Below, one piece after another: positions 1-64,000 of a DNA stretch of 64,000 bases. The translations under genes were made by a program, and so were the position numbers. The stretch comes from Rickettsiales bacterium (GTDB taxonomy: Bacteria; Pseudomonadota; Alphaproteobacteria; Rs-D84): positions 5,257 through 69,256 of the forward strand of contig JAIRUP010000003.1 in the NCBI GenBank assembly GCA_031254335.1. The letters are read 5' to 3'. Positions within the stretch are counted from its first letter, which is position 1; the number at the start of each line of letters is the position of its first letter. The notes beneath the pieces are model-generated. The model made no database searches. It was not told the origin of the DNA and was given only the letters and a program-made list of their open reading frames with translations.

Positions 1-2698
1 AGAACGCTTCGTCCGCGACCAGCTGGCAAGCGCGAACATCGCGTCAAGCACCCCGCAGGACATCATAAACGCCCGCCAGTTGGTTGCAGCCATATCGGAG
101 TTTTTTGGAAGCTCTCCGTTGTCGCAGCTGCTTGAACAGACAAACCCGCTTGCAGAAATCGAGCACAAACGCCTTGTGTCCGCCTTGGGTCCCGACGGAC
201 TCAACCGCGAGCGCGCCGGACTCGATGTTCGAGATGTGCATCCGACATACTACGGCCGCATTTGCCCAATCCAAGCCCCCGAAGGCCAGAACATCGGCCT
301 TATCAACCATTTCTCGGTTTATGCCCGCGTCAATAAATACGGCTTTGTCGAGACGCCTTATTATATAGTCAAGGGCGGCGTCGTGACCGACGAGCTTATA
401 TACCTTACCGCCGACGAGGAGGCCAAGCACAAAATCGCCCAGGGAAATTCCAAGCTGGACGAAAAACGCCGCCTTGTGGACGACAACCTGATTGCCCGCG
501 TCGACGAGGAATTCACCATGGTGCCGCGCGACGAAATCGACCTTATCGATGTGTCCACCAAGCAAGTCATATCCCTTGCGACGGGGCTTATCCCGTTCCT
601 TGAAAACGACGACGCCAACCGCGCCCTTATGGGTTCCAACATGATGAAACAGGGCGTACCCCTTGTCCGTTCCGACGCCCCGCTGATTGGAACGGGAATC
701 GAGAGCGTCATAGCCCGCGATTCCAAATCCGTCGAAATCGCCAAGCATTCCGGCGTAGTCGAGCTTGTGGACGCAGAACGCATAGTCGTCAAATGCATGA
801 ATTCCCGCAATGTCGTTTCCGGCGTGGACATTTACAACCTTAAAAAGTTCCAGCGGTCCAACAGCGACAAGCTTATGCACCAAAAGCCCCTTGTCAAAAT
901 CGGCGACCGAGTGAACGCCGGAGATGTCATAGCAGACGGGTCCTGCACCGAGCACGGCGAGCTTGCGCTCGGTCGGAATGTCGTCGTCGCATTCATGCCG
1001 TGGCGCGGATACAACTATGAAGACTCCATCGTCATATCAGAAAAAATCTCGCGCGAGGACACCTTCACATCCATAAAAATCTTCAAGAAGGAAGTCCGCG
1101 CCAAGGACACACAGCTTGGCCAGGAATCATTCACCCGCGACATCCCGAATGTCGGCGAGCACGCGCTTCGCAACCTTGACGAGTCCGGCATAATTTATGT
1201 CGGCGCGCATGTCAAGCCCGGCGACATCCTGGTCGGAAAGGTTTCCCCGAAGGCCGAGAGTTCCCCGACGCCCGAAGAAGATTTGCTTCGCGCAATCTTC
1301 GGCGAGAAGGCCCTTAATGTCCGCGACACATCCCTGCGCATGGCCGCGGGAGAAGAGGGCGTCGTAGTCGGCGTCGATGTTCTGACCCGCCACGGCGTTC
1401 CCAAAGACGAGCGCACACAGATGATTGAGATGCAGAAAATATCCAAGGTCAATAAAGACCGCGAGGACGAGCGGGAGATTCTTGAAAAAGGATATTACGC
1501 GCAGGTTTATCCGCTTGTCGAAGGCAAAATCCTGGTTTCCGGCGCTGGTTCCTTGAAACAGCACATGGGACGCAAGCTGACCCAGGGCGTTCTTGAATCC
1601 CTGCGTCTTGGCGACATCAAGAAAATCGCGGTCAAAGACCCCGAGGCCCAGGCCAAGGTCGATGTCATAAAAGAGCAGCACAACGCCGCCCTTAAAGCAC
1701 TCGACGAGCGCAGCGACGCCATGGTGAAAAAAATCCAAGAGGGGAATTCCCTTACCGCAGGCGTCTTGAAAGAGGTCAAAGTCTATATCGCCCACAAGAT
1801 GAAGCTGCAACCCGGCGACAAGATGGCCGGCCGCCACGGAAACAAGGGCATCGTGTCCAGCATCGTTCCCGTCGAATCCATGCCGCACCTTAGCGATGGA
1901 ACGCCCGTCGACATCGTCCTTAACCCGCTCGGCGTGCCGTCCCGTATGAACATCGGGCAGATTTTAGAGACCCACTTGGGCTTCGCTTCGCGCGGGCTGG
2001 GCCAGCAAATCGACGACATGCTGAACAAAATAAAAGCCAAGAAAGCAACCGCCGACGACCTTCGCGTCAAACTGCGCAAGGCTTACGACGACAAGGGAAT
2101 CGCGGCGCAATTCGAGAAGATGAACCAGGGCGAAATCCTGGCCCAGGGCGAATTGCTTCGCAAGGGAATCCCCATGTCTTCCCCGTCCTTCGACGGCGCG
2201 CTTCCCGAAGAAATTCACAAGGCCCTGGAACAGGCCGGTTTGCCCAAATCCGGACAGGTGGACCTGTATGACGGAATGACAGGCGACAAGTTCGCACGCC
2301 CCGTAACCGTCGGCGTAATCTACATGATGAAGCTGAAACACCTTGTGGACGAGAAGATTCACGCGCGCTCCACCGGCCATTACACCCTGATTACCCAGCA
2401 GCCGCTGAGCGGCCGCGCAAACATGGGCGGTCAACGCTTTGGCGAAATGGAGACATGGGCGTTGGAAGCCCACGGCGCGGCGCATATCCTTAAAGAGATG
2501 CTTACCGTCAAATCCGACGACATCACGGGCCGAAACAAGATGTATGAGGCCGTTATCTCGGGTTCGACCGACATCAAGACCGGCATTCCGGAGGGCTTCA
2601 ATGTCCTTACCCGCGAGCTTCGCGCTATCGGACTGAACCTGTCCATGAAAAGCCGCGAGAAGGTGAAGGAAGAGGAAGCCGCGGAGGCGAACGAATGA
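1..2698 (+). CDS. rpoB: DNA-directed RNA polymerase subunit beta, C-terminal portion; the 5' end lies upstream of the window
   Basis: Frame-2 translation from base 2 reads ERFVRDQLASANI...; the ORF ends in ...GRNKMYEAVISG...GLNLSMKS, the conserved beta-subunit C-terminus; it lies immediately upstream of rpoC. Confidence 0.95.
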   Translation, partial: ERFVRDQLASANIASSTPQDIINARQLVAAISEFFGSSPLSQLLEQTNPLAEIEHKRLVSALGPDGLNRERAGLDVRDVHPTYYGRICPIQAPEGQNIGLINHFSVYARVNKYGFVETPYYIVKGGVVTDELIYLTADEEAKHKIAQGNSKLDEKRRLVDDNLIARVDEEFTMVPRDEIDLIDVSTKQVISLATGLIPFLENDDANRALMGSNMMKQGVPLVRSDAPLIGTGIESVIARDSKSVEIAKHSGVVELVDAERIVVKCMNSRNVVSGVDIYNLKKFQRSNSDKLMHQKPLVKIGDRVNAGDVIADGSCTEHGELALGRNVVVAFMPWRGYNYEDSIVISEKISREDTFTSIKIFKKEVRAKDTQLGQESFTRDIPNVGEHALRNLDESGIIYVGAHVKPGDILVGKVSPKAESSPTPEEDLLRAIFGEKALNVRDTSLRMAAGEEGVVVGVDVLTRHGVPKDERTQMIEMQKISKVNKDREDEREILEKGYYAQVYPLVEGKILVSGAGSLKQHMGRKLTQGVLESLRLGDIKKIAVKDPEAQAKVDVIKEQHNAALKALDERSDAMVKKIQEGNSLTAGVLKEVKVYIAHKMKLQPGDKMAGRHGNKGIVSSIVPVESMPHLSDGTPVDIVLNPLGVPSRMNIGQILETHLGFASRGLGQQIDDMLNKIKAKKATADDLRVKLRKAYDDKGIAAQFEKMNQGEILAQGELLRKGIPMSSPSFDGALPEEIHKALEQAGLPKSGQVDLYDGMTGDKFARPVTVGVIYMMKLKHLVDEKIHARSTGHYTLITQQPLSGRANMGGQRFGEMETWALEAHGAAHILKEMLTVKSDDITGRNKMYEAVISGSTDIKTGIPEGFNVLTRELRAIGLNLSMKSREKVKEEEAAEANE

Positions 2699-2811
2699 CA
2701 AAAAATCCAATCGCGGTTTTTCTTGGTCCTCGGCGATTTTCTCTCGAAAACGCGACCTCGCTAGGATTTTTAGAAATTTAATAAAATAGGAATAAAAAGA
2801 GGAGTTCAATC

Positions 2812-5800
2812 ATGAGCATGTTGCAGAAAATCTTCGGCCAAATCGAAACCAACGACCCGTTCGAGGCGTTGCGCATAACCGTCGCTTCGCCGGACGAAAT
2901 CAAATCGTGGTCCTTCGGCGAAGTCAAGAAGCCCGACACCATCGACTATCACTCGCTGCGCCCGGAGCCCGAGGGCCTTTTCTGCCAGCAGATTTTCGGA
3001 CCCACCAAGGACTATGAGTGCGCCTGCGGAAAATACAAGCGCATAAAGTTCCGCGGCGTCGTCTGCGAACGCTGCGGCGTCGAAGTCGGCGCGTCCTCCG
3101 TCCGCCGCGAACGCATGGGACACATCAAACTTATAACCCCCGTCGTCCACAACTGGTTCATGCGCGAAGGCAAAATCGCGACCCTTCTCAACAACATGCC
3201 CAACAAGAAGCTGGACCAGGTCGTGTCATACGACAATTACATCGTGTCCGAGCCGGGCCTTACCGACCTTAAACTTTACGATGTCATATCCGAGGACGAA
3301 TATCAGAAGAAAGTCGAAGAGTTCGGGGCCGACAGCTTCCGCGTCGGCATCGGAGCCGAGGGAATCCGCAACATCATAACCGCCCTTGACATGGTCGAAG
3401 AGCGCAACCGACTTCGCGCCGAGCTGGCCGACACCAAGTCCGATGTCAAAAGACGCGGCTTGCAAAAGCACCTGCGCCTGGTCGAGCAATTCGTTTCCAG
3501 CGGCGTCAATCCGTCCTGGATGATTATGGACACCATCCCCGTTCTGCCGCCCGAACTGCGCCCGCTGGTCCAGCTTGACGCGGGACATGTGGCGACGAGC
3601 GACCTCAACGACCTTTATCGCCGCGTCATCATCCGCAACAACCGCTTGAAGAAACTTATCGAAATGCGCGCGCCCGAAATCATAGTCCGCAACGAAAAGC
3701 GCATGCTGCAAGAGGCCGTCGACGCCTTGTTCGACAACAGCCACAAGCCACGCCCGATGGTTTCGCAGAACAAGCATATCCTTAAATCCCTGAGCGACTC
3801 GCTTCGCGGCAAGCAGGGCCGGTTCCGCATGAACCTGCTTGGCAAGCGCGTGGACTATTCCGGCCGCTCGGTCATCGTTTCCGGCCCGACGCTCCGCCTG
3901 CACCAGGTCGGTCTTCCCAAAATCATGGCCCTTGAACTGTTCCGCCTGTTCGTTTATGCCGAGCTTCTCGCCATGGACCACGCCAACACTTTGAAGACCG
4001 CAAAGAAGATGGTCGAAAACCAAGAGCCAATCGTTTGGGATATTTTACAGAAGGTCATTTACCAGCACCCGGTTCTTCTCAACCGCGCGCCGACGCTTCA
4101 CAAACTTTCCGTCCTTGCGTTCGAACCGATTCTCGTCGAAGGCAAAGCCATCCACCTTCATCCGCTTGTCTGCAAGGGCTTCAACGCCGACTTCGACGGC
4201 GACGCGATGGCCGTGCATGTGCCCATTTCGCTTGAAGCGCAGCTTGAAGCGCGCACCCTTATGCTTGCGTCAAACAATGTCCTTCACCCGGCCGACGGCG
4301 CGCCCGTAATCGTTCCGACGCAAGACATGGTGCTGGGCGTTTATTACATTTCGCTAGTCAACGGCGACTGGACGCAAAAATCCCCGCGCTTCGCCAATAT
4401 GGACGAAATCAAGATGGCCTTGGACAACAAGAGCATAGAGCTGCACACGCCAATCGTCGCGCGCTATGCCGAGGTCGCCTTGGACGGGACCGAATCAGTC
4501 AATTCCGTCAAGACAACCGCCGGACGCATGCTGCTTGGCGAGATGCTGCCGAAAAAACCCGGCATGTCGTTCGCCTTGGTCAACCAAGTCATGAGCAAGG
4601 GCAAAATCGAGGAGCTTCTCGCGTCCGCCTATGAATTCTGCGGCGACAAGGACATGATTATAATCGCCGACAAGCTCAAAAACATCGGATTCGAGCAGGC
4701 CGCCAAATCCGGCATATCCATAACCCAGGACGACATCCTTATTCCCGAAGGCAAGGCCAAGGCCATCGAGGCCGCGCGAAAGTCCGCCAGTGAAATCGAG
4801 AGCCAATACCAGAACGGACTTATATCCAACGGCGAACGATACAACAAAATCGTCGACATGTGGCAGAAGACGACCGAACATGTCGCCGCGCTGTCCTTCG
4901 AGACCATGGAAAAATCGTCGGCCGGCGGAAAATGGAACTCCATATCCATGATGGCCGATTCCGGCGCGCGCGGTTCCAAAACCCAAATCCGCCAGCTGGC
5001 CGGCATGCGCGGAGTCATGGCCAAGCCAAGCGGCGAAATTATCGAAGTCCCCATCATCTCGAACTTCAAGGAAGGACTCACCGTGTCCGAATACTTCACT
5101 TCGACCCACGGTTCCCGCAAAGGACTTTCCGACACCGCCATGAAGACCGCGGAAGCCGGATACCTGACGCGCCGACTTGTGTCCCTTGCCCAGAACATCG
5201 TCATAACCGAGGAAGACTGCGGAACGCACGAGTCCGTCGTCGAACGCGCAATCCACGACGGCGCGACCGTCGTCAAGACTTTGGGCAAAGTCGTCATGGG
5301 CCGATTCGCCGCGACGGATGTCAAAGACGCGTCAGGCAAGGTCATCGTCAAACGCAACGAGCTTATCACCAAGCAAGTCGCCAGCCGAATCGACGCCGCG
5401 GATATTAAGGAAATCGATGTGCGCAGCGTCCTTACCTGCGAATCCGACGGCCTTTGCGCCAAGTGCTATGGCAGCGACCTTTCCAAGGGAACCCAGGTTC
5501 AAATCGGCGAGGGCGTCGGAATCATCGCCGCCCAGGCCATCGGCGAACCGGGAACGCAGCTTACGCTCCGCACATTCCATGTCGGCGGAGTCGCCGTGTC
5601 CAGCGGCGGAGCCGACGGACAAATCGCAACGCCCGCCGCGGGAAAAGTCGAATTCGAGAATGTCGGAATCGCCGTCAATTCGAAGGGCCGAAACATCGTC
5701 ATGGGCCACAACGCCTATGCCAAAATCGGAAGCGCGCGGGTGAAGCTCCCTTATTCCGCCGAGCTGTTCGTCGCCGACGGCGCGGTCGTGGAAAAGGGCG

Positions 5801-6936
5801 CGAAGCTGGCCGAAGTCGACCCGTATTCGCGCGTCATTCTCGCAGAAAAATCCGGCAAGGCGGCATACCGCGACCTTATAGACAACATTTCCTATAAGGA
5901 GGAAGAGGACCCCGTATCCGGCGCCTCGTCGAAGAAAATCATCAACTGGAAGAACATTACCAAGAAATCCCTGAAACCGTCCATCGCCATCCTTGACGAG
6001 TCCGGCGAAATCATAACCAGCGGCAAAAACAAGCTGGAATACATGATGCCGATTTACGCCATACTCAACATCAACGACGGCGACGAAATCAAGGCCGGAG
6101 ATGTCATCGCCTGGATTCCCGTCGAAAACCAGAAGACCAAGGACATCACGGGCGGTCTTCCGCGCGTCGAGGAATTATTGGAAGCGCGAAACCTTAAAAA
6201 TCCCGCCGTGCTTGCCGACATCGACGGCGAAATCGAAATCGACGATTCGCACAAGTCCAAAATCATGGTTCGAATCCTTCCCGCAGACGCCGCCGAAAAA
6301 CCCGTCGAATACATGATTCCGAAGGGCTCCGGCATTCTTGTGCAGAACGGCGATATCGTCAAAAAATCCGATTTCATAGTCGGCGGCGATGTCGTGCCGG
6401 AAGACATTCTCCGCATTTCGGGGCGCAAGGCTTTGGCGACCTATATGGTGGAGCAAGTCCAACAGGTTTATAGGCTTCAAGGCGTGTCCATCAACAACAA
6501 GCACATGGAAATCATAATCCGCGAGATGATGCGCAAAGTCGAAATCACAGACCCGAAGGACACCAAATTCTCGTCCGGGCAGGAAGTGAACATCGGAACG
6601 CTTCGCGCGGAAAACAAGCGCGTCATCAGCGATGGCAAGAAGCCCGCCCTGTTCAAGCCGCGCCTGATGGGTATTTCCAAGCTGTCCCGCTCGTCCGACA
6701 GCTTTATCAGCAACGCCGCGTTCCAAGAGGTCACACGCGTGCTTACCGACGCCGCGATTCAGGGCCAGGTCGACAAGCTGGAAGGCCTTAACGAGAACCT
6801 GATTGTGGGCCGACTGATACCGCTTGGCACGGGAACCTATGTTCGCCGCGTGCGCGAAATCGCCGAGGCAGAAGAGGCAAGCGAGGTCGCCAAAATCGAA
6901 GAGGGCGTGCCGGAGCAGGGGACGCTGGACCTCTGA
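2812..6936 (+). CDS. rpoC: DNA-directed RNA polymerase subunit beta' (1374 aa)
   Basis: N-terminal Zn-finger region CACGKYKRIKFRGVVCERCGVEV; the NADFDGD catalytic motif is present; an aagaggag RBS lies 12 nt upstream of the ATG. Confidence 0.97.
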   Translation: MSMLQKIFGQIETNDPFEALRITVASPDEIKSWSFGEVKKPDTIDYHSLRPEPEGLFCQQIFGPTKDYECACGKYKRIKFRGVVCERCGVEVGASSVRRERMGHIKLITPVVHNWFMREGKIATLLNNMPNKKLDQVVSYDNYIVSEPGLTDLKLYDVISEDEYQKKVEEFGADSFRVGIGAEGIRNIITALDMVEERNRLRAELADTKSDVKRRGLQKHLRLVEQFVSSGVNPSWMIMDTIPVLPPELRPLVQLDAGHVATSDLNDLYRRVIIRNNRLKKLIEMRAPEIIVRNEKRMLQEAVDALFDNSHKPRPMVSQNKHILKSLSDSLRGKQGRFRMNLLGKRVDYSGRSVIVSGPTLRLHQVGLPKIMALELFRLFVYAELLAMDHANTLKTAKKMVENQEPIVWDILQKVIYQHPVLLNRAPTLHKLSVLAFEPILVEGKAIHLHPLVCKGFNADFDGDAMAVHVPISLEAQLEARTLMLASNNVLHPADGAPVIVPTQDMVLGVYYISLVNGDWTQKSPRFANMDEIKMALDNKSIELHTPIVARYAEVALDGTESVNSVKTTAGRMLLGEMLPKKPGMSFALVNQVMSKGKIEELLASAYEFCGDKDMIIIADKLKNIGFEQAAKSGISITQDDILIPEGKAKAIEAARKSASEIESQYQNGLISNGERYNKIVDMWQKTTEHVAALSFETMEKSSAGGKWNSISMMADSGARGSKTQIRQLAGMRGVMAKPSGEIIEVPIISNFKEGLTVSEYFTSTHGSRKGLSDTAMKTAEAGYLTRRLVSLAQNIVITEEDCGTHESVVERAIHDGATVVKTLGKVVMGRFAATDVKDASGKVIVKRNELITKQVASRIDAADIKEIDVRSVLTCESDGLCAKCYGSDLSKGTQVQIGEGVGIIAAQAIGEPGTQLTLRTFHVGGVAVSSGGADGQIATPAAGKVEFENVGIAVNSKGRNIVMGHNAYAKIGSARVKLPYSAELFVADGAVVEKGAKLAEVDPYSRVILAEKSGKAAYRDLIDNISYKEEEDPVSGASSKKIINWKNITKKSLKPSIAILDESGEIITSGKNKLEYMMPIYAILNINDGDEIKAGDVIAWIPVENQKTKDITGGLPRVEELLEARNLKNPAVLADIDGEIEIDDSHKSKIMVRILPADAAEKPVEYMIPKGSGILVQNGDIVKKSDFIVGGDVVPEDILRISGRKALATYMVEQVQQVYRLQGVSINNKHMEIIIREMMRKVEITDPKDTKFSSGQEVNIGTLRAENKRVISDGKKPALFKPRLMGISKLSRSSDSFISNAAFQEVTRVLTDAAIQGQVDKLEGLNENLIVGRLIPLGTGTYVRRVREIAEAEEASEVAKIEEGVPEQGTLDL

Positions 6937-6960
6937 TTTGGTCGTGCTATGACAAAAAAT

Positions 6961-6984
6961 CCCCCTTAATAAGGGGGATTTTTC
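6961..6984 (+). terminator. Rho-independent terminator after rpoC
   Basis: Hairpin ccccctt-aat-aaggggg followed by a T-run, 25 nt after the rpoC stop. Confidence 0.7.
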
Positions 6985-7035
6985 ATTTGAAAAATATTTA
7001 TGGCTTGTCTATAATAAATCGCAAAAGGGGATAAA

Positions 7036-8115
7036 ATGGCGACAGTCATAGCTATGTTCAATCATAAAGGCGGAGTAAGTAAAACCACTACCACATTTCA
7101 TTTGGGATGGAAATTGGCTCGTCTTGGAAAACGAGTATTGATTGTTGACGCCGACCCGCAATGCAATTTGACCGGACTTGCACTTGGAATAGAGGATTAC
7201 GACTCTTTATTCGGTTTTTATGACAGCCGCCGCAATAACGATATTTTTTCGGCACTCGCGCCCGTGTTCAATATGGGTAACGGTGAGGGCAATACAATAC
7301 AATCTTTCGGCGTTACGGATATAAAAGATAATGAAAATTTGAAACTGCTGGCCGGCCATGTAAGATTTGCAGAACTTGATATGCAGATTGCGACTGCTAT
7401 AACAAGTAGCGCTGGATTGCCGGTATTGCGAGAGCTAGTCGGAGCATTCAATAAACTTATTCGGGAGGCCGCACTGAGGATGGCGGCGGACATAGTCATA
7501 ATAGACATGAGTCCTAGCATATCCGCTACAAATATGTGCCTGTTGATGGGAAGCGACAATTTTATAGTTCCGACATCGCCGGATTTTTATTGTTATCAGG
7601 CTATAGATTCCCTTAGCGAGGTTTTCCCAAAGTGGGCGCGGACAATGTCCGAATTCAAGAATGGAGTGGTGTTGCCGAGAAATAATCCCAAGATGATGGG
7701 TCTAATATCCCAAAATTACAGGGTTTATACGACGGACCCTAATGCGGATAAAAAAACAATGACAGCTTCATATCAAAGATGGGCCGATAAAATAAAGAAG
7801 ATAACCAATGAAAAATTGGTCCCCTCGTTAAATACCCATAACATGGTTATATCAAAAGAAGTGTTTGAAAGAAATGTAAAATATGATTCACCATACAACT
7901 TGGCGAATATCCAAGACCTTAATACTCTTATAGCCATATCACAGCGTCTCTCCAAACCTGTGTTTGAAATAACTGAAAAAGAATACGGAAGCGGCACGGT
8001 TTGGGAACATAAGACGACCAATGACAAAATGGTTGGCGCAAAATACACGGTAGAAGAACTGGATAAAGTATATTCGGAAATGGGAAAAGCTATAATAGGA
8101 ATGATACAACCATAA
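7036..8115 (+). CDS. ParA/MinD-family ATPase, unusually long (359 aa), in an AT-rich islet
   Basis: Deviant Walker A NHKGGVSKTTT; a VDADPQCNLT motif; about 100 aa of C-terminal extension beyond the canonical ParA size of roughly 255 aa; GC is clearly lower than the flanking rpoC; an aaagggga RBS is present. Confidence 0.8.
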   Translation: MATVIAMFNHKGGVSKTTTTFHLGWKLARLGKRVLIVDADPQCNLTGLALGIEDYDSLFGFYDSRRNNDIFSALAPVFNMGNGEGNTIQSFGVTDIKDNENLKLLAGHVRFAELDMQIATAITSSAGLPVLRELVGAFNKLIREAALRMAADIVIIDMSPSISATNMCLLMGSDNFIVPTSPDFYCYQAIDSLSEVFPKWARTMSEFKNGVVLPRNNPKMMGLISQNYRVYTTDPNADKKTMTASYQRWADKIKKITNEKLVPSLNTHNMVISKEVFERNVKYDSPYNLANIQDLNTLIAISQRLSKPVFEITEKEYGSGTVWEHKTTNDKMVGAKYTVEELDKVYSEMGKAIIGMIQP

Positions 8116-8125
8116 TAAAAAATGT

Positions 8126-8152
8126 GTCGCCGCGAAAGCGGCGACTTTCTTA
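8126..8152 (+). terminator. Hairpin terminator after the ParA-like gene; this is the first module of an E-family repeat
   Basis: gtcgccgc-gaaa-gcggcgac followed by tttctt; the same hairpin-plus-tail architecture recurs after lpxD at 16332. Confidence 0.55.
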
Positions 8153-8314
8153 TTACCTGGATGGGCGGGTTGGACCCGACCATGACATTTGATGATGAGG
8201 TCCCGCGGTCAAGCCGCGGGATGATAAAAACGGGGAGGTCAAGGGGAAAATCGGGCTTGAAAAATTTTCTAGGACGGGGAGGCGGCGGGGCGCGTTTTGT
8301 GGTATAATATACCT

Positions 8315-8839
8315 ATGCCGATATTCGATTCTTCAACTTCGCTGCTTTACTGTCCAGAGTGTCTTCAAAAGGACAGGGAACTTTACGAATCGGCACGAAA
8401 AATCGTTTATAAAGACAGCGGCATTATGCCCAAAATCGTTTCGGACACCACCAAAATCAACACACTTCCCCTGGACGCCGTTTTCTATTATCCAATCATG
8501 ACCACAAACAAGCACTGGTGGCTGAATCTTGTCGGCGCGGGAGATGTCAAACTTGTCGACAAACTCATCGTGTCCCCGGAATGCCAGCTGGCGGTCATCC
8601 GAAATGTCAGCGAATTCGAGACCAAAAAAGCGGGCAAGAAAAATCTAAGCGTTGGCGAAGTCAAAACCGCCAGCGCTTTTTTCAAAGTCGTTTCCAAAAA
8701 AATAACCTGCGTTCACGATATGATTGCGACCGGCAGCGGCACCGTCATGATTCTTTTCGGCGGGATTAACGAGGGGAAGCTGGCCGCCGCGTTACACGAC
8801 ACGGGCAATCAATATTACGGCGTCATCGGGTCTTATTAA
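8315..8839 (+). CDS. Hypothetical protein, about 175 aa, partner of the ParA-like gene
   Basis: ORF 8297..8839; a TGgTATAAT extended -10 overlaps the first codons, so the ATG at 8315 (MPIFDSS...) is the likely start; an N-terminal CPEC motif; no recognisable family. Confidence 0.5.
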   Translation: MPIFDSSTSLLYCPECLQKDRELYESARKIVYKDSGIMPKIVSDTTKINTLPLDAVFYYPIMTTNKHWWLNLVGAGDVKLVDKLIVSPECQLAVIRNVSEFETKKAGKKNLSVGEVKTASAFFKVVSKKITCVHDMIATGSGTVMILFGGINEGKLAAALHDTGNQYYGVIGSY

Positions 8840-9075
8840 TACGGACAAAAAATATAAGGCTGGTTTTTCAAAATCGGTCTATATTTCCGATTAACTGTGA
8901 AAAACCACCCGTCGCGGACCGCCAAGTCCAGACGCCGGGCGGTTTTTCTTGTTCCTCGAAAATCTATCCTCGATTTTGCGACCAGCCTAATATTTTTTGA
9001 GTTATTGAGCGGCGGTGGCCCGCACGCATTATGGATTTATACAATTTGAGATGCCGAGCTTCCTCGGCATGACGG

Positions 9076-9771
9076 CTAGGGTTGGGTCCAGGCGGGGGAT
9101 TTGACCGATTTTTCCAAGAATTCGTTCCAGGTTTTTAATTCCGCCTCGCTGGGCGGGAAATCGCGCGGTTCGCGGCCAGTCGTTTTCGGGATTTCCTTCA
9201 TCGCTTTCTCGAACCGCTCCTTTATCGAATCATAGCTTTCCATGTCCTGGGCGCGCGTCAATTCCAAATAGACCTGCGCCAGGATTTTCGAATCGACCAG
9301 CGCGCTATGCGCGAATTCGCGCTCCTTCAAACTTATATCGAACCATTTCGCCAGCGCGTCCAAGGAATACGACTTCGGCCCGAACACGCGGTTCCTTGCG
9401 AGGATAAGGCTGTCGCACTGACGCTCCCGCGGGACTTCGGGCAGGCCGCTTGCGCGCAGCTGGAAATTAAAGAACGGAAAGTCGAAGTCCTGGCCGTTAT
9501 GCGCCACAATCAGCGAGTCCTTGAAAAACTCCAACACCTTGGGCGCGATTTCCTTGAATTTGGGCTTCCCTTCCAGCGCGTGGTTGGAAATCTTATGGAC
9601 TTCATAGGCTTCCTTTGGAATCAATTTCCCTTCCGGGTTTATAAGCTCGTGCACATGCGCGCCGGTCAGTTTGCCGTCCAGGATTTCCACCGCCGCGATT
9701 TCGATTATCTTGTCCCCGTTCCGGTAATCGAAGCCCGTCGTTTCCGTATCGAAGCACACTATGCGAGACAT
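9076..9771 (-). CDS. dnaQ: DNA polymerase III epsilon subunit, 3'-5' exonuclease
   Basis: Exo I motif FDTETTG, Exo II HNGQDFDFPF and Exo III HSALVDSKILAQVY; an aaagggga RBS precedes the second ATG (MSRIV...). Confidence 0.9.
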   Translation of the reverse strand: MSRIVCFDTETTGFDYRNGDKIIEIAAVEILDGKLTGAHVHELINPEGKLIPKEAYEVHKISNHALEGKPKFKEIAPKVLEFFKDSLIVAHNGQDFDFPFFNFQLRASGLPEVPRERQCDSLILARNRVFGPKSYSLDALAKWFDISLKEREFAHSALVDSKILAQVYLELTRAQDMESYDSIKERFEKAMKEIPKTTGREPRDFPPSEAELKTWNEFLEKSVKSPAWTQP

Positions 9772-9871
9772 AATTTCCCCTTTCATTCCATGCGTATTTG
9801 CATTATATTTATTCAGAAATAATAATGCAAATAGTTATTACCTGGATTCCAGCTTTCGCTGGAATGACGGG

Positions 9872-12001
9872 GTGGAGCTGGCGGTGCAGGATTTATTGGA
9901 ATCTTTGAACGAGGGGCAGAGGCAGGCGGTTCTTACCACCGAGGGGCCTTTGCTTGTCCTAAGCGGCGCGGGGACAGGGAAGACCCGCGTGCTGACCACG
10001 CGCATAGCGCATATTTTGCAAAGCGGCTTGGCCGAGCCGTGGCAGATTCTCGCGCTTACCTTCACCAACAAGGCCGCCGGCGAAATGAAAACCCGGTTGC
10101 GCGGTTTGGTCGGAGATATGGTCGAGGGCGTTTGGATGGGGACTTTCCATTCCATAGGTTTGCGGATTCTGCGAGCGAACGCGCCGCTGGCGGGGCTTAA
10201 AAATCCCTTCGTCATCCTTAACGACGACGACCAGGAATCCGTCATAAAAAATATTCTGAAATCCATGAATCAGGACCCGAAGCAGGCGAGCGATATTGCC
10301 GGCAGGATTTCGCTTATGAAGGATACGGGACGAAACAGGCTGAACGAGTCCGAGCAGAAAGTTTTCGATGCATATCAGGCGGAATTGGAACGGATGAATG
10401 CCGTAGATTTTGGAGATTTGATTATAAAACCAATCAAGATGTTAATCGACAACCGCGATATTCTTAAAAAATATCAGCAACAATTCCTTTATGTGCTGGT
10501 GGACGAGTATCAGGACACCAACGCCTCGCAATATCAGCTTATGCGCCTGCTGGCAAGCGGGTCGGGAAATATTTGCTGCGTCGGCGACGACGACCAGTCA
10601 ATCTATTCCTGGCGCGGCTCGGAAGTCAAAAACATCCTGGGTTTTCAGAACGAATACAAGGGCGCGCAGGTCATTCGGCTTGAAAAAAACTATCGTTCGA
10701 CGCCCGAGATTCTCGGCGCGGCGAACAGCCTGATTAAAAACAACAAGGAACGCCTTGGGAAGAATTTGGAGGCGACCAAATCCGGCGGCGACAAGGTTCA
10801 AATAATCCGCGTTTGGAGCGACCTTGCGGAAGCGCAGGGGATTGCCGACGCCATTCAGGACATGGCGCGCGACGGCGAAAATTATTCCGATATGGCCGTA
10901 TTGATTAGAAGCGCGTCCTTGTCGCGACTTTTCGAAGAGGAATTTGTAAATCGCAAAATCCCATACAGACTTGTCGGCGGCACAAAGTTCTATGACCGCG
11001 CCGAAATCCGCGACGCAATCGCCTATGCGCGACTGCTGGCATATCCTTTCGACGATGTCGCCTTCGCGCGCATATTCAACACGCCGAAACGAAGCCTTGG
11101 CGACGCAGCTTTGGCCCAAGTCCGCGACTATGCCCGCGCGAACCATTTGTCTTTATTGGACGCGCTTCATTCCATGCCTTTGCCACCGCGCATGGCGAAA
11201 GGCGCGGCAGAATTCGCAAAGATTTTCTCCGAGGCGCGCGACATGGCGGACAGCGCGCCGCCCGCCGAAGTTTTCCAGGCTTTGCTGGACCGCGCGGGTT
11301 ATATCAAAATGTGGAACGAATCAAAAGAGCTTGACGCAAAGGAACGACTTGACCGAATCCGCGATTTAATCGGGACGCTTAAAGACGGGTATTCTTCATT
11401 GGAAGATTTCCTTGAACAGGTCGCGCTTTACACCAGCAACGACGAAGACGGCGTTTCCGGCGACGCCGTGTCCGTCATGACCATGCACGCCGCAAAGGGT
11501 TTGGAATTCAAGAATGTTTTTCTGCCGGCTTGGGAAGAGGGAATTTTTCCGAACGAGCGCGCTTTGGGCGAATTCGGAGCGGCGGCTTTGGAAGAAGAGC
11601 GGCGATTGGCTTATGTCGCCATCACGCGCGCGATTAGGCGCGCGGTCATTTCCCTGTCGGGTTCGCGCCTTTTGTTCGGGCAGCGGATTAATCCCAGGCC
11701 CAGCATGTTCATCGACGAGATAGAGGAAAGGTTTGCGGATAGGGTCGGGTTTAACAAAGGATATATACAATCTGAGATGCCGACCGACGCCCGCATGGCA
11801 CCCCCCACCGAAAAATCGCGCGGCGATTTTTCGACTTTCCCGCAAGGGGGGAGTTCCCCCTTTATCGGCCGGATGGTCGCGCACGAGGAATTGGGCAGGG
11901 GCGTCGTTATTCAATTAGACGGAGATATTGCGACCGTCGCCTTCCGGGACGCCGGGATGAAGAAGGTCAAGGTCGAGTTTTTGGAATTCGATAAAAAATA
12001 A
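9872..12001 (+). CDS. uvrD: UvrD/Rep-family ATP-dependent DNA helicase
   Basis: LLESLNEGQRQAV followed by the GAGTGKT Walker A; DEYQDTN; a helicase C-terminal region. The start is uncertain: the ORF track opens at 9761, but a B-family repeat lies in-frame at 9843..9870, so GTG 9872 is proposed. Confidence 0.85.
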   Translation: MELAVQDLLESLNEGQRQAVLTTEGPLLVLSGAGTGKTRVLTTRIAHILQSGLAEPWQILALTFTNKAAGEMKTRLRGLVGDMVEGVWMGTFHSIGLRILRANAPLAGLKNPFVILNDDDQESVIKNILKSMNQDPKQASDIAGRISLMKDTGRNRLNESEQKVFDAYQAELERMNAVDFGDLIIKPIKMLIDNRDILKKYQQQFLYVLVDEYQDTNASQYQLMRLLASGSGNICCVGDDDQSIYSWRGSEVKNILGFQNEYKGAQVIRLEKNYRSTPEILGAANSLIKNNKERLGKNLEATKSGGDKVQIIRVWSDLAEAQGIADAIQDMARDGENYSDMAVLIRSASLSRLFEEEFVNRKIPYRLVGGTKFYDRAEIRDAIAYARLLAYPFDDVAFARIFNTPKRSLGDAALAQVRDYARANHLSLLDALHSMPLPPRMAKGAAEFAKIFSEARDMADSAPPAEVFQALLDRAGYIKMWNESKELDAKERLDRIRDLIGTLKDGYSSLEDFLEQVALYTSNDEDGVSGDAVSVMTMHAAKGLEFKNVFLPAWEEGIFPNERALGEFGAAALEEERRLAYVAITRAIRRAVISLSGSRLLFGQRINPRPSMFIDEIEERFADRVGFNKGYIQSEMPTDARMAPPTEKSRGDFSTFPQGGSSPFIGRMVAHEELGRGVVIQLDGDIATVAFRDAGMKKVKVEFLEFDKK

Positions 12002-12012
12002 AAGTCCAAATA

Positions 12013-12990
12013 TTAGAGGCGGGGGGCGAGGGTCAGGACATCGTGCGTAATCGATACGCGGGTCGTATTCCCGTTCGGAGCCGTATAATCGTAATCCAAC
12101 GGCAACTGCCTGAGTTCGGGCGCGGTATTGAACAACTGCATGAACGGCGTCAGCATTTTCTTGAAATTAATTCCCGACGCTCCGCTGAAACAAGTCTGCT
12201 GCGCCGTCGTCATCGCCGCCGCCAGCTGGCCGCCGCCTGAAATCGTTTGTATCTCCTCGTCCGACATCACAAGGCATCTGTCCGTGAAGTGGAACACATT
12301 CTCGTCGTCGCTCATGACCGCGCGGACATCGAGCTGCGACGCGCCCATATCGCGCAACGCGTTCCCAAGCGAATTAGTGCAGCACTTCTTTCCCGCCGTC
12401 AAAAGGTTCCTATGCGCGCCTATCAGCACCCGGCCCGATTCGCTGCCGACGGGAAGGCTTCGGCGGTTCTTCAATTCCGTTATTATTATGCACATCTGCC
12501 GCTGGTCCACGCCATGCCCGCGGATTTGCGTCGTCGCGCGCACCGGCGGCTTTTTGTTCCATACCGCGCATTCCTTTTGCGTCCCATGCGGGCAACGGCC
12601 CCGTCCGACCGGCCCGCCGCAATGCAGTTTCCCATAGGATTCCAAGTCGCCGATTACGACGACCTTGTTCTCGAACAGATAATTGTTCTGGACATGGGTG
12701 AAAGGATTCGGAAATGTCGGCGCGGGATGGCCCGCCATCATTTCGGCCAGCGCGTCGTCGAACGCGCCGAGTCGCCCGGCGCGGAGCGGACCGGCCGCAA
12801 CGGGCTCCCATTCGCCGTCCTCGTCGTCTTCGATTTCTATATCAAGATTGATTACCAAGTCGCGCGGGACAGCCGGGCATTCCGCGGCTTCCTCTTCCGC
12901 CGGCTGCTCGGCGACGGGCTTTTCGGACGACGAGCAGCCCATGCCGAGGACGGCAATAATTCCTAGGAAAGAGACAAGTTTAAGGTTCAA
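12013..12990 (-). CDS. Hypothetical lipoprotein
   Basis: Signal peptide with a lipobox (LGMGCSS); an acidic stretch; Cys-rich; apparent TTG start; no confident family assignment. Confidence 0.5.
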   Translation of the reverse strand: MNLKLVSFLGIIAVLGMGCSSSEKPVAEQPAEEEAAECPAVPRDLVINLDIEIEDDEDGEWEPVAAGPLRAGRLGAFDDALAEMMAGHPAPTFPNPFTHVQNNYLFENKVVVIGDLESYGKLHCGGPVGRGRCPHGTQKECAVWNKKPPVRATTQIRGHGVDQRQMCIIITELKNRRSLPVGSESGRVLIGAHRNLLTAGKKCCTNSLGNALRDMGASQLDVRAVMSDDENVFHFTDRCLVMSDEEIQTISGGGQLAAAMTTAQQTCFSGASGINFKKMLTPFMQLFNTAPELRQLPLDYDYTAPNGNTTRVSITHDVLTLAPRL

Positions 12991-12996
12991 GTTTCT

Positions 12997-13050
12997 GACC
13001 CCCCACCAAAACCGCTTTGCGGTTTTGGCTCCCCCGCAAGGGGGGAGCTG
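12997..13050. repeat. C-family palindromic repeat (gaccccccacc...hairpin...cccccgcaaggggggag)
   Basis: Identical termini recur at 21988, 30011, 32374, 39928, 41368, 47712, 56285 and 62989, and in the composite copies at 46805, 53330 and 59902. Confidence 0.85.
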
Positions 13051-13056
13051 ATTTTA

Positions 13057-13707
13057 TTATTTTACTTTCAGGTTGAACTTGGTGGCTTTCTTGTCAAGCG
13101 CGGCTATGATTTCGTTCGTTATATCAAGCCCCGGCGCTTTGCTGACCACGCGGGTGAACCTGGCGTCCATTATAAGGTCCAGGCCTTTCTTCGCCGCGAG
13201 CGCGTCGATTACAGGGTCCAGATGCTTTTCCTGGATTTCAAGCAGCGCAGCTTGGAACGAAGCGTCGATGGCCTGGGCGCGCTCGGCTATTTCCTTTTGG
13301 AATTCGCCGACCGTTCTTTGGTATTCCACCACGCGCTGCTGCAACGCTTCGCGCGACAGGATTCCCTGCTGGCTTTCGATGGCTTTCTTTTCCGATTCCA
13401 ATTTCTTCTGCTTCCTTTCAAGGTCCGACTTCAAGTCGCTTTCCAGGCTTTCGCGCTGTTTCCGCAAATCCGCCAGGATTTTCGCGCTCTTTTGGATGTC
13501 GTCCATTCTGACGACCGCTATGCGCAGGTCCGCCGCAGACACCGAGAGCGCGGACGCGTCCGCCACCGCATGCTCGGCCGAGATGTTGCGCTTCATGCCG
13601 CCGATGGCGAAGACGCCAATCCCCGCCGCGACCACCGCGACCGCAGCCGCGATTATAACTATTTTTTTGCTTTTGCCTTTCTGTTTAACAGGTGCTTGGT
13701 TTGCCAT
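13057..13707 (-). CDS. skp: Skp/OmpH-family periplasmic chaperone
   Basis: N-terminal anchor or signal, then a long coiled-coil (K/E/Q-rich) typical of OmpH; ends ...KKATKFNLKVK; the start is taken at MANQAPVKQK. Confidence 0.75.
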   Translation of the reverse strand: MANQAPVKQKGKSKKIVIIAAAVAVVAAGIGVFAIGGMKRNISAEHAVADASALSVSAADLRIAVVRMDDIQKSAKILADLRKQRESLESDLKSDLERKQKKLESEKKAIESQQGILSREALQQRVVEYQRTVGEFQKEIAERAQAIDASFQAALLEIQEKHLDPVIDALAAKKGLDLIMDARFTRVVSKAPGLDITNEIIAALDKKATKFNLKVK

Positions 13708-13833
13708 TTTTATGCTCCTTTTATTTTGTCCCTTTATTCTATCAGAAATCCCGCCGCTTGGCAATACGAAAAAATATCCCTTGCCTTGCAAAAACCAAAA
13801 TCTTATAATCAATTCCGAGAAGAGGGAATAAAT

Positions 13834-14955
13834 ATGCCAAAATCAAAATTAACCGTGAAATCCGCGGAAAAACTAGCTCCGGCCAAATTGGAAAAGGACG
13901 CGCATTTGCCCGCGCCAGAAAGCGACAAGGTCAAAAAGGAATCCAAACCCAGGCCGTCCCGCGCGCGTTTCCTGCTGTGGCTTCTGATGGGCGCGTTCAT
14001 AATCGCCGTCGGATACACCCTTGTCAATTTCCACAAGCCCATGTTCCCGAGGAACGCCGCGAAGCACATCGCCGAAAAATTCCAGGAGAAAAAGGGCGCG
14101 CAGCTTGCCGAGGAACCAGTCGTCATAGTTCCCGAAATCGACACCAGCATGGCCGTCGTCGCGAACGCCGTCGTCCTGTCCGACGAACAAAAACAGCAGA
14201 AGGCCCAGGAATACATCCTGTCCGGCGTCGAACTGCTTAAAGCCGGAAAGGCCGACCTTGCGCTGGCCGATTTCAATTCCGCAATCGCCTTGTTCCCGAC
14301 TTTCGCGCCGTCCTATGTTTATCGCGGCGAGGCCCTGTTCCAGAAGACCGATTACGCGGGCGCGATGGAATCGTTCGACACCGCCCTTAAAATCGACGAG
14401 AACCTGGCGATGTCTTGGTTCGACAAGTCCGTTCTGCAAGTCAAGCTGGGCGACCTTGTCGGCGCGATGGACAGCATAAACGCCGCCATCAATTCATATC
14501 AAAACTATCCCGACGAGAACGCCAACATATACGCCGACGACCTTTACCGCAAGCGCGCCCAGCTGAACCTTTGGCGGAAGAACTGGACCGACGCGATACA
14601 CGACTTCACCATGGCCAGCAGCTTTGCGCGCAACCTGGGCCGCCTTGATTTCCCCGATATTTCCGGCCGCGCCGACGCGAAGATGGGGCTTGGCGATTTC
14701 GCCGGGGCGGTCCGCGACTTCGACGAGGTAATCAAAAGCGTCGCCGCCGCAATCGGCCGCATGGACGACGAAGAGGAAAAAGTCGCGTCCGCGACTTTGG
14801 CCATGGAAGCGTTCGAAAAGCGCGCCGCAATCAAGCTGCGCCTTGGCGACGCGGACGGCGCGCGCGAGGACCTTGTTGGGGCAATCGTTTTGGCCGAAGT
14901 TATAGGCGACTTCGAGCGCAAAGAGTCCTTAGAGGCTTCCTTGGGCCAGATATAA
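13834..14955 (+). CDS. TPR-repeat protein with an N-terminal transmembrane anchor
   Basis: agagggaat RBS; TM segment FLLWLLMGAFIIAVGY; several TPR-like units (ALADFNSAIALFP...YRGEALFQKTDYAGAMESFDTALKID). Confidence 0.7.
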   Translation: MPKSKLTVKSAEKLAPAKLEKDAHLPAPESDKVKKESKPRPSRARFLLWLLMGAFIIAVGYTLVNFHKPMFPRNAAKHIAEKFQEKKGAQLAEEPVVIVPEIDTSMAVVANAVVLSDEQKQQKAQEYILSGVELLKAGKADLALADFNSAIALFPTFAPSYVYRGEALFQKTDYAGAMESFDTALKIDENLAMSWFDKSVLQVKLGDLVGAMDSINAAINSYQNYPDENANIYADDLYRKRAQLNLWRKNWTDAIHDFTMASSFARNLGRLDFPDISGRADAKMGLGDFAGAVRDFDEVIKSVAAAIGRMDDEEEKVASATLAMEAFEKRAAIKLRLGDADGAREDLVGAIVLAEVIGDFERKESLEASLGQI

Positions 14956-15140
14956 GGACAAAAAATAAGCGGACAAAAAACATGGCGGACTTTTCCGTTC
15001 GCCGGGTCAAATCACCCACTACCTTCGCAAACCCGACGCGCCGCGGACCGCCAAGTCCAGACGGCGGTCGGGTTTGCTTGGTATTGCGCGATTTCCCCTC
15101 GGCGTCGTGAGTCCGCCGATGTTTTTTGAGTTATTTACCT

Positions 15141-15198
15141 GCTAACGCAGGATTTATTACTGGATGCCAGCCTTCGCTGGCATGACGGCGGGGGAGCT
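15141..15198. repeat. B-family repeat, extended form (ttacctgctaacgcaggatttattactggatGCCAGCcttcGCTGGCatgacggcgg)
   Basis: A near-identical 55-bp copy lies at 21444..21500; shorter B copies sit at 9043, 9843, 20943, 23871, 27363, 29945, 36470, 41955, 45745 and 54672. Confidence 0.85.
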
Positions 15199-15267
15199 GG
15201 AATGACTGTGGAGGTCGGGCTTGACCCGAGAATCCCAGTATATTATAATCATAAAAAAAGGAACTCC

Positions 15268-16321
15268 CATGCTGAAAAGACTTATGGCACGATTCTTTGC
15301 GCCGAAGGCGTCCGTCAAACTCACCGCAGGCGAAGTCGCCGACAAGCTGGGTTTGGAAGTCCGCGGGAACCGCGACGAATTGATAACGGGCCTTGCGCCA
15401 ATCGCAGACGCCAATCCGGGGCAGGCTTCGTTCTATTCCACCGAGAAGACTTCCACCGCGGGCAAGGTTCTTCCCATCGAGGTTCTTCGCAACACCAAGG
15501 CTTCCGTCATTCTCTTGCAGCCCGAGCAGGTATGCGACGCGCCCAAAGGGGCCACACTTGTAATATCCGACAGTCCGCGCCGAGATGTCATCAAAATCAT
15601 GGAAATCATTTTCGCCCCGAAAAAACGGCGCGGAATCGACCGAAGCGCGAAGATTGCCCGCGGCGTTTTCTTCCGCGACAAGAAGTCCGTTTTCATCGGA
15701 CCGAACGCCGTTATCGAACCGGGCTGCGTCATCGAGCCGGATGTCGAAATCGAATCGTGCGCATACATCGGCGGACGCAGCGTCATCGGACGCGGCACCG
15801 TCATCCGCCCCTTCGCCTATGTCATGAACACAACCTGCGGCGCGGACTGCGAAATCCAGAACGGCGCGTCCGTCGGCAAACACGGATTCGGATATTCCAT
15901 CGTCGACGGCAAGAACACGCCCATTCCGCACCTTGGCCGCGTGGTTTTGGGCGACCGGGTCGATGTCGGCGCGAACAGCGTCGTCGACCGCGGCGTCATG
16001 GCCGACACCGTTGTCGGCGAAGGCACCAAGTTCGACAGCCTTGTCATGGTCGGGCATAATGTCGTTTTCGGAAAGGAATGCTTCGCCGCAGGGCAGTCGG
16101 GATTCGCGGGCGGCACGGTTGTCGGCGACCGCGCCAAATTCGGCGGACAGGCCGGCGCGGTCAACAAGATTGCCATCGGCGACGACGCGGAGGTCGGCAC
16201 GAATTCATGCCCGACCAAGAATGTCCCGGCCGGAGCGAAACTGCTGGGATTCCCCGCCGTCCCCGCGAACGAGTTCTTGCGGATGCACGCTTTCCTTAAA
16301 CGGGCGGTCAAGCCGGAGTGA
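15268..16321 (+). CDS. lpxD: UDP-3-O-(3-hydroxyacyl)glucosamine N-acyltransferase
   Basis: N-terminal LpxD domain followed by left-handed beta-helix hexapeptide repeats (GxxVxIGxxxxI...); a tataat lies upstream. Confidence 0.85.
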
Positions 16322-16331
16322 TAATTAGGAA

Positions 16332-16358
16332 TCGGCCGCGAAAGCGGCCGATTTTCTT
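16332..16358 (+). terminator. Hairpin terminator after lpxD; first module of an E-family repeat
   Basis: cggccgc-gaaa-gcggccg followed by attttctt; the remainder of the element (...attacctagatggtcgggtcggagcccgaacatgaca) matches 8153..8190. Confidence 0.55.
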
Positions 16359-16402
16359 ATTACCTAGATGGTCGGGTCGGAGCCCGAACATGACAAGATG
16401 TT

Positions 16403-17413
16403 TTACCGGGATTTGACGCCGGTTTCGGAGCGGATGGCGTAAAGCTGGCGCGCGGCTGAAAGATTGTAATCCTCGCCCACAAGATTGAAATACACATCGG
16501 TATATCCCGCGACCGTGTTCTTTATATCTTCGTCCGCAAGGACAAGCTCCTGCTGCGGAAGCTCGCCTTCATAGTTTTTCTTCATCGCGCGTACAAGACG
16601 GCGCACCGGCTCCTTGTCCAAGCTGGCAGGGTCGCGCTTTTCGGCGAAGGCCTTCTCGTATTCGTCGCTTGCGACGAAGCGGGATGAATCCGGAGTGAAA
16701 GCCTCGTCCCCAAGGATAATATTTTCGTCTTCCCGTCCAAGCTCCACCTTCGTATCAATCAGGACTATGCCTTTGCCGAGCGCGTATTCGCTGGCGTCCT
16801 TGAACAGTTTAAGCGAGACAAGCTCTATCCCCGGACCGAATCCGGCATAGCCGTTTTGATTCAGGATTTCGCCCGCTTGCGCGACCGTTATATTCTCGTC
16901 ATGAAGGCCCAGTTCCGCCTTGGTCGACGGCGTATAAATCGCGCCCTTGGGGAATTTCTGCCAGTTCACGAGGCCCTTGCCCACATCGTGGCCCATCAGC
17001 ATGCCGTTGTTGTCCTCGTTGTATTTTTTCACGACGCTGCCAGTGAAATAGCCGCGAACGATACATTCCAGCGGGAACATATCCAATTTCTTAACCAATA
17101 TCGCGCGGTTTTTCAGCCGCTGTGACACGGGCTTCAAGGCCGGGATGCCGCGCGCTATGCTTTCAATATCCTTGTCCACGATATGGTTCGAATTCGGCGC
17201 AAGCTTTTCCATCCAGAAATTCGACATTTGATTCAGGACTATGCCCTTGCCAGGAATCTTGGACTTCAAGACGACATCCAGGGCCGAGATTCGGTCGGTC
17301 GTGACGATTAAAAGATATTTGTCGTCCGCCTTGTAAGTCTCGCGGACTTTGCCGACATTCAGCAACGGAAGGGGTATGAAATCGAAATCGGGTTTGATTT
17401 GGGGTTTCGCCAT
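16403..17413 (-). CDS. purC: Phosphoribosylaminoimidazole-succinocarboxamide (SAICAR) synthase, long form
   Basis: 336 aa; PurC-like N-terminus (LLNVGKVRETY...) and ATP-grasp-like core. Confidence 0.8.
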   Translation of the reverse strand: MAKPQIKPDFDFIPLPLLNVGKVRETYKADDKYLLIVTTDRISALDVVLKSKIPGKGIVLNQMSNFWMEKLAPNSNHIVDKDIESIARGIPALKPVSQRLKNRAILVKKLDMFPLECIVRGYFTGSVVKKYNEDNNGMLMGHDVGKGLVNWQKFPKGAIYTPSTKAELGLHDENITVAQAGEILNQNGYAGFGPGIELVSLKLFKDASEYALGKGIVLIDTKVELGREDENIILGDEAFTPDSSRFVASDEYEKAFAEKRDPASLDKEPVRRLVRAMKKNYEGELPQQELVLADEDIKNTVAGYTDVYFNLVGEDYNLSAARQLYAIRSETGVKSR

Positions 17414-17508
17414 TTTAACGACCTTTGGTTTGTTGTTTCAAACTCTCTCAAATCCCCGTGAGTGAATTATCGCCCACGGCGCGCGAAAAGTCAAGGTCAG
17501 ACTTGGGC

Positions 17509-17536
17509 TTGACATCCGTTCGCGATTGGTTATAAT
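17509..17536 (+). promoter_or_regulatory. Near-consensus sigma70 promoter for fabZ
   Basis: TTGACA, a 16-nt spacer, then TATAAT, about 30 nt upstream of the fabZ ATG. Confidence 0.6.
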
Positions 17537-17566
17537 TTGTTAGAATTTTCAATAAGGGCCAAGAAA

Positions 17567-18016
17567 ATGTCCAAGAAATTTACAAAAAAAGACATAGAAA
17601 AAGTCATACCGCACCGCGGCGTCATGCTGCTTTTGGACGAGGCGACCGAAATCACAAAAACCTCGGGCAGGGCCGTGCATTTCGTCCGCGACGACGAGTT
17701 CTGGTGCGCCGGACACTTCCCGGGCAACCCCGTCATGCCGGGCGTGATTCAGGTCGAAGCACTTGCGCAGACGGCATGCCTTGTCGCGCTTAACGCCATG
17801 ATGGAGAAGTTCCCGAACCAGCGCGGCGCGGGGTATTTCACCAAAATCGAAAACTGCAAATTCACCAAGCTGGTTTGCCCGGGCGATGTTCTTGAACTGG
17901 AAGTGAACCTTATCATGAACAAGCTGACGCTTTACAAGTTCCACGGATGCGCGCGCGTCAATGGCGAAACGGTTTCGGAAGCTACTTTTTCCGCCATCAT
18001 GCAGTTCGGCGCATAG
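17567..18016 (+). CDS. fabZ: 3-hydroxyacyl-ACP dehydratase
   Basis: Hotdog-fold signature HFPGNPVMPGVIQVEALAQ. Confidence 0.9.
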   Translation: MSKKFTKKDIEKVIPHRGVMLLLDEATEITKTSGRAVHFVRDDEFWCAGHFPGNPVMPGVIQVEALAQTACLVALNAMMEKFPNQRGAGYFTKIENCKFTKLVCPGDVLELEVNLIMNKLTLYKFHGCARVNGETVSEATFSAIMQFGA

Positions 18017-18063
18017 CGCCTTTTCCCTTATAATTTCAGCCGCGAATATGCTATAATGCATTA

Positions 18064-20331
18064 ATGAATAAATTCGCTTTTGCGATTTTTGCCGCGCTTA
18101 CTCTTTCTGCGCCGGTTTTCGCCGCGTCGCCGCGCGTCGCGCCTTCAAGTCCTGAACGAGCTTCGCCGCGCGCCGAGACAAGGGCCGCCGCAAGCCGCGC
18201 CGCCGCGCCAATCACGAGTCCCGCCGCCGCCCGCGTCGCCGCGTCAAACCGCGCCCCCGCCGCCGCACGGCCCACAAACATTTCCCGCGCCGCAGTCGTT
18301 CAATCGCCCATCGCCGCGACGCACTCCGCCGCGACGGTCAGCCGCGCCGCCGCAATTTCCCGCAGCGCGACCGTTCGCGGACACGCCAATCCCGCCGCCG
18401 CGCGCGCCGCGACAAACCGCGGACGACAAATCGGAAAACTCGGCGCGCCGATTGACGGACGCCGCATCGGCCGAGCCGCCGAAGCCGCCGCCAGCGATTA
18501 CGGAGCCTGCAAGGATTCATACTCGGAATGCATGGACCAGTTCTGCGCCAACGCCAGCGACACTTACAAAAAGTGCATTTGTTCCGACAAATACCTGGAC
18601 CTGGCCGCGCAAAAGGAAGCCCTTGAATCCGCCGAGAACTCCTTGCAGGATTTCGGCGCGATGAACCTTAACATGATTCAGATGACCGAGAGAGAAGTCA
18701 ACGCCGTGCTTGAAGGGACCGAAGGCGAGCGAGCAGCCGAGGGAAAGACCGACGAATCCGCAAACGCCCAAAAACTCAACGACATCCTGGGCAGCCTTGG
18801 CGCGGGCAACGCCGGTAAAAAATCCAGCAAACTGGATTCGCTTGGCGGCACTACATTCTCGATGGATGTGGACGATATTTGGAGCGGCGGGTCCGCCACC
18901 GAAGGCGCCGTCGGCGAGAATGTTCGAGGCCGCGCGCTTTTCACCGCCGTCAACGGACAATGCCAGCAGATGACCAAGGAAACCTGCAAGGGAACCAACA
19001 TCGCCATGGTCGTTTCCGCTTATTCACTTACGGTGGACGCCGACTGCCAGAAGTTCCAAGCCGCAATCGACAAGATGCGCCAGGGACTTAAAGACAAAAT
19101 CCGCGAGGCCAACCTTGCCATGATGAACGAACGCCTGTCCGACTTTGAAAACAGGAATTCCCAAACGGCGGTGGAATGCCTTGGCAATGTCCTGAACGAT
19201 TTCCGCACCGACGCCGTCTGCGGCGCGAACTGGGGACGGTGCCTGGACTTCACCGGCCAATTCATCAACCAGCAGGGCGAGCCGATTTACACCGAAAAAT
19301 TCGCCGACGAACAGACCGGAATAACCAGCCTTCTGACCTTCGGCAGCGGAAACCAGACCCTTCTTGAAGCCAACGCCAGCAGCAAGTTCGTCGAATTCCT
19401 TCAAGGCAAGAAAAACTTCGCCGGAGATTCCCTTAGAAAATGCGAGCAGGAGGCCGATGTCGTCTGGAAGGAATCCCTTTCCCGCGCGCTTATGGAAATC
19501 ATTCAGGCGCAGGCGCGCAAAGTCGAGGAAGTCAAAGACAACTGCCTGACCAAACTTGTCGAATGCAACGAGAAGCAGTCGAGCGAGATGTCGAAAATCA
19601 CAGAGGGCGGAACCAAGGAAAAAACCGCGACCGAAAAAGGCGTGGAAGTCAAAACCCAGGCCGGAAGCCTTGCCGGGCTTGAATCATGCAAGGACATTCA
19701 GCGCGCCTGCGAGGCCATTTACGGCGGAGACGACGGACTTCTCAAAGGCCTGCTTCTCGACCGACAGAGCGCGCTTCAAGTCCGATACTGCGAGGACGAA
19801 AAGGGCGGACACTGGCACCAGCCAGACAGCTCCAAGGAAGGCGTTTGCATAATGAACCAAGTCGATTGCGAAAAAGCCGGCTTGTATTGGATTGACCGCG
19901 AAGGCGCGCTCAACGAATTCCAGCAGCGCGCGCGCGACACATTCCGCGCACAAAAGAAAGAGGTCGACGCCGACCCGGAATGGAGGGGACCGATTCCGCG
20001 CGCCTGCGTTTCGTTCGATTATTACTGCGGAAACTTCGAGGCCGCGACCGCCAAGGCGTCGACGCCTTCGGAGGGCGACATCAAGAACGGAAACATTTGC
20101 AACGCCCCCAACAGAGAGCAATGCGAAAAGTTCGGCTTCCCGTGGATTGGAAACAAATGCGTTCGAAACAAATACGACTGCGACGCAGGCGGCAAGGGAA
20201 TCGTTTGGTATAAGGGCCGATGCTGGCTTTCCGACGAGGCCAGCAAGAGAATCTGCGAGGACATCGGCGGGAAGCCCGACGGTATCAACAAGATTTGCAA
20301 CATAGCGATAACGCACAGGAAACCAAAGTAG
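18064..20331 (+). CDS. Large secreted Cys-rich protein, paralog 1 (755 aa)
   Basis: Signal peptide MNKFAFAIFAALTLSAPVFAAS; about 120 aa of Ala/Arg/Pro/Ser-rich low-complexity sequence; then a Cys-rich region with C-x6-C-MDxxCAN-x6-C-x-CS and a VCGxNxxRCxDxTGQF motif shared with the ORF at 27396. Confidence 0.8.
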   Translation: MNKFAFAIFAALTLSAPVFAASPRVAPSSPERASPRAETRAAASRAAAPITSPAAARVAASNRAPAAARPTNISRAAVVQSPIAATHSAATVSRAAAISRSATVRGHANPAAARAATNRGRQIGKLGAPIDGRRIGRAAEAAASDYGACKDSYSECMDQFCANASDTYKKCICSDKYLDLAAQKEALESAENSLQDFGAMNLNMIQMTEREVNAVLEGTEGERAAEGKTDESANAQKLNDILGSLGAGNAGKKSSKLDSLGGTTFSMDVDDIWSGGSATEGAVGENVRGRALFTAVNGQCQQMTKETCKGTNIAMVVSAYSLTVDADCQKFQAAIDKMRQGLKDKIREANLAMMNERLSDFENRNSQTAVECLGNVLNDFRTDAVCGANWGRCLDFTGQFINQQGEPIYTEKFADEQTGITSLLTFGSGNQTLLEANASSKFVEFLQGKKNFAGDSLRKCEQEADVVWKESLSRALMEIIQAQARKVEEVKDNCLTKLVECNEKQSSEMSKITEGGTKEKTATEKGVEVKTQAGSLAGLESCKDIQRACEAIYGGDDGLLKGLLLDRQSALQVRYCEDEKGGHWHQPDSSKEGVCIMNQVDCEKAGLYWIDREGALNEFQQRARDTFRAQKKEVDADPEWRGPIPRACVSFDYYCGNFEAATAKASTPSEGDIKNGNICNAPNREQCEKFGFPWIGNKCVRNKYDCDAGGKGIVWYKGRCWLSDEASKRICEDIGGKPDGINKICNIAITHRKPK

Positions 20332-20336
20332 AAGAC

Positions 20337-20612
20337 ATGGCGAAACAGGCAAGACATTTTCTCAGCGTATTCGGCGGCCTTATCGTCGCAATGCTTTGCG
20401 TCGGCGAATCCCGCGCGGCCGACGCCTTCCCGAAAATATACGCGAACAAAATAATCTACGATTTCGCCGCCCTTGTGAACTGCCACGAGCGCGAAGGCGT
20501 CAAGGATATAAAGAGCTGTCTGAACTTCGACGACTATATGTCGCAATCGCAGCAGAAATGCGCGGACTACGGATGGCCCACTTCCGGCCCCAACGCATGC
20601 TACGGATACTGA
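20337..20612 (+). CDS. Small secreted Cys-containing protein (91 aa) just downstream of paralog 1
   Basis: Signal peptide (FLSVFGGLIVAMLCVGESRA); 4 Cys; 5-nt intergenic gap to the preceding gene. Confidence 0.5.
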   Translation: MAKQARHFLSVFGGLIVAMLCVGESRAADAFPKIYANKIIYDFAALVNCHEREGVKDIKSCLNFDDYMSQSQQKCADYGWPTSGPNACYGY

Positions 20613-20980
20613 AAAAAATCCAAGTTCGGTATTTCAAAATCGGTCTATATTTCCGATTAACTGCGAAAAACCGCCCGGCGCGGACACCTCAGTCCAGACG
20701 CCGGGCGGTTTTTCTTGTTCCTCGAAAATCTACCCTCGATTTTGCGACCGAACTACGGATTTTTTAGTTTATTAAATTATCCTCGGTGTCGCGACCCGGC
20801 TAATGTTTTTTGAGTTTATTAAATTATCCATCGAAATTGCGTTTCCGCTAAGGATTTTTTAGCTTTATTAAGCGGCGGTGGCCCGCACGCTTTGCGGCCG
20901 AGATTCTCCGGTCAAGCCGGGGAATGACAATTGATTTTTTACAATTTGAGATGCCGAGCTTCCTCGGCATGACAAAAGGA
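20612..20980. repeat. Composite intergenic repeat mosaic (D-family terminator element with a tandem sub-repeat, then an A and a B element)
   Basis: The D core aaaaaccgcccggcgcggac...gtccagacgccgggcggtttttcttgttcctcgaaaatct...tcgattttgcgacc recurs at 2699, 8840, 14950, 27148, 34540, 37430, 56140 and 58712; it is followed here by gccgagattctccggtcaagccggggaatgacaa (A) and atgccgagcttcctcggcatgaca (B). Confidence 0.85.
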
Positions 20981-21006
20981 AAAACCCGGCTTTCGCCGGG
21001 TTTTTT
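20981..21006. terminator. Bidirectional hairpin terminator serving the minus-strand FKBP gene
   Basis: cccggc-tttc-gccggg flanked by an A-run and a T-run. Confidence 0.6.
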
Positions 21007-21008
21007 AT

Positions 21009-21338
21009 TTATTTCACTTGTTTCAAGGATACTTTGAATGTTGCTGGTTTGCCCGCAAGCTCCGGATAATAATTCGCGGGAAAAGTTATATTTATATTCT
21101 TCGTATCCCCGGGGCGCATGCCCACGATTTGCGATTCGAACCCCGGCACAAACGCGTTGCTGCCAAGCATAAGCGGATACGATTCGCCCCGCCCGCCCGC
21201 GAATTCCTGGCCGTTCATCGAGCCCACGAAGTCGATAATAACCGTGTCGCCCATTTGCGCAGGGCGAGCTTCGCTGTCGCTGCACGCGAACAGCGCCGCG
21301 GTCATACCGATTATTCCGAATGCTTTCAATTTCTTCAT
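21009..21338 (-). CDS. FKBP-type peptidyl-prolyl cis-trans isomerase lipoprotein
   Basis: Lipobox LFACS; FKBP domain GDTVIIDFVGSMNGQEFAGG...LGSNAFVPGFESQIVGMRPGD. Confidence 0.75.
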   Translation of the reverse strand: MKKLKAFGIIGMTAALFACSDSEARPAQMGDTVIIDFVGSMNGQEFAGGRGESYPLMLGSNAFVPGFESQIVGMRPGDTKNINITFPANYYPELAGKPATFKVSLKQVK

Positions 21339-21586
21339 GCGCGTTTCTCCTTTCCTTTTCCTTCGGGTTCATTATGCAATTTTATGAGGGGGCGGGGCAA
21401 GGGAAAAAGGAAGAAGGGCGGAGTCACCAAAGGCGACGGATTATTACCTGCTAACGCAGGATTTATTACTGGATTCCAGCTTTCGCTGGCATGACGGCGG
21501 AGAGAAGGTTCGCTTTTGCGGCTGGTCGGGTTCGAAACTTACAAATGCGCAAATTAAAAATGGTCCAGAAGGACCATTTTCTAATT

Positions 21587-21663
21587 TGGCGCACCCGGAA
21601 GGATTCGAACCCTCAGTCTTCTGATCCGTAGTCAGACGCTTTATCCAGTTGAGCTACGGGTGC
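21587..21663 (-). tRNA. tRNA-Arg (anticodon ACG), CCA encoded
   Basis: Minus-strand cloverleaf GCACCCGTAGCTCAACTGGATA...CTACGGA...GGTTCGAATCC...CGGGTGCGCCA. Confidence 0.85.
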
Positions 21664-21712
21664 AAGTTTTTTGCCGAGATTCCCCGGTCAAGCCGGGGAA
21701 TGACAATGCGGA

Positions 21713-21967
21713 TTAGTCGGCGACGACCGAGACGGTCGTGCGGCCGCCCGTTCCTTTCTTGAACGAGACATGGCCGCTTGTCGTCGCGAATATCGTATGG
21801 TCCCGGCCCATTTTAACATTCAAGCCAGGGTGCGCTTTCGTTCCGCGCTGGCGCACGATTATATTCCCGGATACGACCTTTTGCATGCCGCCCTTTTTTA
21901 CCCCGAGTCTTCTTCCGGCAGAGTCGCGGCCGTTGGTTGTCGCGCTTCCGGCTTTCTTATGTGCCAT
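21713..21967 (-). CDS. rpmA: 50S ribosomal protein L27
   Basis: [24 protein letters not shown]...[20 protein letters not shown]. Confidence 0.95.
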
Positions 21968-21987
21968 GTTTTTACCTCTTTATTTTT

Positions 21988-22042
21988 GACCCCCCCCCAC
22001 CTGCGGCTTTGCCGCAGACTCCCCCGCAAGGGGGGAGTTGGG
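21988..22042. repeat. C-family palindromic repeat between rpmA and rplU
   Basis: tgacccccccccacctgcggctttgccgcagactcccccgcaaggggggagttgg. Confidence 0.8.
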
Positions 22043-22339
22043 TTAGGCTTTGATTTCCTTTATCCGGCAGACAGTTATCTGCTGTTGATGACCCTTCGTC
22101 CGGCGGTAGTTCTGGCGGCGTTTCTTCTTGAACACAAGAACCTTGTCCGCCTTGTCCTGCGCGATTACTTCCGCGATTACCTTCGCGCCCTTTACCAACG
22201 GGTCGCCGATTTTGTCCCCGACCAGCAGAACTTCCGTAAATTCAACGGTTTTGTCCGCGTCCAGCTTTTCGACCCGCACCACATCGCCGACTTTCGCGCG
22301 GTATTGCTTTCCGCCTGTTTGGAATATTGCAAATGACAT
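22043..22339 (-). CDS. rplU: 50S ribosomal protein L21
   Basis: MSFAIFQTGGKQYRAKVGDVVRVEKL... Confidence 0.9.
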   Translation of the reverse strand: MSFAIFQTGGKQYRAKVGDVVRVEKLDADKTVEFTEVLLVGDKIGDPLVKGAKVIAEVIAQDKADKVLVFKKKRRQNYRRTKGHQQQITVCRIKEIKA

Positions 22340-22503
22340 AGTTCGCATCCTTTTAATGAGATTGATAAGAATATATCCGACTTGGTGAAAAGTCAAGGTG
22401 AAAAAGGGCGAAAAAAGGAAGAAGTAAGAAGGAAGAAGGCAGAAGGGCGGATAGGATAGTTTTTTGATTGATTTAATATTATATATGGGTTAGGCTGGGC
22501 CGC

Positions 22504-23847
22504 ATGGAGAGAATGGGGAAAATTTTTGGTTTTATGATGGGATTCGCTTTACTGGCGGATGTAATACCGGCTTACGCCGGAAAGACCACCCCGCCGCTTC
22601 GCGGCACCCCTCCACAGGAGGGGAACTTAGATAATTGTGCGGGCATGACCGAGCTTCCGGGGAAGATTACCGCGGCCGACGCCGTCGAACTCGGGCTTTG
22701 CCGCAACAACGGCACACGCGCCGCCTATGAATCCGTCCGCGCCGCAAAATTCCAGAAATACCAGGGCTATTCCAGCTATCTGCCGTCCGTCAACGCCGAG
22801 GGCCGCCGCCAATGGCGGAGCGACGAATATTTCGGCATACAAAACAATCCCACATCCACCGCGGGACTTACCGCAAGCTGGCTTTTGTTCGACTTCGGCA
22901 AGCGAGAGTCCGACCTTGGCGCCGCAATCGCCGCCTGGAACGCCGCCGGATTCGATTACGATTCGACCATTCAGACCTTCGTCTACGACATCATCAGCGC
23001 GTATTACACCGCCCTTATGGCCGCCGCGGACGAGAAGGTCAACCGCGACCTGCTTAAAGTCGCGGAGCATTCCTTCAATACCGCCGACAAAAAGTTCAAG
23101 GCCGGCGTCGTCCCGAAAGCCGACCGCCTGAAAGCCGAGACCCAGCTTGCCCAAAAGCGCGTCGACCTGCAAAAGAGCGAGGGCGCGACCAAAATCGCAA
23201 AAGGCCGCCTGCTGAACATGATGTCGTTCGAGGCCTCGCTTGACATCAAGCTCGACGACACCACGCCCGAACCCGAACTTGAAGCGCGCGACATCGAGGG
23301 CCTTATCGAGACCGCGAAGAACCTGCGCCCGGATTTGCGCGCCGCGCGCGAGAATGTGAACTCCGCCGATTACAAGATGTATGCTTCATATCTTAAAAAC
23401 CTGCCAAGCGTTTCCGCCAGCGCGAACCAGGATTACGATGTCGACAACGACCTGAAATCTTCCAGCATTTCAATCCGCGTGTCCATGCCGCTGTTCGCCG
23501 GATTCTCCAACTTCAACGCGACCCGCGCAGCGCGCGCGCAGCGCGACCAGTCCGAATTCCGCGAGCGCTCGCTTTCCCGTTCGGTAGAGCGCGATGTGTG
23601 GGACGCTTTCCAGAATTACAACACCGCTTTGGCCGTGCTTGAATCCACGCGCTCGCTGCTTTCCAGCGCGCGCGAGTCCGAGCGCGTCGTTTCGGGAATG
23701 TATAATGTCGGGCGAAGCACCATGCTTGACTGGCTTACCGCGCAATCCGATTTGGCGTCCGCCGAACGGCAGGCCGTTTATGCCAGATACGATTTAATCA
23801 TCAAGAAGCACGCGCTTGCGCTGGCGATTGGCGAGGTCGAGAGATGA
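22504..23847 (+). CDS. tolC: TolC-family outer membrane efflux channel
   Basis: Signal peptide; two TolC-like repeat halves (coiled-coil and beta regions); first gene of an efflux operon. The region 22590..22650 looks like an inserted repeat and shares a motif with 49425..49455. Confidence 0.75.
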   Translation: MERMGKIFGFMMGFALLADVIPAYAGKTTPPLRGTPPQEGNLDNCAGMTELPGKITAADAVELGLCRNNGTRAAYESVRAAKFQKYQGYSSYLPSVNAEGRRQWRSDEYFGIQNNPTSTAGLTASWLLFDFGKRESDLGAAIAAWNAAGFDYDSTIQTFVYDIISAYYTALMAAADEKVNRDLLKVAEHSFNTADKKFKAGVVPKADRLKAETQLAQKRVDLQKSEGATKIAKGRLLNMMSFEASLDIKLDDTTPEPELEARDIEGLIETAKNLRPDLRAARENVNSADYKMYASYLKNLPSVSASANQDYDVDNDLKSSSISIRVSMPLFAGFSNFNATRAARAQRDQSEFRERSLSRSVERDVWDAFQNYNTALAVLESTRSLLSSARESERVVSGMYNVGRSTMLDWLTAQSDLASAERQAVYARYDLIIKKHALALAIGEVER

Positions 23848-25148
23848 AGAAGAAAGTTAAAAAAGGAAATTTACAAAATGAGATGCCGACCTCCGTCGGC
23901 ATGACGGCGGGGGGAGGCTCTGCCGTTATGGAGAAGCCGAAGAAAAGGTTTCAGGTTAAGATGAAGTGGGTGGTGGGCGCGGCGTTGGTTTTGGCCGCGA
24001 TTGTCGGGTATTCCCTGTGGCCCGCGAAGCCCAAGGACGAGGCCGCCAAATGGGTGAGCGTTCCCGTGTCATTCGGCCGCATTGTTCAAGTCGTAACCGC
24101 AACCGGCGAAATCACCCCAGTCAACACCATCAATGTCGGTTCCCAAGTTTCCGGAATCATCGAGCGCATTTTCGTCGACTATAACGATGTCGTTCAGAAA
24201 GACCAGATTCTTCTTGAACTGGACAAGTCCGCCTTGCAGGCCTCGCTTGACGAGGCGGTCGCCCGCGTCAAGCGCGCACAGACGCAGCGCGACCTGGCCA
24301 AGGCCGATTACGACCGCGACCGCAAACTTTATTCCGACGGATTCATCGCACGCGCAGAACTCGACAAAAGCAAGGCCAACTGGGAATCGCTTGTGCAGGA
24401 CTATAACTCCGCCAAGTCCCAGCACGAGCGCGCCGAAGTCAATCTTGGATACGCCACAATCCGTTCGCCCGTGTCCGGCACCATCATCTCGCGCAAGGTC
24501 GACGAGGGCCAGACCGTTTCCGCCAGCTTGCAGACCCCGGACCTTTTCATAGTCGCCGAGGACCTGTCCAAGATGCAGATTGCGACCAGCATTTCCGAGG
24601 CCGACATCGGCGTCATAAAACAAGGCCAAAAAGTTTCCTTTACCGTCGACGCTTATCCCGCCCAATCGTTCGAGGGATTCGTCCGCCAGGTGCGCTTGTC
24701 CCCAAGCACCGCCCAGAATGTCGTCGTCTACACCGTCATAATCGATGTCGACAATTCCAGCCTTGAACTCATGCCCGGCATGACCGCCTTCGTAACCATC
24801 ACCGTTTCAGAAAAGGACGATGTTTGGAAGGCCGCGAATTCCGCGTTCCTTGTGCGCGACCTGGGCCGCATTTCCGACGACGACCGCGTGCAGACCGGCG
24901 AACTTACCGCCAAAGACACACTTGCCGTTTTGCGCGATGGAAAGGTCATTCTTATTCCTTATAAAAAAGGCATGGTAACCAACATCGAAACCGAAATCGT
25001 CGCCGACGGCCTGCAAAAGGGCGACAGGATTATTACGGGCAAGGTCGGGCAGGCCGCGGCGAACTCGAAAGGCGGCGGAATGGGCGGAGGCGGCGGCAGC
25101 GGAGGCGGAGGAGGAGGTGGTTTTGGCAGCAGGAGCGGGATGAGGTAG
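23844..25148 (+). CDS. macA: HlyD/MacA-family periplasmic adaptor (membrane fusion protein) with a Gly-rich C-terminal tail
   Basis: N-terminal TM; biotinyl/lipoyl-like and beta-barrel MFP regions; the C-terminus is GGGMGGGGGSGGGGGGGFGSRSGMR. A B-family repeat lies in-frame near the N-terminus (23871..23908), so the true start may be at 23929. Confidence 0.8.
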   Translation: MKKKVKKGNLQNEMPTSVGMTAGGGSAVMEKPKKRFQVKMKWVVGAALVLAAIVGYSLWPAKPKDEAAKWVSVPVSFGRIVQVVTATGEITPVNTINVGSQVSGIIERIFVDYNDVVQKDQILLELDKSALQASLDEAVARVKRAQTQRDLAKADYDRDRKLYSDGFIARAELDKSKANWESLVQDYNSAKSQHERAEVNLGYATIRSPVSGTIISRKVDEGQTVSASLQTPDLFIVAEDLSKMQIATSISEADIGVIKQGQKVSFTVDAYPAQSFEGFVRQVRLSPSTAQNVVVYTVIIDVDNSSLELMPGMTAFVTITVSEKDDVWKAANSAFLVRDLGRISDDDRVQTGELTAKDTLAVLRDGKVILIPYKKGMVTNIETEIVADGLQKGDRIITGKVGQAAANSKGGGMGGGGGSGGGGGGGFGSRSGMR

Positions 25149-25189
25149 GATGGGACAAAAATTTTTGAGTTGTTGAACGGGAATAAGAA

Positions 25190-25918
25190 ATGCAGAAGAA
25201 GACAGAGCCGGATGTCATTTTCATGGACAAGGTCAACAAGGAATTCCCCTTGTATGGCGGTGGCGTGCAGAAAGTCCTTTTTGACATATCCTTCCGCGTC
25301 AGGCCCGGCGAATTCGTCGCCGTCATGGGGCCGTCCGGCTCCGGCAAATCGACCCTTATGAACATCATCGGAGCTTTGGACACCGCAACCAGCGGAATTT
25401 ATAAACTATACGGCCTTCCCATAGAAGACATGACGCCCGACGAGCTGGCCGTCGCCCGCAACGAATACATCGGCTTCGTTTTCCAGAGCTTCAATCTTCT
25501 GACCAAACGCAATGTCCTTGACAATGTCATGCTTCCCATCATGTATCGCGGCTTGGATTACGACGAGCGCGCGAAGCTGGCGCGCGAGATGTTGAATATG
25601 GTCGGCCTTGAAAAGTTCGAACGCTATTTGCCCAACCAACTTTCCGGCGGTATGCGCCAGAGAGTCGCCATCGCGCGCGCCCTTGCAGGCTCGCCCAAAC
25701 TAATCCTTGCAGACGAGCCCACCGGCGCGCTTGATTCCAAGATGGGAAACGAGATTCTAAAATTCTTCCAGAAACTCAACAAGGAGATGGGCATTACAAT
25801 CGTCATGATTACCCATGAATTCGAGATTGCGCAGTATGCTTCGCGCTTGATTCACATCAAGGACGGCGTGATTTCATACGACGGTAAGATGCCGAAATCG
25901 GATAGGAATATAAAGTAA
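25190..25918 (+). CDS. macB: ABC transporter ATP-binding protein, MacB/LolD type
   Basis: Walker A GPSGSGKST; ABC signature LSGGMRQRVAIARAL; Walker B ILADEPTGALD. Confidence 0.9.
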   Translation: MQKKTEPDVIFMDKVNKEFPLYGGGVQKVLFDISFRVRPGEFVAVMGPSGSGKSTLMNIIGALDTATSGIYKLYGLPIEDMTPDELAVARNEYIGFVFQSFNLLTKRNVLDNVMLPIMYRGLDYDERAKLAREMLNMVGLEKFERYLPNQLSGGMRQRVAIARALAGSPKLILADEPTGALDSKMGNEILKFFQKLNKEMGITIVMITHEFEIAQYASRLIHIKDGVISYDGKMPKSDRNIK

Positions 25919-25929
25919 AGGAAGAAGGA

Positions 25930-27147
25930 ATGACGATAGGGGACATATTCAAGGAATCGTGGATTTCCATCGCGGGAAACAAGACCCGAACATTCCTTAC
26001 CGTTTTGGGAATCATAATCGGCGTCATGGCCGTCGTCATCATGGTCGCCGTCGGCGAGACCGTGCAGAAACAAATCGACGACCAATTCTCGGCCCTTGGG
26101 TCCAACACCATCGTAATCCGCCCCGCCCAAGTTCAGACCGCCGGAGTGCGCCAGGGAAACCGCATGACCCTTACCATTCAAGACGCCGAAGTTTTGCGCC
26201 GGCTGCCCGAGATAACCGCCCTTACGCCGCAGCAATCTTCCAGCGCGCAGATTGTTTTCGGAAACAAAAACTGGCCAGCCCAGATGATGGGCGTTTGGCC
26301 AGACTATCTTGCCGTCAACGGCGCGGAGGTCGAGCAGGGCGCGTTCTTCGACATGTCCGCCGTCCGCAATTCATCCGCCGTCGCCGTTTTGGGCCCCAAG
26401 ATTGTGCGCGAGCTTGATATGGGCGATTACCCCATCGGACAAGTCATTCGAATTTCCAATGTTCCCTTCGTCGTAATCGGCGTCTTGAAATCCCGCGGCG
26501 AAAGTTTCGGCGGGAACACCGACGAGTCCGTCATCATTCCTTTCAGCACGCTTAAAAAACGCTTCGCGGGCCGGTATTTTCAAGATTCCGTTCAGGCCAT
26601 TGCTTTGAAAACAATTTCAGGCTCGGACAACGATGTCGTTATCGAGCAGATTACCGCGATTCTCCGCGACCGCCACAAGCTGAAAGACGACCAGCAGGAC
26701 GATTTCCAGATTATGAACATGAAGCAGGTCATGGACACCCTTAACACCGTAACAGGCTTTATGAAGATGCTGTTAATCGCCATCGCGTCGGTGTCCCTTT
26801 TGGTCGGCTCCATCGGAATCATGAACATGATGCTGGTGTCCGTCATGGAGCGCACGCGCGAAATCGGCATCCGAAAAGCCGTCGGAGCAAAAGAACGGCA
26901 CATCATGATTCAATTCCTTGCAGAGTCCATCATGATTTCCAGCATGGGAAGTTTTATAGGTTTGCTGTCGGGGGTTGTAATCACGCAGGGCGTCGGGCGG
27001 TTCGTTCTTGGGTTCCCCGTTCCCGTGAGTTTATGGTCGGTTATCATTTCCGTCGTCGTAGCTTTGGTAGTCGGTATTGCGTCCGGCGTGTTTCCAGCGA
27101 TTAAGGCGACGAAGCTGAATCCGATTGATTCGTTAAGGTATGAATAA
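25930..27147 (+). CDS. ABC transporter permease, FtsX/MacB family
   Basis: N-terminal TM, a large periplasmic domain, and a C-terminal FtsX-like 3-TM bundle (ERTREIGIRKAVGA). Confidence 0.85.
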   Translation: MTIGDIFKESWISIAGNKTRTFLTVLGIIIGVMAVVIMVAVGETVQKQIDDQFSALGSNTIVIRPAQVQTAGVRQGNRMTLTIQDAEVLRRLPEITALTPQQSSSAQIVFGNKNWPAQMMGVWPDYLAVNGAEVEQGAFFDMSAVRNSSAVAVLGPKIVRELDMGDYPIGQVIRISNVPFVVIGVLKSRGESFGGNTDESVIIPFSTLKKRFAGRYFQDSVQAIALKTISGSDNDVVIEQITAILRDRHKLKDDQQDDFQIMNMKQVMDTLNTVTGFMKMLLIAIASVSLLVGSIGIMNMMLVSVMERTREIGIRKAVGAKERHIMIQFLAESIMISSMGSFIGLLSGVVITQGVGRFVLGFPVPVSLWSVIISVVVALVVGIASGVFPAIKATKLNPIDSLRYE

Positions 27148-27335
27148 AAAATAAAGGCCGGTTTTTCGTTTTCGCGCCTAATACCCGAATGACACTTCGA
27201 AAAATCGCCCGTCGCGGACTTAGGTGTCCAGACGCCGGGCAATTTTTCTTGGTCCTCGGGCATTATTCATCGAAAACGCGACCGGCCTAATATTTTTTAT
27301 AGCTTATTAATGTTCTTGTTTAGAATATTGGGAAA

Positions 27336-27344
27336 TGGTATAAT
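27336..27344 (+). promoter_or_regulatory. Extended -10 promoter element (TGgTATAAT) upstream of secreted paralog 2
   Basis: The same tggtataat nonamer occurs at 8300..8308 upstream of the ParA-partner ORF. Confidence 0.4.
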
Positions 27345-27395
27345 GGGAACAGAACAATCTCTTATTCCGGCCTTCGCCGGAATGACAAAGGAAGA

Positions 27396-29786
27396 ATGAA
27401 GGTATTAAATTCTAGATTTTGGCTGGTTTCCGCGTGTGCGCTGGCGTTGGCTTTGCCCGCCGCGTCCGAACCCATCATGTTCTATGCAGAGGAAGAGGAA
27501 ATATACGATGAGATACCCGGTCAAGCCGGGTATGACAATGGTGCGGCGGGAATGACAAATGAAAATGAGGCGAGGCCGTCGGTGGTTGTGCCGGGCGGAG
27601 CGGGCGCGCAACGCGCCGGGGCCGTCATCCCAAGCGTCAAGCAAAACCAGGGCGCGCGCGGAAGCCAAGTCGTCAGCCGCCAGCCCAATTTCGCCCCCAC
27701 CGGCCCGCAGGGCCGCAATGTTCAGAACAGAAATATTCAAGGACGCAGCGCCGTGCCGATGGCCGTTCAACAACGAGGCACAGTTCAACAGCGCAGCGCG
27801 GCTCCCGCTCGCGGAACCGTTCAGGCACCGCGCGCGACTGCCCCTCGCGCCGTCGGGACCCGCGGTTCCAGCCAGCAGGGACGCGGAGCCGTTCAATCGG
27901 GAACGCAGCTTGTAGCCGGGACTTCGCCCACCGCCGCCGCAATATCGAACGAGCCCGCCGCGCAGGCCAATCAGCCCGTCGCCGCGCGAGCCGCCCTTAC
28001 AGGCTCGCCCATAACATCTTCCCGCACTTCGGTCGCCCGCAATGCCAACGCTTCCGCCGCACAACAGCTTATCGACGAACACACCGCGCAGAGGCAAGAG
28101 CTTGAAAGCCTGAAAACCGCCCTGGACATCGCAAACGAAAGGTCCGAAATACAAATGCAAATCGACGATTCATGCCTTGCGCAATTCTACGGCTGCATGG
28201 ACGATATTTGCGCCAATGTCAACGACACTCTCGGCCGCTGCGCTTGTTCCCCCAACGCGGAAAATTACAAAGAGATGGACGACCGCCTTAAAAAGGTGAA
28301 TATCGAGCTTCAAGATGTCGTCAGAAACATTCAATACCTTGGCCTGACCACCGACGAAGTCAACAGCCTTTTCATGGAGACCGAGGCCGAACGGGCCTTG
28401 AACCAGATGTCCCCCGACATAGGCGGCGGACAAAGCACCATGCTGCGCGATTTGCTGATGGGCGTCGAGCTTCCCGACATCGCGGACATTGGAACACAGA
28501 AAACCAAAAGCCCGTTCCAAAGCAGCTTTATAGACATGGCCGATTTCGGAGATTTCGGCGACTTGTTCGGAAACACAACCAAGAAGACCTTCAACGACAT
28601 CGCGAACATGTCCGGCAAGGACCTGTATAACGCCGCCAAGCAAAAGTGCGAATTCGTCCTTAAAGAATGCCAGAAGAAGAAAGTCGATGTCGAGATGATT
28701 CAAGCCAAATACGATGTCGAAATCGGAAAGCAATGCGTTTATATCCGCGACGACCTGGACGAAAGAATCGAAACCGCCACAAACATGCTTCGCCAGGCGC
28801 GCACCATGCTTGAACGCGCCCGCTTCCAAGTCGCCCAAAACAAAAACCTGTTCGACCTTAAAGAATGCGTGCAGGAAATGGACAAGTGCATGACCGACGA
28901 TTTCGTTTGCGGTAAAAACTATGTCCGCTGCATCGACGGCACAGGACAATTCGTTTCAAGCGACGGAAAGGATGTCGTCCCCGGCGCCGACCTTATATAT
29001 ATGCAGCACACATTGTGGGGCGGAACTTCCGGTAGTGCCGATTACGCCGTGCTTGCCGGGTTGGCTACAAAAAAAGTCAATGGAAAAGAAGAAACTATTT
29101 GGCCATTCAATCCCAGCCGGTTGACAGACGGCGGCTTTGCAGTGAACCCATCAGCGGAAAAAGTCGTCCAGATATTGGCCAGTAAAATCGGGTATATAGG
29201 CAAGGATGGATACGCGGGCGCGGGATTCTGCGCCGCAGTCATGAACCAATGCCAAAGATACACGCGCAGCGGCAACGAAGCCACTACATTCGACCCGAAC
29301 AATGAAGTTGTGAAAAATTATCTGCTTCAAGCACTTCCCAAAATCCGCAGCGCCCAGGACAAGTTCATAACCGAATTCCAAGTTCAATGCGTGTCTGACC
29401 TTAAATCGTGCTATCAGAGACAGATTCAATCAATGTCCGGCGGATATTACGGAAGCGTGTCCAATATAAACTTAGCGAACTTCTCCACAATGCGCGCGGC
29501 ATGCAGCAGTATCGGTTTCTCATGCGCCTTGGCGGTGAATTCAAGCGAATTTAATTCTTCCAGTGGCTCTGGCGCGTGCCGAAGGACTCCAACCGATGCC
29601 ATCACTACGACAACGGATATAGAAAAATGTTTGAACTCGGTGTCGACGATTGCTTTATCCGGATTGATAACTTGCCCGACCGGTGCGTCGATAGAGCTTG
29701 ATAGTAGTAAAAATCCTGTAACAAACAATAATATTTGTAAATGCCAGACCGGTAACATAGACTTGACAACGAATAGTTGTAGATAA
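27396..29786 (+). CDS. Large secreted Cys-rich protein, paralog 2 (796 aa)
   Basis: Signal peptide MKVLNSRFWLVSACALALALPAAS; an acidic stretch, then Gln/Arg/Ala-rich degenerate repeats (QGRNVQNRNIQGRSA...); the motifs CxxxxxxCMDDICANVNDTLGRCACS and FVCGKNYVRCIDGTGQF align to paralog 1. Confidence 0.8.
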   Translation: MKVLNSRFWLVSACALALALPAASEPIMFYAEEEEIYDEIPGQAGYDNGAAGMTNENEARPSVVVPGGAGAQRAGAVIPSVKQNQGARGSQVVSRQPNFAPTGPQGRNVQNRNIQGRSAVPMAVQQRGTVQQRSAAPARGTVQAPRATAPRAVGTRGSSQQGRGAVQSGTQLVAGTSPTAAAISNEPAAQANQPVAARAALTGSPITSSRTSVARNANASAAQQLIDEHTAQRQELESLKTALDIANERSEIQMQIDDSCLAQFYGCMDDICANVNDTLGRCACSPNAENYKEMDDRLKKVNIELQDVVRNIQYLGLTTDEVNSLFMETEAERALNQMSPDIGGGQSTMLRDLLMGVELPDIADIGTQKTKSPFQSSFIDMADFGDFGDLFGNTTKKTFNDIANMSGKDLYNAAKQKCEFVLKECQKKKVDVEMIQAKYDVEIGKQCVYIRDDLDERIETATNMLRQARTMLERARFQVAQNKNLFDLKECVQEMDKCMTDDFVCGKNYVRCIDGTGQFVSSDGKDVVPGADLIYMQHTLWGGTSGSADYAVLAGLATKKVNGKEETIWPFNPSRLTDGGFAVNPSAEKVVQILASKIGYIGKDGYAGAGFCAAVMNQCQRYTRSGNEATTFDPNNEVVKNYLLQALPKIRSAQDKFITEFQVQCVSDLKSCYQRQIQSMSGGYYGSVSNINLANFSTMRAACSSIGFSCALAVNSSEFNSSSGSGACRRTPTDAITTTTDIEKCLNSVSTIALSGLITCPTGASIELDSSKNPVTNNNICKCQTGNIDLTTNSCR

Positions 29787-29812
29787 TAGAAAGAAATTAA
29801 GGACGAAAAAAT

Positions 29813-29837
29813 CCCCCGGAAACGGGGGTTTTGTTTT
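29813..29837 (+). terminator. Rho-independent terminator after secreted paralog 2
   Basis: cccccg-gaaa-cggggg followed by ttttgtttt. Confidence 0.7.
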
Positions 29838-30074
29838 AAGTCGCCCCGAGGGGGGCGGTTTTTTTATTCCCACCCCGGCCCGCCTTCGTCTACGACTACG
29901 GCGCGGCGACTCCTCCCAAGAGGGGAATTTAATAAGGATTTATACAATGGACCCCGGCCTTCGCCGGGGTGACTGGTTGGGAAAGGCTCTGCGTAGGGGC
30001 GATGGGTTTTCGACCCCCCACCAAAAACGGCGAAGCCGTTTTTGGCTCCCCCGCATGGGGGGGAGCTAACCTTA

Positions 30075-30797
30075 TTATGAATTGAATTTGGATAAAAGGT
30101 CGGAGGGGACCGAGATTTGACGGATTTCGCCAGGCTTCAAATTCCCGAGCTTTATGCCCGCGTAGGATATGCGGATAAGCCGGCTCACTTCCATTCCCAG
30201 GCTGTTCAGAGTTTTTCTTATTTCGCGGTTCTTGCCTTCATGCAATATTACCGTCGACCACGCGTTGCCCGCCGTCTTGTCATCCACGCGCAGCGTTATC
30301 GGCGCGTATTTAATCCCGTCCACCGTTATGCCTTTGCGCAATTTTTCCATGTCGCCCTTGTTCGGAACGCCATGCGTTCTGACCGAATATATTCTTTCCA
30401 ATTCATTGCTTGGGCTTTCCATAAATCTTTGGAACTCCCCCGAGTTCGTAAGCAACAGCAAGCCTTCCGAATTCAAATCCAATCTGCCGATTGACACAAG
30501 CCGTCCGTATTCTTTCGGCAATGCGTCGAACACCGTTTTGCGGCCTTCGGGGTCGCTATGCGACACGACTTGGCCCGTGGGCTTGTGGTATATGAACAGC
30601 GACAGCTCCGTCGCAGGTTCCACCCGCCGTCCATTCACTGTTATCAGGTCGCGCGGCGACACATTCAGCGCGGGGCTGGTTATCACGATTCCATTCACGC
30701 GCACTTGGCCCGCTTCTATCATGCGTTCGGCCTCGCGCCGGCTGGCGATGCCGCTTGCGGCGATGGTTTTGGCTATGCGGTTAAGTTCGGTTTTCAT
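30075..30797 (-). CDS. RsuA/RluB-family rRNA pseudouridine synthase
   Basis: N-terminal S4 domain (IAASGIASRREAERMIEAGQVRVNG); catalytic GRLD motif (VSIGRLDLNSEGLLLLTN). Confidence 0.85.
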   Translation of the reverse strand: MKTELNRIAKTIAASGIASRREAERMIEAGQVRVNGIVITSPALNVSPRDLITVNGRRVEPATELSLFIYHKPTGQVVSHSDPEGRKTVFDALPKEYGRLVSIGRLDLNSEGLLLLTNSGEFQRFMESPSNELERIYSVRTHGVPNKGDMEKLRKGITVDGIKYAPITLRVDDKTAGNAWSTVILHEGKNREIRKTLNSLGMEVSRLIRISYAGIKLGNLKPGEIRQISVPSDLLSKFNS

Positions 30798-30805
30798 TTT
30801 TATAG

Positions 30806-30881
30806 TGGTGCCGCCTATAAGATTCGAACTTACGACCCCCTCATTACGAATGAGGTGCTCTACCAGCTGAGCTAAGGCGGC
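30806..30881 (-). tRNA. tRNA-Thr (anticodon CGT)
   Basis: Minus-strand GCCGCCTTAGCTCAGCTGGTAGAGC...TTCGTAA...GGTTCGAATC...GGCGGCACCA. Confidence 0.85.
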
Positions 30882-30927
30882 ATTGCTGGGTTATACAATA
30901 CAATTTTATAAAGGTCAATAATAATGA

Positions 30928-32415
30928 TTAGCGCAGGGATTTTTTGATGTAATACTGCTGCGCTATGCCGAAGATGTTCGACACCGTCCAATACAACACA
31001 AGGCCAGCCGGCAGGCCCGCGAACAGGACCACAAACACCACCGGCATCCACTTCATGAAGCCCATGCCCGGCGTCGCCGCATTTGCGTTCGACGACATTT
31101 TCATTTGAAGCCACATTGTCGCGCCCATCAGAATCGGCAGAATTCCGATTGCGGGCAAGAACGAGGGCGGCGCGAAAGGCAACAGGCCGAACAGGTTCAA
31201 TATGTTCGTCGGGTCCGCCGCCGCCAAATCCCTTATCCACAGGAAACTTGAATCCCGCATTTCGACCGCGATAATCAGCGCGCGGTATAGCGCGAAGAAT
31301 ATCGGGATTTGCAGCAACATCGGCAGGCACCCCGACATCGGGCTGACCTTCGTCGTCTGATACAACCTCATCATTTCCTGTTGAAGGCGCGCGCGGTCGT
31401 CCTTATACAGCTTTTGGATTCTTTGCATTTCCGGCTGCATTTTCTGCATCGCCGCCATCGACTTATACGATTTCTTCGTAAGCGGTATCATCAGAATACG
31501 GATGATTAGGGTAAGGATAATGATTGCGAGGCCATAGTTCCCGACCAAATCGTGCAACGCCGTAAGCGACCAAAGGAAAGGCCGCGACAGGAACGAAAAC
31601 CATCCGTAGTCGATTGTTTGCGCGACGCCCGGCATCGCCGGATTCGCCGCGTTCAGGATTTTCTGCGATTTCGGCCCGGCATATATATTAAATGTAAAGT
31701 CGCTTGCCGCGTCCGCCGATATATCCGCCTGGAACCGGTCGCCGCCGATGTTCTTCATGCGGAGCGTGCGCGGACCCGGGACGCCCGAATCAATTTGCAC
31801 AAGCGTTTGCCAATACTGGTCCTCGAACCCGACGAACGAATTCGCGCCGCCGCCCCACACCGCGCTTTTATCCGATATATTTCCCCAGCTTTCGCGCTTC
31901 GTGTTTCCATCGATATTGGCGAGGCCGCCCGCGGATGTCATCAGCATCATGCTCGATTTTTTTCCGCCGTCCCTTGCGATTCTCGCGTAGGGCGCGGCGT
32001 TCCCTTTCGACTTAATCCGCACGCTTATCACATAGTCTTCCGATATTGAAATCGTCTTCGTGAATTCGCCGCCGCCGACCAGTCCGAACTCTATGAATTC
32101 GCCCGGGTTCGCCAGAAGCTCCACCGGCTTCGCGCCGTCATGATATTTCAGCAATCGGACATTCGATATGCGGTCGCCCGTTTGCGTGAGTTCGATGTTT
32201 TCGGATTTTATTTCGATTGGAGCGGACGAGGTCCCGCGGTCAAGCCGCGGGATGACATCATTATTTATTTGCGCGGGCTGCGGTTTGCTTGACGGCATGA
32301 AGAACGATATGATTAGCCAATTCAGGCCAAGGAATATTCCAAGCAGCAGCGCCAGTTCCAAGAATTTGGGTTTTGACCCCCCCGCAAGGGGGGAGTTATT
32401 TAATATTTTTACCAT
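30928..32415 (-). CDS. yidC: Membrane protein insertase YidC
   Basis: 495 aa; an N-terminal TM, a large periplasmic domain, and the conserved C-terminal 5-TM core (...LPMLLQIPIFFALY...). A truncated C-family repeat is encoded in-frame at residues about 6-14 (NSPLAGGSK). Confidence 0.9.
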   Translation of the reverse strand: MVKILNNSPLAGGSKPKFLELALLLGIFLGLNWLIISFFMPSSKPQPAQINNDVIPRLDRGTSSAPIEIKSENIELTQTGDRISNVRLLKYHDGAKPVELLANPGEFIEFGLVGGGEFTKTISISEDYVISVRIKSKGNAAPYARIARDGGKKSSMMLMTSAGGLANIDGNTKRESWGNISDKSAVWGGGANSFVGFEDQYWQTLVQIDSGVPGPRTLRMKNIGGDRFQADISADAASDFTFNIYAGPKSQKILNAANPAMPGVAQTIDYGWFSFLSRPFLWSLTALHDLVGNYGLAIIILTLIIRILMIPLTKKSYKSMAAMQKMQPEMQRIQKLYKDDRARLQQEMMRLYQTTKVSPMSGCLPMLLQIPIFFALYRALIIAVEMRDSSFLWIRDLAAADPTNILNLFGLLPFAPPSFLPAIGILPILMGATMWLQMKMSSNANAATPGMGFMKWMPVVFVVLFAGLPAGLVLYWTVSNIFGIAQQYYIKKSLR

Positions 32416-32914
32416 GATGTTGTCCTTTGATTAAAGAATAAACGAATACGGCGATGCCCAGCGAGATACATATATCCGCGAAGTTAAATGCCGGCCAATG
32501 CAGGCCGCCGATATGGAAATCCAAAAAGTCCACAACCGCGCCGAACCTTAACCTGTCCACCAGATTCGCAACCGCGCCGCCAACAATCAATGCAAGCGCG
32601 AGCGATTCCAGCCTTGGCGGGTTTTTCGCTATAAGCCGATGGCCCAAGTATCCGATAATCGCGCTTGTCGCAAATATTATTACAAGCGGCGCCGACGCGC
32701 CCACGCTTTGCAGCATGGAAAAACTTGTCCCAGGGTTCCAAGTGAAGACCAAGTTAAAGAAACTTGTTATTTCCGCGAACATGACAGGGAAGGGGACCAA
32801 TTCATAGAACCGCCCGCCGAGCGGGACCCGGCCGGTCAGCAGGTATAAGAGATAGCCTTTCGACAGTTGGTCGATTAATATGATTCCGAAGATTGCGAGA
32901 AGTTTTTTCAGCAT
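32396..32914 (-). CDS. lspA: Lipoprotein signal peptidase II
   Basis: 4 TM helices; conserved FNFAD motif (WPAFNFADICISLG). Confidence 0.85.
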   Translation of the reverse strand: MLKKLLAIFGIILIDQLSKGYLLYLLTGRVPLGGRFYELVPFPVMFAEITSFFNLVFTWNPGTSFSMLQSVGASAPLVIIFATSAIIGYLGHRLIAKNPPRLESLALALIVGGAVANLVDRLRFGAVVDFLDFHIGGLHWPAFNFADICISLGIAVFVYSLIKGQHHGKNIK

Positions 32915-32938
32915 TGCTTCCTTATTACCCGGATAGCC

Positions 32939-33439
32939 CTAGTCAGCCCGACTATGACAATGAGTCAATATATCCGATGTGTTCGCGTGTGTCAATGCGA
33001 TTGCGAGCGCGTCCGCTTCGTCCGAAGTCTTGGGTTTCGCAAGCGGCATCAGAATCGACACCATTTTCGCAATTTGCTCCTTGTCCGCGCGGCCCGTTCC
33101 GACTATGGCTTTCTTCACGAGCGTGGGCTCGTATTCCGCGACGCAGAGGCCCGCCGTCGCCAATGCCGTGATGGCCGCTGCCCTTGCGTGGCCCAACAAG
33201 AGCGTCGTCGTCGGGTTTTCGTTCACGAATGTAATCTCTATCGCCGCCTGGGTCGGGCCGAATTCCCGCGCCACCTTTTGCAGCCCGTCGAATATTTCCA
33301 GCAATCGATTAGGAAGGGTTTCCTTGACATTCGGATGGATTACGCCGGACGCGATATATTTCCGGTTGTTCCCCTCCGCTTCGATTACAGCCCAGCCTGT
33401 ATGGCGAAGGCCCGGGTCTATGCCGATTATGCGCCTCAT
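32939..33439 (-). CDS. ruvC: Holliday junction resolvase RuvC
   Basis: MRRIIGIDPGLRHTGWAV...; catalytic acidic residues in the GIDPG and EADALAIAL context; the start overlaps the recF stop by 4 nt. Confidence 0.85.
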   Translation of the reverse strand: MRRIIGIDPGLRHTGWAVIEAEGNNRKYIASGVIHPNVKETLPNRLLEIFDGLQKVAREFGPTQAAIEITFVNENPTTTLLLGHARAAAITALATAGLCVAEYEPTLVKKAIVGTGRADKEQIAKMVSILMPLAKPKTSDEADALAIALTHANTSDILTHCHSRAD

Positions 33440-34518
33440 TCTTTGACCCCTCCGTCTTCGATTTCGATAAACACCGCTTCCGGCAGACTGGCAAACGCCG
33501 AAGCCGACACCCCGGTCATCCATATTTGCGAGTTCGTTTTTCCGAATTCGGCCAGCAGCTTCGCGCGGGTGTCATTGTCCAGATGCGCCGCCACTTCGTC
33601 CAGCAATATAACCGGCGAGACCCCGAACAATGCGCTCAGCAATTTCGCGTGGCTTAATGCGAGCGACAATAAAATCATCTTCTGCTGGCCCGTCGAACAC
33701 AGGTGCGCCGGCCTGTTCAAATCCATGCCAAGCACCTTGAAATCCGATTTTTGCGGGCCGTCGAATATTTGCCGGTCCGACATCAGAATCCGATTGTCCG
33801 CCAGATATTCAGCATAGTCCGTTTCGATTTTGGAAATCGGCTCGCCCGCGAGGATTCTGTCTTCAAGCCAGCCCGAAACCGTTATCGCGTTTCTTCCGAA
33901 TTCGGACTCCGCATTGAAAAAGTGGTTCAGCTCCGCGCAATATTTCACGCGCTCGGCCGCGACCGCCGCCGCGGTTTGCATAAGGTTTTCCTCTATCGCG
34001 CTCAGCCAGCCGGGTTCCGCCTCCGCACGGAGCGCGGCCGCGCGTTCCGATATTAGTTTCGACAGCCGCCCAAGCCGCCCCGCGTGCGACGGCGAGAATC
34101 CCGCGATTAGATGGTCGAAGAACGCGCGCCGGTTTTCGGCCGCGCCGTAGAACAGGCCGTCCTCGCGCGGGGTCAGCCATATTGGCTTTATGATTTTAAG
34201 CAATTCCGCCAGGCTGGAATCCCGGCCGTTGATTTTGACCGCCCGCCGCGCGTCGCCCGCTCCCGCCGCAGTCGCCGCCGTATTGCCGCATTCAAGCTCC
34301 GCATGGATTCCAAATCCCGCGTCCGATTCGAACGCAGGAAGGTCGGTCATTTCCGCGCGGCGCAGCCCCGCGCCCGCAGACAGAAGCGAGATTGCCTCTA
34401 TTATATTCGTTTTGCCCGAACCGTTCGCGCCGAACAGGATTATATGCTTCGCGCCCTGCGTTTTTATGCGCGTGGATTTGTGGTTGCGGAAATTGGTAAG
34501 GGTTAGGGTGGTTATCAT
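33436..34518 (-). CDS. recF: DNA replication and repair protein RecF
   Basis: LTNFRNH; Walker A GANGSGKTN; signature-like STGQQK; Walker B ILLDEVAAHLD. Confidence 0.85.
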   Translation of the reverse strand: MITTLTLTNFRNHKSTRIKTQGAKHIILFGANGSGKTNIIEAISLLSAGAGLRRAEMTDLPAFESDAGFGIHAELECGNTAATAAGAGDARRAVKINGRDSSLAELLKIIKPIWLTPREDGLFYGAAENRRAFFDHLIAGFSPSHAGRLGRLSKLISERAAALRAEAEPGWLSAIEENLMQTAAAVAAERVKYCAELNHFFNAESEFGRNAITVSGWLEDRILAGEPISKIETDYAEYLADNRILMSDRQIFDGPQKSDFKVLGMDLNRPAHLCSTGQQKMILLSLALSHAKLLSALFGVSPVILLDEVAAHLDNDTRAKLLAEFGKTNSQIWMTGVSASAFASLPEAVFIEIEDGGVKE

Positions 34519-34741
34519 GCTTGCATTATAATTACGGAATGACAAAAAATCCAAGCGCAATTTTTCGTTTTCGGCCTAAATCTCCGAATGACACGGCGAA
34601 AAACCGACACGCCGCGGCGGCGCATAAGGCCAGCGTCGGTCGGTTTTTCTTGGTCCTCGGCGATTTATTCTCGAAAACGCGATTGCGCCAAGGATTTTTT
34701 GGGATTATTTAGTGATTGACAAAATGTTTTATTAAGGTATT

Positions 34742-35320
34742 ATGGGGGTAATTGAGAGGTATATTATGGGTTGCACTTTCATAAGCAAAAAGATAGACGG
34801 AGTTTATGTCATAGAGCCGCGCGTTTTCGAGGACGCCCGCGGGCATTTCTTCGAATCATACAACGCCGAAGATTTCAAGGAATTCGGCCTTGAATACAAC
34901 TGGGTCCAGGACAACCAATCCTTTTCGGAATACGGCACAATCCGCGGGCTTCATTTCCAGAAGGGAAAATTCGCGCAGGCAAAACTTGTCCGCGTCCTGG
35001 TCGGCGAGGTCATGGACATAGCCGTCGACCTTCGCCCGGATTCCAAGACTTACGGCAAGTTCGTTTCCGCCGTGCTTTCGTCCGAAAACAAGCGGCAGCT
35101 GCTTATCCCGCGCGGGTTCGCCCACGGATTTTCCGTCCTTTCGGAAACCGCCGTTTTCGCCTATAAATGCGACAATATCTACAACAAGGAATCCGAGGGC
35201 GGAATCAGATGGAACTGCCCGGAAATCGGCATAGACTGGGGCGTGCCGGCCAAAAATCAAAAACTTTCCCAAAGGGACAAACTGCTGCCCTTGTTCGCCG
35301 AATTCGACGGAGGAAGATAA
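34742..35320 (+). CDS. rfbC: dTDP-4-dehydrorhamnose 3,5-epimerase
   Basis: Cupin fold; RGLHFQ motif; the start could be an internal Met (MGCTF...). Confidence 0.85.
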   Translation: MGVIERYIMGCTFISKKIDGVYVIEPRVFEDARGHFFESYNAEDFKEFGLEYNWVQDNQSFSEYGTIRGLHFQKGKFAQAKLVRVLVGEVMDIAVDLRPDSKTYGKFVSAVLSSENKRQLLIPRGFAHGFSVLSETAVFAYKCDNIYNKESEGGIRWNCPEIGIDWGVPAKNQKLSQRDKLLPLFAEFDGGR

Positions 35321-35322
35321 TT

Positions 35323-35368
35323 GCCGGGATTCTCCGGTCTTCGCTTCGCTCGCCGTGGAATGACAAAT
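35323..35368. repeat. A/B hybrid palindromic repeat (gccgggattctccggtcttcgcttcgctcgccgtggaatgacaa)
   Basis: Near-identical to the hybrid copy at 63843..63884 that lies inside rseP. Confidence 0.7.
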
Positions 35369-35385
35369 AAAAAAAGAGGCATGCA

Positions 35386-36354
35386 ATGAAAAATATTCTT
35401 ATAACCGGCGGGTGCGGCTTTATCGGCTCGAACTTCATCCCTTGGTTCGCCGCCGAGCATTCTTATAAAATTTTCAATATGGACTGCCTTACATACGCCG
35501 GAAGCTTGGAAAATTTGTCCGAGATGGACGGAAGGCCAAACTATGAATTCATAAACGCCGACATACGCGACGCAGACGAAGTTCACCGAATCTTCCACCA
35601 AAAGAAAATCGACGGAGTCATTCACTTCGCCGCGGAGTCCCATGTCGACAACTCCATTTCCGGGCCGCGCGCATTCGCCGAAACCAATGTCGGCGGGACC
35701 CTGAACCTTCTTGAAGCCGCGCGGGATTATTGGAAGGGGCGATACGAGCAATGCCGCTTTCATCATGTGTCCACCGACGAAGTCTACGGCAGCCTTGGGG
35801 CGGACGGACTTTTCACCGAAACGACCCCTTACGACCCAAGCAGCCCTTATTCCGCGTCGAAGGCCGCAAGCGACCATCTGGTGCGCGCATGGAAACGAAC
35901 TTACGGACTTAACGCCACCATTTCAAACTGCTCGAACAACTATGGCCCGAAGCAGCATTCCGAAAAACTGATTCCCACCATAATCAGAAAGGCCTTGTCC
36001 GGCCAGCCCATCCCGATTTACGGCAACGGACAGAATGTCCGCGACTGGCTTTATGTCCTTGACCACGCGCGCGCAATCGACACGATATTCCACAAGGGCC
36101 GCGCCGGCGATACTTACAATGTCGGCGGGCGGAACGAGCGGAACAATATCCAAATCGTGGAAGCCATCGTCAAAATCCTTGGCAAGGGGCGGATAGAGTT
36201 CGTCAAAGACAGGGCCGGACATGATTTCCGATATGCCATCGACGCCTCCAAAATAGAGGGACAGCTTGGCTGGAAAGCCGTCGAGAATTTCGACACGGGA
36301 ATCAAGAAAACCGTGGAGTGGTATTTGCAAAAAACATTTGCAAAAAGTATTTAA
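35386..36354 (+). CDS. rfbB: dTDP-glucose 4,6-dehydratase
   Basis: N-terminal Rossmann GGCGFIGSN; YxxxK catalytic motif (YSASKAASD). Confidence 0.9.
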   Translation: MKNILITGGCGFIGSNFIPWFAAEHSYKIFNMDCLTYAGSLENLSEMDGRPNYEFINADIRDADEVHRIFHQKKIDGVIHFAAESHVDNSISGPRAFAETNVGGTLNLLEAARDYWKGRYEQCRFHHVSTDEVYGSLGADGLFTETTPYDPSSPYSASKAASDHLVRAWKRTYGLNATISNCSNNYGPKQHSEKLIPTIIRKALSGQPIPIYGNGQNVRDWLYVLDHARAIDTIFHKGRAGDTYNVGGRNERNNIQIVEAIVKILGKGRIEFVKDRAGHDFRYAIDASKIEGQLGWKAVENFDTGIKKTVEWYLQKTFAKSI

Positions 36355-36375
36355 TCGGGTATGCTTGCCGGAAGT

Positions 36376-36452
36376 CGGGGCGTAGCTCAGCCTGGTAGAG
36401 TGCTTGCATGGGGTGCAAGAGGTCGCATGTTCGAACCATGTCGCCCCGACCA
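36376..36452 (+). tRNA. tRNA-Pro (anticodon GGG)
   Basis: CGGGGCGTAGCTCAGCCTGGTAGAGT...ATGGGGT...GGTTCGAACC...CGCCCCGACCA. Confidence 0.8.
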
Positions 36453-36492
36453 AAAATGAATTATTCAATTTGAGACGCCGACCAACGCCGGC

Positions 36493-37425
36493 ATGACGAG
36501 TCGTATGAAAAAGATATTCAAATATTTTCCGGTTTGGGTTGTTTGCGTTATCGCCCTTGGCGCGGCATTCGTATATTTCAGGCCCGCGCAGGAAATCGAA
36601 ATCGCCGCGGCTTTGGCTCCGGCGGCGACAAAGGATATTAATTACGACCTGGATGGTCGGGTCCTAGCCCACCATGACAATAATGGCGAGGTTCAGGTTG
36701 CGCGGCACGGGTTTGCCCTTGAATTCGAGGGCATAAAAGCACGCGCGCGCATCGGTCGCGTGAGAATCAATTTCATGCGCGACGGCGACAGATACGAAAC
36801 TTCCATGAGCGTTCGCGCCGCGGGAATTTTCAAGAGCGTTCTTGACGAGAAGCTATCCTTGAAATCCGCAGGCCGGATTTCAGACGGACGGATGGAGGCC
36901 GATTATTTCCTTAACAGCTCCGTCAAAGACAACGGGAAGGGGGAAGAAAAAGTCCACGACTTTACGGACGGTCCGGCATACTCTTACAACGGAACCAAGG
37001 AAGAAGTCGACGGCAAGATATACGAGCAGGCCGTCGACCCCCTTGTTATTTTGATTCTTGTCGGCAATGCCATCGGCGACGCGGGAAACTGCAATTTTTC
37101 AAGCAACTCGCTTTTGGACAAGTTGGGATTCACGGTCGAATCTTCCGACAAGGGAGACCGAAAGGACTCGGGCATAAAGTCCAAGGGCAAGCCAATCGTA
37201 GAGCGGCGGTGCGACATTACCGTCCGAAACCGCGCCGGAAAAAAGCAGAAGGCTTTCCCTTTCGACCACGAGTTCGCAAAAAAGGGCAAGAAGGCGCGGG
37301 CCGCCAAGATTCGGGTTTATTATTCCGACATCGACGGCGGAGGGATTGTTCCCGTTTATATAAAAATCATCGAGACCCCGATTGGGGATTTCGACATAAG
37401 GCTGGTGAAGATTTCGAGGTTTTGA
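36493..37425 (+). CDS. Hypothetical exported protein
   Basis: N-terminal hydrophobic segment VWVVCVIALGAAFV; Lys-rich C-terminus. The annotated ATG lies within a B-family repeat (gacgccgaccaacgccggcatgacgag), so the true start may be MKKIF at 36505. Confidence 0.5.
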   Translation: MTSRMKKIFKYFPVWVVCVIALGAAFVYFRPAQEIEIAAALAPAATKDINYDLDGRVLAHHDNNGEVQVARHGFALEFEGIKARARIGRVRINFMRDGDRYETSMSVRAAGIFKSVLDEKLSLKSAGRISDGRMEADYFLNSSVKDNGKGEEKVHDFTDGPAYSYNGTKEEVDGKIYEQAVDPLVILILVGNAIGDAGNCNFSSNSLLDKLGFTVESSDKGDRKDSGIKSKGKPIVERRCDITVRNRAGKKQKAFPFDHEFAKKGKKARAAKIRVYYSDIDGGGIVPVYIKIIETPIGDFDIRLVKISRF

Positions 37426-37600
37426 GAAAGACAAAAAATAAAATGGGCGTTTTTCGTTTTCGCGTCTAATCGCCGAATGACGCTTCGAAAAACCGACGCG
37501 CCGCGGCGGCGTTACAGGCCAACGGCGGTCGGTTTTTCTTGGTCCTCGGACGATTATCCATCGAAAACGCGACGCCAATAATTATTTTTTGAGCTTATTT

Positions 37601-38098
37601 TTATTTTCCTTCTTCAAGGCAGCGGATTTTGTCGTGGAGCCATTTGTCCCAATTCATTATATCCATCGCGTCCCATTTCGTGAACTCGAACCTTGGCAGC
37701 CAGCGGAACTTCACCTTCGACCATTTCTTCACAAGGCATTCCTGCATGCACACGCCTTCCTTGAACTCCATCCCGTTCACCTTTATGAATTCGCCGTTCA
37801 GGCTTTTAAGGCTTGCTATATCCTTTTCCAGCAGCGCCGAGAATTTAGTCAGGTGGTCCTTCAAGTCCTTCATGACATAGCCGCCCTTGGCCCCCGGTTT
37901 TTTGATGTCCATTCCCAAATCCATCGCGAAATTCGCAACGCATATTCCATGGCATTGGAATTTCTTCGCCAGGTGGCGGTGCATCCTTTTCAAGCCGTTC
38001 AGATTGATTTTCTGCGCGCACGACATCGCCTCTTCGTTAAGCAACGCCTGGTTGTCCGCGATATTCCTTATTTCTTGAAGTATTTTTGCCGGTTCCAT
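37601..38098 (-). CDS. Hypothetical protein, 165 aa, Cys/His-containing
   Basis: Clean ORF; no family recognised. Confidence 0.4.
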   Translation of the reverse strand: MEPAKILQEIRNIADNQALLNEEAMSCAQKINLNGLKRMHRHLAKKFQCHGICVANFAMDLGMDIKKPGAKGGYVMKDLKDHLTKFSALLEKDIASLKSLNGEFIKVNGMEFKEGVCMQECLVKKWSKVKFRWLPRFEFTKWDAMDIMNWDKWLHDKIRCLEEGK

Positions 38099-38168
38099 TC
38101 ATCCCCTCCTTTGGTTGGATAAAAGGAGGGTGCGGAAAACGGGTCAACGATTCAATGAGGCGGTATTC

Positions 38169-38888
38169 CTAGCGCGTCGCCGCCTTGTTGCTGTCAAGCG
38201 CGATGGTCGCGCCTTCCTGCTTGTTATAGCGGCCGTTGTAGAGGTGGTTCAAGACATCCAATTCCGTGTCGAAGAAATACATCTGCGCTATCGGCTTGAA
38301 CGGATACAAAACCGTCGGGACAGTGCAGGACATTTCAAGCGTAAGCTGCGTTCCCTTGCCGTTGAACGGCGCGTCTTTCTCCGAATCCCAGCCCTGGCCG
38401 CTGTGTATGAACGGCGCGGTGTAGTGGATGAACAGGCTGTCGCGGCCGCGGGTGGAAAGACCTTCGAGCAATCCCGTTATATTCCTCATCGCCACATATT
38501 CGTATATCGAGCTTAGATAAAAAACGCCCGGCCTTATATAAAGCCCCGATTCCGGGATTTTCGTTTCAATCGTTTCGCGCTCCTTCCGGGTTTTTGGGTC
38601 GAGCGCGTATTTCGGGCTTATGCAATAATGCGCCGGACGGTTGCAATCCTTCACATAGTCGCCGTGCGATTCATACCAGTCCATTTCCGTATATTCCACG
38701 CCTTCCTTTTTCGGAAGCCACGGACGCACGCCTTCGGGCAGGGAATTCTTGTAAATCTTTATATGGTCCACTATGCGCAAATCAATCGAGTCCGCGCCGA
38801 TAAGCTCCGGGTCAAGATTGTGTATGTAAAGGGAATATCTTGAAAACGCAGGATTCATCCTGTCTATAAGTTGGGGCTTGGTGAGCAT
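38169..38888 (-). CDS. Hypothetical protein; possibly a dUTPase-superfamily, dCTP-deaminase-like protein
   Basis: Weak resemblance to dCTP deaminase beta-helix motifs (IGADSIDLRI; SGQGWDSE); the assignment is low confidence. Confidence 0.35.
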   Translation of the reverse strand: MLTKPQLIDRMNPAFSRYSLYIHNLDPELIGADSIDLRIVDHIKIYKNSLPEGVRPWLPKKEGVEYTEMDWYESHGDYVKDCNRPAHYCISPKYALDPKTRKERETIETKIPESGLYIRPGVFYLSSIYEYVAMRNITGLLEGLSTRGRDSLFIHYTAPFIHSGQGWDSEKDAPFNGKGTQLTLEMSCTVPTVLYPFKPIAQMYFFDTELDVLNHLYNGRYNKQEGATIALDSNKAATR

Positions 38889-38932
38889 GAGAGACCTCTT
38901 GATTTGAGTCGCCTGGCGGCGACAGTTATAAC

Positions 38933-38964
38933 CTGGGTCCTCGGGTCAAGCCCGAGGATGACAA
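38933..38964. repeat. A-family palindromic repeat (ctgggtcctcgggtcaagcccgaggatgacaa)
   Basis: A-family copies (gag/gcc-(g)a(t)tcc CCGG tcaagCCGGgg(a)atgaca) at 8197, 20897, 21673, 32227, 41825, 54552, 58908 and 59284. Confidence 0.85.
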
Positions 38965-38966
38965 GG

Positions 38967-40025
38967 CTATTTGTTGTTCATTTCCCTACGAATCTCTCTC
39001 CAATTCGCGTGGTTAACCTGGTGCTCCTCGTATGTTTCGGCGAATATATGCCCCCCGCTTCCATCCGCCACGAAGTAAAAATAATCATGCTGTTCCGGGT
39101 TCAGAGCAGCCATTATAGCATGGATTCCGGGATTCGCAATCGGCGTCGGCGGAAGCCCTTTGTATTTATAAGTATTATACAGGCTGTCGGTTTCAAGGTG
39201 CTTCCTTGTAATCCCGCGGCCCTGCATGTGGCCCCAGCCGCCCGTTATCGCATAGACGACAGTCGGGTCCGCCTGCAACTTCATGCCTTTTTTCAGGCGG
39301 TTCACATACACCCCCGCCACGCGCGGCATTTCCGACAAGACCCTTGTTTCTTTTTGTATTATGGCCGCCAAGGATAGCAATTCCGTCCAGTTTTGTATCG
39401 GTTCCGGCAGGCTGTTCTCATATTTCGCGCGCGTCGCCGACATTTTATCCGCCATTGCGTTAAGGACAAGATTCCTATCCGCGCCCTTGGCGAATCCATA
39501 GGTTTCCGGGAACAATTCCCCGTCATTATAAAGCGTTCTTATTTGGCCGGTCAGCTCCGGGTGGTTGCCGACGATTTCATAGATTTGCTTCACCGTCAGC
39601 CCTTCGGGAATCGTAATCATCGTGAGGGCTATGCGGCCCTTGGCGAAATTACGCGCGGTCGTCCAGACGCTTTGGCCCGGCTTCAAGTCGTAAAGGCCCG
39701 ACTGTATGCGGCCGCCCCAAAGCTGGACCGATACCTTGAACAATATCCCGCTATTGATTAGATTTTGTTCGCGCAATTCCGCGGCCACTTTCGATATTGA
39801 CGCGCCCGCCGGGACATTGAACGGCGTTTTTTCCGCAATCGGCGAGCTGAAAAATGTCCAGCGCGCGAGGGTAAAGCCGGTTGCGAGGATGATAACGATT
39901 AGGAATTGGGCGAGGATGTTGCGTTTCGACCCCCCACCGAAACGCCAAAGGCGTTTCGACTCCCCCGCAATGGGGGAGTTGATTTTTTTTATTATTTTTT
40001 TCTTAATTTTCTTTTTCTTAGGCAT
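38967..40025 (-). CDS. mltG: Endolytic murein transglycosylase MltG (YceG family)
   Basis: YceG-like domain (...LPPTPIANPG...); the N-terminus carries an in-frame C-family repeat (KKINSPIAGESKRLWRFGGGSKR) encoded by 39928..39980. Confidence 0.85.
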   Translation of the reverse strand: MPKKKKIKKKIIKKINSPIAGESKRLWRFGGGSKRNILAQFLIVIILATGFTLARWTFFSSPIAEKTPFNVPAGASISKVAAELREQNLINSGILFKVSVQLWGGRIQSGLYDLKPGQSVWTTARNFAKGRIALTMITIPEGLTVKQIYEIVGNHPELTGQIRTLYNDGELFPETYGFAKGADRNLVLNAMADKMSATRAKYENSLPEPIQNWTELLSLAAIIQKETRVLSEMPRVAGVYVNRLKKGMKLQADPTVVYAITGGWGHMQGRGITRKHLETDSLYNTYKYKGLPPTPIANPGIHAIMAALNPEQHDYFYFVADGSGGHIFAETYEEHQVNHANWREIRREMNNK

Positions 40026-41283
40026 CGACCTTTCCGATTATGATGGACGCGTTCGTCCCGCCGAAACCGAACGAATTCGACAGCGCGTATTTGATGTCTT
40101 TTTTCTTGGCGACATGAGGAACCAAGTCAAGGTCGCCGACTTCATCCGCCGGCTCGTCCAAGTTAATCGTCGGCGGAAGCATTCCGTCCCTGACCGCCAA
40201 TGCGCTGAATATCGCCTCTACCGCGCCGGCCGCGCCCAAGAGATGGCCCGTCATCGATTTCGTGGATGACATCGACACATTCGTTCCCGCGAACAATGTT
40301 TTCACCGCCGCCAATTCCGCCAAGTCGCCCAGCGGCGTCGAGGTGCCGTGCGCGTTTATATATCCGATGTCTTCCGGTTTCAGATTCGCGTCGCGCAGGG
40401 CCGCTTCCATCGCGCGGCGGCCGCCGTTGCCGTCCTCGGCCGGCGCGGTTATATGGTGCGCGTCGCCCGACATTCCGTATCCGAAAATCTCGCCGTATAT
40501 CTTCGCGCCGCGCGCTTTCGCGTGCTCGTATTCTTCCAAAACAAGGATTCCCGCGCCTTCGGCAATCACGAATCCTCCGCGGTTCTTGTCCCACGGGCGG
40601 CTGCCCTTTTCCGGCGCGTCGTTGTATGCCGTGCAGAGCGCGTGCATAACGCCGAAGCCCGCGACCCCGATTCTGCATACTCCCGCCTCGCTTCCGCCGG
40701 CGACCATAACATCCGCGTCGCCGTGCATTATCATCCTTGCGGCGTCGCCGATTGCGTGCGTGCCCGTCGCGCAGGCCGTGACAATCGACATGTTCGGCCC
40801 CCTGAATCCGTGTATAATCGAGACCTGTCCCGACATCATGTTTATCAGCGCCTTTGGCATGAAGAACGGCGAGACCCGTCTTGGGCCGTTGTTCTCCAAC
40901 GCGACGCAGTTTTCATATATCGTTTGCAGGCCGCCGATTCCCGCGCCAATCAAAACGCCCGTGCGGTCTTTTTGCTCGTCGGTAAGGTTTTCGAGCTTTG
41001 CGTCGCGGATTGCCTCGTTCGCGCAGGCGACGCCATAGGCGACGCATTTGTCCATCTTGCGGCTTAGCGCGGGGTCAAGCAGCGCGTCCTGGTTGTATTG
41101 CCCAGGCTCGGTTCCAGTTTCCGGCACGCCGCCGATTTGGCTGGCAAGGTCGTCCACTTGGAAGCCCTCTATCCGTTTTATGCCGGATTTGCCGGCCAAA
41201 ATGTTCTTCCAGGCGTGTTCCACGCCGGAACCAACCGGGGAAACTATTCCCATTCCTGTTATAACTACGCGTCGCGTGTTCAT
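40018..41283 (-). CDS. fabF: Beta-ketoacyl-ACP synthase II
   Basis: RVVITGMGIVSPVG; active-site Cys (VTACATG); HGTSTPLGD and NSFGFGGTNASI motifs. Confidence 0.92.
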   Translation of the reverse strand: MNTRRVVITGMGIVSPVGSGVEHAWKNILAGKSGIKRIEGFQVDDLASQIGGVPETGTEPGQYNQDALLDPALSRKMDKCVAYGVACANEAIRDAKLENLTDEQKDRTGVLIGAGIGGLQTIYENCVALENNGPRRVSPFFMPKALINMMSGQVSIIHGFRGPNMSIVTACATGTHAIGDAARMIMHGDADVMVAGGSEAGVCRIGVAGFGVMHALCTAYNDAPEKGSRPWDKNRGGFVIAEGAGILVLEEYEHAKARGAKIYGEIFGYGMSGDAHHITAPAEDGNGGRRAMEAALRDANLKPEDIGYINAHGTSTPLGDLAELAAVKTLFAGTNVSMSSTKSMTGHLLGAAGAVEAIFSALAVRDGMLPPTINLDEPADEVGDLDLVPHVAKKKDIKYALSNSFGFGGTNASIIIGKVDA

Positions 41284-41367
41284 TACATAATCCTTTGATT
41301 TGTTAATCGGTGCTAAATTATAGGACATCAAAAAACGGTTTTCAAATAAAAAAATGTGGAGGATTTT

Positions 41368-41423
41368 AACCCCCCACCGAAATTTTCATTGAAAATTTCG
41401 ACTCCCCCGCAAGGGGGGAGTTA
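41368..41423. repeat. C-family palindromic repeat between acpP and fabF
   Basis: aaccccccaccgaaattttcattgaaaatttcgactcccccgcaaggggggagtt. Confidence 0.8.
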
Positions 41424-41432
41424 ATTTATTTT

Positions 41433-41678
41433 TTACTTCTTCTCGGCGATTTTCGCGTCGATGTAGCGGACCGCGTCCCCGACCGTAAGCAGCTTTGCCG
41501 CCGCTTCGTCCGGAATCGTGATGTTCCACTTGCTTTCCAATTCCATAATCAATTCCACCAAGTCAAGGCTGTCCGCGCCCAAATCCTGTTGAAAGGATTT
41601 CTCCATCGTGATGTCTTCCGCCTTGGCGTTCAGCTTTTCGACTATGACTTGTTTCATTGTTTCAAATGTGTTCGACAT
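41433..41678 (-). CDS. acpP: Acyl carrier protein
   Basis: LGADSLDLVELIMELE phosphopantetheine-attachment motif. Confidence 0.95.
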   Translation of the reverse strand: MSNTFETMKQVIVEKLNAKAEDITMEKSFQQDLGADSLDLVELIMELESKWNITIPDEAAAKLLTVGDAVRYIDAKIAEKK

Positions 41679-41868
41679 TTATTTACCTTTGTTTTTGTTG
41701 ATATATACGAAGGGTTTCCTTTTCCCCCCGGTTATGAGATTGAATTTTATCAGTCCAGAAGTCAAATGTCAAGTTTATAACAGGTTATAACAAGAGAATT
41801 GGCTGGAATCAACAGGATGAGGATGAGGTCCCGCGGTCAAGCCGCGGGATGACAATGTTATTTAAGGT

Positions 41869-43887
41869 TTGAATATGGGGGGGGAATATGGTAAAATTAG
41901 GGAAAGAGAGAATTTTAGGAGAGGGCCTATTTTTAGGAAGTTCAGCAATTTATGCGGATTCATACAATGGACCCCGGCCTTCGCCGGGGTGACGCTAGTT
42001 GTTATGTTGTCCAGTGCAATGGCGGCGCCGATTGCGGGGCCGGGTCCGGCAATCGCGGGCGGCGGCGGAAACCTTACTTCCCTTAAAGGTTCCGGCATAG
42101 TGAACGCCAACGCCTACAACAATCAAGCCATGCCTCAACGCACCGCCCATGTCGAGATGGCCGAGGCTGCCGCGGGCGCGGAAATAAACTATCGCAACTG
42201 CGAATCCATGCTGAAACGCTGCGTCGTTCCCAAGTGTTCCGCAGGCTGCACAGACAATGCCATGACGACCAGCATTATCAAGGGATGTTTATCCGCCATG
42301 TCACCCGGTTGCGAGAAATTCGACGAATTGCCGTCCGCGCTTGCCGCTGAAATAGTTTCCATGGGCGTAGCCGCCCAACAAAAAGCCGCGTCCGAGGCCG
42401 CGAGCGCGGCCGCCGCGCAGGCGCAAGCCCAGGCAAGCGCGGACACCGCCGCCATGCAGCAACAGATGGCGCAGATGCAACAGCAGATGGCCGAACAGCA
42501 GGCCCAGGCCGCCGCGGCGCAACAGAAAATGATGGAAGACATGATGGCCGCGCAACAGGCGCAGGCTCAGCAGGCCGCCGCCATGCCCGCCGCCGCGCCG
42601 GTTATGGCCGAAGTTTTGGCGCGCGACCAGGCGTCCGGCCAAATCATGTCCGAAATCGACCGCATGAACGGCGCGCTGGCTTCCCTTAAAAAAATCATGG
42701 AGACGACATTCGATTACGCCGGCTGCGATTACCGCGGCGAGAACTGCCAGCAGGTGCGCCGAGTCGCCGCCTTCCGCGAGAAGGCCAACAAGTTCTTCCA
42801 GCCCTTCGACGAAGTTATCGACCGCATTTACGATGTAATCAGCATGGGCCAGGCACTTGGCGCGGATGTCAACAATGTTTATATGCTGTTGGAGAGTTCT
42901 TGCGAAAGATGGGGGCTTTACACCAATACAAACTTCAAGCCGAATACCACAAATGTTCCGAAACAAGGCGACCTTATAAGGATTCTGAATTCCGGCGAAG
43001 AAGTTTTGAATGAATTTTCGCAGGGGCAGCAGAGGTCCGACGGCCTTATGGTCGCCTGCGCTTCGAAGAGCGCGACAAGCAATGTGGGAATGATTGCCAG
43101 GCGCCGGGCGAACGCAACCGCAATCGATACCGAGCCTTTGAGGCAGGCGCTGGCGGCCATGGATAGAAGAGAGATGAACGCAAGCAAAAGCATGGTATGG
43201 GTGCATCCGTGTTGCGGAAGCAGTACCGTAAAGACCGTTTGCAAAGAGAAGTGGGGCGACACGGACAAAAACAACCCGGGCGACGGGTCTTGCAAAGAAG
43301 TAAATCCCGAATTCACCATTTGCCCGGTGCATGCATTGAACGGACCCATGTGTTCCTCTGGGGTGCAAACGCTTTCGCTGACGGCGCCGGACGCCGAGCT
43401 TCTTGCGCGCCGCGCGAGCAATATAACCCGCGAGATGTTCCAGCAGTTCAACAGGCTGGACATCATCGCAAAGCAAATCAGAACCATTGTTCAGCAGGCC
43501 GTTCTGAACCACCAGAACCAGCAGGCGGCAGAAGCCGCCAACCCGGGCGCGAATGCCATAGATTCGGCGCTTTGTATGAGTGCGGGTGGAACTTTGGAAG
43601 TTCTTAAATGCCTTGGCAACGAGGTCGCGCAGCTTATTTCAGAAGTTCAATCAGCGAGCACCGTGTCGAATTTCAGAAAACGCTGCGATAACCTGTATGC
43701 CAGGGTTAAGAATGAAACCAGCCTTTATGCGAAGAATCAAAATAAAAATATTAAACAATGCGGAACTGATAAAGCTAGTATGCAAGAAAGCTTATATTCG
43801 TTTAGAAATGCCTTAACCGAGGCTAGTAATAGCACTGACCTTAAAAAAGATGCCACACAGTTCGTGATTCAAGCCAGTCCGCAGTAG
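41869..43887 (+). CDS. Large secreted Cys-rich protein, divergent paralog 3
   Basis: C-x6-C-x4-C module (CESMLKRCVVPKCSAGC) like paralogs 1 and 2; a long Gln/Ala-rich low-complexity tract (AQAQASADTAAMQQQMAQMQQQMAEQQAQAAAAQQ); a Cys-rich remainder. The N-terminus includes an in-frame B-family repeat (41955..41990) encoding a hydrophobic segment; the true start is uncertain. Confidence 0.65.
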   Translation: MNMGGEYGKIRERENFRRGPIFRKFSNLCGFIQWTPAFAGVTLVVMLSSAMAAPIAGPGPAIAGGGGNLTSLKGSGIVNANAYNNQAMPQRTAHVEMAEAAAGAEINYRNCESMLKRCVVPKCSAGCTDNAMTTSIIKGCLSAMSPGCEKFDELPSALAAEIVSMGVAAQQKAASEAASAAAAQAQAQASADTAAMQQQMAQMQQQMAEQQAQAAAAQQKMMEDMMAAQQAQAQQAAAMPAAAPVMAEVLARDQASGQIMSEIDRMNGALASLKKIMETTFDYAGCDYRGENCQQVRRVAAFREKANKFFQPFDEVIDRIYDVISMGQALGADVNNVYMLLESSCERWGLYTNTNFKPNTTNVPKQGDLIRILNSGEEVLNEFSQGQQRSDGLMVACASKSATSNVGMIARRRANATAIDTEPLRQALAAMDRREMNASKSMVWVHPCCGSSTVKTVCKEKWGDTDKNNPGDGSCKEVNPEFTICPVHALNGPMCSSGVQTLSLTAPDAELLARRASNITREMFQQFNRLDIIAKQIRTIVQQAVLNHQNQQAAEAANPGANAIDSALCMSAGGTLEVLKCLGNEVAQLISEVQSASTVSNFRKRCDNLYARVKNETSLYAKNQNKNIKQCGTDKASMQESLYSFRNALTEASNSTDLKKDATQFVIQASPQ

Positions 43888-43943
43888 ACCCCCCCCACCC
43901 CCCGCATGGGGGGGGGGAGTTGTAAAAAGAGGAAATAAAATAA

Positions 43944-44516
43944 TTGGTTAATCTCAAAAATATCATTTATGAAATCAGGGGGCAGCAGGTCATGTTGGAC
44001 AGCGACCTCGCGCGGATTTATGGGATTGATACAAAGGTATTAAATCAGGCCGTGAAACGGAATATTCACAAGTTCCCGCCTGAATTCAGGTTTCAGCTGA
44101 CGCGGGCCGAATATGAAAACTTGAGGTGCCAAATTGGCACCTCAAGATGGGAATGCCCTGAAAATCAGCCAAACTTAAGGTCACAAATTGTGACCTCAAG
44201 TTATGGAGGGCGCAGATACCTGCCGTTCGTCTTCACCGAGCACGGGGTTGTCATGCTTGCTTCCGTCCTTAATAGCAAGACTGCCGTGCAGGTAAATATC
44301 GCCGTCGTCAAAGCATTCGTCGCAATGCGCCACTATGTCGAGCAGCCCGTCAAAAAGAAGCTGGACGACCTTGAAAAGATTCTTATGCTTCACATCGACG
44401 ACACCAACGGACACTTGTCCGAACACGCCGCCAAGATAAACGAAATCATAACCGCTTTGGGCGCGATGGTCGAAAAGCCCAAGCCCAAAAGGAGGATAGG
44501 GTTCAATGTTAAATAA
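43944..44516 (+). CDS. ORF6N-domain protein (KilA-N-like, mobile-element or phage associated)
   Basis: IRGQQVMLDSDLARIYGIDTKVLNQAVKRNIHKFPPEFRFQLT...SYGGRRYLPFVFTEHGVVMLASVLNS; TTG start with an aagagga RBS; contains an 18-codon palindromic duplication; AT-rich. Confidence 0.8.
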   Translation: MVNLKNIIYEIRGQQVMLDSDLARIYGIDTKVLNQAVKRNIHKFPPEFRFQLTRAEYENLRCQIGTSRWECPENQPNLRSQIVTSSYGGRRYLPFVFTEHGVVMLASVLNSKTAVQVNIAVVKAFVAMRHYVEQPVKKKLDDLEKILMLHIDDTNGHLSEHAAKINEIITALGAMVEKPKPKRRIGFNVK

Positions 44517-44563
44517 AAATTATACAATCACCCCCCCCCCCCCCGAGTTCTAGGTTCGGTTGG

Positions 44564-45799
44564 ATGAGGAAGATTATCCCGGCTCTTTTTCTTTTTGCGC
44601 TTGTTCCCGCCGCCGGGTTCGCCAGGCCTTTCAATATGGACGGTATGTTCATGATTGGCACGGATGTGGGGTTAGGACATTCCGCCTTAGGGAGCGGTAT
44701 GGCGGCCGCGGCAGCGCGCGACGACACTATTAAGACAATAGACAACGCCCAAATAGAAATGGTCTTAAAAAACGCCAATGAACTGGACTTTGGGCCCGTT
44801 GAATCCCAATTGCAAGATGCTTTCGCAAAGTTGTGGGAAATTCTGCCGGAAGAGGACAAGACCTTGTGCTGGGCCGCCGACGGAGCCAAGGATACCATAA
44901 AAACCGCCTTGGACAATATAACCGCCAAAATAACCGGCGCGAGATTTCTTGCGCTGAATGTAGATGAAAAATACAAGATGGAATACTTCAAGCTGAGGGT
45001 TTCGCAAATGAAACCATGCGTCGCAAATGCGATAACAATGGCCGCAGTTCAAGCACAAGGCAGGGCGGCCGAAGAAATACTCGATATAGCCAATAATCTT
45101 TCATTCGACGAACTGAAAGAAAAGCTGAGAGTTATTCCGCGCGAAGAGAACAAGACCGTTTGCTTCATACCGTTCGGAACAGACAGGAACGATATGCAGT
45201 CCGCAATAAATGATTTGCAATATTCAATCGGCCGTTCAAGCATGTTTGCCGCAACGGACGCATTCAATAAACAGGTCAAAACCCTACATGACGCAGAGAA
45301 TTGCGGATGGTGCGGCGAGGATGGCAAGATTTGCTTCAAGGACAAAAACGACAATATCATAAACACGCATGATATGAACGAGGCGGACCGCGATTGGTTC
45401 TTGGAATCGCACAGTAGAGGATTCATAAAAGAAGAGGATTTGGAAAGATATGCGAAGCTGGCCGGAGTTGAATGGGATTCGGATGTCCTTTCCCCCGCGC
45501 CAGCCGTTGAATTGTCATATTACACCGGGGAAATGGACTCAATGTTGGAATCTCACGGCTCCGAGTGCGTGCCGATGGAATCATACTATGATTGGGATGA
45601 AAGGGTCCGCGAAAATATAGATAGGGACCAGATGGATGCCTTTCATGATTATGCGAAGACGATTATCGACAGGTTCTGCTCAGAGGAAAGGCCGGTGGTG
45701 GCGGAAGGAGAGGGCGTTGAAGAATTGGATAATGAACAGAATAGGATTCCCGCCTCCGCGGGAATGACAGATTTGGCGGCGGCGGAAGGAGAAATGTGA
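44564..45799 (+). CDS. Hypothetical secreted protein (411 aa) with an acidic C-terminus
   Basis: Signal peptide MRKIIPALFLFALVPAAGFA; several Cys; a B-family repeat is encoded in-frame near the C-terminus (RIPASAGMTD). Confidence 0.55.
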   Translation: MRKIIPALFLFALVPAAGFARPFNMDGMFMIGTDVGLGHSALGSGMAAAAARDDTIKTIDNAQIEMVLKNANELDFGPVESQLQDAFAKLWEILPEEDKTLCWAADGAKDTIKTALDNITAKITGARFLALNVDEKYKMEYFKLRVSQMKPCVANAITMAAVQAQGRAAEEILDIANNLSFDELKEKLRVIPREENKTVCFIPFGTDRNDMQSAINDLQYSIGRSSMFAATDAFNKQVKTLHDAENCGWCGEDGKICFKDKNDNIINTHDMNEADRDWFLESHSRGFIKEEDLERYAKLAGVEWDSDVLSPAPAVELSYYTGEMDSMLESHGSECVPMESYYDWDERVRENIDRDQMDAFHDYAKTIIDRFCSEERPVVAEGEGVEELDNEQNRIPASAGMTDLAAAEGEM

Positions 45800-45855
45800 T
45801 TCGGGTTTTGATTCCCACCCCGCTCTTCGCGCACCCCTCCCAAGAGGGGAATTTT

Positions 45856-47019
45856 TTAGAGGATGGCGCGGAGGATGTTTTCCGTCGCGTGATTCGGGGT
45901 TTGCGCAGACGCCGCCATTTTTTCTAGGCGAGCGGGATTCGAGAAAAGGTCGGATAAAATCGAAGAGAGATATTTCGGCGTGAAGTTTTTCTGTTCGATT
46001 GTGATTCCGCCGCCAAGTTTTTCGAACGCCCTTGCATTGGCCAACTGGTCCGGGTTTATGTTCAACGGCACCAATATCGCCGGTCTTCCCACCGTCATCA
46101 ATTCCGCCACCGTGCCGGCTCCGCTTCGCCCTATCACAAGGGACGCTTCCGAAATTTCCGTCGCCATATCCTTGAAGAACGGCGCGAGGCGGTGCTTTAT
46201 ATTAAGGTTGGTATAGAACTTACTCAATGATTGGATACTATTATTATCGACTTGTTGGACTATGGACAGGTTGTTGCGGATGGATGGCGGAAGCATTTCG
46301 ATTGCCGCCGGCACCACTTCGCGCAAAATGTTCGCGCCCAAGGAACCGCCGGTTATAAATATTGCGTGTCCGGCGTTGTAGGGAGCAGGGCGGAAGTCGC
46401 TTCGCACCGGCAATCCCGTCAATTCTATGCGCGCGTTTTTCGGAAGGCCCGTCGTCCCCGGAAACGAAATCAAAATCTTATCCGCGAATTTCGCAGAAAG
46501 CGCGTTCGCCCTTCCTGCCGCCGCGTTTTGCTCGTGCAGAAAAACAGGTATGCGCAGCAATTTCCCCGCAAGCACCGCGGGCACCGACGAATAGCCGCCG
46601 AACGCGACTATGCGCGACGGACGCGACACCAAAAAGCGCGCGCTCAACGCCGCCGCGCTTAACGCGATTTTCGATAGAGCGACGATTTTTCCGATTGGGC
46701 TGCGGTTGCCGACCCCGCTTGCCCAGACGCGCGCCACCTTTGCGTTCGCGGGTTTGTTCCGCGCGACCATATCATAGCCGCGGGCGTCGGTGGAGATTGT
46801 GATTTTGTTTTGACCCCCCACCGGCGGCTGCGCCGCCGCCGACAACGAATCCACCGAATTGAAAATTCGGGGATTCTGCTCGGACGGGAAATCATGCCGC
46901 CCGGCATGATTTCTTTGTCCGTCCTCACCCGCAAGGGGGGAGTTAACTATAGATTGGGCGACGGCGAGGGCCGGAAATATATGCCCGCCGGTGCCGCCGG
47001 TCGCTATCCATATTTTCAT
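45856..47019 (-). CDS. murG: UDP-N-acetylglucosamine--N-acetylmuramyl-(pentapeptide) pyrophosphoryl-undecaprenol N-acetylglucosamine transferase, carrying an in-frame repeat insertion
   Basis: MKIWIATGGTGGHIFPALAVAQ, then an insert of about 45 aa (NSPLAGEDGQRNHAGRHDFPSEQNPRIFNSVDSLSAAAQPPVGGQ) encoded by the composite repeat 46805..46948, then canonical MurG. Confidence 0.88.
   Translation of the reverse strand: MKIWIATGGTGGHIFPALAVAQSIVNSPLAGEDGQRNHAGRHDFPSEQNPRIFNSVDSLSAAAQPPVGGQNKITISTDARGYDMVARNKPANAKVARVWASGVGNRSPIGKIVALSKIALSAAALSARFLVSRPSRIVAFGGYSSVPAVLAGKLLRIPVFLHEQNAAAGRANALSAKFADKILISFPGTTGLPKNARIELTGLPVRSDFRPAPYNAGHAIFITGGSLGANILREVVPAAIEMLPPSIRNNLSIVQQVDNNSIQSLSKFYTNLNIKHRLAPFFKDMATEISEASLVIGRSGAGTVAELMTVGRPAILVPLNINPDQLANARAFEKLGGGITIEQKNFTPKYLSSILSDLFSNPARLEKMAASAQTPNHATENILRAIL
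46805..46948. repeat. Composite repeat of about 140 bp (C-family termini enclosing nested hairpins)
   Basis: gaccccccaccg...gaatccaccgaattgaaaattcggggattc...ggacgggaaatcatgccgcccggcatgatttctttgtccgtcc...cccgcaaggggggagtt; near-identical copies at 53330..53510 (intergenic) and 59902..60045 (inside proS). Confidence 0.9.
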
Positions 47020-48188
47020 GAGAACTCCTTACGGGTTGTGTCGGCTTTGCCGACGGATTTATTAAATGACGGCGGGGAAGGGAACTTATAGCTTCTTAAC
47101 AGGCCGAGCAGGATTCCGAACACCGCGCACATCGATATAAACGCGCTGCCTCCGTAAGATATAAACGGCAGTATCGTTCCCTTGGCCGGCGTTATATTCA
47201 ATGTCGTTCCTATATTCAATATCAAGTGCATCGTCATCAGCGCGACCGTGCCGCCGCACACCAGCTTCGTCGTCATGTCCGTCATATCCCGCATCAGCTT
47301 CAATATTCTCGCCAGCAGCCAAAGATACAGGCCAAGCAACGCCACGCCCGCCAGGATTCCCCGGTCTTCCACGAACGCCGCGAACACAAAGTCCGTATGG
47401 CTGTCCGGCAATGTAGATTTCACGAAGCTGCTATTGCTTTGGCCGATAAACCCGCCGTTCCTTATCGCGTCCAACGCCTGGTTCACCTGGTAGCCGTCGC
47501 CCTCGCCGAGCAATCTTTTCCGCACATGCGGCATAGTCGCAAACGCTATGCCCAGCAATCCAATCGCGCCGCTTGCCAATCCCGTCAGCGGCTTCCATCC
47601 GTATCCCGCGAAGAACAGCATCGCCCAGAATGTTCCGAAGTATATCAGCGTCATGCCGAAGTCCTTCCTGATAAATATCGTGGCCAGCAGGGGGAGGGTG
47701 ATGGCGAGGTAGACCCCCCACCGAAACCGCTTTGCGGTTTCGACTTCCCCGCATGGAGGGAGTTGGGACAAGAAGACGGCGGTTAATAATATGAAGAACG
47801 GCTTCAACAATTCCGACGGGTGGATTTGCTGGCCCAGAACCGTCAAGAATCGGCACGAGCCCTTGACGCATGTTGGGGAAATCAGCGTCGCCAGCACGAG
47901 CGCGGCGGTAATGGTTCCGAGGAGCGCAGACAGATATATGATTTGTTTCCTTGGCAGAAACGAAAAGAAAAACAGGGCGAAAAGACCGATTCCCATCGGG
48001 GCGAGGGCTTTTATAAAAAAGTATAGCGGCTGCTGGCCTATGCGGGCCGCGGACACTCCGCCCGCCGCAATCAGCATATAGACCCCGACCAGTATCAAGC
48101 CCAAGACCGAATACAATATCGCGCGGTCGGTTTGGAAGAACCATTTGGTCAAGAAGCTTGGGTCGCGGCGTTGGAAGCGCATTTGCAT
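47016..48188 (-). CDS. ftsW: Peptidoglycan glycosyltransferase FtsW (SEDS family)
   Basis: Ten-TM SEDS topology; conserved C-terminal region. An in-frame C-family insert (47712..47765) encodes LPPCGEVETAKRFRWGV. Confidence 0.88.
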   Translation of the reverse strand: MQMRFQRRDPSFLTKWFFQTDRAILYSVLGLILVGVYMLIAAGGVSAARIGQQPLYFFIKALAPMGIGLFALFFFSFLPRKQIIYLSALLGTITAALVLATLISPTCVKGSCRFLTVLGQQIHPSELLKPFFILLTAVFLSQLPPCGEVETAKRFRWGVYLAITLPLLATIFIRKDFGMTLIYFGTFWAMLFFAGYGWKPLTGLASGAIGLLGIAFATMPHVRKRLLGEGDGYQVNQALDAIRNGGFIGQSNSSFVKSTLPDSHTDFVFAAFVEDRGILAGVALLGLYLWLLARILKLMRDMTDMTTKLVCGGTVALMTMHLILNIGTTLNITPAKGTILPFISYGGSAFISMCAVFGILLGLLRSYKFPSPPSFNKSVGKADTTRKEFS

Positions 48189-48235
48189 ACCTTATATGAC
48201 GAAAAATCCAATCTCGGTTTTTCGAGTTTTATTTA

Positions 48236-49300
48236 TTAGCCTCGGAGCAGGGCCAGGGCCAGGCCCGCGCACAAAATCGTTATAATCCAAAACCTTTCCG
48301 AGACCTTGGATTCCGCCCAGCCCGACAATTCGAAGTGATGGTGCAACGGCGCCATTTTGAACAGACGCTTTCCGCCCGTGAACTTATAATAATATATTTG
48401 CAGGAACGACGAGGCCAGTATCGCCACCATCATAAGCGACGCGACGCCCATTATGATTTCGCTTTTCATCAGCATCGCGCTTGTTCCGAGGAACCCGCCC
48501 AAGGCCAGCGAGCCCGTGTCCCCCATGAATATTTGCGCCGGCGCCGAATTAAACCACAAGAATCCAAGCGCCGCGCCCATCGCCGCTCCGAACAGCGGGA
48601 ACAGCGCCGCGTTATCCGGCAAGTAGGGCGCCATCATCATGAAATCCATTCTTGTAATGGACACCAACGCCACCATCATGACGAACATGACGGTCAGGAA
48701 TATTTTCGAGAACATCCCGTCCAGGCCGTCCGTTATATTCGCCGCGTTCGCCGTTCCGGCGATAACGAAATACGCGAACACGAAATAGAATATTCCAAGC
48801 GGCAGTATGGTTTGGAACGGCAGGAACAGGCTTGTTCCCGGGACATACGCCGGCATGGTCGCGTCGATTGCGAACGCAAGCGCGACCGCGATAAATCCTT
48901 CAACAATCAAACGCGCACGGGGAGAGAGTCCCGAATACGCGTTCGATTTCTTGACTTTGCCGAGGTCGTCGGCAAATCCGATTGCTCCGAACGCGACAAG
49001 CGCGGCCAAAGCGATATATGGTATCGGGCTGCTTAAATCCATGAACAGGACCGATGAGATTATCGTCGCCGCGATAATCAAGATTCCGCCCATCGTCGGC
49101 GTTCCCGCTTTGGCGAAGTGCGCCTTGACCCCGTCCGTTCTGATGGGCTGGCCCTTGCCTTGGAATTTTTTCATCGCCGCTATGAAGCCGTCTCCGGCGA
49201 ACAGCATGAGCAAAAACGCGACGCCGAAGCCCGCGATGAACTGCATCATGCCGCTGTTCAGCATATTGAATCCAAGACTGGAAAGGAAATTCGGTATCAT
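48236..49300 (-). CDS. mraY: Phospho-N-acetylmuramoyl-pentapeptide transferase
   Basis: Conserved DD, NxxNxxDGIDGL and HHHFE motifs (KMAPLHHHFEL). Confidence 0.92.
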   Translation of the reverse strand: MIPNFLSSLGFNMLNSGMMQFIAGFGVAFLLMLFAGDGFIAAMKKFQGKGQPIRTDGVKAHFAKAGTPTMGGILIIAATIISSVLFMDLSSPIPYIALAALVAFGAIGFADDLGKVKKSNAYSGLSPRARLIVEGFIAVALAFAIDATMPAYVPGTSLFLPFQTILPLGIFYFVFAYFVIAGTANAANITDGLDGMFSKIFLTVMFVMMVALVSITRMDFMMMAPYLPDNAALFPLFGAAMGAALGFLWFNSAPAQIFMGDTGSLALGGFLGTSAMLMKSEIIMGVASLMMVAILASSFLQIYYYKFTGGKRLFKMAPLHHHFELSGWAESKVSERFWIITILCAGLALALLRG

Positions 49301-49452
49301 GGGCGGGCCTTTTTGTTTGTAAGGAAATTATATCATAAAAACAAGGAAGATGGAAGAAGTAAGAAGGAGTGCGGACTTTGTCCGCGTTCAAGTCTGCGAC
49401 GCACTGCCTTGGCAAAGCCGAGGCAGAGATTCCACAGGAGGGGAACTTAATG

Positions 49453-50538
49453 TTATCTTCCGATGCCGAGGATGGTCGCAAGTTTGCCCGCGTGCATGAC
49501 ATTCTGCATTTTCGCCTCGGCCAGCAGGATTTCCGTTTCCGGGCGCGCTTCCGGCAAATCGTCCCAATTCACGCCATAGAAGCCCGCGGCGTTTTTGGAA
49601 TATTTTTCCAGCTGCGCCCTTATGTTTTTCGACGGGAACGCAGACTGATACGACAATGCCGTTCCGCCCATGAAGATTCCGGCCATCGGAGCCTTGCCCG
49701 GTTCCAGATTCTCTTTCTTCGTCTTCGCGTGCGGCGCGCCGTCCGTTCCCAGCATAAGCAATTCGCCGTTCGCGCCATCCACCCAATGCTCGCGCAGCTT
49801 GTTCCTGTTCTTCCGGGTTTGGACAACCGGCTTGCACCAGAAATACGGGTTCTCGCCCGACAGAACCTTTTCCGCGTCTTTCGGATTTTTAATCCCGAAG
49901 TCTTCAAGGCAGAAGCGCAGATGGTGCGGCGTTATCGTATAATGCAGCCCATAAGATTCCGCGGTTTCCACCGCGCGCCATGTCGACAGGTGCTCCATCG
50001 AGATTTTCATTTCGCGCTGGCGGCCGTTTTTCATTATGAATTTTCCAAGGACCGCGTCCATCGCGGATTCTTCCTTTTGCGCGACGGGGACGCCCGCGTC
50101 CGGGTCCTCCAAATGCAGGGCCAGCGGCATTTTCATATATTCCAAGACATCTATCAGTTCCGGCGCGTCCTGTATCTTCGGAGCATAGCCCGCGTTCGTG
50201 CTTGTTCCGGGCGTGAACAGCTTGAAGCCGCCCAGCGGAACGCCCCACAAGAACGCGCGCTCTATGAAATTTTCAAGCTGTTTCGGCGTCATCGTGTTGT
50301 TGAGGACCGGCATCAAGAGCAGGCGGTAATTCGGCTGGTATTCGGCCGCGACGCCCATTATGTTCGCCGCATATTGAAGGCAGAACGACACCGCCGCCTC
50401 GGTGTTCGACAAGTCCAGCGGCTTGGCGAAATTCATCATGGCGACGCCGCCGCCGTCCTTCGTGTAAATCGGCGCGGCTTCAATAAATTCGGGGGTTCCG
50501 GCTTCGCGGAAGTGTTTGTGGGCGTTGAATACTTTCAT
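49453..50538 (-). CDS. pyrC: Dihydroorotase, class II (homodimeric type)
   Basis: HxH (NAHKHF); GTDGAPHAKTKKE, compared with E. coli GTDSAPHARHRKE; TITPHHLRF, compared with TITPQHLMF. Confidence 0.8.
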   Translation of the reverse strand: MKVFNAHKHFREAGTPEFIEAAPIYTKDGGGVAMMNFAKPLDLSNTEAAVSFCLQYAANIMGVAAEYQPNYRLLLMPVLNNTMTPKQLENFIERAFLWGVPLGGFKLFTPGTSTNAGYAPKIQDAPELIDVLEYMKMPLALHLEDPDAGVPVAQKEESAMDAVLGKFIMKNGRQREMKISMEHLSTWRAVETAESYGLHYTITPHHLRFCLEDFGIKNPKDAEKVLSGENPYFWCKPVVQTRKNRNKLREHWVDGANGELLMLGTDGAPHAKTKKENLEPGKAPMAGIFMGGTALSYQSAFPSKNIRAQLEKYSKNAAGFYGVNWDDLPEARPETEILLAEAKMQNVMHAGKLATILGIGR

Positions 50539-50673
50539 TATTTGAACCTTTTGTTCGTTGCTTCTCTCTCGCCCCGTTAGGCGGTATCTTAGCGGGCCGC
50601 GGATGGGATGTCAATAAATTCATAAACAGCTTGATTTTTGGCAAACCCTATGTCAAACTCGGCGGGTTGTGAA

Positions 50674-50750
50674 GGGGCTGTAGCTCAGCTGGTTAGAGCG
50701 CCTGCCTGTCACGCAGGAGGCCGCGGGTTCAAGTCCCGTCAGTCCCGCCA
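50674..50750 (+). tRNA. tRNA-Asp (anticodon GTC)
   Basis: GGGGCTGTAGCTCAGCTGGTTAGAGC...CTGTCAC...GGTTCAAGTCC...CAGTCCCGCCA. Confidence 0.85.
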
Positions 50751-50761
50751 CTTTGCAAACT

Positions 50762-50837
50762 GGCCCCATCGTCTAGAGGCCTAGGACACCGCCCTTTCAA
50801 GGCGAGAACCCCGGTTCGAATCCGGGTGGGGTCACCA
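50762..50837 (+). tRNA. tRNA-Glu (anticodon TTC)
   Basis: GGCCCCATCGTCTAGAGGCCTAGGACACCGCCCTTTCAAGGCG...GGTTCGAATCC...TGGGGTCACCA. Confidence 0.8.
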
Positions 50838-50840
50838 GTT

Positions 50841-50916
50841 GGCTTGGTAGCTCAGTTGGTAGAGCAAATGACTGAAAATCATTGTGTCGGCGGTTCAATT
50901 CCGTCCCAAGCCACCA
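50841..50916 (+). tRNA. tRNA-Phe (anticodon GAA)
   Basis: GGCTTGGTAGCTCAGTTGGTAGAGC...CTGAAAA...GGTTCAATTCC...CCAAGCCACCA. Confidence 0.85.
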
Positions 50917-51076
50917 ATAAACCGCGCTAAACGCACCGCCTGGCTTGCGTTTCTCGTTTTTTGCCACCGGCATGTATGTTCAATACACTAGCTCGGCGTC
51001 AAAAAACTTCGAATACGCGCCATTCGGCGCATTTATCACGATTTCTTACAAACAAAATTCGCACGGGTCGTTTTGG

Positions 51077-53242
51077 ATGGATGAAAAACCGATTTCGATT
51101 TTAGACGCCGCAAACGCGAAATCCCTTCCCGTCATTTCGTTCATCATTCCCTTTTACAACGCCGAGAATTATCTCAACCGCGCGATAACATCCGTCGCCT
51201 GCCAGACCCTTCGCAACATTGAAATCATCCTTGTCGACGATTGCGGAACAGACGGTTCCCTCGCCATCGCCGAACAGTGGGCCGCCGCCGACAAACGCAT
51301 TCGCATAATTAAAAACCAGACCAATTCCGGCGCGGGAGTATCGCGCGATTTCGGAATGTATTCCGCCGTCGGCGAATTCGCCGCATTCGTCGATTCCGAC
51401 GATTACATCGCGCCCGACTGGGCCGCCGTCATGCTGTCCGCCGCTTGGAACACCGGCGCCGAAATCATAGTGTCCGGCGCGGCCGCCGTTTATCCAGACG
51501 GCTTCATCGCCGACTATCCGCGCGGATTCAATCCGCGGTTCGACAACGGCCTTTACACGACGCCGCGCGAAAAATTCCGCAGCCATGTCGTTTGGGGAAC
51601 ACTGCTTCGGCGCGATTTCATTGAAAAAGAAAATCTGCATTTCCTTCCCCTTCGCGTCGCCGAGGACGCCGAGTTCATGTTCACCGCAAGCGCGCTTGCA
51701 AAATCCGTCGCAATCGAAACCCGCGCTTCGTATTACTATATTCAGCGCAGCGACTCCCTTACCGGCGGAAGCGACGGGCGGCGCGCGCTGTATAACGCCA
51801 AGTGCCAGCTGTATGCAGCCGAAAAGATTCTGCAAAACTTCGCCGAAGGCGATTTGCCAGACAAGGCCGAATGGATTCGGCTTGCCGAGATGCAGCTGCT
51901 TATGGGCGTCGTCGGATTCATGCTGCTATATCCCGCGTCCGCGGAGGGCGAGGCACTTTACGAGGAATACCGCGCCGCGATTCTTGCCATAGACTGGGAG
52001 CAAAACAGACTCGTCATGCCGAGGTGGAAGGGCAGAATCATCCGAATTTTCCGCCTTGCCGCGACGCACGACGAATTCGTGAAGCTGTTCTTCCTTGCGT
52101 TCCCGCGGTGGCACCATGTCGGCATTCAGGCGTTAGCCGAACTTCATATCCGCAGGACGATAAAAATAGGGCGGTTCTACAAAACCAAATTGAAAATCAA
52201 AAATATGTTCCGGGCGCGGCGCGCTTCGGAATGGCATCCGGCAAAAAACTTCGGAGGAAGAATCGAAATGAAAAGCATGATTGGAAAAGACGATTTCATG
52301 GAGGCCGTCGGCTCGTTCAGCTATGGCGACGCGGACATATTCCAAAACTATTTCCTGGAAAACAACATGCCCGAGAAAATCGCCGCCTTAAAAGACGGCC
52401 TGGACCAAAAATCGAAGGACAATATCGATTTGTATATCCGCCGCATGCTTGTCCTGCCCAACAAAAAAACGCAGCAGAATTTCAAGATTCGGCGCGAGTT
52501 CGTAGAAACATTCCAGACGGAGGACGACCGCGCCGCAAACAAGGCGTGGAATGAAAACCTTCCGCTTTACAAAAAACAAATCGCCCTCGACGACGAGGAT
52601 TACAGCGCGGCGACTTTCCTTTTCCGGCACGGCCTTGGCACCGACATGGCCGACGAAGCCCTTTTGCAATACATCGCGGGCAAGGACTTTATCGACGGCG
52701 GCGCGTATGTCGGCGACACCGCGCTTATGCTTGCGAAAAACTACAACCCGAAGCGAGTTTGGTCGTTCGAAGTATCCGCGAAGAATCGCGCGCGGTTTTC
52801 CGACACCATGAAAAACAATTCCGGCTCCGAAAAATGCGTCCTTGTTCCGACGGGTCTTGGCGAGTCCAAAGGAGAGATGTTCATGGACGACGAGGGCGGG
52901 GCCGAGGCCTGCGTCATGGACAAGGGAGGCGACAAAGTTTCCATGACAGACCTTGATTCTTTCGTCCGCGAGAACAACCTTTCCGTCGGGTTCGTCAAAA
53001 TGGATTTGGAAGGATTCGGGTTGCAGGCGTTAAAGGGAATGAAAGAAACCATCAAAAAGCACAGGCCGGTTTTGTCCCTTGCGATTTACCACAATCCGAC
53101 CGAGTTCTTCGAGATTCTGCCCAGGCTGCGCGAAATTTGCGGCAGCGGTTATGAGTTTTTCGTTCGCCAGTTCAATGCTTTTTACGATGGGAATCATGAG
53201 ATAGCCGTGTTTGCCAAGCCCAAGGGGGGGGTAGATTGTTAA
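51077..53242 (+). CDS. Bifunctional family-2 glycosyltransferase / FkbM-family methyltransferase
   Basis: N-terminal GT-A fold (ISFIIPFYNAENYL...VDDCGTDGS...DSDDY); C-terminal FkbM-type SAM-methyltransferase domain (IDGGAYVGDTAL...FVKMDLEGFG). The start is taken at MDEKPIS; the ORF track opens at 50945. Confidence 0.75.
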   Translation: MDEKPISILDAANAKSLPVISFIIPFYNAENYLNRAITSVACQTLRNIEIILVDDCGTDGSLAIAEQWAAADKRIRIIKNQTNSGAGVSRDFGMYSAVGEFAAFVDSDDYIAPDWAAVMLSAAWNTGAEIIVSGAAAVYPDGFIADYPRGFNPRFDNGLYTTPREKFRSHVVWGTLLRRDFIEKENLHFLPLRVAEDAEFMFTASALAKSVAIETRASYYYIQRSDSLTGGSDGRRALYNAKCQLYAAEKILQNFAEGDLPDKAEWIRLAEMQLLMGVVGFMLLYPASAEGEALYEEYRAAILAIDWEQNRLVMPRWKGRIIRIFRLAATHDEFVKLFFLAFPRWHHVGIQALAELHIRRTIKIGRFYKTKLKIKNMFRARRASEWHPAKNFGGRIEMKSMIGKDDFMEAVGSFSYGDADIFQNYFLENNMPEKIAALKDGLDQKSKDNIDLYIRRMLVLPNKKTQQNFKIRREFVETFQTEDDRAANKAWNENLPLYKKQIALDDEDYSAATFLFRHGLGTDMADEALLQYIAGKDFIDGGAYVGDTALMLAKNYNPKRVWSFEVSAKNRARFSDTMKNNSGSEKCVLVPTGLGESKGEMFMDDEGGAEACVMDKGGDKVSMTDLDSFVRENNLSVGFVKMDLEGFGLQALKGMKETIKKHRPVLSLAIYHNPTEFFEILPRLREICGSGYEFFVRQFNAFYDGNHEIAVFAKPKGGVDC

Positions 53243-53329
53243 GTAAAATCAAGAGGTTATTTGGGAAGGTAAGAAGGAAGAAGTAGGAAGGAAGAAGGAT
53301 TGAATCGCCCGCAAAGCGGGCGATAGTTT

Positions 53330-53510
53330 CACACAATGGACCCCGAACAACGAATCCACCAAATCGAAGATTTGGGGATTCTGCTTGGCCGGGAAATCAT
53401 GACGCCAGTCATGATTTCTTTGTCCGTCCTCACCTTCGCTGGGGTGACGGGTGGGGTTATTCTCTGCCTGGGTGACGGCGGGGGGGGGAAGGCTTTGCAC
53501 AAAGAGGGGG
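53330..53510. repeat. Intergenic copy of the ~140-bp composite repeat, with an added B-like tail
   Basis: ccccgaacaacgaatccaccaaatcgaagatttggggattctgcttggccgggaaatcatgacgccagtcatgatttctttgtccgtcctcaccttcgctggggtgacgg. Confidence 0.8.
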
Positions 53511-53514
53511 ATTT

Positions 53515-54246
53515 TCAATGCTGGTTGGAGTGGGCCATGACCGCGCGCATGGCCTGGCTTACCGCAAGCTCGTCTTCCGATAGCGGGTGCGAATTCGGCG
53601 TATAGGTTTCAAGCTGCACGACGGGTTGAGCCACAGGCATGCTATGCTGTTCGGACGCTTCCCTGCGCATGGATTTCCTTAGTATTTCGTATTCATGGCT
53701 GTATTGATTGTAAAGCCCCATCCCCGAGCCGTATTTCACGCATATATGATAAAATTGCGACAGGTGGTCCGTCGTCATTTGAATCAGGTTGCTTATAACC
53801 CTTTCCCCGACATGATGGTTCGAATACGCCTTCAGATTCGCAACCGAGGATTTCGCCTGCGACGCGAAAAAACCAAGCTCGGCCGCCGCGCCAACACGAT
53901 AATTATACGGATTATCCGCCGGATTCTCCACCGTTTGGCGGATGGCGAAGCCATAGGTGCCGCGCGCCTGCGTCGGACGATAGCAATTCACAACCAATTT
54001 CGGCGGCTGCAAGATATAACGCCGGACCTCGACCGGGGCGGCCACATGAATCGTTTTCGCATTGTCCGCGTCGTGGATGTCCGGGATGCCCGTGTTGCCG
54101 ACGCTCATGCCCCAGGCCGCGCCCGCGATGAACGCCGACGCGGTCGCAGCTTTGACAATCGCCTCGGTTCCCGCCGTCGCCGCCTCGTGGATGGCGGTCG
54201 CCGCGCGGCTCGGCATGCTGCGAAGAGAGCTTATTATGCTTTGCAT
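53515..54246 (-). CDS. Hypothetical protein (243 aa)
   Basis: Clean ORF, contiguous with the upstream gene; no family recognised. Confidence 0.45.
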   Translation of the reverse strand: MQSIISSLRSMPSRAATAIHEAATAGTEAIVKAATASAFIAGAAWGMSVGNTGIPDIHDADNAKTIHVAAPVEVRRYILQPPKLVVNCYRPTQARGTYGFAIRQTVENPADNPYNYRVGAAAELGFFASQAKSSVANLKAYSNHHVGERVISNLIQMTTDHLSQFYHICVKYGSGMGLYNQYSHEYEILRKSMRREASEQHSMPVAQPVVQLETYTPNSHPLSEDELAVSQAMRAVMAHSNQH

Positions 54247-54247
54247 A

Positions 54248-55108
54248 TTATTCCTCGACCTTCAAGCCCATCTGTTTCCAAGTCGACATCATGTCGCCTT
54301 TGTTTATAATCGTGTCCGCCGTGAGTTTTAACACGGGAATGATTCGTTTTCCAGTGTTTTTGGATTCAAATTCCTCGGCTTTCTTTTTCAGAAGCCAGGC
54401 CGGCGAGATTTTTTCCGCGCCTTCGGCGAACCATTTCGGCGGCATGCCGCCGGATTCCTTTTCGTCCGCAATCCATGCGCCCGCGTCCTTGTGCTCGGCC
54501 GTTATGCGGATTCTGAATTCCGATTCGGTTATTTCAAGGTTGTCTGTCGATGAGGTCCCGTGGTCAAGTCGTGGGACGACAGAGGGGGCGGCGTTTTCCT
54601 GTTTTCCGGGCGTCGGGTCGAAAGAGGACATGGAGAATAAATCGGTTGAGTTGTCTTCGGCAACAGTTTTTGACTGGATGCCAGCCTTCGCTGGCATGAC
54701 GGCGGGGGTGGGCGTTTGCTCTGCTTCGAGGCGTTTGATTTTTATATAGGCGTTTTTCAGCTCGTCCGGCATGCTTTTTCCTATCTTGATTTCGGTATGG
54801 GTTTTTACCAAGTCTTCATGCTCGACCGGCTTGGTTTCCGCGGGCTTGGCGGGTTTCTTGAAGCCGCCCTGCTTATAAAACACGAACGACAGGACGCCGC
54901 CGATTGGCAGGCTTGCGGCCATCGAGACCAGCAGGGCCGTGCCGCGCAGGCCGTGGAATCCGTATTTCGACACCAATGCCCAATGGCGCGCGGAAAATAT
55001 ATCGAATCGGAAGGCGGCATAAAAGAAAACCACGCAAAACGCCAGCCAAACGGACCACCAGGCGGCTTGGACGGCGACTGCTTTCAATATGTTGTTTTCG
55101 GGTTTCAT
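54248..55108 (-). CDS. Hypothetical membrane protein carrying two in-frame repeat insertions
   Basis: N-terminal TMs (AAWWSVWLAFCVVFFYAAF; ALLVSMAASLPIGGVLSFVFY). A B-family repeat (54672..54705) encodes TPAVMPAKAGIQ; an A-family repeat (54552..54581) encodes VVPRLDHGTSST. Confidence 0.55.
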   Translation of the reverse strand: MKPENNILKAVAVQAAWWSVWLAFCVVFFYAAFRFDIFSARHWALVSKYGFHGLRGTALLVSMAASLPIGGVLSFVFYKQGGFKKPAKPAETKPVEHEDLVKTHTEIKIGKSMPDELKNAYIKIKRLEAEQTPTPAVMPAKAGIQSKTVAEDNSTDLFSMSSFDPTPGKQENAAPSVVPRLDHGTSSTDNLEITESEFRIRITAEHKDAGAWIADEKESGGMPPKWFAEGAEKISPAWLLKKKAEEFESKNTGKRIIPVLKLTADTIINKGDMMSTWKQMGLKVEE

Positions 55109-55184
55109 GGTGGTATTGTATTGAATAAATAGTGTTTTGTCAAGTAGGAAATATGTTTGTTGTATGCCGCGGGGGGAGCTGATT

Positions 55185-55628
55185 TTATATTTTCAGGGAT
55201 GGGTTGGATTTTTGCAGGCGGGCAAGGGATTCATTCTGCGCCTTTGCGAATTCCCTTGGGTTCCATATTTGGAAACTGTTGCCCCGGCCGACAAACACCG
55301 CTTCGCCGGAAATGTCCGCGTGTTTCAGCAAGTCTTCCGGAATCACCACGCGGCCTGACACATCGAATTGGAGCGGCCTTGCGTCGGCGAACAGCATGGC
55401 CGTCAAGTCGTCCTGAGTTTTATCAAATGCGCCCAGCTGGTCCGTCGCCGCCGCCATTTTCTCCATCCGGTTCATGCCGAAGCCTTCGATACATTTATTC
55501 GTGAACGAGCGGAACAGGACAATGCCGCCGAAATTCTCCGCCGCGACCGCCGCGCGGAACGAGGCCGGGACCGATATGCGGCCCTTGGTGTCTATGCCGT
55601 TTGTAAAACTTGATAAGAACAATGCCAT
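55185..55628 (-). CDS. mraZ: Transcriptional regulator MraZ
   Basis: Two SpoVT/AbrB-like halves (GIDTKGRISVPASFR ... VSGRVVIPEDLL). Confidence 0.85.
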   Translation of the reverse strand: MALFLSSFTNGIDTKGRISVPASFRAAVAAENFGGIVLFRSFTNKCIEGFGMNRMEKMAAATDQLGAFDKTQDDLTAMLFADARPLQFDVSGRVVIPEDLLKHADISGEAVFVGRGNSFQIWNPREFAKAQNESLARLQKSNPSLKI

Positions 55629-55683
55629 GCCGCTATTCTAGACTGGTAATGCGTGCCTGTCAATGACAAATTTATGTTCATAA

Positions 55684-55698
55684 GTGGGATTGTATGGG
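55684..55698. promoter_or_regulatory. Candidate MraZ operator direct repeats upstream of mraZ
   Basis: gtgggattgtatggg: two TGGG-type repeats at 10-bp periodicity, about 55-70 nt upstream of the mraZ start, in an AT-rich divergent promoter region. Confidence 0.35.
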
Positions 55699-55816
55699 TA
55701 AAACTAGTTAAAATCAATGTTATTTGCATAAACTTAAATAAAATTGAATTTTTTACTTGACCAGCCGATTCGTTTTTATCTATGATTCGGACAGAGAAAC
55801 AAAAAACGGGGGAAAA

Positions 55817-56137
55817 ATGACACAAAACCTAGTTCAGATAATGACCGCTTTGGACCAAGTGCTGGCGAGCGTCGCTTGGCTTGGAGCCGATGGGAAAATC
55901 GACAGTTTGAAGGGGCGTCTGCAAAACGGCGGCACCGACAGCCTTGACAAGCTGCCGCGCGACGCGCTGACCGGCGCTTATATCGCCCTTCAAATCAAGT
56001 GCGACAATTTCGAGCCGGCCGTCGAGAGCCTTAACGACGAAGAGCTTGCTTTGCGCGTCAAAGCCATGGTGTTTTCCGAGGCCAAGAAAATCCTGGATGC
56101 GCGCGTCGCCGCGAAGAAGGAAGTCAAGGCGGCTTGA
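55817..56137 (+). CDS. Hypothetical small protein (106 aa), divergent from mraZ
   Basis: The start is taken at MTQNLVQ (the ORF track opens at 55757); no family recognised. Confidence 0.4.
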   Translation: MTQNLVQIMTALDQVLASVAWLGADGKIDSLKGRLQNGGTDSLDKLPRDALTGAYIALQIKCDNFEPAVESLNDEELALRVKAMVFSEAKKILDARVAAKKEVKAA

Positions 56138-56430
56138 TGTCAAAAAATCCAACCTCGCTTTTTCGTTTTCGGATTAAATCACCGAAAACGAAAAAGCGAG
56201 CTCGATAAGATTTTTTAAGTTTATAAAGTTTCCCGAAGGGGAAGGAAGGGAGAACGCCGCTGATTCAAAACAGCGGCGTTTTTTTGACCCCCCCCACCGT
56301 CCGCCTGCGCTTCGCGCTGGCGCGACGACTCCCCCGCAAGGGGGGAGTTAATTTATAGTGGGATTTTAGTTGACAAAAACAGAAGGGAAGGGTATAATCG
56401 GGGCATCCAATCCCAGCAAAAGGCCCAAAG

Positions 56431-57603
56431 ATGAGCATATTCGGCGTTCAGACATTCGGAATAAAGACCCCTTTGATTCACGACAACGACGACCTTGCCG
56501 CCATCATAAAGCAGACGCTTCTTGACGCCACCCAGGAAGGTTTTTCCCCGCAGGCCGGCGATGTTCTGTGCATAACCGAATCCGTCGTCGCACGCAGCCA
56601 GGGCAATTACGCGACCGCCGCGCAAATCACGAAAGACCTTCAATCCAAATTCGAGGGCGCGGAAAGTTTGGGCGTCGTGTTCCCGATTCTTTCCCGCAAC
56701 CGGTTCGCCGAAATCCTGAAAGCAATCTCCGCAGGGTTCGACCAAGTCGTTTTACAGCTTTCATATCCGTCCGACGAAGTCGGAAACCACCTTGTGTCCC
56801 ACGAGGCCGTCGCCGCCAAAAAAATCAATCCGTATGCCGACAGCTTCGACAGCTGGAAATTCCAGGAAATATTCGGCGACACCAAGCACGCCTTCACGGG
56901 AATCGACTATATCGATTTCTATCGCAAGCTGGACAACAACATCAACATCGTTCTTTGCAACGACCCCGCGCATATCCTTAAACACACTCCGTATGTTCTG
57001 GCCGCCGACATTCATTCCCGCAACCGCACCAAGAAGGCCGTCGCCGAGAAAGGCGCCGAGGAAGTTTTGGGCCTTGACGACATCATGACCGCGCCGGTGG
57101 ACGGCAGCGGGTTCAATCCCGAATACGGCCTGCTTGGCTCCAACATGGCGACGACAGGAAAACTCAAACTCTTTCCGCGCGACTGCAAAAAACTCGCAGA
57201 GGAAATTCAGCGCATGGTTTCCGATATGTTCGGCGTCAGAATAGAAGTCATGGTTTACGGCGACGGCGCATTCAAGGACCCGGTCGGAAAAATTTGGGAG
57301 CTGGCCGACCCCGTCGTATCCCCCGGTTTCACCGACGGCCTGGCCGGGACCCCGAACGAGGTCAAACTGAAATATCAAATCGACAGCATGGACGCCGCCG
57401 GCAAATCCCGCGCGGACGGCGAGGCGGCAATCAAGGAAATGATTTCCGCAAAAGACAAGACACAGCAGCTTGGAACCACTCCGCGCCAATACACCGACCT
57501 CTTGGGCAGCCTTGCGGACCTTTGCAGCGGTTCCGGCGACAAGGGCACGCCGCTTGTCGTCGTGCGGAATTATTTCAGCAATTATTATTCGAATGCGAGG
57601 TAA
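56431..57603 (+). CDS. CofE-like (F420-0:gamma-glutamyl ligase family) protein
   Basis: Motifs resembling CofE: NDDLAAII; GDVLCITESVVARSQG; a C-terminal LGSLADLCSGSGDKGTPLVVVRN. Confidence 0.5.
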   Translation: MSIFGVQTFGIKTPLIHDNDDLAAIIKQTLLDATQEGFSPQAGDVLCITESVVARSQGNYATAAQITKDLQSKFEGAESLGVVFPILSRNRFAEILKAISAGFDQVVLQLSYPSDEVGNHLVSHEAVAAKKINPYADSFDSWKFQEIFGDTKHAFTGIDYIDFYRKLDNNINIVLCNDPAHILKHTPYVLAADIHSRNRTKKAVAEKGAEEVLGLDDIMTAPVDGSGFNPEYGLLGSNMATTGKLKLFPRDCKKLAEEIQRMVSDMFGVRIEVMVYGDGAFKDPVGKIWELADPVVSPGFTDGLAGTPNEVKLKYQIDSMDAAGKSRADGEAAIKEMISAKDKTQQLGTTPRQYTDLLGSLADLCSGSGDKGTPLVVVRNYFSNYYSNAR

Positions 57604-57616
57604 AAGAGGTTAGGGC

Positions 57617-58711
57617 ATGGTTTATAAACTTATCGAGAAAAACATACTATCGGGTTCGTCCTTCGACGACTATCTCATCGTTCCGGGGTATTCCGCCGTC
57701 GTGCCTTCCGATGTTTCCACAAGCATAACGCTGCTCAATAAAAAATACGGGACGCGCCTTCAACTTCGTCTTCCGATTTTCTCGGCCGCCATGGACACCG
57801 TCAGCGAAGCGCGCATGGGAATCGCTATGTCCAAGTCCGGCGGAATCGCCGTAATCCACAAAAACATGACGCCCGAACAGCAGGCCGCGGAAGTCGAAAA
57901 AGTCAAAATAAAACGCTGCAAGGTCGCCGCCGCCACAGGCGTCGGGAAAAAGGGCGTCAAACGCGCGGGCCTTCTTATCGACGCCGGCGTCGACGCGATT
58001 GTCATCGATTCCTCGCACGGGCATTCCAAAAATGTCGGCGACACCGTCGCCGCGCTTCGCAAGAAGTTCCCGCACCTTAACATCATCGCGGGAAATGTCG
58101 CCACCGCGGAAGGCGCGCTTTTCCTTGAACAGGCCGGTGCCAGCATTGTCAAAGTCGGAATCGGCCCGGGTTCGATTTGCACGACCCGCCAGGTAACCGG
58201 ATGCGGCATTCCGCAGCTTGACGCCGTCTACGATGTCGCGCGCGCCATGGACGGCCGGGTGCCGGTAATCGCCGACGGCGGAATCAGATATTCCGGCGAC
58301 ATAACCAAGGCCCTTTCCGCGGGCGCGTCCGCCGTAATGCTTGGCTCCATGCTGGCCGGAACCGAAGAGACCCCAGGCGAGGTCATGAAAAACATGGAAG
58401 GCAAAAAATACAAGCAATACCGCGGCATGGGCTCTATCCCCGCCATGATGAAGGGCAGCGCCGACAGATACGGCCAGGGAAATATCAAAAACAGCAAGAA
58501 ACTTGTCGCAGAGGGAATCGAGGCTTTCGTTCCATATAAGGAAGAAGTTGCGAAACTTCTGTTCCAGCTTAGCGGGGGGCTGCGCGCAGGGATGGGGCTT
58601 GTCGGAGCGAAGTGCATTATGGAGCTTTGGAGCAAGGCGAAGTTCCGCCAGATTACATTCGCCAGCCGGTTGGAGAGCCTTACGCACAGCGTGCAGGAAA
58701 AGATACATTAG
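57617..58711 (+). CDS. guaB: IMP dehydrogenase-family enzyme lacking the CBS/Bateman subdomain (364 aa)
   Basis: [13 protein letters not shown]; IDSSHGHS; [11 protein letters not shown] catalytic-Cys loop; [11 protein letters not shown]; GSMLAGTEE; RGMGS. These align throughout to IMPDH, but there is no insert of about 120 aa between the IHKNM and SSHGHS regions. Confidence 0.8.
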
Positions 58712-58940
58712 ACGAAAAATCCTGAGCTGGAATTTTCGAATTCGGCTTAAAACCCCCACTACGCTTCGGGAAGCCGACACGCCGCGGACGCCTCAGTCCA
58801 GACGGCGGTCGGGTTTTCTTGGTATTGAACGATTTATCCTCGAAAACGCGAGTGGACTAATATTTTTTGAGTTATTGAGCGGCGGTTCCCGCACGCTTTG
58901 TTGCCGGGATTCCCCGGTCAAGCCGGGGAATGACAATTTA
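58712..58940. repeat. Composite intergenic repeat (D-family terminator element, a gagcggcgg...ccgcacgc linker, then an A-family element)
   Basis: The same module order as 8840..9075 and 20612..20980. Confidence 0.8.
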
Positions 58941-59219
58941 GCGGGAGGCGGGGGTGCGGCACTCGCGCAGCGCGAGGTGCCGGACATTATAATGCGGCTT
59001 GCCGTCCTTCATGAAAAACTGGCTGTCGCTGAAATACTTCTTATTCGCCATCGGGTCGCCCGTTTCAGAGCACGCTTTCCGCGCCGCAGCGGATTCTTCC
59101 GCAGGTTCCCGCGCGCTGTTCAACATGAAAACCGCCAGAGCGATTGTGCCGAATATGGCCACTATTATACGGTTCACGGATGAAACCATTTCTTTTTCTT
59201 GCTGGATTGTCATCGGCAT
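58938..59219 (-). CDS. Hypothetical small membrane protein (93 aa)
   Basis: One TM (IIVAIFGTIALAVFML); weak evidence. Confidence 0.3.
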   Translation of the reverse strand: MPMTIQQEKEMVSSVNRIIVAIFGTIALAVFMLNSAREPAEESAAARKACSETGDPMANKKYFSDSQFFMKDGKPHYNVRHLALRECRTPASR

Positions 59220-59316
59220 ATTCGCACCTCTTTTTTAATTAGGGTATAGCGCGGGGCGGGTTTTGTCAATGAGATAATGCGGCCGAGATTCCCCGGTCAA
59301 GCCGGGGAATGACAAT

Positions 59317-60720
59317 TTATTTTATGGTGCGGAGGATGGCGGGCAGGGTGTCCTTGACGGGAAGGGTTGCGGGCAGCAAGTCCGATTTGATTTCAAACTG
59401 TCCGTTCGCGATATTCTTATCCGAGGAAATTATTCTGACGGGCGCGCCAAGCAAATCCGCGTTCGCAAATTTGCTTCCCGCGCGGTCGTCCGTCGTATCG
59501 ATGATGGCGGGAATGTTGTTTTTAAGAAGTTCTTCGTAAAGTTTTTCCGCTTCCTTACGGGATGACTCGGCGGAGCCGAGGGTTATGATATGGACTTTAT
59601 AGGGGGCGACTTCCAAATTGAATTTTGCGAGAGAGTCGCTGCCGGACTGTTCCAACAACGCGCCCAAACATCTGCTGACGCCAATCCCATAACATCCCAT
59701 GACCGGGTTTTTCCGTTCGCCCTTTTCGTCCGTATATTCCAGCTTCATCGGTTTGGAATATTTGTCGCCCAGCCTGAAAATATTTCCGACTTCGACCGCG
59801 CGGTGCGCGCGGAGTTCGCCGCCGCATTTCGGGCAGACCAGAATATCGTCGGCTTCCTTGTCGCCGTTGGTCAGGATTTCCTTGTTGGAGCGGTAGCCGC
59901 ACGCGCCTTGACCCCCCACCGACGGCGAAGCCGTCGACGACAACGAATCCACCGAATTGAAAATTCGGGGATTCTGCTCGGACGGGAAATCATGCCGCCC
60001 GGCATGATTTCTATTTCCGTCCTCACCCGCATGGAGGGAGTTGTTATTTTGGCATACATATATAATGTCTTCGCCGGTGTCGTTCATCCATTGGAACTCG
60101 TGCGAGAACCGGCTGCTCATATCGCCGCCGGGAGCCAGAACATCAATCACATTTTCAAGGCCCAATCTTTTATATATGCGCTTGTAGGCTTCGAGGATTT
60201 TTTCGTAGGTCGCGTCAAGGTCCGCGTCCGTCGCATGGAACGAATACGCGTCCTTCATCAGGAATTCCCGGCCCCGCATGATTCCGGCGCGGGCGCGCGC
60301 TTCGTCCCTATATTTGTCTTGGATTTGGTAGAGCGTGAACGGAAGCTGCTTGTAGCTTTGCAGCGCGCCGCGAGCATAGTCCACCACGATTTCCTCGTGC
60401 GTGGGATTCAGGGCGAGCTCTTGGCCGCTTCGGTTCTTGAATTTCAGAAGCACATCCATATTCTCGCGCTTCGTTTCCCGCCAGAGCGCGACCGGCGACA
60501 GCACCGGCATGAAGATTTCCTGCGCGCCGGCTTTATTCATTTCGTCGCGGATTATGCTCGATATGTTTTGGATTGCGGCCCAGCCGATGGACGAATAGGT
60601 ATATATTCCCGCCGCCGTTTGATGGACGAAGCCGCCGCGCAGGCTTAACTTATGCCCGTTCGTCGTCGCTTCCGCCGGAAGTTCCTTTTCGCGTTTCAGG
60701 AATAGGTTTTCTATGCGCAT
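59317..60720 (-). CDS. proS: Prolyl-tRNA synthetase (short form without an editing domain) carrying an in-frame repeat insertion
   Basis: Class II aaRS motifs; a C-terminal anticodon-binding region. An insertion of about 45 aa (LHAGEDGNRNHAGRHDFPSEQNPRIFNSVDSLSSTASPSVGGQG) is encoded by the composite repeat 59902..60045. Confidence 0.9.
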   Translation of the reverse strand: MRIENLFLKREKELPAEATTNGHKLSLRGGFVHQTAAGIYTYSSIGWAAIQNISSIIRDEMNKAGAQEIFMPVLSPVALWRETKRENMDVLLKFKNRSGQELALNPTHEEIVVDYARGALQSYKQLPFTLYQIQDKYRDEARARAGIMRGREFLMKDAYSFHATDADLDATYEKILEAYKRIYKRLGLENVIDVLAPGGDMSSRFSHEFQWMNDTGEDIIYVCQNNNSLHAGEDGNRNHAGRHDFPSEQNPRIFNSVDSLSSTASPSVGGQGACGYRSNKEILTNGDKEADDILVCPKCGGELRAHRAVEVGNIFRLGDKYSKPMKLEYTDEKGERKNPVMGCYGIGVSRCLGALLEQSGSDSLAKFNLEVAPYKVHIITLGSAESSRKEAEKLYEELLKNNIPAIIDTTDDRAGSKFANADLLGAPVRIISSDKNIANGQFEIKSDLLPATLPVKDTLPAILRTIK

Positions 60721-60732
60721 TTCATGCTCCTT

Positions 60733-63078
60733 TTAGAACTGGGTTTCGAACGACAGCAGGAACCGGCGCTCGCGGTCGTAGTCCTTGCGCAGGAACGGAT
60801 AGCCCCAGCTGAAATTCATCGGTCCCATCGGCGTGTTCCAATAGACTCCGAATCCATAGGACGCGCGCAAATCCTGGTCAATCATATTCGGCACGCCCAA
60901 TGTTTTCCAATCCTTTTCCGGCGGCTTGCCCAGCACGCCGTAATCCAGGAACACAAATCCCTTCACCTGGTATTCGTCCGGGATGAATATCGGGAAATTC
61001 ATTTGCGTCGTGCCGTTAACCTTCCACAGGCCTCCGAACGCATATCGGTTATTGAACCAAAGCCGCGAGCCGACGCCGGAATTGTCGAATCCGCGCAATG
61101 TTTCGCCGCCCAAGAAATACCTGTATGGGCGCAGAAGGTAGTCGTCTTGGAGCGGGTATATATATCCGCCGTCCAGGCTTGATTTAAGCTGCCATCTTTC
61201 GTCCAGGAAATTCACCAATCCCACAATCGACGAATCTCCGCGCAGGAATGTTTCCGTCCCCCCGAATCCCGTATAGGCCAGCGACAAGGAATACACGACC
61301 CCGGTATGGGTGTTTTGCTGGAAGTTCGTGTCCAAATTGGAATACCGAACCGATGTTCCCAAGGTATAAAGCGCCGTATCCGTCGCGCGCTGCATTTCAA
61401 CATCCGTTATATGGTCCCACATTCCCGACAAGCGGAGCTGCTGCGTCCAATTATCCGTAAGCAGCCAGCCCAGCCTTCCCGTGATTCCCGCCGTGTCCCT
61501 GTTATATCCGTAAGACCCAAGGTTCTTATAGTCGTATTTCACATAGTTCACATCGAAGCCGCCGCTTAACGCGCGCTTCCAAAGATACGGCTCTGTAAAA
61601 CTGAACGCGACCATGTCCTGATACTGCGCGACCTGGCCCTTGATGGACACGATTTGTCCGCGGCCCATGAAGTTCCGTTCGGTAATTCCCGCGTCCACCA
61701 TAAACCCGTTTATGTTCGACCAGCCAACGCCGCCCGACAATTCCCCCGTCGGCTGTTCCTGGACATTGACCGCAAGGTTCATAAGGTTCGTGTCCTCTAT
61801 CCGCGTTGGCGTCATTTCCACCGATTTAAAGAATCCCGTGCGCATGAGGCGTTGGCGCGACTGCTCTATCGTCTGCAACGAGAACGGGTCCTTGGGCTTC
61901 ATCATAAGGTGCCTGTTTATAACGAAATCGAATGTCCGGGAATTGCCCGCGACGATAATATCGTTCAGATACATTCTCGGGGCTTTCCGAATCCTGAATG
62001 TCAAATCGATTGTAAGGCTTTCGTCGTTTTTCTTCGGCTCTATATCGATATTGATAAACGCATAGCCTTTGTCCGCCACGATTTGGCGCAGCTTCGACAT
62101 CGTCATTTCGACTTTTTCCAGATTGTATATGTCGCCCGTCTCGAACTGGACGCCGCGCCGCAAGTCCCGCATTTCAACATCGGGGAACGGATTATCTATA
62201 TCAATCGCCCCGAATTTGAAGCGCGCCCCCTCGACTATCTTGAACTTCACCGAATAATCCCGCCTGTCGGCGGAAAGCCGCCCATACACGCGGCCGACGC
62301 TTACATCCGCGAAGCCGTTCTTCAAGTAAAACTGGCGGATAAGCTGCATGTCGTAATCGATTCTGTCCGCGTCATAGGAATCGAAGCTGGACATGAATTT
62401 CCACCAGGCGTATTCCTGCGACATGACCACGCCGCGGAGCGTTCTGTTCGAAAATTTCTCGTTCCCCTCGAAGTCGATATTGCGGATGCGCGTCCTGTGG
62501 CCCTCGGTTATCTTATACACCACATCCACGCGGTGGTCTTCCGTTATAATCTTCTGAGGCTCTACCTTTGTGTCGAAGAATCCATGCCTTTGATAGAGCG
62601 TGAGTATTCGCTGCGTGTCCGCGCCCACCGTCGCAATCGAAAACGGATTTCTTTCCGCGAGCCTTATTTCCTTTTTCAAATCCTCGGTCGAAATCTCGTC
62701 GTTTCCCTCTGTCGTGATTCGCCCGACAACCGGCGTTTCCGCCACGCGGATTTGGAGCGCGCCGCCCCGGATGTCCGCCGACACTTCCTCGAAGTATCCG
62801 CTTCGCTGCAAGGACTTGGTGATTTGGTTGAGCCGCGCTTTCGATATGTCCTCGCCCGGCTTCGCGCCGACCATCAGGATTACCGACTCGGAGTCTATGC
62901 GCTTGTTGCCGGCGACCGTGATTTTGGAGATTGTTTCGGCGAAGGAAGAAGTGGTTAAAAATAAGGATATGCCGAATAGTCCCCCCACCAAAAACCGCAA
63001 AGCGGTTTTTGACTCCCCCGCAAGGGGGGAGTTAATCTTATGAAATAATGCGAGAGAGAATTTCATTTTACAGACCAA
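60733..63078 (-). CDS. bamA: Outer membrane protein assembly factor BamA
   Basis: Five POTRA-like repeats plus a C-terminal Omp85 beta-barrel ending ...LSFETQF. An N-terminal in-frame C-family insert (62989..63033) encodes HKINSPLAGESKTALRFLVGG. Confidence 0.92.
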   Translation of the reverse strand: MVCKMKFSLALFHKINSPLAGESKTALRFLVGGLFGISLFLTTSSFAETISKITVAGNKRIDSESVILMVGAKPGEDISKARLNQITKSLQRSGYFEEVSADIRGGALQIRVAETPVVGRITTEGNDEISTEDLKKEIRLAERNPFSIATVGADTQRILTLYQRHGFFDTKVEPQKIITEDHRVDVVYKITEGHRTRIRNIDFEGNEKFSNRTLRGVVMSQEYAWWKFMSSFDSYDADRIDYDMQLIRQFYLKNGFADVSVGRVYGRLSADRRDYSVKFKIVEGARFKFGAIDIDNPFPDVEMRDLRRGVQFETGDIYNLEKVEMTMSKLRQIVADKGYAFINIDIEPKKNDESLTIDLTFRIRKAPRMYLNDIIVAGNSRTFDFVINRHLMMKPKDPFSLQTIEQSRQRLMRTGFFKSVEMTPTRIEDTNLMNLAVNVQEQPTGELSGGVGWSNINGFMVDAGITERNFMGRGQIVSIKGQVAQYQDMVAFSFTEPYLWKRALSGGFDVNYVKYDYKNLGSYGYNRDTAGITGRLGWLLTDNWTQQLRLSGMWDHITDVEMQRATDTALYTLGTSVRYSNLDTNFQQNTHTGVVYSLSLAYTGFGGTETFLRGDSSIVGLVNFLDERWQLKSSLDGGYIYPLQDDYLLRPYRYFLGGETLRGFDNSGVGSRLWFNNRYAFGGLWKVNGTTQMNFPIFIPDEYQVKGFVFLDYGVLGKPPEKDWKTLGVPNMIDQDLRASYGFGVYWNTPMGPMNFSWGYPFLRKDYDRERRFLLSFETQF

Positions 63079-64000
63079 GCACCCTTAATAGGTCGTTTTT
63101 GAGGGCGAGGGCCATCAATGCAATCAGCACCGCCCAGCCGCCCATTATAACATAGCTTACCGCTTTCTCGTTAAGTTTGCGGCGCGTTATGCTTTCGATT
63201 GCGATTATCAGCAAATGCCCGCCGTCCAGGGCCGGTATCGGCAGCAGATTGACCACTCCCAAATTTATGCTGAGCATCGCTATCATCGAAAGCAGCGCGA
63301 ACAGGCCCGCGGCCAACGCCTCGCCCGACATTTGCGCTATCATTATAAAGCTGCCCAGCTGCTTGGAATCGCGGTCGCCCGTGAGCAGCTGTCTTATAAC
63401 CGTAAAGAGAAGCGTGGATTGCTCGGCCACTTCGCGCGTCGCGCGGGCGATGACGCCCGCGACCGTGCGTTTCTTGAATTCCGGGTTGGCGTCCGCCGCG
63501 GGCGCGATTCCCCAAGATTTATCCGCAATCAGCCGGACCGTTTCGCCGCCCGCGAATTCGATTTTCACGATAGCATTCCCCGCGCGGGTTTTAATTTTTA
63601 TTATGTCCGCAAATTCATTCACAGGTTGTCCGTAGACGGATTTGACCGTCCAGCCCGGTTTGATTCCCGCGTTATAGGCCAGCGAATTTTCCGCCACCGT
63701 TCCGATTACGGGCCGGACAATCTGCTCGGGCTTGGCCGCGAACAGGAACAGGAATATAATCCATGCCAGCACGAAGTTCATTATTACGCCCGCCGACATG
63801 ATTAGCGCGCGCTTCCAGCGGGGGATGGATTGGAGGCTGGCGGCCGAGATTCCCCGGTCGCGCTTCGCTTGCCGTGGAATGACATTTTTTTTCTTTTTGG
63901 CGGCGGTGGCGGGAGAGGCAACGGGTTTTTCGCCGTATAAATCAACATAGCCGCCGATGGGAAGCCAGCCTATGCGCCATTCAGTTCCGCGCTTGTCCGT
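63068..64000 (-). CDS. rseP: RIP metalloprotease RseP, C-terminal part; the 5' end lies beyond the window
   Basis: GWLPIGGYVDLYGE; PDZ region; C-terminal LLPIPALDGGH motif. A hybrid A/B repeat (63843..63884) is encoded in-frame (NVIPRQAKRDRGISAASLQ). Confidence 0.85.
   Translation of the reverse strand, partial: TDKRGTEWRIGWLPIGGYVDLYGEKPVASPATAAKKKKNVIPRQAKRDRGISAASLQSIPRWKRALIMSAGVIMNFVLAWIIFLFLFAAKPEQIVRPVIGTVAENSLAYNAGIKPGWTVKSVYGQPVNEFADIIKIKTRAGNAIVKIEFAGGETVRLIADKSWGIAPAADANPEFKKRTVAGVIARATREVAEQSTLLFTVIRQLLTGDRDSKQLGSFIMIAQMSGEALAAGLFALLSMIAMLSINLGVVNLLPIPALDGGHLLIIAIESITRRKLNEKAVSYVIMGGWAVLIALMALALKNDLLRVLGL

What the first reader, a model, noticed from the sequence alone, without database searches (positions are those of the whole stretch)
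7036..8839. AT-rich two-gene islet after rpoC: a long ParA-like ATPase plus an unknown partner with a promoter-proximal start
Immediately after the rpoC terminator, GC drops sharply. The 359-aa ParA/MinD-type ATPase has a deviant Walker A (KGGVSKTT) and about 100 extra C-terminal residues. A hairpin terminator follows, then a 175-aa ORF with no recognisable family, preceded by TGgTATAAT only 6 nt before its ATG. D-, A- and B-family repeats bound the islet at 8840..9075. This is not a chromosomal parAB locus: there is no parB and no oriC context. Orphan long ParA-like ATPases paired with a small unknown protein occur in mobile or defence-type islands, but I cannot assign this one.
Basis: partly seen in the sequence, partly recalled or inferred. 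Interest (0 to 1): 0.6.

Follow-up and report, generated by a model that had tools for sequence, protein, structure and literature searches.

The report
Solo mobile ParA-like ATPase cassette
A single foreign gene for a ParA-type ATPase has landed just behind rpoC; its family travels on prophages, transposons and toxin modules, and the small gene next to it is an unrelated native gene, so there is no two-gene system.

Summary

**Only the ATPase is foreign.** A sister Rickettsiales genome has the same rpoB-rpoC ... ORF2 - exonuclease - UvrD backbone at about 83% DNA identity. Between rpoC and ORF2 it carries a methyltransferase and a putative restriction enzyme instead of ParA. ParA is the strongest compositional outlier in the window (GC 0.415, z = -3.6). 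It has its own promoter and terminator.

**ORF2 is a native gene.** It is 174 aa, vertically inherited (dN/dS 0.14, dS like rpoC), and belongs to a 35-member family seen mainly in Rickettsiales MAGs. It is never next to ParA elsewhere. It has a conserved leaderless-type promoter.

**The ATPase family is large and widely transferred.** These ~360-aa stand-alone ParA-fold proteins have PDB 3PG5 as their nearest solved relative. The family occurs in four settings:
- directly downstream of prophage cI-type repressors (26 of 80 viral loci);
- as passenger of a 2.3-kb IS1595-type transposon;
- translationally coupled to a RiboL-PSP HEPN RNase (25 of 95 cellular loci);
- solo, as here.

**Likely role.** I infer an accessory conflict or exclusion ATPase rather than a partition protein; this is untested. 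The finding is a new member of a known kind and of moderate interest.

The parts
6933..8287 (.). Variable (non-syntenic), AT-rich segment between rpoC and ORF2. It holds the ParA-like cassette. The right-hand limit is probably nearer 8230.
   Evidence: BLASTN against the sister locus L004 aligns window 2-6932 and 8288-8851 at 82.6% and 83.3%, with nothing aligned in between. MAFFT extends weak homology back to about 8230. GC is 0.424 here against 0.568 for rpoC.
6955..6983 (+). Bidirectional hairpin terminator after rpoC (AAAAATCCCCCTTA/TAAGGGGGATTTTT).
   Evidence: inverted repeat I4, 14 nt, 100% complementary.
6987..7015 (+). Sigma-70-type promoter of the ParA-like gene: TTGAAA, 17 nt, TATAAT (11 of 12 matches). 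The palindrome ATTTTTCAtTTGAAAAAT (6978-6995) overlaps the -35 hexamer.
   Evidence: Nucleotide homology to the 86%-identical homologue L100 starts at 6977, so the promoter travels with the gene while the sequence further upstream differs.
7036..8115 (+). ParA/MinD-fold ATPase of 359 aa. It is a stand-alone ('orphan') member of a large, widely transferred family.
   Evidence: Pfam AAA_31 3e-29. phrog_164 1.6e-42 over aa 1-331. PDB 3pg5_A E = 1e-33 over aa 3-328. 4714 homologues at E <= 1e-10. GC z = -3.6. dN 0.088 against L100, with synonymous sites saturated.
8126..8145 (+). Intrinsic terminator of the ParA-like gene (GTCGCCGC-GAAA-GCGGCGAC followed by TTTCTT).
8193..8236 (.). Copy of a genome-wide palindromic intergenic repeat (GGTCCCGCGGTCAAGCCGCGGGATGA). 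It is a native element, not part of the cargo.
   Evidence: Family D3 has 9 copies in the window.
8300..8308 (+). Extended -10 promoter (TGgTATAAT) of ORF2, 6 nt before the ATG. This spacing implies a leaderless mRNA.
   Evidence: The arrangement TG-n-TATAAT followed 6-8 nt later by ATG is conserved in 6 of 6 family loci. That includes members with only 25-34% protein identity.
8315..8839 (+). ORF2, 174 aa. A native, lineage-restricted gene of unknown function with an alpha/beta fold. It is not a partner of ParA.
   Evidence: Orthologues of 85/67/59% identity occur in ParA-free contexts. The family has 35 members and no Pfam match. dN/dS is 0.14. The AF2 model has pLDDT 84.4 and no PDB fold match at E <= 1e-3.
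8847..9003 (.). MITE-like dispersed repeat with 19-nt terminal inverted repeats (8846-8864 and 8981-8999). A second copy lies at 20613-20769 (86% identity).
   Evidence: families D13/D1; I1.
9033..9088 (.). Another dispersed hairpin repeat (GAGATGCCGAGCTTCCTCGGCATGAC), 5 copies in the window.
   Evidence: family D12.

Best explanation
**Shown**
- The finding is a single-gene, horizontally acquired cassette: its own sigma-70 promoter, a 359-aa ParA-fold ATPase and its own terminator, at roughly 6977-8150.
- The cassette sits in a variable slot between the rpoBC operon and a native small gene (ORF2).
- In a sister genome the same slot holds a DNA methyltransferase and a putative restriction enzyme instead.
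- ORF2 is a vertically inherited, lineage-restricted gene with a conserved leaderless-type promoter. It is unrelated to the ATPase.
- The ATPase belongs to a large family of ~360-aa stand-alone ParA-like proteins with intact ATP-binding and dimerisation motifs. The family moves between phyla.
- The family is found (a) immediately downstream of cI-type repressors in prophage immunity regions, (b) as the passenger gene of an IS1595-family transposon, (c) translationally coupled to a RiboL-PSP HEPN RNase, and (d) solo among housekeeping genes, as here.

**Inferred**
- The protein is an accessory conflict ATPase, not a chromosome-partition protein.
- As an ATP-dependent dimer it most likely does one of two things. 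It may interfere with an incoming element's ParA/ParB-type segregation or a similar process (exclusion or incompatibility, as shown for the unrelated orphan ParA ParI). In the HEPN-linked clade it may hold an RNase toxin in check.
- Here it acts alone, expressed from its own strong promoter.
For: **Single-gene cargo and variable slot**
- Synteny breaks only at 6933-8287.
- L004 carries a 200-aa weakly SwaI-like protein plus an N6_N4_Mtase in the slot, also AT-rich at GC 0.41.
- ParA is the top compositional outlier in the window.
- The 86%-identical homologue L100 shares DNA only from the promoter onward, in a different context.
- Homologous genes are AT-rich (0.38-0.41) relative to their flanks in every host examined.

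**ORF2 is native**
- Contexts without ParA.
- Backbone-like substitution pattern.
- Conserved promoter.

**Family and contexts**
- 4714 homologues.
- 584 genome stretches across many phyla, including 53% identity to a Chryseobacterium protein.
- At least 558 IMG/VR contigs.
- A cI-type repressor (HTH_3 + Peptidase_S24) is gene -1 on the same strand in 26 of 80 viral loci, with Cro and CII genes divergent.
- In phage SE1, gp23 lies between cI-DUF3024 and gene 24. E. coli prophages fill that slot with NYN/PIN or DUF1828/DUF6978 genes.
- The IS1595 transposon has 26-bp inverted repeats and an 8-bp target duplication.
- A HEPN partner overlaps the ParA stop codon in 22 of 80 genome-collection loci. 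Pfam PF18735 scores 1.6e-16, and RRNxIxHE is kept in 19 of 22 partners.
- The window protein falls in the crown clade with solo, IS-borne and prophage copies.

**ATPase competence**
- K11, K16, T17, D38, D40 and D152/D157 are conserved.
- Selection is purifying.

**Precedents**
- The ParA/Soj-HEPN dyad was predicted to be a toxin-antitoxin system (PMC3710099).
- The orphan ParI destabilises IncP-7 plasmids (PMC9178275, PMC8544851).
Against: - No member of this family has a tested function that I could find.
- There is no PADLOC defence-model match beyond the P-loop.
- Pfam scans of 150 near neighbours of cellular copies show mostly housekeeping genes and only a few restriction-modification genes. 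A distal-gene control was not run, so defence-island enrichment is untested.
- In this window there is no phage gene, repressor, transposase, inverted repeat or effector next to the gene. The mode of arrival and any target are therefore unknown.
- Exclusion by partition interference is argued by analogy. ParI has a different Walker A (KGGVGKS) and is probably not in this family.
- Reduced genomes keep few useless genes, so a domesticated cellular role is possible.
Confidence: 0.6

Rival explanations
1. ParA and the downstream 174-aa ORF form a two-gene mobile or defence module, with the small protein as the ATPase's partner or effector.
For: The two genes are adjacent and on the same strand. 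Both have below-average GC (0.415 and 0.477). ORF2 has no known family.
Against: - ORF2 is syntenic and 83% identical at DNA level in a sister genome that lacks ParA.
- ORF2 homologues occur in five other contexts without ParA.
- No ORF2-like gene lies near any of about 95 cellular or 80 viral ParA loci. No such cluster emerged.
- A terminator and an independent, conserved promoter lie between the genes.
- ORF2's dS matches the backbone.
- ORF2 is unrelated to the real HEPN partner.
Confidence: 0.03
2. A domesticated cellular positioning ATPase. The orphan ParA organises some host cargo (a protein cluster, the nucleoid or an organelle-like body) in this reduced-genome bacterium, as PpfA, McdA, MipZ or ParC do.
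For: - The ParA motifs are intact and selection is strongly purifying.
- Many cellular copies sit singly among housekeeping genes in small genomes.
- The close relatives L007 and L010 keep the gene at a syntenic site after the rRNA operon.
Against: - It is absent from the sister genome at the same locus.
- It is an extreme compositional outlier here, and AT-rich relative to every host examined.
- Its distribution is patchy and crosses phyla at 53-60% identity.
- It has a strong association with prophage immunity regions and with a transposon.
- No conserved cargo or adaptor gene lies nearby.
Confidence: 0.12
3. An orphan antitoxin or immunity gene. It descends from the ParA-HEPN toxin-antitoxin-like dyad and is retained alone to neutralise HEPN RNases brought in by other elements (anti-addiction), or as a leftover after toxin loss.
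For: - It belongs to the same protein family as the ATPase of the dyads, at 37-43% identity over the full length.
- The ATPase occupies the upstream, antitoxin-like position and was predicted to be the antitoxin (PMC3710099).
Against: - The solo, prophage and IS clades are separate from the HEPN-linked clade in the tree, not nested within it.
- The solo clade is larger, highly conserved and independently mobile. That fits an autonomous function better than a remnant.
- No HEPN gene of this type was seen in the window near the gene.
Confidence: 0.12
4. A functionless hitch-hiker: the last surviving gene of a decayed prophage or IS1595 transposon that inserted behind rpoC.
For: - Family members are cargo of exactly such elements.
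- The gene is compositionally unameliorated, which suggests recent arrival.
- The slot is a cargo hot spot.
Against: - The reading frame is intact, with all catalytic residues, a near-consensus promoter and a terminator.
- There are no transposase fragments, inverted repeats or phage gene remnants in the flanks.
- The same promoter-plus-gene unit is conserved at 86% protein identity in another context, with saturated synonymous change.
Confidence: 0.1

Closest known systems
ParA/Soj-like ATPase + HEPN gene dyad, predicted to be a toxin-antitoxin system (Anantharaman et al. 2013, PMC3710099)
   Same: The ATPase family is the same: 37-43% identity over the full length, the same length and the same motifs. 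In 25 of 95 cellular loci and 5 of 80 viral loci a ~200-aa HEPN RNase (Pfam RiboL-PSP-HEPN, motif RRNxIxHE) overlaps the ATPase stop codon.
   Different: The window gene has no HEPN partner and lies in a different clade of the family. The paper names the HEPN family MAE_18760, whereas Pfam's best match here is RiboL-PSP. Whether these are the same dyad was not resolved. The toxin-antitoxin function is a prediction, not an experiment.
ParI (PP_3700) of Pseudomonas putida KT2440, an orphan ParA on a genomic island that destabilises IncP-7 plasmids
   Same: It is an orphan ParA-type ATPase of about 1.1 kb on horizontally acquired DNA with no parB. Its effect depends on the ATPase motif and is directed against another mobile element (PMC9178275, PMC8544851, PMC7324555).
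   Different: ParI's Walker A is KGGVGKS. In this family the residues are S15 (near-invariant) and T17 (invariant).
Lysogeny-expressed cargo genes downstream of prophage repressors, such as lambda rexAB and BTP1 bstA (from my own knowledge)
   Same: Family members occupy exactly this position: gene +1 after a cI-type repressor on the same strand, in 26 of 80 viral loci and in phage SE1. In E. coli prophages the slot is swapped for NYN/PIN or DUF1828/DUF6978 genes.
   Different: No exclusion phenotype has been reported for the ParA-like gene. The window copy is not in a prophage.
PDB 3PG5, a 361-aa 'uncharacterized protein' from a structural-genomics deposit
   Same: It is the only solved full-length relative: profile E = 1e-33 over aa 3-328. 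It has the same DPQCN motif and the same insertion relative to Soj.
   Different: It is only a distant relative; the single-sequence match covers aa 4-210. No function or publication was found.
Chromosomal and plasmid type I ParA (Soj, SopA, ParF) with ParB and parS
   Same: It shares the SIMIBI/MinD fold, the deviant Walker A with a signature lysine, and the Walker A' and B aspartates.
   Different: There is no parB, no parS and no iterons. It scores 67 bits against the NCBIfam ParA_partition cut-off of 180. It is about 100 aa longer through family-specific insertions, and it is horizontally acquired.
IS1595-family insertion sequences with passenger genes (ISfinder classification, from my own knowledge)
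   Same: Crown-clade copies (L016, L024, L025, L185, L186) lie in a 2.3-kb unit. The unit has a DDE_Tnp_IS1595 transposase, 26-bp terminal inverted repeats and an 8-bp AT-rich target duplication.
   Different: The window copy has no transposase and no inverted repeats.

Membership tests
ParA/MinD (deviant Walker A, SIMIBI) ATPase superfamily | Deviant Walker A KGGxxK[ST] with an N-terminal signature lysine | tested here: met
   The sequence reads NHKGGVSKTT at aa 9-18. K11 and K16 are at least 90% conserved and T17 is invariant in 27 homologues.
ParA/MinD (deviant Walker A, SIMIBI) ATPase superfamily | A profile match above the curated threshold, plus Walker A' and Walker B aspartates | tested here: met
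   AAA_31 scores 102.6 bits (cut-off 27) and CbiA 57.4 bits (cut-off 25.4). D38, D40, D152 and D157 are invariant.
Type I ParABS partition system | An adjacent gene for a centromere-binding protein (ParB or equivalent) | tested here: not met
   The flanking genes are rpoC, ORF2 (alpha/beta fold, no ParB or HTH match), an RNase T-like exonuclease and UvrD.
Type I ParABS partition system | A centromere: parS or iterated repeats near the operon | tested here: not met
   No parS consensus occurs within 3 mismatches anywhere in the window. There are no tandem repeats in 6800-9200.
Type I ParABS partition system | Equivalog-level match to partition ParA models | tested here: not met
   NF041546 ParA_partition scores 67 bits against a cut-off of 180. 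RepA, SopA and MinD models are all far below their cut-offs.
ParA/Soj-HEPN dyad (predicted toxin-antitoxin system) | A HEPN (Rx4-6H) RNase gene immediately downstream, usually overlapping the ATPase stop codon | tested here: not met
   A terminator and a 199-nt spacer follow the gene. ORF2 shows no similarity to the partner, has no Rx4-6H motif, and is alpha/beta rather than all-alpha.
ParA/Soj-HEPN dyad (predicted toxin-antitoxin system) | The ATPase is homologous to the ATPase of the dyads | tested here: met
   Identity is 37-43% over the full length to ATPases of 22 HEPN-linked loci. They are in the same family but a separate clade.
IS1595-family transposon with passenger gene | An adjacent DDE_Tnp_IS1595 transposase | tested here: not met
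   TBLASTN of the L016 and L024 transposases against the window gives nothing below E = 0.5.
IS1595-family transposon with passenger gene | Terminal inverted repeats and an 8-bp target duplication around the unit | tested here: not met
   No credible flanking inverted repeat surrounds 6933-8290. Compare L016, which has 26-bp inverted repeats and the duplication TAAATTTA.
Prophage immunity-region cargo (moron downstream of cI) | A cI-type repressor directly upstream on the same strand, within a prophage | tested here: not met
   rpoC lies upstream and there are no phage genes in the flanks. The feature is met by relatives: 26 of 80 viral loci and phage SE1.
Known or candidate anti-phage defence systems (PADLOC-DB 2.0) | A full-length match to a defence-system protein model | tested here: not met
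   Only the P-loop (aa 4-40) matches PDC-M28B, at E = 7e-8. ORF2 has no match.
ParI-type orphan ParA incompatibility factor | Sequence homology to ParI (PP_3700) and destabilisation of ParABS plasmids | not testable with these tools
Its published Walker A, KGGVGKS, differs at positions that are invariant or near-invariant in this family. The phenotype needs an experiment.

The most novel reading that the evidence does not exclude
The ~360-aa stand-alone ParA-like ATPases (KGGVSKT / DADPQCNLT type, PDB 3PG5 fold) may be an uncharacterised, very widespread single-gene exclusion system. Under this reading it is expressed from prophage repressor operons, spread by IS1595 transposons and by naked promoter-gene cassettes, and blocks competing phages or plasmids by hijacking their ParA/ParB-type positioning or a related step. 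The HEPN-coupled clade would be an abortive-infection version of the same sensor. The window copy would then be a defence gene sitting in a defence hot spot behind rpoC, in a lineage where the alternative cargo is a restriction-modification system.
Probability: 0.25. Interest if true: 0.6.

Novelty: new member of a known kind. Interest (0 to 1): 0.35.

Why it matters
For this genome the result is mostly tidying up. The apparent two-gene island is one foreign gene plus one native gene. The site behind rpoC is a cargo hot spot that holds a restriction-modification pair in a sister genome.

The wider value lies in the family. Thousands of near full-length relatives are annotated only as 'ParA family protein' or 'AAA family ATPase'. 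No tested function was found for any of them in the papers searched. The contexts assembled here all point to a role in conflicts between mobile elements and hosts:
- downstream of cI in hundreds of predicted prophages;
- passenger of an IS1595 transposon;
- coupled to a HEPN RNase.

That role is directly testable in Salmonella phages SE1 and ST160.

ORF2 is a small additional curiosity. It belongs to a family seen mainly in Rickettsiales MAGs, has a confidently predicted fold with no match in the PDB, and has a conserved leaderless promoter.

Tried and rejected
1. **ORF2 as a phosphoribosyltransferase.** A faint NCBIfam hit to PRPP synthetase (E = 1.8e-4, 21 bits against a cut-off of 296) and a VHDMIATGSGT motif suggested it. 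The good AF2 model (pLDDT 84) gave no PRTase match. Only weak ACT- or ferredoxin-like hits appeared, with TM <= 0.33. Not supported.
2. **First AF2 run of ORF2.** With 5 sequences it was unusable (pLDDT 53). It needed the 32-sequence alignment gathered.
4. **ORF2 as a diverged HEPN or partner.** There is no similarity.
5. **PADLOC membership.** Only the P-loop matches.
6. **Defence-island enrichment around cellular copies.** Neighbours are heterogeneous and mostly housekeeping. I did not run the distal-gene control, so I make no enrichment claim.
7. **Transposon or prophage remnants around the window copy.** None were found.
8. **Centromere-like sites, iterons or structured RNAs in 6800-9300.** None were found. 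The sub-threshold Rfam hits are terminator hairpins.
9. **ParI as a family member.** The published primers do not match the Pseudomonas homologue L067, and the Walker A differs.
10. **Metagenome scan for closer copies.** It gave only 53-70% relatives, plus one N-terminal fragment in an unrelated GC-rich context.
11. **Literature.** Searches for a tested function of this family found nothing.
Full report
**1. What is in the sequence**

- ORF 7036-8115 (+) encodes a 359-aa protein. It matches Pfam AAA_31 (3e-29) and CbiA (2e-15), and the phage family phrog_164 'ParA-like partition protein' (1.6e-42 over aa 1-331).
- GC falls from 0.565 just before the gene to 0.39-0.44 inside it.
- Among 49 ORFs of at least 100 aa in the window, this gene is the strongest compositional outlier. 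Its GC is 0.415 and GC3 0.417, against means of 0.538 and 0.649 (z = -3.6).
- It has a near-consensus promoter (TTGAAA-17-TATAAT, 6987-7015) and a clean terminator (8126-8145). The rpoC terminator lies at 6955-6983.
- The second ORF runs from the ATG at 8315 to 8839 and encodes 174 aa, not 175. It has no Pfam, PHROG or PADLOC match.
- TGgTATAAT ends 6 nt before that ATG.
- The repeats at 8847-9003 and 9033-9088 are real. They belong to repeat families scattered through all the intergenic regions of the window. One family also has a copy at 8193-8236, between the two genes.

**2. The two genes are not a pair**

Exact-match and homology look-ups name the source as a Rickettsiales MAG.

The closest ORF2 homologue (85% identity) lies in a sister genome, L004, with the same backbone: rpoB, rpoC, a slot, ORF2, an RNase T-like exonuclease on the other strand, and UvrD.
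- BLASTN aligns window 2-6932 and 8288-8851 to L004 at 82.6% and 83.3%. Nothing aligns in between.
- In L004 the slot holds a 200-aa protein with a weak SwaI-like restriction-endonuclease match (E = 0.003) and an N6_N4 methyltransferase. That segment is also AT-rich, at GC 0.41.

More distant ORF2 homologues sit beside an MFS transporter, a RecA region, an AddB-like nuclease or GcrA. None of them is beside a ParA.

ORF2 evolves like its neighbours. Against L004 its dN/dS is 0.14 and dS 0.65. The values are 0.09 and 0.78 for rpoC, and 0.14 and 0.88 for the exonuclease.

So ORF2 is a native, vertically inherited gene. Only the segment from about 6933 or 6977 to about 8230 or 8287 is cargo.

A homologue with 86% protein identity (L100) supports this. 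It shares nucleotide similarity with the window from 6977, which is the promoter, to the end of the gene, but it has a different upstream context. The mobile unit is therefore essentially promoter plus gene.

**3. ORF2 itself**

An exhaustive profile search and a follow-up search found only 35 family members. The named ones are Rickettsiales MAGs and the rest are unnamed metagenome contigs. None has a Pfam domain.
- With 32 sequences AlphaFold gave a confident alpha/beta model (pLDDT 84.4, pTM 0.73).
- Foldseek against the PDB found nothing at E <= 1e-3. The best TM-score was 0.33, with weak ACT- or ferredoxin-like hits.
- An early idea that ORF2 is a phosphoribosyltransferase is therefore not supported. 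That idea came from a faint PRPP-synthetase hit and a DM(I/L)ATDSGT motif.
TG-n-TATAAT lies 6-8 nt before the ATG in six of six loci examined, including members of only 25-34% protein identity. This implies a leaderless mRNA.

The function of ORF2 remains unknown.

**4. The ATPase family**

The protein has 4714 homologues at E <= 1e-10 among the candidates scored.
- Many are full-length at 53-60% identity, in Rhizobium, Pantoea, Klebsiella, Serratia, Morganella and Neisseriaceae.
- A scan of one genome per species found 584 relatives. They include Chryseobacterium (53%), Firmicutes, cyanobacteria, Chloroflexi, Planctomycetes and Parcubacteria.
- The alignment shows conservation over the whole length, with NHKGGVSKTTT, DADPQCNLT, DMSPS, PTSPDFYCYQAIDSL and SQKLSKPIFEL.
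- KGGVSKT fits the standard deviant Walker A pattern KGGxxK[ST] (as tabulated in PMC9178275). The signature and catalytic lysines and the Walker A'/B aspartates are conserved.
- The extra length relative to Soj comes from family-specific insertions, not from an appended C-terminal domain.
- The nearest solved structure is 3PG5, a 361-aa structural-genomics protein. The profile E-value is 1e-33 over aa 3-328. No publication was found for it.
- The gene is under purifying selection: dN is 0.088 against L100, with synonymous sites saturated.
- The homologous genes are AT-rich (0.38-0.41) relative to their flanks in each host examined.

**5. Where the family lives**

Four recurrent settings emerged.

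(a) A HEPN operon.
- In 22 of 80 genome loci a ~200-aa gene overlaps the ATPase stop codon by 4-17 nt.
- It matches Pfam RiboL-PSP-HEPN (1.6e-16) and keeps RRNxIxHE in 19 of 22 copies.
- Adding the metagenome loci gives 25 of 95.
- A ParA/Soj-HEPN dyad of this kind was predicted in 2013 to be a toxin-antitoxin system, with the ATPase as antitoxin (PMC3710099).

(b) Prophage immunity regions.
- At least 558 IMG/VR contigs encode relatives.
- In 26 of the best 80 loci the gene directly upstream on the same strand is a cI-type repressor (HTH_3 + Peptidase_S24). Cro/YdaS-like and CII/YdaT-like genes lie divergently.
- This includes enterobacterial prophage copies that are 52-54% identical to the window protein.
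- In Salmonella phage SE1 the gene (gp23) lies between cI-DUF3024 and gene 24.
- In E. coli prophages the same slot carries NYN/PIN or DUF1828/DUF6978 genes instead.
- Copies also sit beside the att site of a Pf1-like prophage and beside the integrase of a Helicobacter prophage.

(c) A transposon.
- In L016 and L024 a 2.3-kb unit contains an IS1595-family transposase and the ATPase.
- It is bounded by 26-bp inverted repeats and an 8-bp duplication, TAAATTTA.
- Six loci in all are linked to this transposase.

(d) Solo copies.
- 61 of 95 cellular loci show none of these three contexts.
- Their neighbours are heterogeneous and mostly housekeeping.
- The closest long-contig relatives (70-73%; L007, L010) start about 110 nt after the 5S rRNA gene of an rRNA operon and lie next to restriction-modification genes.

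A neighbour-joining tree puts the HEPN-linked ATPases in their own clade. The window protein falls in a crown clade together with solo, IS-borne and enterobacterial prophage copies.

**6. How it most likely works**

Shown: this is a foreign, intact, independently transcribed ParA-fold ATPase. No partner, parB, parS, iterons, transposase, inverted repeats or phage genes lie near it.

Inferred: the family recurs in cargo positions of prophages and a transposon, and is coupled to an RNase toxin in one clade. I therefore think it is an accessory conflict ATPase.

ParA-type proteins dimerise on ATP and are switched by partner peptides. A solo copy could mis-engage the ParA/ParB-type positioning machinery of an incoming plasmid or phage. 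The precedent is ParI of P. putida, an orphan ParA on a genomic island that destabilises IncP-7 plasmids in an ATPase-dependent way. ParI has a different Walker A (KGGVGKS), so it is an analogy, not a relative. In the HEPN clade the same ATPase would gate the toxin.

Several points weigh against over-reading this.
- No family member has a tested function.
- PADLOC does not recognise the family.
- Neighbours of cellular copies are mostly housekeeping. I did not run a control for enrichment.

The rivals I keep open at about 0.1 each are a domesticated positioning ATPase, an orphan antitoxin and an inert remnant. The two-gene reading is effectively excluded.

**7. Verdict**

It is a new member of a known but functionally untested kind. 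Interest is moderate. It rests on the family-level picture and on the easy experiments that picture suggests, not on this particular locus.

Noticed in passing
window 8300-8317; L004, L002, L005, L096 and L098 upstream of the ORF2 homologues: TG-n-TATAAT lies 6-8 nt before the ATG, with no Shine-Dalgarno sequence, in all six loci of the ORF2 family. That includes members of only 25-34% protein identity, so the leaderless-mRNA arrangement is conserved. The family has 35 members (named ones are Rickettsiales MAGs) and a confident AF2 model with no PDB fold match.
   Followed up: partly
window-wide, for example 8193-8236, 20896-20939, 32224-32267, 41821-41864; 13019-13067, 39950-39998; 9033-9088: Several families of short palindromic intergenic repeats fill the intergenic regions. 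They include GGTCCCGCGGTCAAGCCGCGGGATGACA (9 copies), GACTCCCCCGCAAGGGGGGAGTT (7 copies) and GAGATGCCGAGCTTCCTCGGCATGAC (5 copies). They resemble REP or Rickettsia-palindromic-element repeats.
   Followed up: no
window 8847-9003 and 20613-20769: A ~157-nt MITE-like unit occurs twice at 86% identity. It has 19-nt terminal inverted repeats (8846-8864 and 8981-8999), and partial copies lie at four further sites.
   Followed up: no
L016 6780-9105; L024 6790-9113; also L025, L185, L186: A 2.3-kb IS1595-family transposon carries the ParA-like ATPase as its passenger gene. It has 26-bp inverted repeats (GGGGACTATATACCTAGCTAGCCAAA) and an 8-bp target duplication (TAAATTTA). It occurs in a Caulobacterales MAG and in Fuscovulum blasticum.
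   Followed up: partly
L007 7774-8001; L010 7766-8001; window 6936-7036: The closest long-contig ParA homologues start about 110 nt after the 5S rRNA gene of an rRNA operon. The window copy starts 100 nt after rpoC. Both sites lie directly behind very highly transcribed, conserved operons. This could be coincidence or an insertion-site preference.
   Followed up: no
L004 8400-9802: In the sister genome the rpoC-ORF2 slot holds a 200-aa protein with a weak SwaI-like restriction-endonuclease match (E = 0.003) and an N6_N4 DNA methyltransferase, at GC 0.41. This is probably a type II restriction-modification pair, which makes the slot a cargo hot spot.
   Followed up: partly
L046 9050-9982; L061 9042-9971: Two sister ParA-like genes share a tightly linked downstream gene of about 310 aa (3-14 nt spacer) with no Pfam match. 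It may be a further partner type for this ATPase family.
   Followed up: no
E. coli prophages, for example NZ_CP028110.1 3927732-3929454 and NZ_CP022279.1 3038392-3040439: The slot that carries ParA-like gp23 in phage SE1, between DUF3024 and the N-like gene, holds NYN-domain plus PIN-domain genes or DUF1828 plus DUF6978 genes in E. coli lambdoid prophages. 538 of 5426 E. coli genomes match the flanks.
   Followed up: no
window 6978-6995: The palindrome ATTTTTCAtTTGAAAAAT overlaps the -35 hexamer of the ParA promoter and is partly kept in L100. It could be an operator, or simply the T-tract of the rpoC terminator.
   Followed up: no
window 15254-19922 against L004 14406-18057: This ~4.7-kb block is inverted relative to the sister genome, and window 12017-14335 matches L004 18126-20525. 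There is a local rearrangement just beyond UvrD.
   Followed up: no

Follow-up and report, generated by a model that had tools for sequence, protein, structure and literature searches.

Features of ORF1 and ORF2

The window, meaning the whole 64 kb stretch of DNA analyzed, contains three open reading frames that an initial annotation had put forward as large, secreted, Cys-rich paralogs, and all three were found in translation, on the + strand, where they had been placed (ORF1, 18064-20331; ORF2, 27396-29786; ORF3, 41869-43887). Every further feature given by coordinates below lies on the same strand. ORF1, a member of what we call the p1-like subfamily, encodes a protein of 755 aa identical to LBH81_00955 (100% match, P0001), and ORF2, of the p2-like subfamily, encodes a protein of 796 aa identical to LBH81_01005; the database proteins identical to window ORFs carry the annotation 'MAG: Rickettsiales bacterium'. 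We found that ORF1 opens with a signal-peptide-like N-terminus (18064..18123; MNKFAFAIFAALTLSAPVFA before the cleavage site and AS after it; hydrophobic maximum, 2.42), followed by a Cys-free, cationic low-complexity tract (18124..18483; A 34%, R 14%, S 9%, P 7%; net charge +13) made of degenerate units of 5-9 residues with one Arg in each. A conserved core, predicted to be helical, comes next (aa 141-555, 18484..19728); it carries 16 Cys that are invariant across the superfamily described below, and includes signature motif 1, CKDSYSECMDQFCANASDTYKKCICS (18508-18585), and signature motif 2, AVCGANWGRCLDFTGQF (19213-19263). The protein ends in a variable, Cys-rich C-terminal region (19729..20328), which is 50% identical to that of the orthologue as compared with 71% in the core, and which contains small β-hairpin modules, such as CEKFGFPWIGNKC, that follow the pattern C-x3-G-x2-W-x4-C.

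The same order of parts is seen in ORF2. Its N-terminal region (27396..28145) comprises a signal peptide (to ...LPAAS), an acidic/aromatic motif, EPIMFYAEEEEIYDE, that is conserved within the p2-like subfamily, and a biased tract rich in A/Q/G/R with degenerate Arg-containing units. The conserved core (aa 251-640, 28146..29315) has the same invariant Cys and the motifs CLAQFYGCMDDICANVNDTLGRCACS and FVCGKNYVRCIDGTGQF, and is followed by a variable Cys-rich C-terminal region (29316..29783). ORF2 was also considered as a lipoprotein (VSAC, Cys14), and this was rejected, since Cys14 is not conserved in the orthologues (P0198-P0217) and the hydrophobic segment runs past it.

A small ORF of 91 aa (20337..20612), with a signal peptide and four Cys in its mature part, begins 6 nt past the stop of ORF1. 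Its position after the ORF1 orthologue is conserved only among the closest relatives, with counterparts of 43% identity at loci L001, L002 and L005 and an 86-aa gene after P0002. Its product is possibly a partner of ORF1.

Homology of ORF1 and ORF2

ORF1 and ORF2 proved to be homologous, as had been claimed. In BLASTP they share 26% identity over 415 aa (E=1e-25), and with SEG filtering the match persisted over 273 aa outside the biased tract (E=1.5e-20). A family profile built from 76 ORF1 homologues scored ORF1 at 5e-172 and ORF2 at 5e-67, both proteins were recovered in a whole-library profile search, and HMMs of two further subfamilies matched ORF1 and ORF2 and not ORF3. The superfamily, defined by alignment A3, comprises about 1,043 clusters when sequences are grouped at 50% identity and E<=1e-3 is required, of which 591 reach E<=1e-30. 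Both motifs quoted in the initial annotation are real family signatures, invariant or nearly so, and read in family terms C-x6-C-M-D-x2-C...C-x-C-S and (A/V)CG-x-(N/D)(W/Y)-x-x-C-(L/I)-D-x-TG. In the forms C-x6-C-[ML]-[DN]-x2-C...C-x-C-S and CG-x-(D/N)(Y/W)-x2-C, they occur together with the 16 invariant core Cys in ORF1, ORF2 and all 97 members checked.

The domain had been reported as unrecognised, and our searches agree. Pfam and NCBIfam gave nothing significant for the three ORFs, 52 and 58 family members or the longest relatives, and PDB sequence searches with the profile and with long members gave no match. No specific fold match was found for the superfamily, nor did the literature on Enterousia and Rs-D84 yield a paper on these proteins. 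It is well supported that ORF1 and ORF2 are paralogs whose divergence is ancient, within a previously undescribed superfamily of exported, Cys-rich, helical proteins, and equally that its members share a four-part layout of signal peptide, cationic tract, helical core and variable Cys-rich C-terminus.

Signal Peptide and Cationic Tract

A hydrophobic, signal-peptide-like N-terminus, noted earlier for all three ORFs, was confirmed by a Kyte-Doolittle heuristic, in ORF3 only when translation begins at ATG 41875. By this heuristic, such an N-terminus is present in 94 of the 97 superfamily members, the remaining three being truncated gene calls, and hydropathy revealed no second membrane-spanning-like segment in the 97. 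Of the two outcomes named beforehand as refuting the initial annotation, a confident hit to a characterised family and missing signal peptides, neither was seen. In Brucella outer-membrane proteins, an Ala-Asp motif at the N-terminus serves in peptidoglycan attachment. Such a motif was considered here and rejected, as the conserved 'ADA' fits the -3/-1 site of signal peptidase and the mature end would be AVRD.

In both ORF1 and ORF2, the signal peptide leads into a Cys-free, Arg-periodic, A/T/S-rich tract ahead of the first Cys, and a Cys-free tract occupies the same position in 97 of 97 members (T 18%, A 17%, S 12%, R 11%; median net charge +13). Within these tracts, an Arg spacing of 5 is overrepresented (197 occurrences; 93 expected) and adjacent Arg are depleted (32 occurrences; 161 expected). 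Between ORF1 and its closest orthologue, the tract is 31% identical and the core 71%. The low-complexity tracts had been interpreted as swapped modules; with one position and one composition in every member, they are instead one fast-diverging region at a fixed position. Phase variation by tandem repeats was rejected as well: the DNA of the ORF1 tract holds one weak repeat (36 nt x2.3, 18184-18268) and no other, and perfect repeats are absent.

Helical Core and Terminal Variation

The core spans about 410 aa, and its 16 invariant Cys are arranged mostly as C-x6-C pairs. This spacing was seen seven times in ORF1 (1.2 expected) and eight times in ORF2 (1.0 expected), an enrichment of 6-8 fold (P<5e-4). 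The AF2 model (pLDDT 78.5 overall, mostly >85 in the ORF1 core) contains only helices, of up to 54 residues, and short hairpins, and places the pairs C9/C16 and C354/C361 each inside a single helix; with a pTM of 0.48, the arrangement of the domains is uncertain.

One reading of the invariant Cys is that they are metal ligands (Zn or Fe-S-like), the core being, for example, a redox or metal-storage metalloprotein of an anaerobic envelope. Clusters such as C-x6-C-x4-C-x9-C-x-C would suit such a role, and no Dsb gene was found among the ORFs of the 64 kb window scanned against Pfam. The hosts are reported to be strict fermenters without respiratory chains (PMC12306168), which puts the recycling of a DsbB-type oxidase in question, and the quinone-dependent DsbB-type pathway may be missing altogether. 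However, an even number of Cys spread over ~400 residues as in-helix i/i+7 pairs fits inter-helix disulfide staples better, the non-Cys positions that are invariant in the superfamily alignment include no His, Asp or Glu except one Asp of the CMD motif, and Pfam returned no match to a metal-binding family. We regard metal binding as highly improbable and prefer to see the Cys pairs as candidate disulfide staples.

Among near-identical variants from different samples, only 5 of 480 columns vary in the core; outside it, variable columns number 26 of 120 and 32 of 80 and fall within the N-terminal tract and a pair of patches toward the C-terminus. Variation limited to these places suits exposed regions. 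In some members, the C-terminus is expanded into tandem Cys-rich repeats that together span ~1,500 aa; these are 'C..GG.W....C.C' modules accompanied by Pro/Glu linkers, or repeats of the F-x-GW type. The 'C..GG.W....C.C' module is located in the C-terminal halves and is 11-fold more frequent than in shuffled sequences, and these long repeat arrays resemble the repeats of cell-surface proteins.

ORF3 Represents a Second Family

ORF3 probably starts at ATG 41875 (41875..43887). It is deposited as a protein of 627 aa from ATG 42004, and this start removes the signal peptide. From the upstream start, the layout is a signal peptide, a G/N-rich segment, a C-x6-C-x4-C module (42199-42312), a conserved, coiled-coil-like Q/A/M tract (about 42328-42720) and a Cys-containing helical region. 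The Q/A/M tract is predicted to be helical and is conserved within the ORF3 family (P0077-P0196), with invariant M196, Q199 and M200. TFIIA matches obtained with this family are due to its Q-rich composition.

The initial annotation had made ORF3 a more divergent paralog with the same layout as ORF1 and ORF2. The C-x6-C-x4-C module is indeed kept, and the literal motif is present in all three ORFs; neither the paralogy nor the common layout was upheld. BLASTP of ORF3 against ORF1 and ORF2 gave no match, ORF3 was absent from the results of the ORF1-family HMM even at E<10 with all filters off, and hhalign of the two family alignments returned a probability of 1.2%. Intermediates were also tried as a bridge between ORF3 and the superfamily, namely divergent subfamilies B and C together with a 1,039-aa protein of locus L088, and this failed. 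As to layout, the biased tract of ORF3 follows the first Cys module, whereas that of ORF1 and ORF2 precedes the first Cys, and the segment ahead of the first Cys is G/N-rich in ORF3, unlike the Arg-periodic A/T/S-rich tract. On these sequence comparisons, ORF3 is a member of another exported, Cys-rich family found in these bacteria, with no detectable paralogy to ORF1 and ORF2.

The two families are nevertheless alike in several respects: both occur in the same bacteria, are exported, Cys-rich and helical, lack a Pfam match, have C-x6-C-x4-C as the first Cys cluster and are sometimes neighbors in the genome. They differ in that a conserved Q/A/M-rich helix after the Cys module takes the place of the Arg-periodic disordered N-terminal tract. 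These likenesses raise the alternative that all three ORFs descend from one very old family of C-x6-C(-x4-C) helix modules, ORF3 having diverged past the reach of sequence methods. The triad is the first mature Cys cluster in all three, and among 352 window ORFs the only other one with the literal motif is a junk antisense ORF; when hhalign was limited to the Cys module, the triads aligned in register (E=0.39). The distant 1,039-aa superfamily member of L088 has two triads, for example NCANTIKSCAMRVCGGGSGAAC as compared with NCESMLKRCVVPKCSAGC in ORF3. In the relative LBB23, the p1-like gene P0004 lies 1.5 kb upstream of the p3-like gene P0079, and one Enterousia contig has members of both families close together. 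However, neither BLASTP, four HMMs nor hhalign, in full or at the module level, lends statistical support, the excess of C-x6-C in ORF3 falls short of significance (2 seen, 0.66 expected; P=0.14), the domain order differs, and we estimate that one matching spacing among 20 Cys has a chance of roughly a few percent. Common ancestry thus seems to us unlikely, and we treat the ORF3 family as separate.

Distribution and Gene Neighborhood

GTDB species representatives contain at least 594 stretches that match the superfamily, and among the 80 matches listed nearly all are gut MAGs (ruminants, humans, termites), many of them Ca. Enterousia. All named sources are MAGs of uncultured gut Alphaproteobacteria/'Rickettsiales', many assigned to Candidatus Enterousia (order Rs-D84), in agreement with the host-associated source that had been suggested. 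Rs-D84, to which Enterousia belongs, has reduced genomes, no respiration and a probable partner-dependent lifestyle; the group occurs widely in the guts of ruminants, humans, birds and termites and is thought to be cell-dependent, with genomes often <1 Mb, and genome sizes were 0.67-1.6 Mb in a comparison spanning Rs-D84 and two other lineages (PMC12306168). We found at least 2-4 superfamily copies per genome, with at least four per Enterousia assembly. The earlier description of ORF1 and ORF2 as multi-copy, exported and Cys-rich stands, and the export signal is of the Sec type. A three-gene cluster is present at 25 of the 80 loci listed, in 8 of 8 Enterousia assemblies checked a second locus holds an additional copy, and three members were found in LBB23, of which one is p1-like and two are p2-like.

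Several envelope genes are present in the window, namely lpxD, fabZ, MacAB-TolC, YidC, LspA, MltG, murG/ftsW/mraY and BamA. We looked for a conserved operon or secretion-system linkage and rejected it. The genes lpxD-fabZ lie beside ORF1 in the window and in its closest relative L001 only; elsewhere the superfamily neighbors are infA, mraZ or tRNA synthetases, and conservation ends at close relatives. A MacAB-TolC operon lies directly upstream of ORF2, and of three p2-like loci examined, one has an adjacent TolC homologue and two have neither MacAB nor TolC.

The position of ORF2 behind a MacAB-TolC-type exporter would fit secreted effectors or toxins acting on a partner cell, a host cell or competing bacteria, as would export, Cys richness, multiple copies and variable C-termini in an organism that is probably partner-dependent. 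That linkage is not conserved, however, and neither is any immunity-like gene beside the family; neither folds nor domains typical of toxins, enzymes or pore formers were detected, and the conserved helical core of every paralog is more in keeping with a structural scaffold than with diversified effectors. We consider an effector role, which the initial annotation had suggested beside that of a surface antigen, very unlikely.

The envelope genes around ORF1 and ORF2 bear on another possibility, that the proteins are structural or cross-linking components of the periplasm or the inner face of the outer membrane, where disulfides would stiffen the envelope in the manner of OmcA/OmcB. In this reading, they would replace envelope tethers lost in genome reduction, and the cationic tract would bind peptidoglycan. 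A signal peptide alone leads to the periplasm only, and no feature for outer-membrane translocation or anchoring accompanies it: a β-barrel, conserved lipobox, sorting signal or outer-membrane anchor was not found in the members, nor a linked or dedicated secretion gene at the loci examined, Pfam and AF2 gave neither an Autotransporter match nor a C-terminal β-barrel translocator, and the signal peptide of ORF1 lacks Cys. The strongly conserved core and invariant Cys also suit this role. Against it, the restriction of variation to terminal patches in near-identical variants and the huge C-terminal arrays with Pro/Glu linkers are more typical of exposed binding proteins, and there is no Pfam match to chlamydial families. 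A purely periplasmic role is accordingly a real possibility, if a rather doubtful one.

Possible Function

We prefer, tentatively and at somewhat less than an even chance, the hypothesis that the ORF1/ORF2 superfamily forms a disulfide-stapled envelope or surface stalk, or an adhesin, of a partner-dependent bacterium. After Sec export, the core would fold into an elongated helical bundle, and i/i+7 Cys pairs on adjacent helices would staple this bundle by disulfides, like the twin CX9C of CHCH proteins. The protein may then function extracytoplasmically as a stalk associated with the envelope or the surface, its cationic tract tethering it electrostatically to polyanions (LPS, peptidoglycan or the surface of the partner cell) and its variable C-terminal modules carrying the binding specificity. 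The paralogs of one genome, which in Enterousia lie in clusters of three, may associate with one another to form a coat or attachment structure, in bacteria with ~0.9 Mb genomes and probable partner dependence. Speaking against this reading are the failure to find, in the members and loci examined, any feature that would take the protein past the periplasm, the poorly conserved gene neighborhoods, the uncertain domain arrangement in the AF2 model and, for the disulfides, the question over a DsbB-type oxidase and the absence of a Dsb gene among the window ORFs scanned.

A bolder extension, which we think decidedly unlikely, would have the superfamily, perhaps with the ORF3 family and small partners such as the 91-aa ORF, make up a lineage-defining, multi-paralog attachment or coat structure of the ultra-small Rs-D84 bacteria, holding and perhaps feeding from a gut partner cell; its helical fold, stapled by disulfides in a 'twin CX6C' manner, would be new, as would its route to the diderm surface.

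Being conserved across the sampled lineages, exported and, between near-identical relatives, variable only at its ends, the superfamily is an obvious candidate for envelope or attachment machinery. With at least four genes of ~800 codons each, it occupies roughly 1% of such a genome. It offers a clean target for structure determination, since it may have a new, disulfide-stapled helical fold; it could also be curated in Pfam and serve to mark the lineage in metagenomes. What this purely computational evidence yields for now is a clearly delimited family together with hypotheses about it, and not a mechanism.

Comparison with Known Systems

In CHCH proteins, such as the Mia40 substrates and Cox17, two CX9C helices form a hairpin stapled by two disulfides. 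The ORF1/ORF2 family is similar in placing Cys pairs of fixed spacing on one helix face, here as C-x6-C (i, i+7) within single predicted helices. It differs in the spacing (x6, not x9) and in consisting of Sec-exported bacterial proteins of ~800 aa, whereas CHCH proteins are small and reside in the mitochondrial intermembrane space; no Pfam CHCH match was found in the family, and the resemblance is one of principle only.

Several Cys-rich paralogs per genome, with a conserved scaffold and variable regions, are also a characteristic of Pneumocystis MSG (PF02349) and Giardia VSP. ORF2 scored 11.3 bits against Pfam MSG (E=0.4), below the gathering threshold of 22 bits, and this match was not repeated among 52 family members. 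Those families differ in having tens to hundreds of copies, as compared with 2-5; an expression-site or switching architecture and perfect repeats are both absent here.

The chlamydial proteins OmcA and OmcB are Cys-rich, exported envelope proteins thought to confer rigidity through disulfides, and, like the present family, belong to a host-dependent diderm with a reduced genome. They have no sequence or profile similarity to it, and the family described here differs in being predicted to be helical, with a cationic disordered tract and a variable C-terminus. The ORF1/ORF2 family was also compared with the ectodomains of Helicobacter BabA/SabA and with Plasmodium RH5/RBP, which are helical, disulfide-clasped adhesins.

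ORF1 and ORF2, but not ORF3, belong to one family

Long ORFs were found on the plus strand at 18064-20331 (ORF1, 755 aa), 27396-29786 (ORF2, 796 aa) and 41869-43887 (ORF3, 672 aa from TTG), as the initial annotation had it, and their translated products are identical to the hypothetical proteins LBH81_00955, LBH81_01005 and LBH81_01085 ('MAG: Rickettsiales bacterium'), respectively. That annotation took all three for paralogs, which holds for ORF1 and ORF2 only. The two matched in BLASTP with 26% identity over 415 aa (E=1e-25) and, with low-complexity filtering on, over 273 aa lying entirely outside the biased tract (E=1.5e-20). A family profile made from 76 database homologues of ORF1 and run with all filters off on the 352 ORFs of 80 aa or longer in the window scored ORF1 at 5e-172 and ORF2 at 5e-67; ORF3 was absent from the resulting list even at E<10, was missed by the HMMs of two other subfamilies, which matched ORF1 and ORF2 only, and gave no BLASTP match to either protein. 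Comparison of the ORF1/ORF2 family alignment with an alignment of 58 ORF3 homologues by hhalign returned a probability of 1.2%; restricted to the Cys module (~75 residues), it placed three Cys in register at E=0.39. The literal C-x6-C-x4-C motif said to be kept in ORF3 does occur in each of the three ORFs, and no further real ORF in the window has it. As a sequence resemblance, a single such coincidence in a 20-Cys protein is not compelling. C-x6-C is strongly enriched in ORF1 (7 observed vs 1.2 expected) and ORF2 (8 vs 1.0; P<5e-4), and not significantly so in ORF3 (2 vs 0.66, P=0.14). The proposed trio thus comprises two related proteins, ORF1 and ORF2, and one, ORF3, from a separate family. 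That ORF3 is a very remote relative of the other two, a question apart from mechanism, seems unlikely.

The ORF3 family (252 matches, many from MAGs of gut alphaproteobacteria) combines, in this order, a canonical signal peptide, PIAGPGPAI-GGGGNLT, FGNC-x6-C-x4-C..., a conserved Q/A/M-rich tract and a Cys-containing region. The hydrophobic segment of ORF3, ...FAGVTLVVMLSSAMA|AP, is encoded only if translation starts at ATG 41875, which has an RBS-like AAGG upstream and gives an N-terminus of ~48 aa ending ...SSAMA|AP. The deposited protein (627 aa, ATG 42004) loses this signal-peptide-like segment, and homologues keep one ahead of the conserved PIAGPGP motif. The two families are neighbors in some genomes. 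In the related genome LBB23, the ORF3-type (p3-like) gene P0079 has the ORF1-type (p1-like) gene P0004 1.5 kb upstream and, downstream of it, genes for ORF6N and an unknown protein, then murG, ftsW and mraY, in the order that also follows ORF3 in the window. An Enterousia contig has, 2 kb upstream of its p3-like gene, a distant superfamily member of 1,039 aa that is dense in C-x6-C and C-x6-C-x4-C motifs. Such adjacency hints at a functional link or very remote common ancestry and proves neither. The ORF6N-domain protein of the window (43944-44516, plus strand; Pfam E=4.5e-34; phage antirepressor/KilAC-type) separates ORF3 from the next secreted ORF; its gene has the same position in LBB23 (locus L089, 9714-10244) and is odd in a reduced genome. 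Just downstream, a 411-aa ORF (44564-45799, plus strand) without a Pfam match encodes several Cys and a clear signal peptide, MRKIIPALFLFALVPAAGFA. The equivalent position in L089 encodes a 534-aa protein with neither a Pfam match nor BLAST similarity to the 411-aa ORF.

Signal-peptide-like N-terminus and arginine-periodic tract

A hydrophobic, signal-peptide-like N-terminal segment was found in 94 of 97 members of the ORF1/ORF2 superfamily, the remaining three being truncated gene calls, which bears out the proposed signal or hydrophobic N-terminus; a second membrane-spanning-like segment was found in none of the 97. For the p1-like group the usual end of the signal peptide is ...A-D-A|A-V-R-D, and for the ORF2-type (p2-like) group it is ...LPAFA|E; the p2-like proteins also have a conserved acidic/aromatic motif, EPIMFYAEEEEIYDE in ORF2, directly past the cleavage site. 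Members of both groups have, between signal-peptide cleavage and the first conserved Cys (median position residue 149), a Cys-free tract with a pooled composition of T 18%, A 17%, S 12% and R 11% and a median net charge of +13. Within it, Arg spacings of 5-9 occur at about twice the expected frequency, adjacent Arg are five-fold depleted, and the local consensus around Arg is (T/V)(T/S)(A/S)R(A/T/S)(A/T). The 'Ala/Arg/Pro' tract of ORF1 and the 'Gln/Arg' tract of ORF2 are variations on this common theme. Between ORF1 and its 65%-identical orthologue, identity is 31% in the tract vs 71% in the core, and the tract DNA of ORF1 holds a weak 36-nt x2.3 repeat and nothing more. Because composition and Arg periodicity are shared, divergence is fast and the DNA repeat is weak, 'swapped low-complexity modules' is the wrong description of these tracts.

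Invariant core and variable C-terminus

The core of ~410 aa contains 16 Cys that are invariant across both subfamilies. AlphaFold2, run with a 64-sequence alignment, predicted an almost entirely helical fold with longest helices of 54 residues (mean pLDDT 78.5, >85 over most of the core; pTM 0.48), in which both Cys of the C-x6-C pair C9/C16 share one helix, as do those of C354/C361. The C-terminal region is Cys-rich and variable; that of ORF1 shows short beta-hairpins in the model and modules in sequence such as CEKFGFPWIGNKC. In relatives of 1.4-2.3 kaa, the region is lengthened by tandem 'AC-x2-GG-x-W-x4-C-x-C' modules with Pro/Glu/Gln linkers between them or by F-x-GW-type repeats. The 'AC-x2-GG-x-W-x4-C-x-C' module is 11-fold over shuffles and sits in C-terminal halves. 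In the giant family members P0316, P0319 and P0328, which are relatives from outside the window with lengths of 2.1-2.3 kaa and as many as 121 Cys, 'ACTNAGGTWNGTTCEC'-type modules are repeated in tandem and joined by PDQPEP linkers. Their repeat regions had no match in Pfam, NCBIfam or PDB sequences, and these repeats may be an undescribed Cys-rich repeat module.

An alignment of eight near-identical variants taken from different samples had 26/120 variable columns in the N-terminal tract, 15/40 and 17/40 (with indels) in two C-terminal patches, and 5/480 in the core. The variability check proposed in the initial annotation thus shows varying ends and a nearly fixed core.

Distribution and copy number

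HMMER, run over the full set of 1.84 billion representatives, gave 1,043 superfamily clusters at E<=1e-3, 591 of them with E<=1e-30. Across one genome per GTDB species, at least 594 stretches encode a relative, the query being the ORF1-type motif Yx[TEA]CMDQFC, so that ORF2-type genes are uncounted. The 80 loci kept from these are nearly all gut MAGs (rumen, sheep, goat, yak, human, termite), many named Candidatus Enterousia. Enterousia is a member of the order Rs-D84, described as having reduced genomes (0.67-1.6 Mb, in a comparison also taking in two other lineages), no respiratory chain and missing biosynthetic pathways, and as probably living as obligate symbionts or parasites (PMC12306168). 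The MAG of the window probably belongs to Rs-D84 as well, judging by the family content it shares and by synteny, which was found only with its closest relative (loci L001/L005). Both subfamilies were found in termite-derived and in ruminant-derived MAGs, and the duplication that separated ORF1 from ORF2 is old.

The superfamily is multi-copy in relatives. LBB23 encodes a single p1-like protein and two p2-like ones, and three superfamily genes stand in a row at 25/80 loci (Enterousia), their subfamilies A, B and C scoring ~850, 270 and 105 bits against the superfamily-defining profile. All eight assemblies with two loci carry a further superfamily copy at the second, and cluster and second-locus copy together thus give at least four copies in seven of them and at least three in one. 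In this trio (L003, 4836-12880, and 24 other Enterousia loci, e.g. L008, L021 and L072), two genes share a strand and the third is divergent; in L003, infA lies between the paralogs and a PMP-like autotransporter (1,083 aa) nearby.

Genomic setting

The window is ordinary chromosome, not an island, with rpoC, UvrD, a TPR protein, lpxD, purC, fabZ, ORF1, a TolC-MacA-MacB operon, ORF2, YidC, LspA, RuvC, RecF, rhamnose-pathway genes, MltG, FabF, acpP (identified by reading the sequence), ORF3, the ORF6N protein, murG, ftsW, mraY and BamA. A perfect sigma-70 consensus (TTGACA, 16 nt, TATAAT; 17509-17536, plus strand) lies just upstream of fabZ. As the 47 nt between fabZ and ORF1 hold only a weak terminator-like hairpin (18008-18020), the two may be co-transcribed. 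Six nt past the ORF1 stop begins a 91-aa ORF (20337-20612, plus strand) with a signal peptide, four Cys in its mature part and no Pfam match; a homologue (43% identity) lies downstream of the ORF1 orthologue in L001, L002 and L005, and this ORF may be a partner of ORF1. Immediately upstream of ORF2 is a complete TolC/MacA-like/MacB ATPase/FtsX-type permease operon (22504-27147, plus strand), whose MacA-like protein has a Gly-rich C-terminal tail, GGGMGGGGGSGGGGGGGFGSRSGMR. MacAB-TolC is not conserved beside p2-like genes, a TolC homologue adjoining one of three other loci examined (L086).

Other products of the window include a lipoprotein-like ORF (12013-12990, minus strand; LGMGC lipobox, 11 Cys, no Pfam match), homologues of which adjoin lpxD in L001 and L005 and occur near an ORF3-like gene in the Enterousia contig L088 (27% identity, E=1e-20). 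There are also a 765-aa GT2 glycosyltransferase and FkbM-type methyltransferase fusion (50945-53242, plus strand) and a 390-aa protein that has a large insertion and matches the F420-0:gamma-glutamyl ligase family (56431-57603, plus strand), the latter unexpected if the genome is fermentative and reduced.

Possible role and relation to known systems

The analysis shows an export signal, conserved Cys geometry, a predicted helical core, a cationic tract with periodic Arg, several paralogs per genome and variation limited to the ends. We tentatively propose that the core would form an elongated bundle stapled by disulfides and would serve, beyond the cytoplasm, as a stalk of the envelope or surface. 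The conserved Cys might alternatively be metal ligands, in an anaerobe possibly without a Dsb system, which we consider the least probable explanation. In the stapled-bundle stalk, the Arg tract would tether the protein to polyanions, the variable C-terminal modules would bind a target, and clustered paralogs might assemble together; this reading as a whole is possible, at somewhat less than even chance. Its main weakness is the crossing of the outer membrane, for which neither a barrel nor a conserved lipobox nor a conserved link to secretion genes was found. A structural or cross-linking protein confined strictly to the periplasm is appreciably less probable than the stalk. A released effector or toxin is improbable, though slightly less so than metal binding. 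The initial interpretation as surface antigens or secreted effectors is best described as plausible but unproven.

The ORFs, 52 and 58 family members and the longest relatives had no match in Pfam or NCBIfam, and neither PDB sequences nor Foldseek against PDB gave one, in agreement with the earlier statement that the domain was unrecognised. Of the papers returned by literature searches on Enterousia and on Rs-D84 (16 and 8, partly the same), none deals with these proteins by title or abstract, and PMC12306168 does not mention them. Taken together, the ORF1/ORF2 superfamily is real, well-defined and so far undescribed, comes from poorly known reduced-genome gut bacteria, and is a good candidate for Rs-D84 envelope or attachment biology. 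Membership in known families or classes failed in every test run, and as family and fold it is without known relative. The likeness to chlamydial Cys-rich envelope proteins, to the multi-copy Cys-rich surface families MSG and VSP and to helical disulfide-clasped adhesins is conceptual only, and that to twin CX9C/CHCH hairpins lies in the stapling principle. Its general type is familiar, that of an exported, Cys-rich, lineage-specific protein with several copies and variable ends.

Follow-up and report, generated by a model that had tools for sequence, protein, structure and literature searches.

The locus described here lies within a 64-kb stretch of DNA, analysed as a whole and referred to below as the window, and begins at the stop codon of a gene encoding a 130-aa protein. 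The spacer that follows is occupied by a repeat unit, which we call D, by detached parts of that unit, and by a linker and several smaller hairpins:

20610..20612, + strand: TGA stop codon of the 130-aa gene 20220-20612; the A-run of D begins at its last base
20611..20775, + strand: focal full D copy (nhmmer E = 5e-45), with the 5' arm to about 20663, the central hairpin at 20665-20713 and the 3' arm to 20775
20665..20713, + strand: central hairpin, GAAAAACCGCCCGGCG...CGCCGGGCGGTTTTTC, then TTGTTCCT (-39.0 kcal/mol)
20777..20871, + strand: two orphan 3'-arm modules, 20777-20822 and 20822-20871
20871..20890, + strand: linker AGCGGCGGTGGCCCGCACGC, with an exact copy at 9008-9027
20896..20975, + strand: two REP-like hairpin units, one of the GGTCAAGCC-loop type and one of the GAGATGCCGAG...CTCGGCATGAC type, each ending ATGAC
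20978..21008, strand not assigned: AAAAACCCGGCTTTCGCCGGGTTTTTT hairpin, abutting the stop codon of a convergent - strand gene

Read 5' to 3', D consists of a head, an A-run, a 5' arm, a central GC-rich hairpin, a 3' arm, and a T-run with a GAGTTTATTA-type tail, which in the focal copy ends at 20775. A stop codon is built into the head, (A)TAAGGAC or AATGAC, and the central hairpin has an A-tract on one side and a T-tract on the other. In the focal copy this arrangement of A-tract, GC stem and T-tract has the predicted shape of a bidirectional intrinsic terminator. The initial annotation had described the focal copy as internally duplicated in tandem. TRF reported no tandem repeat at 20777-20871, and the additional sequence consists of the two orphan modules; the three 3'-arm modules at this locus are 64-77% alike and differ in their variable boxes, of which those in the orphan arms, CCCGGC and TTTCCGC, show no pairing with the resident 5' arm at 20611-20775.

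Within the window, D is represented by seven full copies, two short forms and one fragment, all ten on the + strand. In addition to the focal copy, these are the following, given together with two minimal terminators that lie in the D frame:

2697..2782, + strand: short D in the rpoB-rpoC spacer, lacking the inner 5' arm and the central terminator, with the junction at a GGTTTTTC direct repeat
6949..6985, + strand: minimal terminator in the D frame (ATGACAAAAAATCC-CCCTTAATAAGGG-GGATTTTTC), 3' of rpoC
8842..9009, + strand: full D copy 3' of gene 8297-8839, 86% identical to the focal copy
14957..15137, + strand: full D copy 3' of a TPR gene, main unit at 14971-15137, with the 5' head doubled (GGACAAAAAAT twice)
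27140..27310, + strand: full D copy at the 3' end of an efflux operon, past a MacB-like permease gene
29803..29840, + strand: minimal terminator in the D frame (GGACGAAAAAATCCCCCGGAAACGGGGGTTTTG)
34538..34712, + strand: full D copy in the divergent spacer between a recF-like gene (-) and rmlC (+), with no co-oriented gene upstream
37427..37600, + strand: full D copy 3' of gene 36493-37425
48196..48226, + strand: D 5'-arm fragment between ftsW and mraY (both -), antisense to both
56137..56224, + strand: short D whose arms form a perfect 19-bp palindrome (56154-56200), lacking the central terminator
58711..58879, + strand: full D copy, decayed, 3' of an IMPDH-family gene

Each D coordinate in the initial annotation holds a + strand copy, including the shortened one between rpoB and rpoC (placed at 2699), while the fragment at 48196-48226 and the two minimal terminators, which have the D frame GACAAAAAATCC...GGATTTTT in common, had been missed. 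The unit length, given there as about 150 bp, is 160-170 nt. A 46-column degenerate D pattern has 6 matches where 0.00 are expected, and the GACGCCGGGCGGTTTTTCTTG motif has 5 where 0.01 are expected, so that chance is excluded; D is a genuine repeat family of intergenic DNA in an uncultured termite-gut bacterium. Copies within the genome are only 65-86% identical, which is not what a recent burst or a typical REPIN population would show. The description of the repeats as modular mosaics is upheld, in that the same type of central hairpin is paired with different arm types among copies.

The initial annotation considered confinement of the repeats to the window unlikely, and further copies are indeed found in two related MAGs (L001 and L002) and on four termite-gut metagenome contigs of Ga0123356 (L092, L094, L118 and L136). 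This gives 26 copies on 7 contigs, with 10 in the window, 1 in L001, 3 in L002 and 12 on the four metagenome contigs. No D was found in 1.1 Mb of loci from other taxa or in the more distant relatives L003, L056 and L004, and there was no match in plasmid and phage collections. Against Rfam, D matched no family at the gathering threshold, which only tRNAs pass in the window; at E <= 5, nothing overlaps D except sub-threshold hits resembling miRNA-precursor hairpins. Strict D patterns had no match in genome contigs or metagenome contigs, and a looser 3'-arm pattern returned 80 loci, among which the true D carriers were only the four Ga0123356 contigs. A further Ga0123356 contig, L114, was rejected as a carrier, being a chance match in coding sequence. 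D is restricted to a single clade of uncultured Alphaproteobacteria from termite guts, with MAGs labelled 'Rickettsiales bacterium' at NCBI, and could serve as a clade marker. A 5.5-kb Logan contig, matched by RpoC, breaks off within a D arm on one side and within a REP on the other; D and REP repeats break the short-read assemblies of these MAGs.

The two arms of D pair with each other, so that one strand forms a single long rod-like hairpin of ~160 nt. The focal copy folds at -71.7 kcal/mol as RNA (z = -9.6) and at -46.6 kcal/mol as DNA (z = -9.9), and all full copies adopt the same rod, at -55 to -89 kcal/mol. What had been annotated as a long-loop hairpin is one rod, and the supposed long loop consists of an internal loop and a 4-bp apical stem (GGAC/GTCC). 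The inner arms read CCGAATGACACTTCG in the window copies and exactly the complement, CGAAGTGTCATTCGG, in the short form from L001. In an alignment of 19 copies with 42 consensus pairs, both-side (compensatory) changes occur in 31 of the pairs, and double-change cells number 140 vs 17 one-sided (G.U-type) cells. Consensus cells are paired in 91.7% of cases, vs 74% in shuffles and 36-59% with the partners slid, and none of 500 shuffles matched any observed covariation measure. A local REP hairpin in the 5' arm (TTCGG..CCGAA), present in some window copies only and not conserved across copies, was rejected because it conflicts with the better-supported long-range pairing of CGTTTTCG/CGAAAACG with CAAAATCG/CGATTTTG.

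Folding energies of the central hairpins range from -14.9 to -39.0 kcal/mol, and T-rich tails (e.g. TTTTTCTT, TTTTCCTT) follow them in all 19 copies, which is the terminator form of a GC-rich stem-loop followed by a T-rich tract. Transcription termination at the centre of D is predicted from this shape, and the terminator-like character originally assigned to the family agrees with the modelled stems of the full-unit centres (-15 to -39 kcal/mol) and their T-rich tails.

All 26 copies are co-oriented within their own contig, and the orientation of D tracks the chromosome strand, not the adjoining gene. For example, three copies on L136 lie beside opposite-strand genes, confirmed by Pfam as parB, parA and mreB. 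In L001, the ortholog of the gene upstream of the focal copy (20220-20612) is conserved but inverted, and its 3' spacer holds repeats in the rpoC orientation, without D. With respect to genes, 19-20 of the 26 copies start within 15 nt past the stop codon of a co-oriented long ORF, and at least 5 do not abut such a stop. The antisense copies could still terminate transcription, the predicted central hairpin being symmetric. The other repeat families in the window are equally one-stranded, whatever the gene direction: REP-like ATGAC hairpins are distributed between the strands at 17:2 in the window, 13:0 in L001 and 5:0 in L002, no inverted inter-copy pairs were found among the repeat families of the window, and HSPs between intergenic regions comprise 99 on the same strand vs 4 on opposite strands. 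By GC3 skew, the + strand is C-rich in both gene orientations, yet rpoBC lies on it; given this conflict between skew and gene orientation, an assignment of replication direction from skew was discarded.

The position of D invites the reading that it is a host-selected RNA, that is, a structured 3'-UTR terminator or stabilizer spread by ordinary duplication and recombination, with no dedicated mobile mechanism. We consider this unlikely. The start of 19-20 copies at 0-15 nt after a co-oriented stop codon is what such an element would show, but three L136 copies and two in the window are antisense to, or unlinked from, a co-oriented upstream gene. The strong covariation fits a selected RNA; against it, one-sided (G.U-type) changes are rare in comparison with double ones, 17 to 140. 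The central hairpin has the shape of a terminator, yet a working terminator at that point would leave the 3' arm untranscribed, and the outer rod could then not be selected in RNA. Sense-strand consensus pairs include more G.T (36) than A.C (15), whereas in 15 of 19 copies the fold of the antisense strand is at least as good; the result was mixed, and we dropped the G.U asymmetry as a sign of RNA. Finally, orphan 3' arms and doubled heads have no RNA-level rationale, and orthologous sites differ between close relatives.

These differences are seen at several sites. The rpoB-rpoC spacer, which in the window contains a short D, is completely different in L001, with another repeat, and in L002, with a repeat stack of 333 nt; distant relatives have none of these repeats. 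On the 3' side of rpoC there is a full D in L002, a minimal hairpin in the window and an unrelated terminator in L001, and the long D 3' of gene 8297-8839 in the window is represented by a short D at the orthologous site of L001. D copies are thus gained, lost or shortened between close relatives. This turnover, the whole-unit covarying hairpin and the one-strand polarity had been overlooked in the initial annotation. A TAAAAAG repeat flanks the rpoB-rpoC inserts in L001 and L002, and may coincide with an A-rich RBS spacer. The short D at 2697-2782 is equivalent to a long form from which everything between two GGTTTTTC direct repeats has been removed, and the short forms, that of L001 included, are better read as deletion derivatives. 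The successive element-into-element insertions proposed initially find no support here, the extra modules being orphan 3' arms, not nested inserts.

Such rearrangements could also arise without any transposase, if D spread and diversified by replication template-switching and gene conversion between long palindromes. Hairpins would stall replication forks, and ectopic copying would paste arms or whole units beside existing A/T-run terminators. Orphan 3' arms follow 6 of the 19 copies, and the one at 14281 in L002 is 29/32 identical to the 3' arm of a copy about 4.5 kb away; one copy has turned into a perfect palindrome, a short form is bounded by a GGTTTTTC direct repeat, central-hairpin and arm types occur in mosaic combinations, and the minimal terminators have the D frame in common. 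All of this would suit the process, which by itself would not account for arrival at new loci beside unrelated genes, nor for the one-strand polarity common to unrelated REP-like families, and we judge it quite unlikely.

No target-site duplication was consistent across a flank-inclusive alignment of 19 copies, and no clean pair of empty and filled sites was found for D, so that its ends are defined only by where similarity stops. Nor did we find a transposase of any kind in the 64-kb window, or see one in the related loci. A classical TIR MITE, moved as dsDNA by a DDE transposase like the Correia, RUP or ERIC-type elements, is a highly improbable identity for D. The unit of about 160 nt is palindromic, has inverted ends (5' TAAGGAC-A6-T vs 3' A-T6-GAG-TTATTA), lies between genes and breaks short-read assemblies, all as such an element would. 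Against this, there is no consistent target-site duplication, the terminal repeats vary with compensatory changes, no DDE transposase was seen, and the co-orientation of all 26 copies within their contigs is unexpected for dsDNA cut-and-paste.

On balance, we favor the reading that D is probably a new family of non-autonomous palindromic interspersed repeats, REPIN/MITE-like, copied strand-specifically and kept at gene ends. D would then add a family to an established class of small mobile palindromic repeats, and does not look like a novel type of system. Counting against this reading are the missing transposase, target-site duplication and empty-site pair, the divergence of copies within a genome, the REP-like singlets that differ from the D arms, the unconserved local hairpin of the 5' arm, the conflict between skew and rpoBC, and an antisense strand that folds better than the sense strand in 15 of 19 copies. 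We infer both its mobility and the nature of the enzyme. Copies would be made by a strand-specific process acting on a folded single strand, the most plausible agent being an HUH/Y1 transposase of the RAYT or IS200/IS605 type at the replication fork. Single-strand copying at the fork would result in one orientation of D and of the other families, whatever the gene direction. Selection would then decide survival, with copies persisting immediately 3' of stop codons, where transcription units end, because the centre of D is a hairpin resembling a bidirectional intrinsic terminator. At a gene end D would probably serve as the terminator of that gene, and would there be harmless or useful; in the rpoB-rpoC spacer, where read-through would be needed, the only D present is a derivative that lacks the central hairpin. 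Copying of one arm from the other in DNA may in part maintain the complementarity of the arms, to which the perfect 19-bp palindrome at 56154-56200 and the 140 double vs 17 one-sided changes point. Given such copying, the covariation demonstrates a conserved hairpin, not necessarily a functional RNA, a caution that applies generally: compensatory changes in a palindromic DNA repeat do not alone prove functional RNA.

Among the closest known systems are REPINs, which are REP doublets that form hairpins and are mobilised by RAYT transposases (Bertels & Rainey 2011, PMC3116915), the long hairpins showing frequent compensatory changes (PMC3116915). Like these, D is an extragenic, multi-copy, long imperfect hairpin with two inverted arms around a spacer, in which conserved blocks alternate with stretches that keep complementarity alone; compensatory changes are common in both, and both are proposed to be handled as ssDNA. 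D thus shows the REPIN hairpin plan of two inverted units, a spacer and compensatory changes. It differs in its length (about 160 nt vs about 70-110 nt), in its central terminator-like hairpin, in the much greater divergence of copies within a genome and in the location of all copies on one strand. Nor do its arms match the REP singlets of the genome, as the units of a REPIN doublet do; the window singlets (GGTCAAGCC-loop and CTTC-loop, ending ATGAC) are unlike the D arms in sequence. RAYTs are usually single-copy, and none was found for D in the about 150 kb of clade sequence. In the E. coli type of REP/BIME, a conserved tetranucleotide lies 5' of the foot of a 30-40 nt imperfect palindrome (PMC3333891). 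At 160-170 nt, D does not have this form, while the small REP-like hairpins of the window fit it when read on the - strand (GTCAT, then a palindrome).

In IS200/IS605 insertion, an orientation bias is set by the lagging-strand template (PMC5027513). These elements resemble D in relying on folded hairpins instead of terminal inverted repeats, but their ends are two separate subterminal hairpins with cleavage tetranucleotides, whereas D is one rod, and no tnpA or tnpB was seen.

The Correia (CREE/NEMIS, Neisseria) and ERIC/IRU (enterobacteria) repeats are likewise palindromic intergenic sequences, of 100-160 nt, that form long hairpins and are co-transcribed with flanking genes, and a Correia element can serve as a terminator, a promoter or an RNase III target. 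These families occur in both orientations and D in one; Correia elements are also bounded by conserved 26-bp terminal inverted repeats, with a TA duplication, whereas the ends of D are variable and no duplication was detected. The features of a TIR MITE, namely a conserved TIR with target-site duplication and occurrence in both orientations, are not those of D. Ordinary intrinsic terminators are unique sequences of 30-50 nt. D resembles a Rho-independent terminator in the A-tract, GC-rich stem-loop and T-tract of its centre and in the A-run and T-run flanking the rod, usually just past a stop codon; it departs from one in that the terminator-like part is embedded in a conserved repeat of 160 nt whose outer stem, about 40 bp long, covaries, and in that some copies of D are not at the end of any co-oriented gene. 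The attC site of integrons is an imperfect palindrome of 60-140 nt at a gene 3' end, more conserved in structure than in sequence, and resembles D in uniform orientation and single-strand folding. We rejected an attC identity: D has no RYYYAAC / GTTRRRY core sites, its ends being GACAAAAAAT ... ATTTTTTGAGTTATTA, and it is not in cassette arrays but dispersed behind housekeeping genes (TPR, macB-like, IMPDH-family, and rpoC in L002) and in the rpoB-rpoC spacer. No integrase was seen.

If the favored reading, a strand-specifically copied REPIN/MITE-like family, is true, this lineage would be a compact natural case of small palindromic repeats strictly polar to the chromosome strand, and a good system in which to study the copying of REP/REPIN-like elements at replication forks. 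Whether selfish hairpins turn into host terminators could be tested in it as well. A bolder extension, which we offer tentatively and find unlikely as a whole, is that D is a portable 'gene-end cassette': a self-folding ssDNA element with its own stop codon (TAAGGAC or ATGAC head) and a bidirectional terminator, copied in one polarity at the replication fork and adopted by the lineage as its standard transcription-unit end. If the REP-like, C-rich and polypurine families, all co-oriented, and the in-frame copies in murG and proS are taken into account as well, the non-coding and some of the coding sequence of the genome would then be largely the product of a single strand-specific copying process.

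At least 31% of the intergenic bases of the window match another intergenic region, as compared within 64 kb of the genome only. The linker AGCGGCGGTGGCCCGCACGC of the initial annotation is exact at 9008 and 20871, with a variant carrying a 1-nt deletion at about 58877; that it 'frequently' follows D was overstated, this being so for 3 of the 7 full copies. A general 'GAC' insertion target was also considered. It suits D heads and REP tails, and was rejected as the common target of all families because the C-rich repeats are preceded by GA, TAA, TTA or AGT. The second unit of the initial annotation, E, was found at both of its reported places:

8119..8190, + strand: E unit 3' of a ParA-like gene, with a terminator hairpin, TTTCTTATTACC and a CGGGT..ACCCG hairpin ending CATGACA
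16325..16397, + strand: E unit 3' of lpxD

The polypurine motif is likewise present at its three previously noted loci, with an extra occurrence at 21400, and is always on the + strand. In-frame repeat copies were seen inside murG and proS.

At each position where the initial annotation had placed a D unit, one was present, both in the sequence of 20300-21300 and at all the other sites it listed, and a repeat search of the window sorted these sites into families. Two diagnostic D motifs matched three and five times (0.31 and 0.01 expected), and a 46-column degenerate pattern six times (0.00 expected). Profile A1, made from seven copies with a mean column identity of 75%, recovered seven full copies, all on the + strand (E = 1e-41 to 1e-47), and these partial ones:

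2713-2774, + strand, short D (arms without the central hairpin)
20777-20871, + strand, two extra D modules
48196-48226, + strand, weak D fragment
56137-56187, + strand, 5' part of D

Matches to this profile on the - strand were the mirror image of the palindrome only. The view of the spacers as modular and terminator-like stands, but nesting of elements was not demonstrated. The proposed linker exists as two exact copies and a third, with 1 nt deleted, at ~58877, and the two-hairpin E unit does occur twice in the window. TRF on 20500-21100 returned no tandem repeat where an internal duplication had been described, and full D copies form a single rod-like imperfect hairpin instead of a long-loop one.

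Nor are the repeats restricted to the window. By RpoC, its relatives are a clade of termite-gut MAGs labelled "Rickettsiales bacterium" at NCBI. L001 (Coa324_bin6, 91% RpoC identity) has one short D, L002 (Nl494_bin11, 80%) has three full copies, and four contigs of the termite-gut metagenome Ga0123356 carry 12. No D was detected in the more distant relatives L003 and L056 (66-67%) or in loci of other taxa totalling 1.1 Mb, and there was no match in Rfam or in plasmid and phage collections. Two MAG contigs labelled Muribaculaceae or Bacteroidales (L004, L050) encode RpoC 63-66% identical to that of the window lineage, nearer to it than any betaproteobacterial match; such closeness to an alphaproteobacterial lineage suggests that these bins are contaminated or mislabelled.

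The outermost part of D is a head, (A)TAAGGAC or AATGAC and then AAAAAAT, next to which, on the inner side, comes a 5' variable box of 6-8 nt. Inward of the box, the 5' arm continues with TTTTTCG and a 5-nt variable stretch, followed by a conserved internal-loop region and the central hairpin (GAAAAACC, a GC stem, GGTTTTTC). The 3' arm, CTTGGTCCTCG...TCG-N5-GCGA-box-TAAT-TTTTTT, matches the 5' arm and is followed by the tail GAG(T)TTATTA. Fold energies of the copies range from -55 to -89 kcal/mol; for the focal copy (20611-20775), the RNA fold gives -71.7 kcal/mol at z = -9.6 and the DNA fold -46.6 kcal/mol at z = -9.9. The central hairpins (-14.9 to -39.0 kcal/mol) are symmetric because an A-tract and a T-tract lie on their two sides, and they look like bidirectional intrinsic terminators; T-rich tails are present in all 19 aligned copies. 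The antisense strand gives the better fold in 15 of the 19 (focal copy, -83.2 versus -71.7 kcal/mol), to which the excess of G.T (36) over A.C (15) among sense-strand consensus pairs runs contrary.

Orthologous spacers are unlike even between close relatives:

rpoB-rpoC spacer, window, 2699-2811 (113 nt): short D
rpoB-rpoC spacer, L001, 9937-10000 (62 nt): one C-rich repeat
rpoB-rpoC spacer, L002, 9662-9995 (333 nt): D head, REP, several C-rich repeats
rpoB-rpoC spacer, distant relatives (12-100 nt): none of these repeats
site after rpoC: minimal D-frame hairpin in the window, full D plus orphan arm in L002, unrelated terminator in L001
site after the gene at 8297-8839: long D in the window, short D in L001

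The sequences of the short forms suggest an origin by deletion. The one at 2697-2782 equals a long form lacking the stretch bounded by two direct repeats of GGTTTTTC, and that of L001 keeps CGAAGTGTCATTCGG, which complements the inner 5' arm of window copies exactly. Orphan 3'-arm modules lie beyond 6 of the 19 copies; one such module (L002, 14281) is identical at 29 of 32 positions to the 3' arm of another D copy.

In a set of ten copies drawn from two genomes, double changes affected 27 of the 41 consensus pairs, and in the 19-copy alignment, which draws on the window, L002 and the four metagenome contigs, they affected 31 of 42. Paired cells made up 91.7% in the latter, where shuffles gave 74.0% and slid controls 36-59%, and 0 of 500 shuffles attained any one of the covariation measures. 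Compensatory sets include GGCTGG/CCAGCC, GTTCGG/CCGAAC and GGCCGG/CCGGCC, as well as CGTTTTCG/CGAAAACG versus CAAAATCG/CGATTTTG. Double-change cells numbered 140 and one-sided cells 17. At 56154-56200 the arms of one copy form a 19-bp palindrome that is perfect, while every other copy keeps a CGCGA bulge. This excess and the perfect palindrome point to arms that are copied from each other at the DNA level; the covariation is therefore proof of a conserved hairpin and not of RNA function.

Only 10.8% of the window is intergenic, and at least 31% of that DNA has a counterpart in another of the window's spacers. The genes are housekeeping only, with no transposase in the 64 kb. In 19-20 of 26 copies, D starts 0-15 nt past the stop of a co-oriented long ORF, and in several of those abutting a stop, the TAA of the D head is itself the stop codon. 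Orientation nevertheless goes with the chromosome strand and not with the gene. Copies on any one contig all share a strand; on the metagenome contig L136, three adjoin opposite-strand parB, parA and mreB, and in the window the copy at 34538 sits in a divergent spacer and the fragment at 48196 is flanked by two - strand genes. The L001 ortholog of the gene upstream of the focal copy is inverted relative to rpoC, and the spacer 3' of it lacks D and has its repeats in the rpoC orientation. HSPs between intergenic regions of the window were 99 same-strand and 4 opposite-strand, and no inverted inter-copy repeat pairs were found. This independence from genes weakens the reading of D as an RNA-level 3'-UTR element, as do the orphan 3' arms, antisense folding that is at least equal, and the fact that a functioning central terminator would stop RNA synthesis before it reached the 3' arm. 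Spread by template-switching or gene conversion, with no transposase involved, is supported by the orphan modules and the perfectly palindromic copy, but leaves both arrival at new loci and the shared polarity unexplained. A DDE-type MITE is disfavoured by the absent target duplication, the variable ends and the single orientation.

The best-supported reading is that D is a REPIN/MITE-like non-autonomous repeat. A strand-specific process would copy it by acting on the folded single strand, and selection would filter the sites where copies persist; D's enzyme, its mobility and its termination are all three what we infer. D shares the one-strand polarity regardless of gene direction that is the reported hallmark of IS200/IS605-type single-strand transposition (PMC5027513), and the long hairpins with compensatory changes that mark REPINs (PMC3116915). 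Its terminator-like centre fits persistence at gene ends and loss of the centre in the intra-operon rpoB-rpoC copy. D is a new family within the known bacterial palindromic interspersed repeats, unusual in its very strict strand polarity and embedded terminator-like centre.

Every other repeat family has the same one-strand polarity. REP-like hairpins (8-9-bp stems, TCAAG or CTTC loops, ATGAC(A/G) at the end) occur throughout the window and in L001, L002 and the metagenome contigs L092, L094 and L136, with strand ratios of 17:2 (window), 13:0 (L001) and 5:0 (L002); on the metagenome contigs they share D's strand. They often adjoin stop codons of - strand genes, and no ATGAC hairpins were found in the distant relatives. 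Read on the - strand, they are GTCAT and then a palindrome, as in classical REPs, where a conserved 5' oligonucleotide precedes the palindrome (PMC3333891). C-rich repeats (CCCCCCACC, an A/T-flanked hairpin, CTCCCCCGCAAGGGGGGAG) stand at 9:0 in the window. The polypurine motif (AAGGAAGAAGTAAGAAGG and variants), whose recurrence was confirmed with one additional locus, lies upstream of gene starts or directly past a stop codon.

12999-13058, 30014-30062, 39930-39990, 41370-41431, 56288-56345, 62981-63042, + strand, C-rich repeats
47712-47773, + strand, C-rich repeat inside ftsW, whose ORF remains open
21400-21417, 22405-22450, 49340-49367, 53271-53298, + strand, polypurine motif

GC3 skew read on the + strand is -0.229 for + genes and -0.019 for - genes, so this strand is C-rich for both orientations, yet it also bears the ribosomal-protein genes and rpoBC. 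As guides to the lagging-strand template these two signs conflict, unless rpoBC is transcribed head-on to replication or the skew rule breaks down here. On L136 (Ga0123356_10006580), parA-parB, mreB, rsmG (gidB) and mnmG (gidA) are ordered and oriented unusually, and D copies occupy the spacers; this stretch may be close to the replication origin, and no polarity flip of repeats was seen within its 11.7 kb. An independent Logan short-read contig from SRR14710927 (L071) equals window 2745-8222 at 100% identity and ends in a D 3' arm and a REP-like hairpin, as expected of multi-copy repeats; such repeats break up this organism's assemblies.

A 135-nt composite hairpin repeat, with a C-rich head, three hairpins and a GGGGGGAGTT tail, was also seen:

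46810-46944, in frame within murG (- strand gene)
53315-53449, intergenic
59908-60042, in frame within a proS-like gene (- strand gene)

The copies in these two essential genes are 93% identical, each adding ~45 residues (...AGEDG.RNHAGRHDFPSEQNPRIFNSVDSLS...), in MurG between residues aligned to 33 and 55 of solved structures. The repeat is antisense to its host genes, keeps the + polarity of all the others, and in its placement within murG and the proS-like gene resembles the Rickettsia palindromic elements.
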